Shown: piece after piece, positions 1 to 64,000 of the stretch
How the letters are laid out: each line of letters opens with the position of its first letter
How positions within the stretch are numbered: the first letter of the stretch is position 1
Source: an uncultured Clostridia bacterium
GTDB taxonomy: Bacteria > Bacillota > Clostridia > TANB77 > CAG-508
DNA: 64,000 nt
Assembly: GCA_944386415.1 (NCBI GenBank)
Contig: CALXAY010000002.1
Span: 22,297 to 86,296, forward strand
Reading direction: 5' to 3'
The notes under the pieces: generated by a model
What the model was told of the DNA's origin: nothing
The model's input: the letters and a program-made list of their open reading frames with translations, nothing else
Database searches by the model: none
Translations under genes and position numbers: made by a program

Positions 1-24
1 TGCAACTTTAATTGTATTTTCCAT
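1..24 (-). CDS. 5' end of an unidentified gene directly downstream of the helicase/DUF1998 gene (runs off the window)
   Basis: ATG at 24-22 (MENTIKVA...) preceded by AGGAGG (minus strand, 31-36) that overlaps the TAG stop of the upstream ORF. Only 8 codons are visible. Confidence 0.35.
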
Positions 25-34
25 TTTTTACCTC

Positions 35-3000
35 CTAAATATTTTTGGCATCTTCTATATTTTTAATAATTTTGTATCCTTTTTCTATAAATGTTTGTTC
101 ACTTTCTTCAGCTTGAATATTTGTTAAATATACTGCTTTTTGATTTGGCCATAACATTTCACATTCAGCAATTACTACTCCATTTTCTTCTAATTCAAAT
201 CCTACTATATCAGGAGCAATAATATTATTTTTAATACATTCCTCTGCAAATTTCTTTGCATCTTCATCAAATATTTCCTGCAATTTTTCATTCCAGTTTT
301 GATCTACCATATCAGTTGTTACTGTTTCAGTCGTAACATTTACAATATTTAATTTATTATATGTATTATTAATAATACCTGTTGTGCTTAATCCATAGAA
401 ATATTCACTAAATTGCATTACATTATAGAAATTCCAAAATCCATTCCATTCTTTCTTATAATTATCATCTCTTAATATGTTTTCATCATGTAACTCGATA
501 AATACATATGGATATTGAGGCTCTTTTTTAACGCCATCAATTCCAGCATATACATAGATTGCAGGATGTAATTCTTTTGGTATCCATGTTCCAAATAATG
601 TTTTACCAAATTCTTTTTCGTAATTTGAATTCATATTATTCATAAGTTTTGAAATATCTTCATTCCATAAATCAAAAGCATCTTGTTTTTTTGATTTTTC
701 GGCATCTATTAAAGACCATGAATATGCACTTGCATGAATTTTAAACAATTCCTCTGCATTTTCATTTTCTAAGTATTCTGCTAATAGCTCCATAGCATCT
801 ACCTTTGATGGTTTTATTTTTTTTGCTTTTTCTGTAATCATCTGATTATACATTCTAGTTCCAGATGGCATTTTTTCAGGTAATAACGTATCTGTGGCAT
901 AATCTTCAACATGTTTCAATTTATTTTTTACATCATCAAAAGTTAATGACCATACTCTATACTTACCGCTTCTTCTAATTGCTTCTCTTTTTAAAGTATC
1001 ATCATCTGTAATGTCTTTATGATAAGTAAATCCATCTGTAAATACTGCAATTGGTAATTGACCTTTTGCATCTTTAGAAGGCCACATTATAAAATCAGGT
1101 TTGCACTTAACTTTTACTCCTTGACTCTCGTCTAATGTTACTTGAGGTTCTATCTCCCATCTACAATTACCAATTTTTAAAATATATCCTTCTTTATTAT
1201 TTACAAAGTCTTTGTTTATAGTTAATTCTCTACTGTCAGTTTTAAGTAAAGCTAATGCCTCAATAAACATATTTTCAAGTTCACTATCTGCTAATGTGTT
1301 TACTGGAATTTTATTTATAGTTTTTATTAGTCTTCTATTGTCTTTTCCGCTAACAATTTGTCTAAACATATTTAGTGCAACTGTTCTTGATATTGAACCA
1401 ATATTCCTACTTTGTCTATATCCATATAAGCAATGATAGCATCCATCTTTTTGTGGATCATCTTTACAAGTACAAGTTTCCATTACATGAATAGCTTTTT
1501 GAAATACTTCGATTAAAAAGTTATCATTTTGAATTAATTGTTTTAAATATCCAGTACCTCCTGGTACAGAATCATAAACAACTAAATATTCTTTTCTATA
1601 CTCTTCACCTTGAACTGGTGCTTCACATATACAGGTTCTTAAATGTTCAACATTTCCAAAGTACTCTTTCATTCCTAGCATAAAAGCTGCCTCAAAAGAT
1701 TCAACTTTTGTTCTTTCTGATACTAATGTTGTAGCAGGAATAAGCAATCTTAATGCCTCAGTAGATAATTCTCTATACAAGAATAAACAATTTACATAAT
1801 TTTCTGAATTAACTAGAGAATTTTTTACTTTACATGAATAAGTATGTAAAGGTTTGTTATCGTCGGTTTGGATTTTGCCACAATATTTACATATTTTAAA
1901 TCCTTTTCTGATACTTTCTACTCCACCTACGAACAATTTTTCCCCAGACAGTTGAGCTTCACCAAAATTTATTTCTCTAATTGTTGCTTTTTTTACATAC
2001 TCAAATCCAAAAGGAAATTCATTATTATTCATTTCATATGCTTTTTCAATATCTTTTTCGTCGTCTATATCTACTAATAGCTGTTTATTATAAAAAATAG
2101 TTTTTCTATCATCACTTGCATCATCAATGTGGCTATCGTTATCATTCATATTTGAATAAACAAGATTTGCTTTAAGCATAGACCTTATTTGTCCTTTATC
2201 TGCCCATGCAGGACTTCCGCACTCTGGGCAAGAAGCTGTATGGTTTCCATCTATTTCAATTTCAGCGTGAGCACAATTAGGGCAAAGTCTCCATGAAGTT
2301 ATATTAGATGATACTAAATCAACCTGATCAATTTGAAGCTTTCTTCCAGCAGCATAAAATGTATTTAATGGTGCGAATTCGCTTATAGCACTTGATGATG
2401 GTCTCTTAAATTCATAAGTCAATTTACTCCATTTTTTTGTTTCAGAACTATCATTATCTTCTTTTTTTCTAAGTATAGCCTTTAATGTGATTCCTTCTTC
2501 CGGAAAAGCATAGTTAGGTAATAGTCCTTCATCTGATAAAAAGTTAAAAACATCTTTGTTAGTCATATCTTTAACAACTCTTGATAATGCTTTTCTTTCA
2601 GCTTCTAATTCTTTTTTCTCTTCGTCAAAAGCTGAATCGTGAGGTCCGTTTTCTATTTTTTCTATTTGCTTTTTCAAGTCATTTATATTATCCATTAACG
2701 ATTCTTTTTGCTTTTTTATAGCATCAAATGTTCTATAAATCTTTAAATACATAGAGCCTTCATCTGATTCAGCACCATTAGCAAATGAATATATTTCGCC
2801 TTTAGTTATGTCTGTAATATCTGGAAATAACTTAAAAAATTCTGATAATAAATTTGACAAATTATTTTGAGTATAATTTATAAAATTGTATGGAAATTGA
2901 TTGCTATCTCTATCATTTAATTGATTGATACATTTACCAACATTCTTTGGAATTGCAGTTTCAGGTACTCCACTTTTAATCCAATTATCAAAACAATATG

Positions 3001-6000
3001 CTATAAATTGTCTTTCAAGAACTGCAGAAGCATTCAAAAATATTTTTGGAGCTTCAACCTCTCCATCTATCATTTCCATTGGACTTGCATAAAAATACAA
3101 ATCATGAGGCACAGCATTTGCAACTGTTACTATTAAAGCATTTCCATCTTTTCTTCCTGCACGTCCTGCTCTTTGCAAATAATTTGATTGAACAGGTGGC
3201 ATACTACAAAGAATAACTGTTGACAAATTACCTATATCAATACCCATTTCAAGTGTCGGAGTACATGATAAAATATTTATATCCCATGGTTTTTGTTCAT
3301 CTTTTTTATGTTTAAATATTCTTTCAATTTCTTCTCTATTACTTCTACTTAATAATCCGGTATGCTCCTCTGCAACGATTCTTCTAATATCTCCATTACA
3401 ATATAAATTATGATAATAATCAAAATAGTTATTCTCTATTTTTTCTATTATCCCAAAACAATTGCTTGAAGGACATAAAAATTCATTTAATAATTTGCTA
3501 TTTTCTTTACTTATAGTATAATATTGTCCGCATTTATTGCATTTATAAGTTTCAACATTATTAGAAATATAAATATTTTTTTCATTTAATCCATAAACAT
3601 ATATGTTTTCATTTAATTTAATTTCTTGAATAATTCCTACTTTTTTTAATTCGTTAATTGCATTAATAAATACACTTCTATCTAATCCAGCATTTGTCAA
3701 TACTAATTCTATAGGCAATATTGATTCAATTTCTTTTAAATATTTCGATTTTTCGTTGTCTATATCGCAAAAGTTTTTATTTTTTATTCCACTTTGCTTA
3801 CACAAAAATTCAGGTACATTTCTTGATGAATTCTTACCTGGCATCCATCTCATCCATTGTGAAGATAGTAAATAATCTTGTCCACCTTTTTGCAAATATT
3901 GCTCATAAGCTAAATCATAAATTGCACCATTATATTTCATTTTATTTAATATTGTGATAATGATATTTTTAAATAAATCTATATTTAGTAAAGAAGAATT
4001 TCCATATTCATTTATAATTATTTCTCTTAATTCATTAGAAACTTCTTCAACTTTATTATTTGGAAAATGCATAACAGAACTATATGTTTTTTCAAGAGTT
4101 CTACCAATTCTTGAAGTTAGACCATATTCAAGTAATATTTCATATTTAAGCCTACTATCAATAAATCTAACCAATAATCTAGATGAATCATTTTCTTGTA
4201 GTTTTCCTGTCTCTTGCATATTGTTATATGCATCCATCCATACTAAATTTGGTGGAATAAATAAAGAAACATATTCTTCAATTGTAAGTTTTTCTTTCCA
4301 ATATTTTATAAACTCATTTTGAAAATCATATAAATTTAAATTATTTCCTTTATCATCAACAAATTTTTGTATTGCACTTCTCAAAGAGAATTTCCATGTT
4401 CTTGAATTAAAGAATCCTGCTCTATGTGCTGCATCTTGTACATTATCAGAAAAGGTCAACGCTTTTTTATCATCATTAAATGTAGATGTGAACATTTGAG
4501 ATACTGTAGCACTAATTGCTGTCGCACTTCTTAAACCTAGCAATGAGATACTAGATTTGCTTTTACAATGTGGACAAACATAATGCTTATGATTTTTACT
4601 TCCTGCACTTATGACTTTAGGAAATATAACTGGTATAGTATCTGCACCACATGATGAACAACTATGCGTTTTTTCATCTCCTAAATCTATTTGTAAGCAT
4701 TCTGGGCAAATGAATCCCTTATAAAAACCTGCTTTTTCTTTCTCATGATTATCAGGATAAACAAATAATATTTTGTCATTATAATTAAAGAATTCATTAT
4801 AGAATGTATTTAAATCATATACTTTTCCATTTTGTCTTGCATCAGGAATAGTTACCCAGCCAGTATAACCACAATCTCTACAATTAATTATTGGTAAATA
4901 ATGAGTTGATTGTTCTTTATTTAAATCTGTTGCCAAAGCATATTCAACATTATTTTTGCTCACTTTACCAACTACTCTTCTTAATTCTCTAAACCATAAT
5001 TGTGTAGTAACTGTTAAAAATGGTCTTATTTTTCCTCCAACTAATGTCCTTGAATAAGAAATTAAAGCAAATAATGTATCAATAGCAAATTGAGGTTCAC
5101 TTACTTCATTAAGAAATGGATATGAACTTTTTAATTCAGAAATTATATAGTTATCTTGAATATATTTGTTCTTCATCAAAGTAAGCATAGATCTTGTAAA
5201 ATTATGTTCTAATAATCTTTTTCCTAATTCTACTTTTCCTTCATCAGTTAATACTTTATTCTCGTCAAAATCTGTAATCCATGCTTTAACTGCTAATTTT
5301 ATAAATCCGTTAAATTCATCTTTTTCATAAGCTTTATATAATTGGTTTATTTCATCATTTGTTGGTACTTTAAAATCTTTTATATCTTCTACAAAAAATT
5401 CTTCGGGATTTAATCTATCTTCTGTGATAACAGAATCATCATTAAATTTTTCTCCAAAAATTTCACTAGCATATTGAATAATTTTTGAGTTATCTTCGCC
5501 ACTTCCTATTGTGGCAGAAGTTCCTACCCCACAAATATAATCTTTAGGCGTTCCTAATCTTGATTTTAATCTTCTTAATAAACAAGCTAAGTCTGTACCT
5601 TGAGCACCATCAAAAGTATGCAATTCATCTACAACGATATATTTTAAAGTATCTTCTTTATTTTCTTTCCAAATAGAAGCATCTTTTGGTCTAACTAATA
5701 AATAATCAAGCATTTTATAATTTGTTAATAAAATATCTGGAGGGTTTGATAGTAATGTTTCATGGTCTGTTATTACAAAATCCTTTCCCATTACCATCGT
5801 TGATTTACCTTGCTCTTCACCACCAACATACATTCCAACAGTAACATTACCTTTTAATTTGCTATTGCCATAAATCTCTTCAGCAATACGTCTAGCTTGA
5901 TCTGTTGCTAATGCATTCATAGGGTAAATGATTAAAACTTTTACTCCTCGTTTTTCTCTGTGTTTATAACAATAATCTAGTGTAGGAAACATGAAACATT

Positions 6001-6310
6001 CTGTTTTACCAGAACCCGTTCCAGTTGCTACTATTGTAGATACTGGATTATCTATCGCCAATCTTTTAAATGCTTTATGTTGATGAACATAAGACTTATA
6101 GTTAATTGTTACTGCCTCAAAATCGTCTTCTTCATCTGAAGTTCTAAATGGCATTTTTACTGCAATATAAGGTTCATGATAAACCGAATCTTTAGTTTTT
6201 AATAATTTATCAATTGAACCTTTGAAGCAATCATTTGTCATCGGAAATGTTGCTTCTATATAATCACTTAATCCTTTTTCAAGTTGTCTTGAAAGTATTG
6301 ATGGTAACAT
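35..6310 (-). CDS. drmA: Giant DEAD/DEAH-box helicase fused to a DUF1998 (MrfA-type zinc) module and a C-terminal DUF559/Vsr-like nuclease-type module; DISARM DrmA+DrmB-like
   Basis: Helicase motifs: Walker A ATGTGSGKTE, motif II VVDELH, motif III TSAT, motif VI YLQRAGRAGR. Several Cys-pair zinc-ribbon inserts (CRDCGYTGW, CPECLQ..CSSCG, CPHCKSK). DUF1998-like block: CPNCAH..CPECGS, DSVPGGTGYL, CYHCLYGYRQSRN. C-terminal block: KPDFIMW..AVFTDGFTYH..LKREAIRRSGKYRVWSLTFDDV. Start lies 3 nt after the methylase stop. Confidence 0.6.
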   Translation of the reverse strand: MLPSILSRQLEKGLSDYIEATFPMTNDCFKGSIDKLLKTKDSVYHEPYIAVKMPFRTSDEEDDFEAVTINYKSYVHQHKAFKRLAIDNPVSTIVATGTGSGKTECFMFPTLDYCYKHREKRGVKVLIIYPMNALATDQARRIAEEIYGNSKLKGNVTVGMYVGGEEQGKSTMVMGKDFVITDHETLLSNPPDILLTNYKMLDYLLVRPKDASIWKENKEDTLKYIVVDELHTFDGAQGTDLACLLRRLKSRLGTPKDYICGVGTSATIGSGEDNSKIIQYASEIFGEKFNDDSVITEDRLNPEEFFVEDIKDFKVPTNDEINQLYKAYEKDEFNGFIKLAVKAWITDFDENKVLTDEGKVELGKRLLEHNFTRSMLTLMKNKYIQDNYIISELKSSYPFLNEVSEPQFAIDTLFALISYSRTLVGGKIRPFLTVTTQLWFRELRRVVGKVSKNNVEYALATDLNKEQSTHYLPIINCRDCGYTGWVTIPDARQNGKVYDLNTFYNEFFNYNDKILFVYPDNHEKEKAGFYKGFICPECLQIDLGDEKTHSCSSCGADTIPVIFPKVISAGSKNHKHYVCPHCKSKSSISLLGLRSATAISATVSQMFTSTFNDDKKALTFSDNVQDAAHRAGFFNSRTWKFSLRSAIQKFVDDKGNNLNLYDFQNEFIKYWKEKLTIEEYVSLFIPPNLVWMDAYNNMQETGKLQENDSSRLLVRFIDSRLKYEILLEYGLTSRIGRTLEKTYSSVMHFPNNKVEEVSNELREIIINEYGNSSLLNIDLFKNIIITILNKMKYNGAIYDLAYEQYLQKGGQDYLLSSQWMRWMPGKNSSRNVPEFLCKQSGIKNKNFCDIDNEKSKYLKEIESILPIELVLTNAGLDRSVFINAINELKKVGIIQEIKLNENIYVYGLNEKNIYISNNVETYKCNKCGQYYTISKENSKLLNEFLCPSSNCFGIIEKIENNYFDYYHNLYCNGDIRRIVAEEHTGLLSRSNREEIERIFKHKKDEQKPWDINILSCTPTLEMGIDIGNLSTVILCSMPPVQSNYLQRAGRAGRKDGNALIVTVANAVPHDLYFYASPMEMIDGEVEAPKIFLNASAVLERQFIAYCFDNWIKSGVPETAIPKNVGKCINQLNDRDSNQFPYNFINYTQNNLSNLLSEFFKLFPDITDITKGEIYSFANGAESDEGSMYLKIYRTFDAIKKQKESLMDNINDLKKQIEKIENGPHDSAFDEEKKELEAERKALSRVVKDMTNKDVFNFLSDEGLLPNYAFPEEGITLKAILRKKEDNDSSETKKWSKLTYEFKRPSSSAISEFAPLNTFYAAGRKLQIDQVDLVSSNITSWRLCPNCAHAEIEIDGNHTASCPECGSPAWADKGQIRSMLKANLVYSNMNDNDSHIDDASDDRKTIFYNKQLLVDIDDEKDIEKAYEMNNNEFPFGFEYVKKATIREINFGEAQLSGEKLFVGGVESIRKGFKICKYCGKIQTDDNKPLHTYSCKVKNSLVNSENYVNCLFLYRELSTEALRLLIPATTLVSERTKVESFEAAFMLGMKEYFGNVEHLRTCICEAPVQGEEYRKEYLVVYDSVPGGTGYLKQLIQNDNFLIEVFQKAIHVMETCTCKDDPQKDGCYHCLYGYRQSRNIGSISRTVALNMFRQIVSGKDNRRLIKTINKIPVNTLADSELENMFIEALALLKTDSRELTINKDFVNNKEGYILKIGNCRWEIEPQVTLDESQGVKVKCKPDFIMWPSKDAKGQLPIAVFTDGFTYHKDITDDDTLKREAIRRSGKYRVWSLTFDDVKNKLKHVEDYATDTLLPEKMPSGTRMYNQMITEKAKKIKPSKVDAMELLAEYLENENAEELFKIHASAYSWSLIDAEKSKKQDAFDLWNEDISKLMNNMNSNYEKEFGKTLFGTWIPKELHPAIYVYAGIDGVKKEPQYPYVFIELHDENILRDDNYKKEWNGFWNFYNVMQFSEYFYGLSTTGIINNTYNKLNIVNVTTETVTTDMVDQNWNEKLQEIFDEDAKKFAEECIKNNIIAPDIVGFELEENGVVIAECEMLWPNQKAVYLTNIQAEESEQTFIEKGYKIIKNIEDAKNI

Positions 6311-6313
6311 TTA

Positions 6314-9300
6314 TTATTCCTCACTTTCATATTTATCTTTAAAAAACTTCCATGCAGTTTTATAATCTTCTATCCTGTCACATTTATCAAATGGTGCAAC
6401 ATACTCTATTGTTCTTTCACTAGGTCCTCCTGGCAAAGTATCATCCATAATTGTTTGAGTGAATATTTTACCTTCTTTAGTATATTTCACCTGCTCAAAT
6501 TCATTTCTAGTTAAACCAACATTAGTTAAACTTCTATTATTCGTAAAAACAATATTTCCCTTTTGATCATACCAAGTCTCATCTTCATATTGCTGAGCTA
6601 CTGGAAACTGTATTTTATAAATATCTATTAATTGCTCTAATGACATTCCTAATTGCATTGCTGTTAATACATCAATTTCAACTAATGCTTGTCTTCGTTC
6701 AAATTCCGTTTTTAAGGAATATGAGAAATCCCATTCTTGTTTTAGCACTGAAAAATTTTGTTTTAATCTTGTATCTTTTTTTGACCAACTATCATATATG
6801 TTTTTATTATTCCAACATTTTTCCCATATTTCTTTATAATAATCAGTTAAACAATTTAACAACATGCTTCTCAACACAATAGGCTGTATATACTTACCTG
6901 AAAGTATAGGCAATATTTTTGCAGATTTATATAAAAAACTGGCATTGCCTAAAACTTTTATCAAGAAGTCATATGGTACAGAAGAAAATAATCCAGATAA
7001 TATACCTAATGTATACTGATCTTCAGTAATTAGACCATATACAGTTATTATATGACATACATTTGGAGGAATTATAGCACTAGTTAACGTTCTCTCACTA
7101 GATAAGTTAAGCATTTTTCTAGTAATTAATCTATATCCAGAATTGTATTTTTTATTCCAAATAGTATTAGGTATACGTTTAATATATTCTTCCATACTAC
7201 AAGCAGGAGAATAATTACATCTCTGTAACGTCTTATTGTTAATATTATTTAAATCAATTTTATCAAAAGCTCTTCTAGTTGAACAATCTCTTTGGGAACT
7301 TTGAAATAATGGATTTGCAACACCAAAATGTGGACCGGATAAAATTGAATCAACTAAATCTTTTGGAAAATGAACATTTCTAACAATAGTTCCATCTTCT
7401 TGAGCACCAGTTTCATCAAAGCAAATGCTACCAAAAATATCTTGCCTATTTCCAATTTTATTTTTTTCTTTATTAAATTTTCTCAATACTTCTAACAAAT
7501 GCTTACCATGTAAACTAGGTAATCGAGCATCAAATGGGTTTTGACTATCATCAAATAAATTTGCAAATAATTTTAAGTCATCATTATTAATAGTTAAAAT
7601 TCTTTGAGTTGTACCATGTATCTCCCATTTTCCATCTTTATCTTTAATACCAGGTAGTTCATTATCTTTATTAATATAGCACTCATCTATTGTTGTAGGA
7701 TAAAACAAATTAAAAATAGCATCAAATGTATCCGAAATTTGATTAGAATATATGTTTAAGCTAAATTTCATCATGTTTCCAACTTCTGCAAATAATTTGA
7801 ATTCGTTTTCAAATCTAAAGTGACATCTCAATCTTGGATAAAGCTTTTCTCTCAGAATACTTCCGTTAGGATCATCATATACACCATTAGGATGAATAAA
7901 GCCAGAAACTCCATTATTATTAGCAAGATACCAACTTAATGGTATAAAACATCTAAATAAGTTTGTTTGCTGTCCTTTTAATAATGGATAATTTTGCATA
8001 GCATTAAAATAATTAATCATTCCATTCATACTAGAAAATTCGGTATAATACTCATTCCTATTTAAATATTTTTCTAATATTTTTTCACGTTCATCCTTAA
8101 TTGTTTTTGCATTTAAATTTCTTATGTATAATTTAGGATTAAAATCTGCTAAAATTAAACTTTCATTCCAATTAATTTTTATCCATGGTGGATTTCCAAT
8201 TATTAAATCAAATCCGCCATGTTCTTTAAATAGATCTGCAAATTCGAGTTCCCAATGCATAAAATGGTTTTCTTCTGATATTTGTCTTACAAGAGCCAGT
8301 CTTTCCTCATTTTCACATAGTTGGTCAAGATTTACTTTTCCTAAATCATCATATTTTTTCTCTAGGTCTAATGCAATTTGCTCAATATCTGTATCAAACA
8401 TAGAAGTTTGATATCCATTTTTTGTCCATACTCCCTTCTGACCTTCTTGTTTTACAGACATTATTCCACCTTCTAATATTAAAGACATATCATAAATATA
8501 TTCACTTCTAGAAGGTAATAAGTCTGCCTTATCTATTGGCCAAAACCATAATGCACACCAATAGTCCATTGCGAACTTCAATCTTGCATAAGGTCCTGCA
8601 TTATTCATATGTTCTGTTTTATATATCTTTGTATATATTTCATCTTTTTGTCTAATAGTTGTATGAGAATCTTCAGTAGTATCTTCATGGCCATATATAG
8701 ATAATTTATCAGCAGTTTTTTCTTCAATTTCTTTCCTTAATTCAACTTGCTTGTCCCATAAGTTATCTATAACATCTGAAATTCTTAATAGTGATTCCAC
8801 TTCATCTGAATTACATGGTTTTATAAATTCTCTATTCCATGTTTTCATTTTATCTATATTATCTTTTTCAAGTTCTTTAATAACTTTATCATTATAAGAA
8901 CACATGCCTGGATCTCCAAGTAAAAAATGGTACACTTGAGGTCTCTTAGTTTTTAAATCTTTTACATTCCTTTCTTCTGATAAAGGAACTCTTGTAGGTT
9001 CTGAATTATACCATTGCAAATTACTATTAGTAGCCATTATTTGATCTTTGTTATATACTTGTCTTCTAGCACCAATTAATGAATTTCCATTTACTATTTG
9101 TATATTAAACCAAGGAACATACCTGCCTTTAAAAATTGTATTTAACCATAATGAAACTTCTGCTAATTCTACTGCAGTTGGATTTAAGTCAACACCATAT
9201 ATATTTTTATCTGCAATATACATTTTTACTTTTTGAACTTCTGTATACCTTTGTTCATATGGAATTAATTCGTTTTTTTCTTCTTGTTTTTTGTTTATAT

Positions 9301-11050
9301 ATGCATCTGCTAATTGATTTATTGTTTCATTCAAGAATGCAGCACTTCCCATTGCTGGCTCGCATATTTTTAAATTTAATATATCATCAGCAGTTTTATC
9401 TTTTAATAATTCTTTTAATGCATATTTAACTAAGCATTTCGTTAAAACTTCAGGCGTATAATAAGATGCAGATTTTTCTCTTTCTCTTCCTGCAAGTCTA
9501 TATATAAATGTACCTCTTTCATATTTACGAGGTTTTCCTCTATTCGGTCCACTTTCATATCTTACTCTCTCATCCTCTTTATAGTTTTCTAACTCTGCTT
9601 CAGATACAAAATATCCAACTTCTAGTTCATCAAAATGTTCTCCATTCCTTTTCACTTCATAAAGCATTTGTTCAGCAATAAATCCTCTATAAGATAATAA
9701 TGCTTCATATACAGAACCTAATTGATTTATTCCTAAATTAGAATATGATATTCTACCTTTTCCAGTATTATTTCCTCTTGATATACTCATTAACTTAATT
9801 ATCTTTATCATAGCAGAATTACGCAATTTACTATTAGATATTAATTTAGTTAATTCAGGATCAAATATATGCGCTTTTAATGGTTCCATTATAAAAGTAT
9901 CATGTATAGACTCCATTTTTTCAGCTGACAATAATTGTTCTTGATTAGAAGGGTATCCATTATAAATTATATTAAATAACTTATTTATACAGTCGCCTAA
10001 ATAAAATCCTTCTTCAATTTCTTCTGTATTTTCATTAAAATTATCTACTACATCTCTTAATGTTTCTAAAGAATAACCTTTTAAATATGATATATCTTTT
10101 ATTGGAGCATATCCCAATTCTGGTCTTGCTTCAATAAATAAGACAAACAACATTCTATACATATATCTTAAACATTGCATAGTTAAATCAGAGGGATCGA
10201 TTTTTAATTCTGGATTACTATTTTTATAATAATATATAACTTCATTTCCCAATATTTCTATACATTCTCTTAATGCATATTTTAGATCTTGAGAAATACC
10301 AGCAGCGTTTTTAGTTGAATTTTCGTTAAGTTCATCTAAAAGAGAAGTTCCTTCTAATGGGCACAAAGATTCTCTATGTAGTAAAATTGACATTGTTTGT
10401 AAAGTTGTTTCTTCTTTTCTTGAAAAAATTTCTTTTAAATCAAATCCTATATATCTTTTTTCATTCCATTTATTTCTATCAATAAGTGATATTCCATTCA
10501 TACCAATAACAATAATCCATCTTGGTGGATTACTATTAGCAAATAATGATTTTGTTACCAAGTCTTCTGCATTAAAATCACTATTTATATATATATCACA
10601 TGTTTCTTCATCAAAGTCGCCACTGAATAATTTTCCATAAAGTACGTCTTCATCGTCATCAACATTTTGAGAAAGTACAATCCAAAGTAAAGGATTTCCA
10701 TTATTGTCTTTAATTTCTTTATATACAGGTACTTTAATATCATTATCAATATCAACTATTATTGGTGATGATGTATAATATCCAAGTGAAACAAGATATT
10801 TATCAGCCATCTCTTTTATAACTACTAAATCACCATTATTATTCGCTTTTAAAAACTTATCATGTGCTACATAATAACTTTTAGCATCTTCTTTTAATTG
10901 GCTCCAAGGTGTTTTTACATCTTTGCTTGCTTTAGCTACATCTCTCCAACTAGATATAGTTGCATTTGCATTATCTTCAAAAATAGATGAGAAATAATGA
11001 TTAGTATAATATTCATTATAATTATTTATTCCAGTATAAGTTTTAGCCAT
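6314..11050 (-). CDS. drmMI: Large N6-adenine DNA methyltransferase (Eco57I/type IIG-like), DISARM DrmMI-like
   Basis: SAM-binding motif I-like EPAMGSAAFL and catalytic motif IV IIGNPPW. The 1578-aa ORF abuts the SNF2 gene stop (11052) and the helicase start (6310). Confidence 0.6.
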   Translation of the reverse strand: MAKTYTGINNYNEYYTNHYFSSIFEDNANATISSWRDVAKASKDVKTPWSQLKEDAKSYYVAHDKFLKANNNGDLVVIKEMADKYLVSLGYYTSSPIIVDIDNDIKVPVYKEIKDNNGNPLLWIVLSQNVDDDEDVLYGKLFSGDFDEETCDIYINSDFNAEDLVTKSLFANSNPPRWIIVIGMNGISLIDRNKWNEKRYIGFDLKEIFSRKEETTLQTMSILLHRESLCPLEGTSLLDELNENSTKNAAGISQDLKYALRECIEILGNEVIYYYKNSNPELKIDPSDLTMQCLRYMYRMLFVLFIEARPELGYAPIKDISYLKGYSLETLRDVVDNFNENTEEIEEGFYLGDCINKLFNIIYNGYPSNQEQLLSAEKMESIHDTFIMEPLKAHIFDPELTKLISNSKLRNSAMIKIIKLMSISRGNNTGKGRISYSNLGINQLGSVYEALLSYRGFIAEQMLYEVKRNGEHFDELEVGYFVSEAELENYKEDERVRYESGPNRGKPRKYERGTFIYRLAGREREKSASYYTPEVLTKCLVKYALKELLKDKTADDILNLKICEPAMGSAAFLNETINQLADAYINKKQEEKNELIPYEQRYTEVQKVKMYIADKNIYGVDLNPTAVELAEVSLWLNTIFKGRYVPWFNIQIVNGNSLIGARRQVYNKDQIMATNSNLQWYNSEPTRVPLSEERNVKDLKTKRPQVYHFLLGDPGMCSYNDKVIKELEKDNIDKMKTWNREFIKPCNSDEVESLLRISDVIDNLWDKQVELRKEIEEKTADKLSIYGHEDTTEDSHTTIRQKDEIYTKIYKTEHMNNAGPYARLKFAMDYWCALWFWPIDKADLLPSRSEYIYDMSLILEGGIMSVKQEGQKGVWTKNGYQTSMFDTDIEQIALDLEKKYDDLGKVNLDQLCENEERLALVRQISEENHFMHWELEFADLFKEHGGFDLIIGNPPWIKINWNESLILADFNPKLYIRNLNAKTIKDEREKILEKYLNRNEYYTEFSSMNGMINYFNAMQNYPLLKGQQTNLFRCFIPLSWYLANNNGVSGFIHPNGVYDDPNGSILREKLYPRLRCHFRFENEFKLFAEVGNMMKFSLNIYSNQISDTFDAIFNLFYPTTIDECYINKDNELPGIKDKDGKWEIHGTTQRILTINNDDLKLFANLFDDSQNPFDARLPSLHGKHLLEVLRKFNKEKNKIGNRQDIFGSICFDETGAQEDGTIVRNVHFPKDLVDSILSGPHFGVANPLFQSSQRDCSTRRAFDKIDLNNINNKTLQRCNYSPACSMEEYIKRIPNTIWNKKYNSGYRLITRKMLNLSSERTLTSAIIPPNVCHIITVYGLITEDQYTLGILSGLFSSVPYDFLIKVLGNASFLYKSAKILPILSGKYIQPIVLRSMLLNCLTDYYKEIWEKCWNNKNIYDSWSKKDTRLKQNFSVLKQEWDFSYSLKTEFERRQALVEIDVLTAMQLGMSLEQLIDIYKIQFPVAQQYEDETWYDQKGNIVFTNNRSLTNVGLTRNEFEQVKYTKEGKIFTQTIMDDTLPGGPSERTIEYVAPFDKCDRIEDYKTAWKFFKDKYESEE

Positions 11051-11051
11051 T

Positions 11052-13886
11052 TTATACCTCCATTAATACAGCAATTATTTTAATAAAAGGTTTATCTTCT
11101 GCTTCCAAACTATCTTTATACCATTTGTAATACTCATTAAAAGTACTTTCAATATTGTTTTTCTTTAATTGCTTTGTTCTGCTTAAACCTTCTGTTTCAA
11201 ATAAACTGATTTGATTATATTCTAATTGCTTCTCTTTTAACTTATCTAATTTTTGCATATATGATAAAACTTCTGTACTTATTACATCGTCATATTCTCT
11301 AAATGCATCAGACAAGATTTCTTTTATTTTATTGATAGCTAATCCCATATTTGATTGTGCCATTTCTAGTTCTTTCTCTTTTATTAAATCTTCATTAGGA
11401 ATATTTTTATCTAGTAGTTTAGTTTTTTCAAATAAATCCTTTATACTCATTACTTCAATAATTTCATTATTTTTCACCTTAACACCAAACCACTCATCAA
11501 TTACTGGAGTAGATTTTCTATTAAATATTGAACCAGAAATTATATAAATCAAACTTTTATCTGTATTATTTGATTTTATACCAAGTACAGGAGCTTCTCC
11601 TCTCCCAAATAATAATTTTGATTTATCATTTATTATGCTAAAAATCGGATGTAATCTCCATAAATATTGTGCTTGTGACCATGCAGTTTCATTTAAATCA
11701 TTTTGCATACTTCTCTTCATTTCGTCCATTATGAATTCTTTATCAGTGCTTAGTTTTAATTCGTCATCTGGAATTGCTTCATCTGGAAGTTGAGTTTTTA
11801 GCCTTCTTTTTATTTCAGGAGTTAGTTTTATTTCGATACCATCTGCAACTCCTAAATCAGTGTATGAATGTTCACTCTCTGTATTGAATTCAGATAAAGC
11901 TGTTTCTATATAATCCTTATCACTAAATATAGTTAAATCATTTGTAGTTTCATTTTTTAAACCTTTTTCAATATCTTCCTGACGCATAAGTATTTCAAAC
12001 GGATCAAATTCTTTTGATGAATTATCTAATTGTTTTTCAAATTCTTCTGAAGACATATTAGTTTCAATAACATTTGCTACTTCTTGCTCTTCTTCCTCAA
12101 CATTAAATTTTCCCATAAGTAATGTAGGATCACCAATATTTTTATATGCTTGTTCTTCCTTTTTAATAAGAATTTCCATTATTCTAGTATCGCCTTTTAT
12201 CTTTTCATTCTTACTCTGAATTAAGAAATATCTAATATCTGGCTTTTTAGTTTGACCATATCTATCAATTCTTCCATTCCTTTGTTGAAATACCATTAAA
12301 GACCATGGAATATCAAAATGAATCAATCTATGTGATAAATAATGTAAATTTATTCCTTCTGACGCAACATCAGATGCAACTAAAATTCTTATTGGTGATT
12401 CTTTTTTGCCAAATTCATCAACAATTTCTTGTTGCTCAACATCTGACATACCACCATACATCTCTTTAACTTGGTCTTCATTCATGTTAAGATCTTCTCT
12501 TAAATATTTTGCTAACCATTTCATTGTTTCTATTCTTTCGGTAAATATGACTATTCTATCATCTGTATCAGTATGCCAATTATATTCACTATTATTTAGA
12601 AGTTGCAATAATTGTTGATATCTAGAGAATGAATCCGGCTTAATTTGTTCTAATAAAGACTTCAATTCTTTTAAAGTATTTATGTCTTTAAATTTATTGT
12701 CTCCATATTTATTAATTAATTTTCTTAATCTTTCATCTATACTTTTAATACATGCTGCTGGAGAAGAAAATAAAGATTTTTCAAGGTTTGTCTTAAATAG
12801 TTGACCTGTAGCTTTCTTATTGTATGAATCCATTTCTAGTTTCATGTCTGCAAAGTAATCATATACTCTCTCTTCAACATTTGATGCATAACTTTTTTCT
12901 ATATTAACTTCTCTTTCTTGAAATGATGAAATTAATTGGTCATTGATATCACTTTTAAATCTTCTTACACACAAGCCCTTTATATCTTCTTTTGTATAGT
13001 CATGAGGATTCGCAATAGCAGTTGGATCTAACATATTCATTAGCGATGCAAAGCTTTCAGCTTTACCATCATGTGGTGTTGCAGATAAAAGAATTAAAGC
13101 ATCACCATTTTTTGATAATAATTTTGCAAGTTTAGATCTTTGACTTTCAGTTTGAGATATTCCTCTATCAGCGACATTATGGGCTTCATCTATTACGATA
13201 ATATCCCAGTGTGCATTTTCAAGATAAGTTCTATATTCAATATCTCTTTTTAATGTATCCATAGAAATAATTGTCTTATCATAATAGAAGAAAGGATTAT
13301 AATTTGAAGGTAAAGAATTTCTAATTTTTTGTATTTTACTTGAATCCAAACGGATTAAAGGAATAGAGAATCTATTCCACATTTCTTTTTGGAATTGCAT
13401 CATCATGCTCTTTACTGTAACAACAAGAATTCTTTTACCTTTTCCCCTTGCTATTAATTCAGACATTAAAATACCTGCTTCAAGAGTCTTACCAAGTCCA
13501 ACGCTATCAGCAATAAGAATTCTTTGTCTTGGCGTTGATAAACTCATGGTTGTAGGAACTAATTGAAAGTCCATTAAATCCATTGCTGCTTTGTATCCAA
13601 CATGAATTTTTGAATCTGTTGGTATTTTTTGTCTTAAATTACTTTCAATATATAATTTAGATTTTTTAAAAAGAGGTGATGTATCAGCGACTAATTTTGT
13701 TTGTGCAGGATCAACAATACTTACTTCCTCTAAATCTTCCAAAAATACGCTTTCTTTATCTTTAACTAATGGAGATATACCAGTACAATAAACTGCTTTA
13801 TTTCCAAAGCTATTGTTTTCAATCTTATTTATCATCCATTCTTCATCACGTACAATAATTCTTAAACCAGGCGCTAACTCAGACAT
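11052..13886 (-). CDS. drmD: SNF2-family helicase, DISARM DrmD-like
   Basis: SNF2 motifs DSVGLGKTLEAG (I), VIDEAHN (II), LLSATP (III), QQRNGRIDRYGQ (VI). First gene of the three-gene block, with GGAGG upstream of the ATG. Confidence 0.6.
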   Translation of the reverse strand: MSELAPGLRIIVRDEEWMINKIENNSFGNKAVYCTGISPLVKDKESVFLEDLEEVSIVDPAQTKLVADTSPLFKKSKLYIESNLRQKIPTDSKIHVGYKAAMDLMDFQLVPTTMSLSTPRQRILIADSVGLGKTLEAGILMSELIARGKGKRILVVTVKSMMMQFQKEMWNRFSIPLIRLDSSKIQKIRNSLPSNYNPFFYYDKTIISMDTLKRDIEYRTYLENAHWDIIVIDEAHNVADRGISQTESQRSKLAKLLSKNGDALILLSATPHDGKAESFASLMNMLDPTAIANPHDYTKEDIKGLCVRRFKSDINDQLISSFQEREVNIEKSYASNVEERVYDYFADMKLEMDSYNKKATGQLFKTNLEKSLFSSPAACIKSIDERLRKLINKYGDNKFKDINTLKELKSLLEQIKPDSFSRYQQLLQLLNNSEYNWHTDTDDRIVIFTERIETMKWLAKYLREDLNMNEDQVKEMYGGMSDVEQQEIVDEFGKKESPIRILVASDVASEGINLHYLSHRLIHFDIPWSLMVFQQRNGRIDRYGQTKKPDIRYFLIQSKNEKIKGDTRIMEILIKKEEQAYKNIGDPTLLMGKFNVEEEEQEVANVIETNMSSEEFEKQLDNSSKEFDPFEILMRQEDIEKGLKNETTNDLTIFSDKDYIETALSEFNTESEHSYTDLGVADGIEIKLTPEIKRRLKTQLPDEAIPDDELKLSTDKEFIMDEMKRSMQNDLNETAWSQAQYLWRLHPIFSIINDKSKLLFGRGEAPVLGIKSNNTDKSLIYIISGSIFNRKSTPVIDEWFGVKVKNNEIIEVMSIKDLFEKTKLLDKNIPNEDLIKEKELEMAQSNMGLAINKIKEILSDAFREYDDVISTEVLSYMQKLDKLKEKQLEYNQISLFETEGLSRTKQLKKNNIESTFNEYYKWYKDSLEAEDKPFIKIIAVLMEV

Positions 13887-14171
13887 TTTATTCCTCCATT
13901 TTATTACTCTAATATTTTATAAAAATTTAAATTCTCTTATTTCATTTTCAGTAAAAAATCATCTAATTCAATTTTTTTATATCCTTATTCTTTTCAAATA
14001 AATTTTTTTCTTTATTACTATTAGCAATTATATCAACCCATATTTGAGATATATTTTGGAAATCTATATATAATTTTAATCCCCCGTCTGCTTATAATAA
14101 TTCTATTTTATTTTATATCATAAAATGACATTTTTCTCAATAAATATACAGAAATTTGCACTACAAAATTT

Positions 14172-14216
14172 TACAAAAAAATCCATGTCTCAAATTCTTG
14201 TTCAAGACACGGATTT
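14172..14216 (-). terminator. Rho-independent terminator after the relaxase gene
   Basis: 12-bp stem (14179-14190 with 14205-14216). Its single non-Watson-Crick position is a G.U pair only in the minus-strand RNA. A T-run follows on the minus strand. Confidence 0.6.
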
Positions 14217-14220
14217 TTCA

Positions 14221-15600
14221 TTATCTCACATACTTTCCTGTTTTTGTCTTTTCATTTTCATGCTCTTTAGGATGTTCCTTCTCTTCCATCTCCCTGAGAT
14301 TTTCTCTCATTTTTATAGAATTATCATAAATAACATCACACATTTTAAGTTCTTTTCTAATTTTCTCAAGTTCTGAAGTAACAGCAATTATTTGCTTTGT
14401 TATTAACTCCTTATCGTCATCTTCTTTTAAATTTTTTCTTTTATAATAAAGTCTATTCCTGCAATTAAGATATTTTTGTAATTCTTCTTTCTTCTCATTT
14501 TTTACATCATTAATTCTACTTAGTGTTTCTAACTTATATTTACACATAAATCTAATTTGTTCTGAATACATATCCATTTTTCTGATACCTGCTCTCATCT
14601 CTGGTGTTAGTCTGAAGCTTTGATTATATTTAGGATATAACCCTAATAAGTGCTTATAGTAGTAATATAATGCTATTATTCCTTTAGGCTTATATATCTT
14701 TTTAAAGCTCCTTTTAGTTGTATATTTTTTAGCAGGTGGTATTCTATATGGAATAATATCTTCATAATTTACAAGATTATGAGAAAGTATTCTTTGTTTT
14801 ATTCTATATAAGGAATATTCTTCTCCAAATGCTCTTTCAACTCTTATATTCCTTTTGTGATATTTATCTCTTATACGCAATTTATCTGCTCTATAATAGT
14901 AGCTATATCCCATAGACTTTAATATACAATTCATATCACTTAAAGCATAAGCATGTTCTATTGCATAATCTAAATCCTCCTTTGCAAATTTATAATAATC
15001 AGATTCTTTCATTGATTTCCTATAAAAGTTTTCAAAATTTATTCCTGACCTGCATGTTTTTTCTGGCAAAACACTTAAACCATATTCCTCACAAAGTTCA
15101 TCTGAAGTTCTTCTTAATAGTGCTGTATTCGCTAGATTAGAATAATACTTAAATCCATCTTTAAATGATACAGAATTTAATACAAAGTGATTATGAATAT
15201 TCTCTGTGTTTAGATGTGTAGATACTACTACTTGAAATCTATCTCCCCACATTTCTTCTGCAAGTCTTACACCTATTTCATGTGCTATCTCTGGTGTAAC
15301 TTCTCCTGATTTAAAAGACTGATAACCATGGAATGCTAATATACCTCCTTCCTTACCTTTAATCTTTTTTATAAATTGCATTTCATCAACTGCTGTTTCT
15401 AACTTACAATTTATTGCTGTAGTATAAAATTGTTTCTCTGTTTTATCTGGGTTAGTAGCATACATTAATAAATCTCTTACACTATAAAACTGATTCATAT
15501 TAACATCTGCATATTCGTTTTTAGTCTTCTCCTCATCTGTTGCATAATTTACTACTTTGTCAATTCTTTGTGTCACTTTCCATATACTTGTTGTTGCCAT
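14221..15600 (-). CDS. MobA/VirD2-family relaxase (mobilization nuclease)
   Basis: N-terminal relaxase domain with histidine triad STHLNTENIHNHFVLNSV and a long coiled C-terminus. GAGGAGG lies upstream of the ATG. Confidence 0.7.
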   Translation of the reverse strand: MATTSIWKVTQRIDKVVNYATDEEKTKNEYADVNMNQFYSVRDLLMYATNPDKTEKQFYTTAINCKLETAVDEMQFIKKIKGKEGGILAFHGYQSFKSGEVTPEIAHEIGVRLAEEMWGDRFQVVVSTHLNTENIHNHFVLNSVSFKDGFKYYSNLANTALLRRTSDELCEEYGLSVLPEKTCRSGINFENFYRKSMKESDYYKFAKEDLDYAIEHAYALSDMNCILKSMGYSYYYRADKLRIRDKYHKRNIRVERAFGEEYSLYRIKQRILSHNLVNYEDIIPYRIPPAKKYTTKRSFKKIYKPKGIIALYYYYKHLLGLYPKYNQSFRLTPEMRAGIRKMDMYSEQIRFMCKYKLETLSRINDVKNEKKEELQKYLNCRNRLYYKRKNLKEDDDKELITKQIIAVTSELEKIRKELKMCDVIYDNSIKMRENLREMEEKEHPKEHENEKTKTGKYVR

Positions 15601-15633
15601 ATTTATATCCTCCTCTCATATTAAAAAGGGGAT

Positions 15634-15674
15634 TGGGGAATTTCCCCATGTAGAATTTCGAGCTGGCGAAATTC
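15634..15674. promoter_or_regulatory. Candidate oriT/relaxase operator: two adjacent inverted repeats
   Basis: TGGGGAAtTTCCCCA (15634-15648) and GAATTTCG-6 nt-CGAAATTC (15653-15674), 35-75 nt upstream of the relaxase start. Confidence 0.3.
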
Positions 15675-15698
15675 ATTGCTTGCTAGGACAATATCTTT

Positions 15699-15735
15699 AA
15701 TAAAAATGCCCAAGTTTTAAGTCAAAACCCAGGCA
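15699..15735 (-). terminator. Rho-independent terminator after the small basic ORF
   Basis: 12-bp stem (15707-15718 with 15724-15735). Three positions are G.U pairs only in the minus-strand RNA and mismatches on the plus strand. A T-run follows on the minus strand. Confidence 0.5.
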
Positions 15736-15761
15736 CTTTTTTCTTCTAGAAATGAGTTTTT

Positions 15762-16004
15762 TTATTCCTCATTTGAGATATAATTTACTTTATAAATATA
15801 AATTTTATTTCCAATTTTTCTTTTTAATTTGATTATTTTATTGCATCCATTATTTCGATTTTTAGAAATATTTTTTCTATATTTTCTGTATAATTCATAT
15901 CTCATTCTTCTGTTTTTTCTTCTTCTATATTCCTTTAAGTTTCTAATTAATTTTTCATTTCTGTGACCATAATTGTCTCTATTTATTTCATAAATAACTC
16001 TCAT
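15762..16004 (-). CDS. Small highly basic hypothetical protein
   Basis: 80-aa ORF with GGAGG 8 nt upstream of the ATG and its own terminator. Composition is Lys/Arg/Asn-rich and no family was recognised. Confidence 0.35.
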   Translation of the reverse strand: MRVIYEINRDNYGHRNEKLIRNLKEYRRRKNRRMRYELYRKYRKNISKNRNNGCNKIIKLKRKIGNKIYIYKVNYISNEE

Positions 16005-16100
16005 AATTTTACCTCCATTTTTTAAACTTTACTTTTTTTATTATTTGTTGTACAATAATATTAACTTAATTTTGGGTTAGTATTTTTAAGTTTGCCGACT

Positions 16101-16923
16101 TTATACTAACTCTTTTTTTGTACTTTTTAATGTTATTCCATAACACATTTGGTACAATTTTTCTATCGTTGCATTTGCTAAATCTTTGTCCTGACTCTTC
16201 TCAAATCTTTCAATTAATCCCTTCTTATTGAACCTTGTTGTTATAACAATAGGTAACCCTTTTTCGCATCTATTTTGAATAATTGTATATAACTTTTCTA
16301 ATGCCCAGTTGCTTATTTTTTTCTGTTCCTAAGTCATCAATAATTATTAAATCTACATTAGAATATAGTTCAATTAATTCATTTTCAGACTTTGTATTAT
16401 CTCTAAAAGTTTCCTTAATCATATCTAATAATGTTATTAGTCTACCCATTAAAACAATCTTGTTTTGTTCAATTAATTTATTTGCAATAGCAGATGCTAA
16501 ATGAGTTTTTCCTTGTCCTGACATGCCCGTTATTATCAGTCCATTGTCCTCATTATTCTTTATACATTTTTCTGTATAATCTTTTGCAACTTTTATTGCC
16601 ACTTTATTATTTGGATTAATTCTAAAATTTTCAAAGTTCTTAGATTGTAAATTCTTTTCCATATAGCTTTGCTTATAGATTTTATTAATTATTTCTCTAT
16701 AACGACTTCTCTTTTGTTTTTCAAATTCAATTTTATCTTGTTTATTCCAATATTCTTGAGCCTTTATACAATTACACCTTTCATATTCTATAAATTCAGG
16801 AGATATATTCACATATAAATAATCAAGTCCTATTGGATTCAATTTTTTACCACAAAATTCACATTTTTTAAGTCTATTGTGGATAGTTTCATTTAATTTG
16901 ATATTCTCTAAACCCATTTTCAT
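16101..16923 (-). pseudogene. DnaC/IstB-like AAA+ helicase-loader ATPase, frameshifted in a homopolymer
   Basis: Walker A GMSGQGKTHLA and Walker B LIIIDDLGTEK. After a 7-nt A run (plus-strand T run 16316-16322) the family-typical continuation ISNWALEKLYTIIQNRCEKGLPIVITTRFN... is in another frame and ends at 16101. Confidence 0.6.
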
Positions 16924-17416
16924 TCTCCTCTCTTTTTGTATTTTCTTTTCTTATTTCTTTTGTTATATTTTCTTCTCTTTTCTCTTCTGTACCGTTACAT
17001 AACGTTACCGTAACGTTACTTTTTTCAATTTCACTCTTATTCTTTTCACGATATTTTCTTTGTCTTTCTCTGTTTTGAATTTGATAATTCTCATATTTAT
17101 CAATACTTTGATACTTGTCCCAGTTTTTTATTAGAAATGTTTCCCCTTCTTTAATTAACATTTCTAATTCTAGAAATTTTTCCAATATTTTGCTCATTTT
17201 TTTCGAAGATTTTCCCATAATTTTCGAAAAATTTTGGATTGAAATCGGATTATTTCCAATTATTAATCTTCCTCCAGCTCCACATTCAACTGCTAATGAT
17301 AATAATTGAATCCACACTCTAAAGTATGTATCCCCATCTTCTAATCCTAGGATTAATTGGATTTTTCTGTTGTTAAAAATATTCTGTTCTAACTTAAACC
17401 ACTGAATATCATACAT
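16889..17416 (-). CDS. Phage replisome organizer N-terminal domain protein (DnaD-like)
   Basis: N-terminus MYDIQWFKLEQNIFNNRKIQLI..GDTYFRVWIQLLSLA matches the replisome-organizer pattern. Overlaps the DnaC-like start. Confidence 0.55.
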   Translation of the reverse strand: MYDIQWFKLEQNIFNNRKIQLILGLEDGDTYFRVWIQLLSLAVECGAGGRLIIGNNPISIQNFSKIMGKSSKKMSKILEKFLELEMLIKEGETFLIKNWDKYQSIDKYENYQIQNRERQRKYREKNKSEIEKSNVTVTLCNGTEEKREENITKEIRKENTKREENENGFREYQIK

Positions 17417-17443
17417 ATCCTCCTTTCTCCTCTCTTACATCAA

Positions 17444-17644
17444 TTAGTATCTAACTGATTCTTGTTCTTTCTTATTTAGATAATCGTCTAATACTTGAAC
17501 TCTAAATAAGAATTTGCCACCAACTTTTGAACATGGTATTTCTCTTCTTCTTACTAATTGATTAATTAACCAGTAAGATATTCCTAAATACTCTGCTGCC
17601 TCTTTCATTGTTAGTGTTGTTCTTTGTACTTTCTGTAATTCCAT
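17444..17644 (-). CDS. Excisionase-family (MerR-type) helix-turn-helix DNA-binding protein
   Basis: 66 aa: TMKEAAEYLGISYWLINQLVRRREIPCSKVGGKFLF. AGGAGG is upstream. Confidence 0.6.
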   Translation of the reverse strand: MELQKVQRTTLTMKEAAEYLGISYWLINQLVRRREIPCSKVGGKFLFRVQVLDDYLNKKEQESVRY

Positions 17645-17831
17645 ATAAATGCCTCCTTTCTTTTAGTTTATTTGGTACTTGTACTAAGTTAACAAGTTTT
17701 TTTATTTTTTTCTCGTTAACTAATTGTATTATTACACATATTATGATAAAATCCTATTAAACCTAGTAAATTCAGTTATCAAATCGTAACTTTTGGTTTT
17801 TTAATGATTTGTTAACAGAAAGGATTAATAT

Positions 17832-19070
17832 ATGGAAAGAAAAAATAATATTGGAATATCTTTTGATGCTTCATATTTTTCTCAAATATTCATTCACACT
17901 TCTGGTGCATATTTGAGTAAACCAATTAGTAAAAGCAACAATAAATATTTAGCAAATTTTAAAACTATACCACCTGATGAGAGATTTGGACAATTAGTTC
18001 TAGAACTTGAAAAAACAACTTCTGAATCAGAAAGAGAAAGAATAATAAATGAATTAAAAGAAATTACAGAAATAGATAAATCAGTTGAATCTATGCCTCT
18101 TACATTTAAAGATAATATTGAAAAATTAAATGGATATATAGTTTTTGAGCCAATGACTGCCGTTGAACATTATGATTTATCTTTGTTAGATTTTATTAGT
18201 TATGATTTTGATGTTTTCAATGATTATATATTGTTTTTTATCAATTTCTTTGATTATTTTATAGATAAATTAGATAATAATGATATTAAACATATAGAAT
18301 TAGATACTTTATATCCTGTTAATGAAATAGTTGAAATAGCAAAAAAATACTATGAAAAAGAAAAAAATAACTTAATTTATTATCAAGGTTTATTTAAAAA
18401 ATGTGTTAATTTTGTTTACAATATTGATAATTATTTTAATTTTAAAGATTTAACGCATAAGCAAAGATTCTTTTTGTATAATCAATTATATCCAAATACA
18501 TTTGCAGAATTTAAACAAGATTTTCATTCAACAGATTTATTAGAATATAAATATAATGATTTTCCAATAAGACCTGAATTAATTCAACTTGAAGATATAA
18601 ATACTATAATTTCTGCAATTGAAGAAGTAGATCCTACAGGTAGAAAACTTAATAGCTTACAACAATTTGAAACTACAAATTTATTTACAAGTTTTTATAT
18701 TACACTATTTAATGTAGTAGCTATTAACAAAATGCACATCAAAATATGTGGTAATTGCCAAAAATATTTTATAACACATAAAGAAACTGTCACTTATTGT
18801 GATAGAGTTATAAATAATGATCTAACATGCAAAGATATTGGTAATAAAGAATATCAAAAAAGGAAATTAGAAAGTGATACTACTTATGATAGATATAGAA
18901 AAATAGGTAGTAGAAAACAACTTAGAGCTACTCGTAACCCTGAAATAGATTTCTATAAAAAAGATTTGGAACAATATAGAAAGATAGGAAAACAAATGTA
19001 TAAAGATGTTTGCTCTGGAAAGATTACTAATGAAGATTTTGAAAAATGGATAGATGAACAAGACAAATAA
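17832..19070 (+). CDS. Hypothetical protein with C-terminal Cys-cluster (zinc-ribbon-like)
   Basis: 412-aa ORF transcribed divergently from the excisionase-type gene, with CGNCQKYF..YCDR..CKD near the C-terminus. No family recognised. Confidence 0.5.
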   Translation: MERKNNIGISFDASYFSQIFIHTSGAYLSKPISKSNNKYLANFKTIPPDERFGQLVLELEKTTSESERERIINELKEITEIDKSVESMPLTFKDNIEKLNGYIVFEPMTAVEHYDLSLLDFISYDFDVFNDYILFFINFFDYFIDKLDNNDIKHIELDTLYPVNEIVEIAKKYYEKEKNNLIYYQGLFKKCVNFVYNIDNYFNFKDLTHKQRFFLYNQLYPNTFAEFKQDFHSTDLLEYKYNDFPIRPELIQLEDINTIISAIEEVDPTGRKLNSLQQFETTNLFTSFYITLFNVVAINKMHIKICGNCQKYFITHKETVTYCDRVINNDLTCKDIGNKEYQKRKLESDTTYDRYRKIGSRKQLRATRNPEIDFYKKDLEQYRKIGKQMYKDVCSGKITNEDFEKWIDEQDK

Positions 19071-19100
19071 AAGTAGTACAATGCAAGTACTACTTTTATT
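19071..19100. terminator. Bidirectional hairpin terminator between convergent genes
   Basis: Perfect 9-bp stem AAGTAGTAC/GTACTACTT with a 7-nt loop. A-rich on the 5' side and T-rich on the 3' side. Confidence 0.55.
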
Positions 19101-19108
19101 TATCTTAT

Positions 19109-20383
19109 TTAGAAATGCTTATTAAATTTATAATTATCATATTCTAACATATTTTTAAATATTATATCTATAACTATTTCATATAGTATCTTTGTTCTTT
19201 CATAAATCCAATCAAAATCTATGTTTTCTACTCTATAATTTTTAGGATTTGCCTTATTATTTATATTTTCAAAAGCAATGTATAGTTTTTTATTTGGTAT
19301 ATGATAGCCATTATGTACATAATGATTTCTTAAGCATATTATTTCTTGTACCATATTTTCAATATTTTTTATCTTTTCATTATCCTTATAATTATTTTCA
19401 ATACCATATTTTATAAATGAATTCTTTATACCTTTTATTGATTGCTGTTTATAGTAACACTCTATAAATCTATAAAACATTAAAAAATTATCTTCTATGT
19501 TTCTTGAAGTATTCAATATTATATATGGTATATTTCTTACCTCATTTTTGCTATTTCTATATGGTATTGTTGTATAGCATCTAAATAAAAATTGTAATAA
19601 ATTATCTTTTACACTATTATCAACATATGAATTCTTATAATCAATATCTTTTATAGGAATACATATTTCAAAGAAAATTTTATTAATTTCTACTAAAACT
19701 CTATCAATAATAAATTTACATGGTTTTAATAATTGACAAAACATAATTAACTCATTTATGTACTCATAAACTTCTTCATAACTAATACTTTTATTTAAAT
19801 TAATATCAATATATCCACCTAAATTAACATCTATTTTATTATTTTTTCTATTAAATTCACTTTTCCAATCATCTGATACTTCTATAGATTTGATATTATT
19901 TTGATTAATTTCAACTTTTTGTTTTTCTGTATTTCTTTTTAACTTAATGATATATTCATTTTCTATTTCTTCTTTAGATACACTTGGATAACCAATTAGT
20001 TCATTTATCATTTTACTATATACTCTAATCTTATTTATGTTTTTATCATTAGAGATATCACATAGTTTCTCATAGTTTCCATATTTAAAATAATATCTTG
20101 TAAAAAACTTCGTTTTATATCCACCATCTGGAGTCCCTAAAACTTCTGAGTGTCCATTACAATTAGCATTTTTTAATAAATAATTCATTCTACCAAAATA
20201 ATCAATTATTAATATATCTCTTTCTTTAAATTCTGTATAACTTCCAAATGTTCTAATCCCATTTATTTCTGGTATTTCATCCATAATATCATAATTAACA
20301 ATAACTTCTATTCCATCATTTTTTATTTCATATTGACAGTCATATTTTTCATTATATTTACCGTCAAAAAAGCAAACAGCCAT
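19109..20383 (-). CDS. Possible HEPN-type (Rx4H motif) protein, possibly ApeA-like, third gene of the TIR operon
   Basis: C-terminal LRNHYVHNG contains an Rx4H motif. The 424-aa protein starts 12 nt after the TM-Macro gene with GGGAG upstream. The N-terminal part was not recognised. Confidence 0.35.
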   Translation of the reverse strand: MAVCFFDGKYNEKYDCQYEIKNDGIEVIVNYDIMDEIPEINGIRTFGSYTEFKERDILIIDYFGRMNYLLKNANCNGHSEVLGTPDGGYKTKFFTRYYFKYGNYEKLCDISNDKNINKIRVYSKMINELIGYPSVSKEEIENEYIIKLKRNTEKQKVEINQNNIKSIEVSDDWKSEFNRKNNKIDVNLGGYIDINLNKSISYEEVYEYINELIMFCQLLKPCKFIIDRVLVEINKIFFEICIPIKDIDYKNSYVDNSVKDNLLQFLFRCYTTIPYRNSKNEVRNIPYIILNTSRNIEDNFLMFYRFIECYYKQQSIKGIKNSFIKYGIENNYKDNEKIKNIENMVQEIICLRNHYVHNGYHIPNKKLYIAFENINNKANPKNYRVENIDFDWIYERTKILYEIVIDIIFKNMLEYDNYKFNKHF

Positions 20384-20395
20384 CCTTACACTCCC

Positions 20396-29975: not shown

Positions 29976-30956
29976 CTATATAATCATTAGTCCAATTATG
30001 CATAGTATTAAAGTTACTAAGCTAAATACTATAACTATCTTGTTTTCCTTCCATCCTGATAATTCAAAATGATGATGTATCGGTGTCATTTTGAATACTC
30101 TATTTCCTGTCTTTTTAAAGTATGCAACTTGAATAATTACTGATAATGTTTCTATTACTGGTACTAGTGCAATCACTACTAATAATAATGGCATCTTTAA
30201 ATATAAAGCCATAGCTGAAACAACTCCTCCTAAAAGAAGTGAACCAGTATCACCCATAAATACTTTTGCAGGATGTAAATTAAACATTAAAAATCCCAAT
30301 ATGCTACCAATTACTACACTTCCGAAAACTGATATTTCAGGATGACCAAATAATATTCCAATTACAGTAAGACATGTAATTATTATTGCACTTACACTAG
30401 ATGCTAAACCATCTATTCCATCTGTTAAATTAACAGCATTTGTTGCTCCTAGTATTACAATAATCCCAAATGGAATATACAAATAAATTGGCATTGTTAT
30501 ATATTCTTTTAAAAATGGAATATATGTATCTGTTCCAATATGTAATCCATATACTAAATAAATAACATAAGCTACTGATATTATTAATAATCCTAACATT
30601 TTATAACTAGGCTTTAATCCTTTTGTATTTTTCAATACTAACTTTTTAAAATCATCTATAAAACCAATTAATCCAAATCCTATTGTCAGTAACAATATTG
30701 GAAGTAAATTATGTGCTAAATCTCCTTGATTATTTACTACTAAATATATATATGCTCCTGTTACTACAAGTATCATTGAAATAATCATCATTATTCCACC
30801 CATTGTAGGTGTTCCTTGTTTTTTTAAATGAGACTTTGGTCCATCTTCTCTTTCTATTTGTCCTACTTTAAATTTTCTAAGTATAGGAATAATAATCATT
30901 CCTAATATAACTGTTACAAAAAACGATATTATTAATAGTGATGTTTCTATTTTCAT
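29976..30956 (-). CDS. mraY: Phospho-N-acetylmuramoyl-pentapeptide transferase
   Basis: Polytopic membrane protein with GLIGFIDDF, NAVNLTDGIDGLA and MGDTGSL motifs. Confidence 0.85.
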   Translation of the reverse strand: MKIETSLLIISFFVTVILGMIIIPILRKFKVGQIEREDGPKSHLKKQGTPTMGGIMMIISMILVVTGAYIYLVVNNQGDLAHNLLPILLLTIGFGLIGFIDDFKKLVLKNTKGLKPSYKMLGLLIISVAYVIYLVYGLHIGTDTYIPFLKEYITMPIYLYIPFGIIVILGATNAVNLTDGIDGLASSVSAIIITCLTVIGILFGHPEISVFGSVVIGSILGFLMFNLHPAKVFMGDTGSLLLGGVVSAMALYLKMPLLLVVIALVPVIETLSVIIQVAYFKKTGNRVFKMTPIHHHFELSGWKENKIVIVFSLVTLILCIIGLMII

Positions 30957-30997
30957 TATTCTAACCTTTCCAAAGACAAAATATAATTATCTATCTT

Positions 30998-32471
30998 TTA
31001 TTTTATTTCATTTGTTATTTCTTTTACTATTTTTCTTTCATTAAATGGTATTTTTTCTCCATTTATTTCTTGATATAATTCATGTCCCTTTCCAGCAATA
31101 ACAACAATATCAATTTTGTTTGCCATTTTTATTGCCTCTCTTATTGCCTCTTTTCTATCTAAGACAACTGAGTATTTTCCTTTTGTCTTCTTTATTCCTT
31201 TTTCTATTTGACTTGCAATATCTTCTGGTTTTTCACCTCTTGCGTTATCTGTTGTTATAAATGTATAATCAGAGGCTCTTCCTGCTATTTCTCCCATTAT
31301 AGGCCTTTTTGCTTTATCTCTGTTTCCTCCACAACCAAACACACAAATTACTTTTCCCCTCGTATAAATTTTGACTGTTTTTAGAATACTTTCCAAACTT
31401 TCTGGAGTATGAGCATAATCTATCATAATTGGTATTTCCAATTTATTATCTATCATTTCCGATCTTCCTGGTACTCTTACTTCTAGTAAAGCATCTTTTA
31501 TAATTTCTGGAGATATATCAAACTTTTTAGCTACACAAATAGACGCAAGAGAATTATACACACTAAATCTTCCTGGTATTCCAACTTTTACTCTTTCATT
31601 TCTATCTGTTAGCTTAACTTTAAAGTCTGCATAGGTATTTGTCACTGTAACATCTCTTGCCATTACGTTAGCAAAATTATCTATACCAAATGTTGTAATA
31701 TCCTTATCTGGAAATATTCTTGGTATTTTAGCTCCTTGAACATCATCACTATTTACTATTCCAACTTTACACATTTGGAATAATTTTAATTTTGATTGCA
31801 AATAATCTTCCATTGTAGGATGTTCGATTTTACTTATATGATCCTCTGAAAAATTAGTAAATACTGCAATATCAAAATCACATCCATCTACTCTGTGAAG
31901 TTTTAAGCTTTGAGAAGATACTTCCATTACAACAACTTCAACTTTTTCTTCTACCATTTGACTAAAAATTTCTTGTAATTCTAAACTTTCTGGAGTCGTC
32001 CTATCATTTTCTTTTATTTTTCTTCCATTTATACAAGTTTCCAATGTTCCAATTAGTCCGAACTTTCTTTCCTGCTCTTTCTAAAATTTCTTTTATCATA
32101 TATGAAGTCGTTGTTTTTCCTTTTGTTCCCGTTATTCCAATTAATTTAAATTTTTTAGATGGATTATTATAAAAATTACAAGAAATTATAGCTAAAGCTT
32201 TTCTTGTATCTTTTGCCATAACGACAATAGTATCTGTCATTACTTTAAAAGATTTTAAATCACATCCTTCTTCTATTAAAATCGCTGTTGCTCCTTTTTG
32301 TATAGCTTCATTTATAAACTCATGTCCATCATATTCAAATCCTTTTATGGCGATAAACAAATCACCATTTTTTACTTTATTAGAATTACAAGCAATTCCT
32401 TTTATATCAACATCTAAGTTTCCTTTTGCTTTTAATCCTTCTAAGCCAATTAATAAATCTTTTAACTTCAT
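30998..32471 (-). CDS. murE: UDP-N-acetylmuramoyl-L-alanyl-D-glutamate--2,6-diaminopimelate ligase with a +1 junction at an in-frame CGG
   Basis: GITGTKGKTTTSYM P-loop. ERAGKKV|GLIGTLETCINGRKI..TTPESLELQ is restored by a +1 shift at the CGG at 32058-32060. The C-terminal Mur ligase domain is intact. Confidence 0.75.
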
Positions 32472-32778
32472 TATATTAAATCCTTTCGATTATTAATAAT
32501 TATAATCAAAAATCTTGATTATGATTTTGCTATATTATATAACTTTTATGCTTTTTTGTATAGACCCTTTTTATCTTTAATAACATCTATTACTGATGCT
32601 ACTAAAGTGTTATTATTCTTATAGTTTTTTAGATTCTTTTATATTAATTCCTACAAATATTAATCCTATAATATCTGAGGTAATATAAAAGGTGTCAACA
32701 ATCCCCTCACTGCTATTAAACCAATTTCCATTATTTCTTCCTTCCATACTATATCACACTTTTCCTAAAAAATCCATC

Positions 32779-34762
32779 TTATTTCAGATATATTTTACTT
32801 CCCTTATTTACTATAATTCCTGCTTTAGGTGTTTGCTCTTCTACATAAGTGTTTCCTTTATCAACTTCTTCTCCGTCTTTTTCGTAAACAACATCTAATC
32901 CATTTTCTTTTAATATATTTTCTGCTTCTTCCAAACTTTTTCCTAAAACATCTGGAGTATTAACTTCCTCTACTTTCTCTACTTCTTCTGTTTGATTTAC
33001 TTCTAAATATGGTAATATTTCACTAAAAATTTCACCACCGACAGGTGCAGCGACTCCACCTCCTTGATGTCCTCCTTCTCCCGTTGGATTATAAAGTGTA
33101 ACTAAAACAACTACCTGTGGATTCTCTATTGGAGCCACTCCTAAAAATGAAGTAACATATTTATTAGTATTTACACCATCTTCTGATGTTCCGGTTTTTC
33201 CTCCTATTCTATATCCTGCGACTTTTGCATTTTTTCCAGTTCCTTCTGATACAACTGATTCCATCATACTAAGCACTTTTTCCGAGGTTTCTTTTGAAAT
33301 TACTGTCTTATTTTTTTCTACAGGAATATCTGTTATTTCATTTGTTTTGCTGTTTATTATTTGTTTTACAACTCTTGGCTTTATACTTGTTCCTCCGTTT
33401 GCAATTGCTGATACTGCTGTTACTAGTTGAATTGGTGTTATTTCAAATCTTTGTCCAAAACTAATTGTTGCAAGTTCTACTGGTCCAACTTTGTCCTTTT
33501 TCAAAAATATACTTCCAGCCTCTCCTGGTAAATCAATTCCTGTTATTTCTAGCAATTTAAATTTCTCTAAATAACTATAATATGTTTCTACTCCTAATTT
33601 TTGGCCAAGTCCTATAAAAACTGGATTGCAAGAATTCATCAAAGCCTTTCTTAAACTTTCACTTCCATGTGGTCTATAATATCTCCAACATTTTATTCTA
33701 ACACCTGCTACTTCAATTCCTCCAGTACAGCAAAATTCTCCTTTATTATCTGTGTCAGTTATTCCTTCTTCTAGAGCTGCTGAAGCTGTAATTAATTTAA
33801 AAACTGAACCTGGTTCATATGTATCTGCAATAGCTTTATTTCTCCATACTGCTTGAAGTGCAGTCGTTTTATCTTGTACTGTCATATTGTTCCAATTTTG
33901 TTTCAAATCATCTGTATATGGTTCAAATGGTTCGTTTAAATTGTATGAAGGGTATGTTGCCATAGCTAGTATATCTCCGTTTTGTGGGTTCATTACTATT
34001 ACATTTCCTCCGTCTGTACATTTATTATCAATGCATGCTTCTTCTAGATATTTTTCAACTATTGACTGAATATTTAAATCTATTGTTAATATTAAATCAT
34101 TTCCATCTACTGCTGGAACATAATTTTCTCCTTCATTACCTATTTCTCTACCTCTCGCATCTGTATGACGTTCTATACTACCTTTTTCTCCTTTTAGTTC
34201 GTCCTCATATTTGGCTTCTATTCCATCTAACCCTTGATTATCACTTCCACAAAATCCTATTATTTGTGACGCTAGACAAGAATTTGGATAATATCTTTTA
34301 GTATCTTCGTCAATATTTATACCTGTTAATATATTATTTTCTTCCATCCATTTCCTTAGCTCATCCGTTTTTTCTTTTTCTACTTGTTTTACTATTGTTT
34401 CTATCGAACTTCTCTTAGTTACCTTTTTTAGTACTGTTTCATAATCTAATTTAAATATTTCTGACAACTTTTTTGCAACTTTTTCTTTATTATCTTTTGC
34501 AATATTTCCAGGATTTACTGTAACAGTTTCAACAGTGCTACTAATTGCTAACACATTCTTACCTGTAGTATCATAAATAGTTCCTCTTTTAGGATTTATA
34601 GTTCTATCTAGCGTCTGTTGAATATATGCTAATTCTTTTAGGTCTTTTCCTTGTACAAATTGTATAAATCCTATTCTTCCGAATCAGACAAACTAAAATT
34701 GTAAAACAAATAAATAACATATTTCTCATTTTCCTTTTGTTAGACAATTTTATTTCAATCAT
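32779..34762 (-). CDS. Class B penicillin-binding protein (SpoVD/FtsI-like, one PASTA domain) with a +1 junction at an in-frame CGG
   Basis: ATG at 34762 with AGGAGG 7 nt upstream encodes the membrane anchor. LVCLI|GRIGFIQFVQG continues across the CGG at 34679-34681 into the 591-aa ORF, and matches LIGRIGFLQFVEG of the paralog. Transpeptidase motifs SVFK, SCN and KTGT are present. Confidence 0.7.
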
Positions 34763-34820
34763 AAAAAAACCTCCTAATTAATTCTATTAGGAAGTTTTTC
34801 ATTTATTCTTTTATTAATTT

Positions 34821-35318
34821 TTATCTATTTAATATTTTATCTATAAACTTTTGAAACCAGTTTTCATTTTCCTCTATTATTACTTCTTCAGAAGCTGATT
34901 CTACGTAGTCTTTTTTTGGTAAACTTACATATATAGTTTGTTTATTAGTTAATTTTTGCATACCCAATTTTTCTTTTGCAATCTTTTCTATATTTGTTAA
35001 ATTTAAACCATTTTCTATACTTACTTTTGTTTGTTCATTTTCCTTTTGCAAAGAAGCTAACTCTTGTTTTAGATTTTGCACCTCTGTAAACTCCTCATTT
35101 ATCTGTGAGTTTCGGTAACTTATAGTAAGTAACACTCCAAAAATAGCAATAACAAATAAAGTTATTTTTCTTTGCTTTTTTCTTTGCTCTTTTGAAATTT
35201 CTACTTTTTGTCTTGGTACATCTTCTACTACTTTTAATTTTTTCTTTCGTCTTGTTTGTTTGTAATCTGGCTCTAACTTTCTTGGATTTGTAGTATATTG
35301 GTATCCATTTCTTGACAT
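34821..35318 (-). CDS. ftsL: Cell division protein FtsL-like (single TM plus coiled coil)
   Basis: 165 aa with a basic N-terminus, TM segment ITLFVIAIFGVLLTI and a coiled coil. Sits between rsmH and the PBP gene. Confidence 0.55.
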   Translation of the reverse strand: MSRNGYQYTTNPRKLEPDYKQTRRKKKLKVVEDVPRQKVEISKEQRKKQRKITLFVIAIFGVLLTISYRNSQINEEFTEVQNLKQELASLQKENEQTKVSIENGLNLTNIEKIAKEKLGMQKLTNKQTIYVSLPKKDYVESASEEVIIEENENWFQKFIDKILNR

Positions 35319-35347
35319 AAGTTACCTCACCTCCTTTTCTTTAGCTT

Positions 35348-36283
35348 CTATCTTCTTTCAAAAATTCTAAGCTTAGCACTTTTGCTTCTTGAATTTCTTG
35401 TTCTTTCTTCATCTGTTGCTACAATTGGTTTTTTTGTAATTATTTCTCCAAAAGATTTAGCACCACATACACAATATGGCAAATCTTTTGGACATGTACA
35501 TTTTCCTTTAGCATCAATATAAGCATTTTTAACTGCTCTATCTTCAATAGAATGAAATGTTATTATACAAAGTCTTCCACCTAGATTTAGACATTCTATA
35601 CAATTTCTAACAGTATCATATAATGGTTTTATTTCATTATTTACTTCTATTCTAATTGCCTGAAATGTTCTTTTTGCTGGGTGACCATCATTTTGAAATT
35701 TTCTTGGTATAGACTTTTCTATTATTTCTACTAATTCTTTTGTTGTCTTAATTTCTTTTTGCTTTCTGTATTCACAAATATTTCTAGCAATTCTTTTAGA
35801 AAATCTCTCTTCCCCATATTGATATATTATATTTGCTAAATCTTCTTCTTTATAATTATTTACAACTTCTCTTGCAGTAAGTTTTTGTGATTTATCCATT
35901 CTCATATCTAATTCATTTTCACCTAGATAACTAAATCCTCTGTTCCTCTCGTCTAACTGATATGAAGAAACTCCTAAATCTAATAATATTCCATCTACTT
36001 TATCTATTTTTAAATGTTCTAATATATTTTTTATATTATCATGATTATCATGAACATATATTACATTAGAAAAATCTTTTAGATTTTCCTTTGCTGCATC
36101 TAAGGCTTCTTGATCTCTATCTATTCCTATTAACTTTCCGTCTTTAGATAATTTTTTTAAGATTTCTTTACTATGTCCTGCACCTCCAAGAGTTCCATCT
36201 ACATATATCCCATCTTTCTTTATGTTTAAACCTTTGATGCATTCTTTTAACATAACTGGTTCATGTTTAAATTCCAATTTCAC
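35348..36283 (-). CDS. rsmH: 16S rRNA (cytosine1402-N4)-methyltransferase
   Basis: HEPVML, DGTLGGAGHS, GILLDLGVSSYQLD and FHSIEDR motifs. The exact start is uncertain (GTG at 36283 or TTG at 36277). Confidence 0.85.
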   Translation of the reverse strand: MKLEFKHEPVMLKECIKGLNIKKDGIYVDGTLGGAGHSKEILKKLSKDGKLIGIDRDQEALDAAKENLKDFSNVIYVHDNHDNIKNILEHLKIDKVDGILLDLGVSSYQLDERNRGFSYLGENELDMRMDKSQKLTAREVVNNYKEEDLANIIYQYGEERFSKRIARNICEYRKQKEIKTTKELVEIIEKSIPRKFQNDGHPAKRTFQAIRIEVNNEIKPLYDTVRNCIECLNLGGRLCIITFHSIEDRAVKNAYIDAKGKCTCPKDLPYCVCGAKSFGEIITKKPIVATDEERTRNSRSKSAKLRIFERR

Positions 36284-36397
36284 ACCTCTGAACTTTTATA
36301 ATGCAAATTTCAGCTGGCAATTATAAAACTACCAGCTGTTTTTCTTTATATGTACTTTCTTTTGGTTTTTCTTACGTATAAAATGTTAAATTTGATT

Positions 36398-36556
36398 TCT
36401 TTTGTACATTTGTCTTTTGTACAACTTCATCTTTTGCATATTTTTTCTTCTGTAATATTTTCTTTTGTTTTTTATCTTTTGTATTTTACATTTCTTCTGC
36501 GAATTTTTCTTTTGTAACTTAAAATTTTTATCTTTTGTATTTTTATCTTTCGTATT
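36398..36556 (-). repeat. About ten imperfect direct repeats of TACAAAAGA (plus strand TCTTTTGTA) at roughly 15-nt spacing in the mraZ-rsmH spacer
   Basis: Copies start (plus strand) at 36398, 36413, 36430, 36446, 36461, 36475, 36493, 36508, 36531 and 36546. Spacings are 14-18 nt, apart from one of 23. Confidence 0.6.
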
Positions 36557-36579
36557 TATATAAACTTTTTTATAAAAAG

Positions 36580-37005
36580 TTATATACCAAGCATTGTCAT
36601 ATTTTCTGCAATTTCATCTGCTGAAATATTTTCGTCACATTTATCCCATGTAGATTTATCCCAAATTTCAAGTCTAGTTCCAACTCCAATAATTACTGTT
36701 TCCTTTTCTAAGTTGGCCGCTACTCTTAAGTTATTAGGAATTAAAAATCTTCCTTGCTTATCTATTTCACATTCTGTTGCTCCTGACAAGAAAAATCTTA
36801 CAAAGTTTCTCGCATTTCTATCTGATAGAGGTAATGATTTTAATTTAGTTTCGAAATTTAACCACTCATTTTGTGAAAACGCAAATAGACATCCATCTAG
36901 TCCTTTTGTTACGATGAACTTGTCTCCCATATCTTGTCTTAATTTTGCTGGCATTATTAATCTGCCCTTTGTATCTAGAGAATGCTCGTATTCACCAATT
37001 AGCAA
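36580..37005 (-). CDS. mraZ: Transcriptional regulator MraZ
   Basis: (M)[22 protein letters not shown] and a second KQGRFLIP repeat. TTG start with AGGGGTG upstream. Confidence 0.85.
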
Positions 37006-37022
37006 TTAAATTTCACCCCTTT

Positions 37023-37059
37023 CCACTTTGTTACCACTTTGTACCACTTCTCTCCACTT
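37023..37059 (-). promoter_or_regulatory. Four direct AAGTGG repeats (MraZ-box-like operator) upstream of mraZ
   Basis: Plus-strand CCACTT at 37023, 37034, 37044 and 37054 (spacing 11, 10, 10), between the putative -10 element and the mraZ start. Confidence 0.5.
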
Positions 37060-37066
37060 CTCCTAA

Positions 37067-37095
37067 ATTTTAATATAACTTTTTATAATTTGCAA
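37067..37095 (-). promoter_or_regulatory. Putative sigma-A promoter of the mraZ operon
   Basis: Minus-strand TTGCAA (37095-37090), 17 nt, then TAAAAT (37072-37067). Confidence 0.4.
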
Positions 37096-37164
37096 TACTT
37101 TTTTAAAATTTTTTTGTATTTTTTTAATTATCTTTTTTTCTATTTTATTTTATTAATAAAAATA

Positions 37165-37196
37165 CAATATAAAAAAGAAGGTCTAAAACCTTCTTT
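37165..37196 (-). terminator. Rho-independent terminator after the upstream PBP gene
   Basis: Stem AGAAGGT/ACCTTCT (37176-37182 with 37188-37194) followed by a T-run on the minus strand. Confidence 0.55.
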
Positions 37197-39530
37197 CTAC
37201 TGTGCTCCACCAGCTATTGTTTGTTTTAATGTTACTCTTATAATTGTTCCTTCTTGTACCTGTTCATCTGCCATATAATCTTGTGTAATTACATTTCCTT
37301 TTCCTTCTATATTAATATTTAAATTTTTCTCTCTTAAAGCTGTCGTCGCCTGTGATGCATTCATCCCTTTTAAATCTGGTACTACTACTGATGACGAAAC
37401 TTCACTGCCCTCTCCATATAGAACTACAATTGAATTTTTAGTTAAACTTGCTCCTGGTTTTGGAGTCTGATCTGAAACTAAAATGCTATTTTCATCTCCC
37501 TCAACATGTTTTATAACTTTAAGTCCTATATTTTCCAATATCTTTTGTGCTTCTGCAACAGTCTTATTTCTTATATCTGGTACTGTTATTAAATTACTTG
37601 TATCTTCTGTTTCAGTATCTGTTGATGGTATTCCTAAATATGGTAATATTTCTGTTAACATTTGTGATACTACTGGTGCTACTAATGTTCCACCTTGATG
37701 ATTATCTTTTGGTGGATCATATAAAGTTACTAATATTACAACTTGTGTATCTTCAATAGGCGAAATAGCAACAAAAGAAGCCACATATCCATCTTCTGTA
37801 TTTGTATAAATAGGTTCTGATGTTCCTGATTTTCCTCCTATTGAATATCCTGTCACTGCTGCATGTCTACCAGTCCCTTCGGTTACAACTGACTCCATCA
37901 TTGATTTTACTTTATCTGCTGTTTGTTTTGAAATTACTTGTCTTACTTCTGTAACTGGCATTTCTGTTATTGCTCCTGTCTCAGTATTCGTTACTTGTTT
38001 TACTATTCTTGGTTGCAATAATACTCCATCATTTGCTATACATGAAACTGCTGTTATCATCTGAAGTGGTGTAATATTTAATCTTTGTCCAAATGACATA
38101 GTTGCAAGTTCTACTGGTCCTACATCCTCAAGTTTATGGAATATACTACTTTGCTCTCCATATAGTCCTGAATTTGTTGAATCAAATAAACCAAATGCAT
38201 CATAATATTTATATAATGTTGATGCTCCTATTCTTGCACCTAATTGCATAAATGATGGATTACAAGATTTTTCTAGTGCCTGTCTTAAAGTTAATGGTCC
38301 GTGTGCACTAGTCCAGCATGATATTCTAAGCGGTTCACTTCTTGAAGCATCTTCAAATTCCTCATACCCTTTACAAACAAAATCTCCTTCTTTATCTGTA
38401 GTCGTTATGTTTTCTTCTAATGCTACTGAAGAGGTAATAAGCTTAAATACAGAACCTGGCTCATATGTTTCTGACACAGATCTATTGGCCCACATCTTAT
38501 ATAATGCTTCACTTTTTTCTTCTGCTTCCAACGAATCATAACTTTCAGCTAACACTTCATTTGGAGTATATGGTTCATTTAAATTATAGTCTGGATAACA
38601 TGCCATAGCTAATATATCTCCATTTTGTGGATTCATTACTATTGCATTTCCACCTTTTTTACAATCATTTTCTTCTACTGCTTGTTTTAAATATTTTTCA
38701 ACTATTGTTTGAATTTTAAAATCTATTGTAAGCGTTATATCACTACCATTTTCTGCTGATATATATGTTTCCTCTGAATCCGGAATTTCTTGTTGATTAC
38801 TACCTTTAGAACTTACTATTTTTCCTGGGGTTCCCTTTAATACTGAGTCCCATTTAGATTCAATTCCACTTAATCCCTGATTATCTGTTCCACAAAATCC
38901 TATTACATTTGATGCTACATTATCACATGGATAATATCTTTTTGTATCTTCGTCAATATTTATTCCAATAGATATCTCATTATCCTCCATCCATTTTTTC
39001 AATTCGTCAACTTTATCTTGTTCAACTTTTTTTGCAATAGTTTCAACTTGTGAACTACTATTTACTTTTTTTAATATTTCATTATAATCTAGTTCAAAAA
39101 TATCAGATAATCCTTTTGCAACTTTTTCTTTCAGTTCTTTTGTTTCTTCCTCATTATCTTCTTTTTTTATTTTTTCTGGATTTATTGTTATAGTATCAAC
39201 TTGAGCACTTATTGCTAATGCTTTTCCAGTTGAATCATATATATTTCCTCGTTTTGGACTTATTATTTGATTAATTGCTTGTTGATTGTATGCAGCTTCT
39301 TTTAAAAAACTTCCCTCAACAAATTGCAAAAATCCAATTCTACCTATTAAAAGTATAAATATTAATAATATAACAACTAATGATATTTTTAATTTGTTTG
39401 TTTGAATCAAATTTTTTGAATCAAATGACGTCTTAATTTTTATAACATTATCATTTTGACTATTAAGCTTTTTAATATTTTTAGTTTTATTTTTCAGATT
39501 ATTTTTATCTTTCTTACTTTTCATAGACAT
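37197..39530 (-). CDS. Class B penicillin-binding protein (two PASTA domains)
   Basis: Membrane anchor, dimerisation domain, transpeptidase motifs SVFK, SCN and KSGT, and two C-terminal PASTA repeats. Paralog of 32779-34762. Confidence 0.8.
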   Translation of the reverse strand: MSMKSKKDKNNLKNKTKNIKKLNSQNDNVIKIKTSFDSKNLIQTNKLKISLVVILLIFILLIGRIGFLQFVEGSFLKEAAYNQQAINQIISPKRGNIYDSTGKALAISAQVDTITINPEKIKKEDNEEETKELKEKVAKGLSDIFELDYNEILKKVNSSSQVETIAKKVEQDKVDELKKWMEDNEISIGINIDEDTKRYYPCDNVASNVIGFCGTDNQGLSGIESKWDSVLKGTPGKIVSSKGSNQQEIPDSEETYISAENGSDITLTIDFKIQTIVEKYLKQAVEENDCKKGGNAIVMNPQNGDILAMACYPDYNLNEPYTPNEVLAESYDSLEAEEKSEALYKMWANRSVSETYEPGSVFKLITSSVALEENITTTDKEGDFVCKGYEEFEDASRSEPLRISCWTSAHGPLTLRQALEKSCNPSFMQLGARIGASTLYKYYDAFGLFDSTNSGLYGEQSSIFHKLEDVGPVELATMSFGQRLNITPLQMITAVSCIANDGVLLQPRIVKQVTNTETGAITEMPVTEVRQVISKQTADKVKSMMESVVTEGTGRHAAVTGYSIGGKSGTSEPIYTNTEDGYVASFVAISPIEDTQVVILVTLYDPPKDNHQGGTLVAPVVSQMLTEILPYLGIPSTDTETEDTSNLITVPDIRNKTVAEAQKILENIGLKVIKHVEGDENSILVSDQTPKPGASLTKNSIVVLYGEGSEVSSSVVVPDLKGMNASQATTALREKNLNINIEGKGNVITQDYMADEQVQEGTIIRVTLKQTIAGGAQ

Positions 39531-39630
39531 GCCTCTTTTGTTAAAATTTTATACAATTATTTTAAGTAAAAATCTTTAAAAAGTCAAGAAAATTCACACA
39601 ATAATCACCTTTTCTCATTTGTTTTTTAAA

Positions 39631-39675
39631 TCTAAAAAGCCAGAAGACCATTGGAATTAAATCCAATGGTCTTCT
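39631..39675 (-). terminator. Rho-independent terminator after the GC-rich small ORF
   Basis: Perfect 14-bp stem AGAAGACCATTGGA/TCCAATGGTCTTCT (39642-39655 with 39662-39675), 6-nt loop, T-run on the minus strand. Confidence 0.7.
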
Positions 39676-39697
39676 AGCTAATTTTCAGAAATTGGGT

Positions 39698-40162
39698 TTA
39701 TGCTTCTTGGTAAGTGTTAATAAACACCAAACCATTCACCACCCATTTGTCTGAAGGATCAGGCTTTCCATCCTTATTGGCACTTACGACAAAATCGCCC
39801 TTGCCATGAGGAATACCATCACGATTCGCTGTAAGGATTTCTCCCCAACTGGTAACAATTCGAACCTTTTCTACGGTCTGCTCAGCAAAGATAGTCTCTG
39901 CTTCATCACTAACAATAGTTGCAATATCAAACACTCCATCTGGAATATTCTCCGATGTAATCGGAGTTCCATCGATGAATGTGTATGTACTTACAAGCTT
40001 CTTGATAGTAACAGGCCACTCTTCACCAACTGTTCCAATGAGCTTTATGCACTTGTCATCAGTCGTGACATAGTTACAGTCCTCCAGATAGTTATAGAGC
40101 TTAGTTCCACTTGTTACCTTTTCTGCCTTCATTGTGTAGTACATCTTCCGGTATGCTTTCAT
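39698..40162 (-). CDS. Hypothetical protein in a compositionally foreign (GC-richer) insert
   Basis: 154-aa ORF with GGAAAGGA upstream. Codon choice (AAG, CTC, CTG, GAG, GAC, GGC) is unlike its neighbours. No family confidently recognised. Confidence 0.5.
   Translation of the reverse strand: MKAYRKMYYTMKAEKVTSGTKLYNYLEDCNYVTTDDKCIKLIGTVGEEWPVTIKKLVSTYTFIDGTPITSENIPDGVFDIATIVSDEAETIFAEQTVEKVRIVTSWGEILTANRDGIPHGKGDFVVSANKDGKPDPSDKWVVNGLVFINTYQEA

Positions 40163-64000: not shown

Follow-up and report, generated by a model that had tools for sequence, protein, structure and literature searches.

ARMADA type II, a phage-defence system related to DISARM, was first reported in 2025 (Bell et al., 2025, bioRxiv, 10.1101/2025.09.15.676423; mBio, 2026, PMC13463889). 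It is defined by the gene order A-B-C-D, including ArmD. ArmA, ArmB and ArmC were described as relatives of DrmD, DrmMI and DrmA+DrmB, respectively, with ArmC a DrmAB fusion that has Vsr-type nuclease domains. In the published trees ArmC groups with Druantia, not with DrmA, and its OB region holds two zinc inserts in type II and one in type I (10.1101/2025.09.15.676423; PMC13463889). For ArmC an active Vsr-type nuclease was predicted, and the domains of its C-terminal extension were assigned as inactivated EEP-like and Vsr-like folds (10.1101/2025.09.15.676423; PMC13463889).

In E. coli, armABCD protected cells from many dsDNA phages directly and without abortive infection, and deletion of any single arm gene abolished defence; a ΔarmB strain was viable yet defenceless (10.1101/2025.09.15.676423; PMC13463889). 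Defence also required NPPW of ArmB and the ATPase motifs of three proteins, ArmA, ArmC and ArmD; in ArmC, K110A and D234N, at RecA1 positions with equivalents in the protein studied here, abolished it (10.1101/2025.09.15.676423; PMC13463889).

According to a 2026 review, ARMADA restricts ‘by unknown mechanisms’, as do the other systems listed with it. Among characterised helicases, DruE of Druantia type III is the one nearest to ArmC; ssDNA binding and 3'-to-5' unwinding were demonstrated for DruE.

Operon layout and comparison with E. coli

The window, a stretch of 64,000 nucleotides from an uncultured Clostridia bacterium of 28% GC (contig CALXAY010000002.1, positions 22,297 to 86,296), very probably carries at positions 1-13886 an intact ARMADA type II anti-phage operon, judged by sequence comparison: armA-armB-armC and the start of armD, as cargo of an integrative mobilizable element of about 28.5 kb (Table 1). 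An earlier note, written by a model from the letters of the DNA, had described three abutting minus-strand genes of 944, 1578 and 2091 aa, and the ORF listing agreed with it exactly, with intergenic gaps of 3 nt and 1 nt. It had also seen a further gene running out of the window from position 24; this is armD, with an ATG at 24-22 on the minus strand and a ribosome-binding site (AGGAGG) at 36-31. Metagenome contigs (L001-L006) matched the window at 99.99-100% across the overlap and carried armD whole, and the one-strand order armA-armB-armC-armD was read from the window and these contigs together. A promoter and terminator scan of the relaxase-armA interval gave 11 promoters against 19 expected, within chance, and no terminator.

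The four proteins were compared by pairwise BLASTP with ECs_5261-5264 of E. coli O157 Sakai, identified as armABCD by synteny with EDL933 z5899-z5902. Identity was 46% for ArmA (full length, 944/952 aa, 791 bits), 40% for ArmB (full length, 1197 bits), 34% for ArmC (2158-column alignment, 1299 bits) and 42% for ArmD (full length). Since all four were alignable at full length to E. coli ArmA-D and stood in the same order, the locus was assigned to ARMADA type II; it is a further example of a known system and no new class of system. All residues mutated to loss of function in E. coli were kept. The two loci share their catalytic motifs: ArmA, ArmC and ArmD each have Walker A and B, and ArmB has NPPW and GxG. 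The ArmC architecture was likewise shared with E. coli NCTC 12900, EDL933 and Sakai (several zinc modules, two OB-region inserts, the DUF1998 Cys4, the Vsr-like domain and an extra tail).

PADLOC 2.0 (2023) has no ARMADA models and would label parts of such a locus DrmD, type IIG RM and DruE. Its best models of the 2091-aa protein were DruE1 (E 4e-114) and DruE3 (E 5e-103), as expected if the system were of Druantia type with a DruE helicase at its core, and DruE does share with ArmC a YprA-like DExH helicase, BrxA-like and zinc inserts, MZB/DUF1998 and a C-terminal nuclease region. BLASTP nevertheless scored DruE from E. coli O157 Sakai at just 125 and 103 bits and ArmC from that strain at 1299 bits, and on these scores the protein probably falls among the ArmC proteins of ARMADA type II. 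No DruA-D, DruH, DruM, DruF or DruG was present. The partners are SNF2, methylase and UvrD proteins, all of which Druantia III lacks, and the ArmC tail is PD-(D/E)xK-like, whereas DruE has PLD-like domains in place of the Vsr-like one. With its partner genes absent and the DruE score far below that of ArmC, the Druantia reading was rejected as extremely unlikely.

Table 1. Positions of the operon, its protein domains and the carrying element within the window.
Feature	Position	Strand	Details
armD, first 8 codons (MENTIKVA)	1-24	(-)	remainder beyond window; full gene 699 aa
armC	35-6310	(-)	2091 aa, YprA-family DExH helicase, zinc-binding inserts, OB-CON-DUF1998 canopy, nuclease-like C-terminal tail
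armB	6314-11050	(-)	1578 aa, PglX/YeeA-like gamma-class N6-adenine methyltransferase
armA	11052-13886	(-)	944 aa, BrxHII/RapA-like SNF2 helicase
ArmA SNF2	12714-13523	(-)	GLGKT 13485-13499, DEAH 13179-13190
ArmA Helicase_C	12255-12617	(-)	Pfam
ArmB Eco57I/N6_Mtase core	7847-9508	(-)	Pfam
ArmB motif I EPAMGSAAF, residues 564-572	9335-9361	(-)	motif scan
ArmB NPPW, residues 953-956	8183-8194	(-)	motif scan
ArmC RecA1 (DEAD)	5504-6085	(-)	Walker A GTGSGKT 6002-6022, DELH 5618-5629; invariant in alignment
ArmC zinc-binding insert, residues about 470-600	4511-4903	(-)	CxxC pairs 477/480, 535/538, 551/554, 579/582
ArmC Cys4 module 924/927/946/951, then RecA2 (Helicase_C)	3149-3541	(-)	motif VI QRAGRAGR 3152-3175
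ArmC OB-CON-DUF1998	1427-2284	(-)	zinc modules C1343/1346/1361/1364 and C1474/1477/H1489/C1493 inserted
ArmC DUF1998 Cys4 cluster C1613/1615/1624/1627	1430-1474	(-)	invariant
ArmC candidate Vsr/DUF559-like PD-(D/E)xK domain, residues about 1673-1801	908-1294	(-)	KPDF 1091-1102, VFTDGFTYH 1019-1045
ArmC variable C-terminal extension, residues about 1802-2091	38-907	(-)	two further folded domains
MobA/VirD2 relaxase	14221-15600	(-)	element mobility gene
80-aa ORF	15762-16004	(-)	element
DnaC/IstB-like ATPase	16270-16923	(-)	element replication gene
Replisome organiser	16889-17416	(-)	element replication gene
Tyrosine integrase	22016-23218	(+)	element
Right-end att repeat, 46 nt	23486-23531	.	reverse complement of tRNA 3' part, CAT anticodon loop to ACCA

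Domains of the four proteins and the DISARM and type IIG readings

Pfam matched the proteins much as the earlier note had described them: an SNF2 helicase, an N6-adenine methylase with NPPW, and a helicase joined to DUF1998 in one polypeptide. ArmA matched SNF2-rel_dom and Helicase_C, and also the RapA and BrxHII models. ArmB gave an Eco57I match and a weak match to MmeI_Mtase. The best PADLOC model of ArmB, REase_MTase_IIG PDLC03614, covered it end to end (E 2.9e-265), which is what would be seen were this a stand-alone type IIG (Eco57I/MmeI-like) restriction-modification enzyme beside unrelated helicases; the earlier note had named such an assignment as a check on its own reading. Pfam found no nuclease domain, and no match of any kind, in ArmB 1-500 or 1090-1578, the four genes are syntenic across phyla, and defence in E. 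coli needs each of them. The stand-alone enzyme was rejected on these three grounds and is extremely unlikely; the PDLC03614 match names the ArmB family and does not argue for a lone restriction enzyme.

ArmC matched DEAD (residues 76-269), Helicase_C (978-1054) and PF09369 MZB, the former DUF1998 (1541-1628, E 3.4e-10), the module on which the earlier note had staked its reading; Pfam found nothing in ArmC 290-470. In a 10-sequence alignment reaching E. coli, all eight Cys of the insert at 470-600 were invariant, as were the Cys/His sets 924/927/946/951, 1343/1346/1361/1364, 1474/1477/H1489/1493 and 1613/1615/1624/1627, which bears out the several zinc-ribbon inserts reported earlier. The insert at 470-600 corresponds to the published beta-barrel zinc-binding module of ArmC.

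The earlier note had taken the whole for a class 1 DISARM-like module: drmD, drmMI and then a fusion of drmA, drmB and nuclease parts, with no DrmC or with another gene in its place. The kinship stands. In both systems a YprA-family helicase with a DUF1998/MZB module comes after an SNF2 helicase and a large N6-adenine methylase, and unmethylated DNA is the presumed target; ARMADA is DISARM-related by definition. DrmD was the best PADLOC match of the 944-aa protein (E 4.5e-106), and DrmMI models matched the methylase (E 2.5e-58), although the type IIG model outscored them.

Membership in class 1 did not hold. The NCBIfam DrmD model scored 373 bits against a cut-off of 610, and the DrmA models 24 and 17 bits against cut-offs of 999 and 950, on the Helicase_C part only; PADLOC gave DrmA E 1e-17 and DruE E 4e-114 for the 2091-aa protein. 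Its OB-CON-DUF1998 region was matched by DruE models alone, with no DrmB match at E<0.01, and DUF1998 is fused to the helicase in one polypeptide, as in the Druantia/ARMADA clade, with no separate gene for it. A separate PLD protein (DrmC) belongs to DISARM, whereas here a candidate PD-(D/E)xK (Vsr-like) domain is fused; a PLD domain was absent from all operon and element genes, as the earlier note had observed for its part of the window. The gene leaving the window at position 24 also encodes no PLD protein; its product is the RelE-like/UvrD helicase, an invariable fourth partner that DISARM lacks. The published trees, too, put ArmC with Druantia and not with DrmA. Class 1 DISARM was thus rejected on the failed DrmA, DrmB and DrmC tests and is a very unlikely reading. 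The fusion of DrmA, DrmB and nuclease parts agrees with the ARMADA papers’ description of ArmC; it is not peculiar to this locus, being the architecture that defines a family of thousands.

For the ArmC tail, a DUF559/Vsr-like nuclease domain is weakly supported by sequence and structure models. In its favour, hhalign against E. coli Vsr aligned the PDF...FT(D/H)G..H catalytic block (E 5.5e-4, probability 30%); D1739, T1758, D1759 and H1764 were invariant or nearly so in the 10-sequence alignment; and an AlphaFold model of the domain (pLDDT 79.6) matched best the PD-(D/E)xK nucleases TnsA and BstEII (probability 0.77-0.84, E 0.05-0.3). Pfam gave no DUF559 match to the tail (the related MTES_1575 at E=0.04), PADLOC gave no match, and the Vsr-like domain, compared with the PDB by sequence profile, gave chance matches only.

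The whole 432-residue tail was modelled as separate alpha/beta domains (pLDDT 87.6). Foldseek with this model found nothing significant (best E 0.1) and gave no support to the published EEP-like and second Vsr-like folds at ArmC 1802-2091. Many ArmC relatives align just to about residue 1795-1800.

ArmD joins two parts, a RelE/YoeB-like domain at the N-terminus and an SF1 helicase of UvrD/GajB-like type; UvrD, PcrA and GajB models matched. Its N-terminus gave the Txe/YoeB model at E 5.4e-4, YoeB as best PDB profile match (E 0.047) and no PADLOC match, and E47, R61, R67 and H87 were invariant in 24 sequences. The helicase core resembles GajB of Gabija, from which the RelE/YoeB-like domain is missing. 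Likenesses to BREX lie in ArmB (PglX/YeeA-like) and ArmA (BrxHII/RapA-like), and BREX PglX resembles E. coli ArmB in that its loss abolishes defence but leaves the cell alive. The locus differs from both systems in having no PglZ, BrxC, BrxL, BrxA or GajA gene.

Carrying element, relatives and the armB-armC junction

The operon lies on an element bounded by 46-nt tRNA-like repeats. The left copy lies outside the window, about 4.94 kb past position 1 (L001 21251-21297), and the spacing of the two copies gives the length of about 28.5 kb. Relaxase, integrase and att repeats agree with the earlier description of the operon as cargo of a mobilizable island. The element also carries Thoeris, and the defence and mobility context comprised Thoeris, HTH-Fic (PDC-S04), Hachiman, the relaxase and the integrase. 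No whole tRNA was found at either element end, and simple integration into an intact tRNA gene was rejected for that reason; integration at a secondary site, or an att site belonging to a neighbouring element, is a better fit. In E. coli the system likewise sits on an integrated mobile element beside other defence systems. There the carrier is a Zorya II-Druantia III-ARMADA II island with satellite-like or HUH-Rep elements in an enterobacterium; the carrier here, an integrative mobilizable element, has a relaxase, Thoeris and a Fic gene, with no Druantia III beside the locus.

Relatives of ArmC were present in at least 592 species genomes. More than 7800 homologues were counted, the best 120 of which were all about 2100 aa. 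A near-identical locus was not found in a GTDB scan; the closest was from an Erysipelotrichaceae MAG (58%). ArmD followed ArmC in 55/55 GTDB loci with enough downstream flank, ArmA then ArmB stood upstream of ArmC in 38/53, and the four-gene cassette was kept in Dehalococcoides and Paenibacillus. Separately, an 835-aa protein was identified as a VWA-domain protein with few relatives.

In about half of the measurable loci of other species, armB and armC were separated by additional genes spanning 0.9-5.2 kb. These included GmrSD, Gabija-like OLD-TOPRIM with UvrD, AAA_21/AAA_15 ATPases, a Schlafen/AlbA_2 protein, a PLD protein and dynamin-like GTPases. The 3-nt junction in the window is empty, a ‘ground-state’. 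It is possible, though somewhat short of probable, that ARMADA type II operons have, at the armB-armC junction, a conserved slot where other genes for defence can dock; a description of such a slot was not found in the ARMADA paper's main text.

Proposed mechanism and implications

In the mechanism proposed, ArmB would m6A-methylate a short motif in host DNA as a self mark and, like BREX PglX, may also be needed within the restricting complex that reads unmodified sites. ArmA, RapA/BrxHII-like, would translocate on duplex DNA or remodel it. On unmodified invading DNA, ArmC would load at single-stranded ends or gaps, move 3'-to-5' as MrfA and DruE do, and cut with its putative Vsr-type PD-(D/E)xK domain, while its zinc modules may serve target recognition and assembly. 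ArmD, with a GajB-like UvrD part and a RelE/YoeB-like domain, would act as another DNA motor and might cleave RNA as well. The methylation, ssDNA-loading and RNase steps are hypothetical for ARMADA systems in general. The low-GC branch may use ArmB methylation of some motif as its self mark and the YoeB-like domain of ArmD as a real RNase arm.

The earlier note had independently rediscovered the ‘missing link’ between DISARM and Druantia that was published in 2025. The E. coli systems are experimentally validated, whereas the present locus is known from its genes alone. It very probably extends ARMADA type II, tested so far in E. coli alone, to an uncultured bacterium of low GC. Across this distance the locus keeps the catalytic residues required in E. 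coli, the Vsr-like motif, seven zinc modules and, in ArmD, the YoeB-like residues; since these features are conserved, they would be the best sites to mutate in a study of the mechanism.

Assignment of the operon

[quoted passage not shown] An ORF scan reproduced exactly the coordinates and lengths of the three genes described in an earlier note made from the sequence, with 1 nt between armB and armA; GC content was ~28% throughout the window. Pfam matches agreed with the domain anatomy proposed there (SNF2 helicase, N6-adenine methylase, helicase with DUF1998), including DUF1998 itself, and the translation of armB contained NPPW at residues 953-956 and motif I (EPAMGSAAF) at 564-572. The further gene said to run off the window at position 24, armD, was found to have an ATG with AGGAGG just upstream.

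The same note had called the family class 1 DISARM-like. PADLOC 2.0 spread the operon genes over three systems. DrmD was returned for the 944-aa SNF2 protein (E 4.5e-106); for the 1578-aa methylase, an end-to-end match to a type IIG profile (E 2.9e-265) outranked DrmMI (E 2.5e-58), and the 2091-aa helicase matched DruE (E 4e-114), with DrmA at 1e-17 over Helicase_C only. All curated DISARM models of NCBIfam scored under cut-off (DrmD 373 vs 610, DrmA 24 vs 999), and DruE models were the only matches when the OB-CON-DUF1998 region of ArmC was searched alone. By BLASTP against armABCD of E. coli O157 Sakai (ECs_5261-5264 = EDL933 z5899-z5902), ArmA (46% identity, 791 bits), ArmB (40%, 1197 bits) and ArmD (42%, 582 bits) matched over their full length and ArmC over a 2158-column alignment (34%, 1299 bits); ArmC and the DruE of that strain shared two local matches only (125 and 103 bits). 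The class 1 DISARM assignment was therefore replaced by ARMADA type II.

Type II has the strict order ArmA (BrxHII-like SNF2), ArmB (PglX-like methylase), ArmC (YprA-like helicase) and ArmD, a GajB-like helicase with a fused N-terminal RelE-like domain (Bell et al., 2025). Counterparts of all E. coli residues whose mutation abolished or reduced defence were present in the window operon: Walker A and B in ArmA, ArmC and ArmD, and NPPW and GxG in ArmB.

Domains of ArmC and ArmD

In a 10-sequence alignment of ArmC reaching E. coli, GTGSGKT, DELH and motif VI were invariant, as were four Cys pairs (477/480, 535/538, 551/554, 579/582), three quartets (924/927/946/951, 1343/1346/1361/1364, 1474/1477/H1489/1493) and the DUF1998 Cys4 cluster (1613/1615/1624/1627). 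In its published description, ArmC has a BrxA-like insert, zinc-binding modules, two OB-region inserts and, at the C-terminus, a Vsr-type nuclease predicted to be active; EEP-like and Vsr-like domains, both inactivated, often come after it.

The tail (residues 1660-2091) was predicted to fold as separate alpha/beta domains (mean pLDDT 87.6). The first, ~1673-1801, carries the motif S-E-L-E...E-P-Q...K-P-D-F...V-F-T-D-G-F-x-Y-H...D-D-T-L-K-R-E-A-I-R-R-S, in which D1739, D1759 and H1764 are invariant and T1758 nearly so. With hhalign, the catalytic block of E. coli Vsr aligned exactly (PDF...FTHGCFWH in Vsr vs PDF...FTDGFTYH in ArmC; E 5.5e-4, probability only 30%), and the modelled domain found the PD-(D/E)xK nucleases TnsA and BstEII as best PDB matches (probability 0.77-0.84, E 0.05-0.3). 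Pfam gave no DUF559 match for this domain, only MTES_1575 at E 0.04. These tests gave the DUF559/Vsr-like tail proposed earlier weak support. The domain is taken to be PD-(D/E)xK nuclease-like and to have a motif of the Vsr/DUF559 type; its placement as Vsr in particular relies mostly on the ARMADA publication. In many relatives the alignment stops at ~residue 1795-1800, and the ~290 residues beyond are thus a variable extension, in agreement with the ARMADA paper.

The 2091-aa protein was matched exactly in 23 contigs, of which six were retrieved (99.99-100% match to the window over the overlap). All six carried a 699-aa gene 10 nt past the armC stop. Its product, ArmD, has UvrD-helicase and UvrD_C domains and is not a PLD (DrmC-like) protein. 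PADLOC matched GajB and 'NERD+UvrD' models, and the NCBIfam matches were PcrA, Rep, UvrD and, weakly, Txe/YoeB over residues 22-81. For a 24-sequence profile of residues 1-110, the best PDB match was the YoeB mRNA interferase, nearly full length (E 0.047), with which a TIGR02116 match (E 5.4e-4) and a weak Pfam Gp49 match agree. E47, R61, R67 and H87 are invariant in the 24 sequences, and Y66 and Y91 nearly so. The catalytic residues of E. coli YoeB are Glu46, Arg65, His83 and Tyr84; compared with these, the conserved residues would make an active RNase at the ArmD N-terminus plausible.

Carrier element and neighbouring defence genes

Going away from armA, the window encodes a MobA/VirD2 relaxase, a DnaC/IstB-like ATPase and a replisome organiser, then a DUF6076 protein, a 424-aa protein, Thoeris ThsA (Macro) and ThsB (TIR) and a tyrosine integrase. 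Past armD, the contigs continue with an HTH-Fic protein, two small genes and TnpV. A 46-nt repeat, which in reverse complement corresponds to the 3' part of a tRNA from a CAT anticodon loop through ACCA, has a direct copy just past TnpV (91-98% identity), and the two delimit an element of ~28.5 kb. Just inside each end there is also a second repeat, of 34 nt, possibly an arm site for the integrase. Among the element genes scanned, none for type IV secretion or a coupling protein was seen, so 'mobilizable', the term already used for the island that carries the operon, is right.

No intact tRNA was found at either element end. Outside the left repeat, contig L001 continues into a Hachiman-bearing segment and L003 into PRiA4/ASCH genes; L004 has only a 17-nt core in common there, ACCTTCGGGTTATGAGA (L003 and L004 compared around 21250-21300). 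These differing flanks and the core suggest that the islands are mobile and stack in tandem at a single att site. The data fit one element, integrated at a secondary site or beside other elements of the same att, the tandem accretion of defence islands proposed in general by Bell et al. Hachiman, present in L001 and L002 and not in L003, belongs to a neighbouring, variable island.

The DUF6076 gene lies on the opposite strand, between the replication genes and Thoeris, in the window's lowest-GC stretch (20.7% for 18001-20000). The 424-aa gene, 13 nt downstream of the Thoeris pair, had no Pfam or PADLOC match and could be a third Thoeris component or separate cargo. Directly after armD, in all six contigs and on its strand, stand the HTH-Fic gene and an unannotated 255-aa gene. 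For an 835-aa VWA-domain protein encoded elsewhere in the window, 5.8 billion sequences yielded only 47 relatives (E<=1e-50); the uncultured host lineage (~28% GC) appears poorly sampled.

Coordinates of the operon, its carrier element and related loci
Feature	Sequence	Position	Strand	Annotation
armD start	window	24-22	-	ATG; gene exits window
armC, 2091 aa	window	35-6310	-	ORF scan; Pfam DEAD 76-269, Helicase_C 978-1054, PF09369 MZB (former DUF1998) 1541-1628
armB-armC junction	window	6311-6313		3 nt
armB, 1578 aa	window	6314-11050	-	ORF scan; Pfam Eco57I/N6_Mtase
armA, 944 aa	window	11052-13886	-	ORF scan; Pfam SNF2-rel_dom, Helicase_C
DUF6076 gene, 412 aa	window	17832-19070	+	
Thoeris region	window	19109-21789	-	
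424-aa gene	window	19109-20383	-	
ThsA	window	20396-21289	-	Macro-domain type
ThsB	window	21289-21789	-	TIR
34-nt repeat	window	23358-23391		
46-nt repeat	window	23486-23531		
VWA-domain gene	window	59574-62081	-	
HTH-Fic region	L001	18576-20288		PADLOC candidate PDC-S04, E 1e-106; SoFic-like
34-nt repeat	L001	21112-21145		
46-nt repeat copy	L001	21251-21297		
Hachiman	L001	23797-26276		HamA (E 1e-78), HamB-type helicase; beyond left att repeat
armA position	L009	2638-3787		212-aa Helicase_C piece, small ORFs
armB-armC insert	L012	7083-9980		
armB-armC insert	L013	6819-9958		
armB-armC insert	L030	4992-8273		
armB-armC insert	L032	7390-8724		
armB-armC insert	L057	5787-9852		
armB-armC insert	L060	8066-9964		
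armB-armC insert	L062	6379-8304		
armB-armC insert	L063	8397-9992		
armB-armC insert	L075	8585-9967		
armB-armC insert	L085	5953-7311		
armB-armC insert	L087	8010-9290		

Distribution, synteny and proposed mechanism

The ArmC family is very large (>7800 proteins at E<=1e-10), and the best 120 of these homologues, including ones from Dehalococcoides, Paenibacillus and Lachnospiraceae, are all ~2100 aa and at least 51% identical. The same four-gene cassette was found in Dehalococcoides mccartyi and Paenibacillus; the SNF2 gene was fragmented in one further genome. With one genome per GTDB species, ArmC relatives occurred in at least 592 species of Bacillota, Pseudomonadota, Cyanobacteriota, Acidobacteriota, Actinomycetota, Verrucomicrobiota, Bacteroidota and others. 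Synteny was counted in 80 loci, requiring at least 4.5 kb of flank downstream or 9 kb upstream. armD followed armC on the same strand in 55/55 loci, and armA then armB preceded it in 38 of 53; in several of the remainder (e.g. L030, L062) armA and armB lie partly or wholly beyond the fetched flank because of insertions between armB and armC. In locus L009 (GCA_942493365.1), short fragments occupy the armA position, armB, armC and armD are intact, and a domain-less 311-aa gene separates armB from armC; this ARMADA II operon is probably decaying.

Extra genes (0.9-5.2 kb) stand between armB and armC in ~20 of the 40 measurable ARMADA II loci of other species. Their products include type IV restriction enzymes (GmrSD), a Gabija-like pair of OLD-TOPRIM ATPase and UvrD, a pair of dynamin-like GTPases, ATPases of the AAA_21 and AAA_15 families, a ResIII helicase, a PLDc_2 protein and a Schlafen/AlbA_2 protein. 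The armB-armC junction resembles a slot that takes up other defence genes as cargo; in the ARMADA paper, no mention of this was found in the main text.

In published work, all four genes, the ATPase motifs and NPPW were required for defence by E. coli ARMADA, and protection was direct and involved neither membrane damage nor metabolic shutdown. A delta-armB strain was viable but phage-sensitive, and in a comparison of 426 E. coli islands armB varied most, which points to armB as the determinant of specificity. The closest helicase to have been characterised, DruE, unwinds in the 3'-to-5' direction and binds ssDNA. A 2026 review places ARMADA among systems restricting by unknown mechanisms. The favoured model is a helicase-nuclease machine gated by methylation: ArmB would mark self DNA and also license restriction, ArmA would remodel duplex DNA or translocate on it, ArmC would load onto ssDNA regions of unmodified DNA and cut with its predicted Vsr-like domain, and ArmD would contribute another motor, perhaps together with an RNase.
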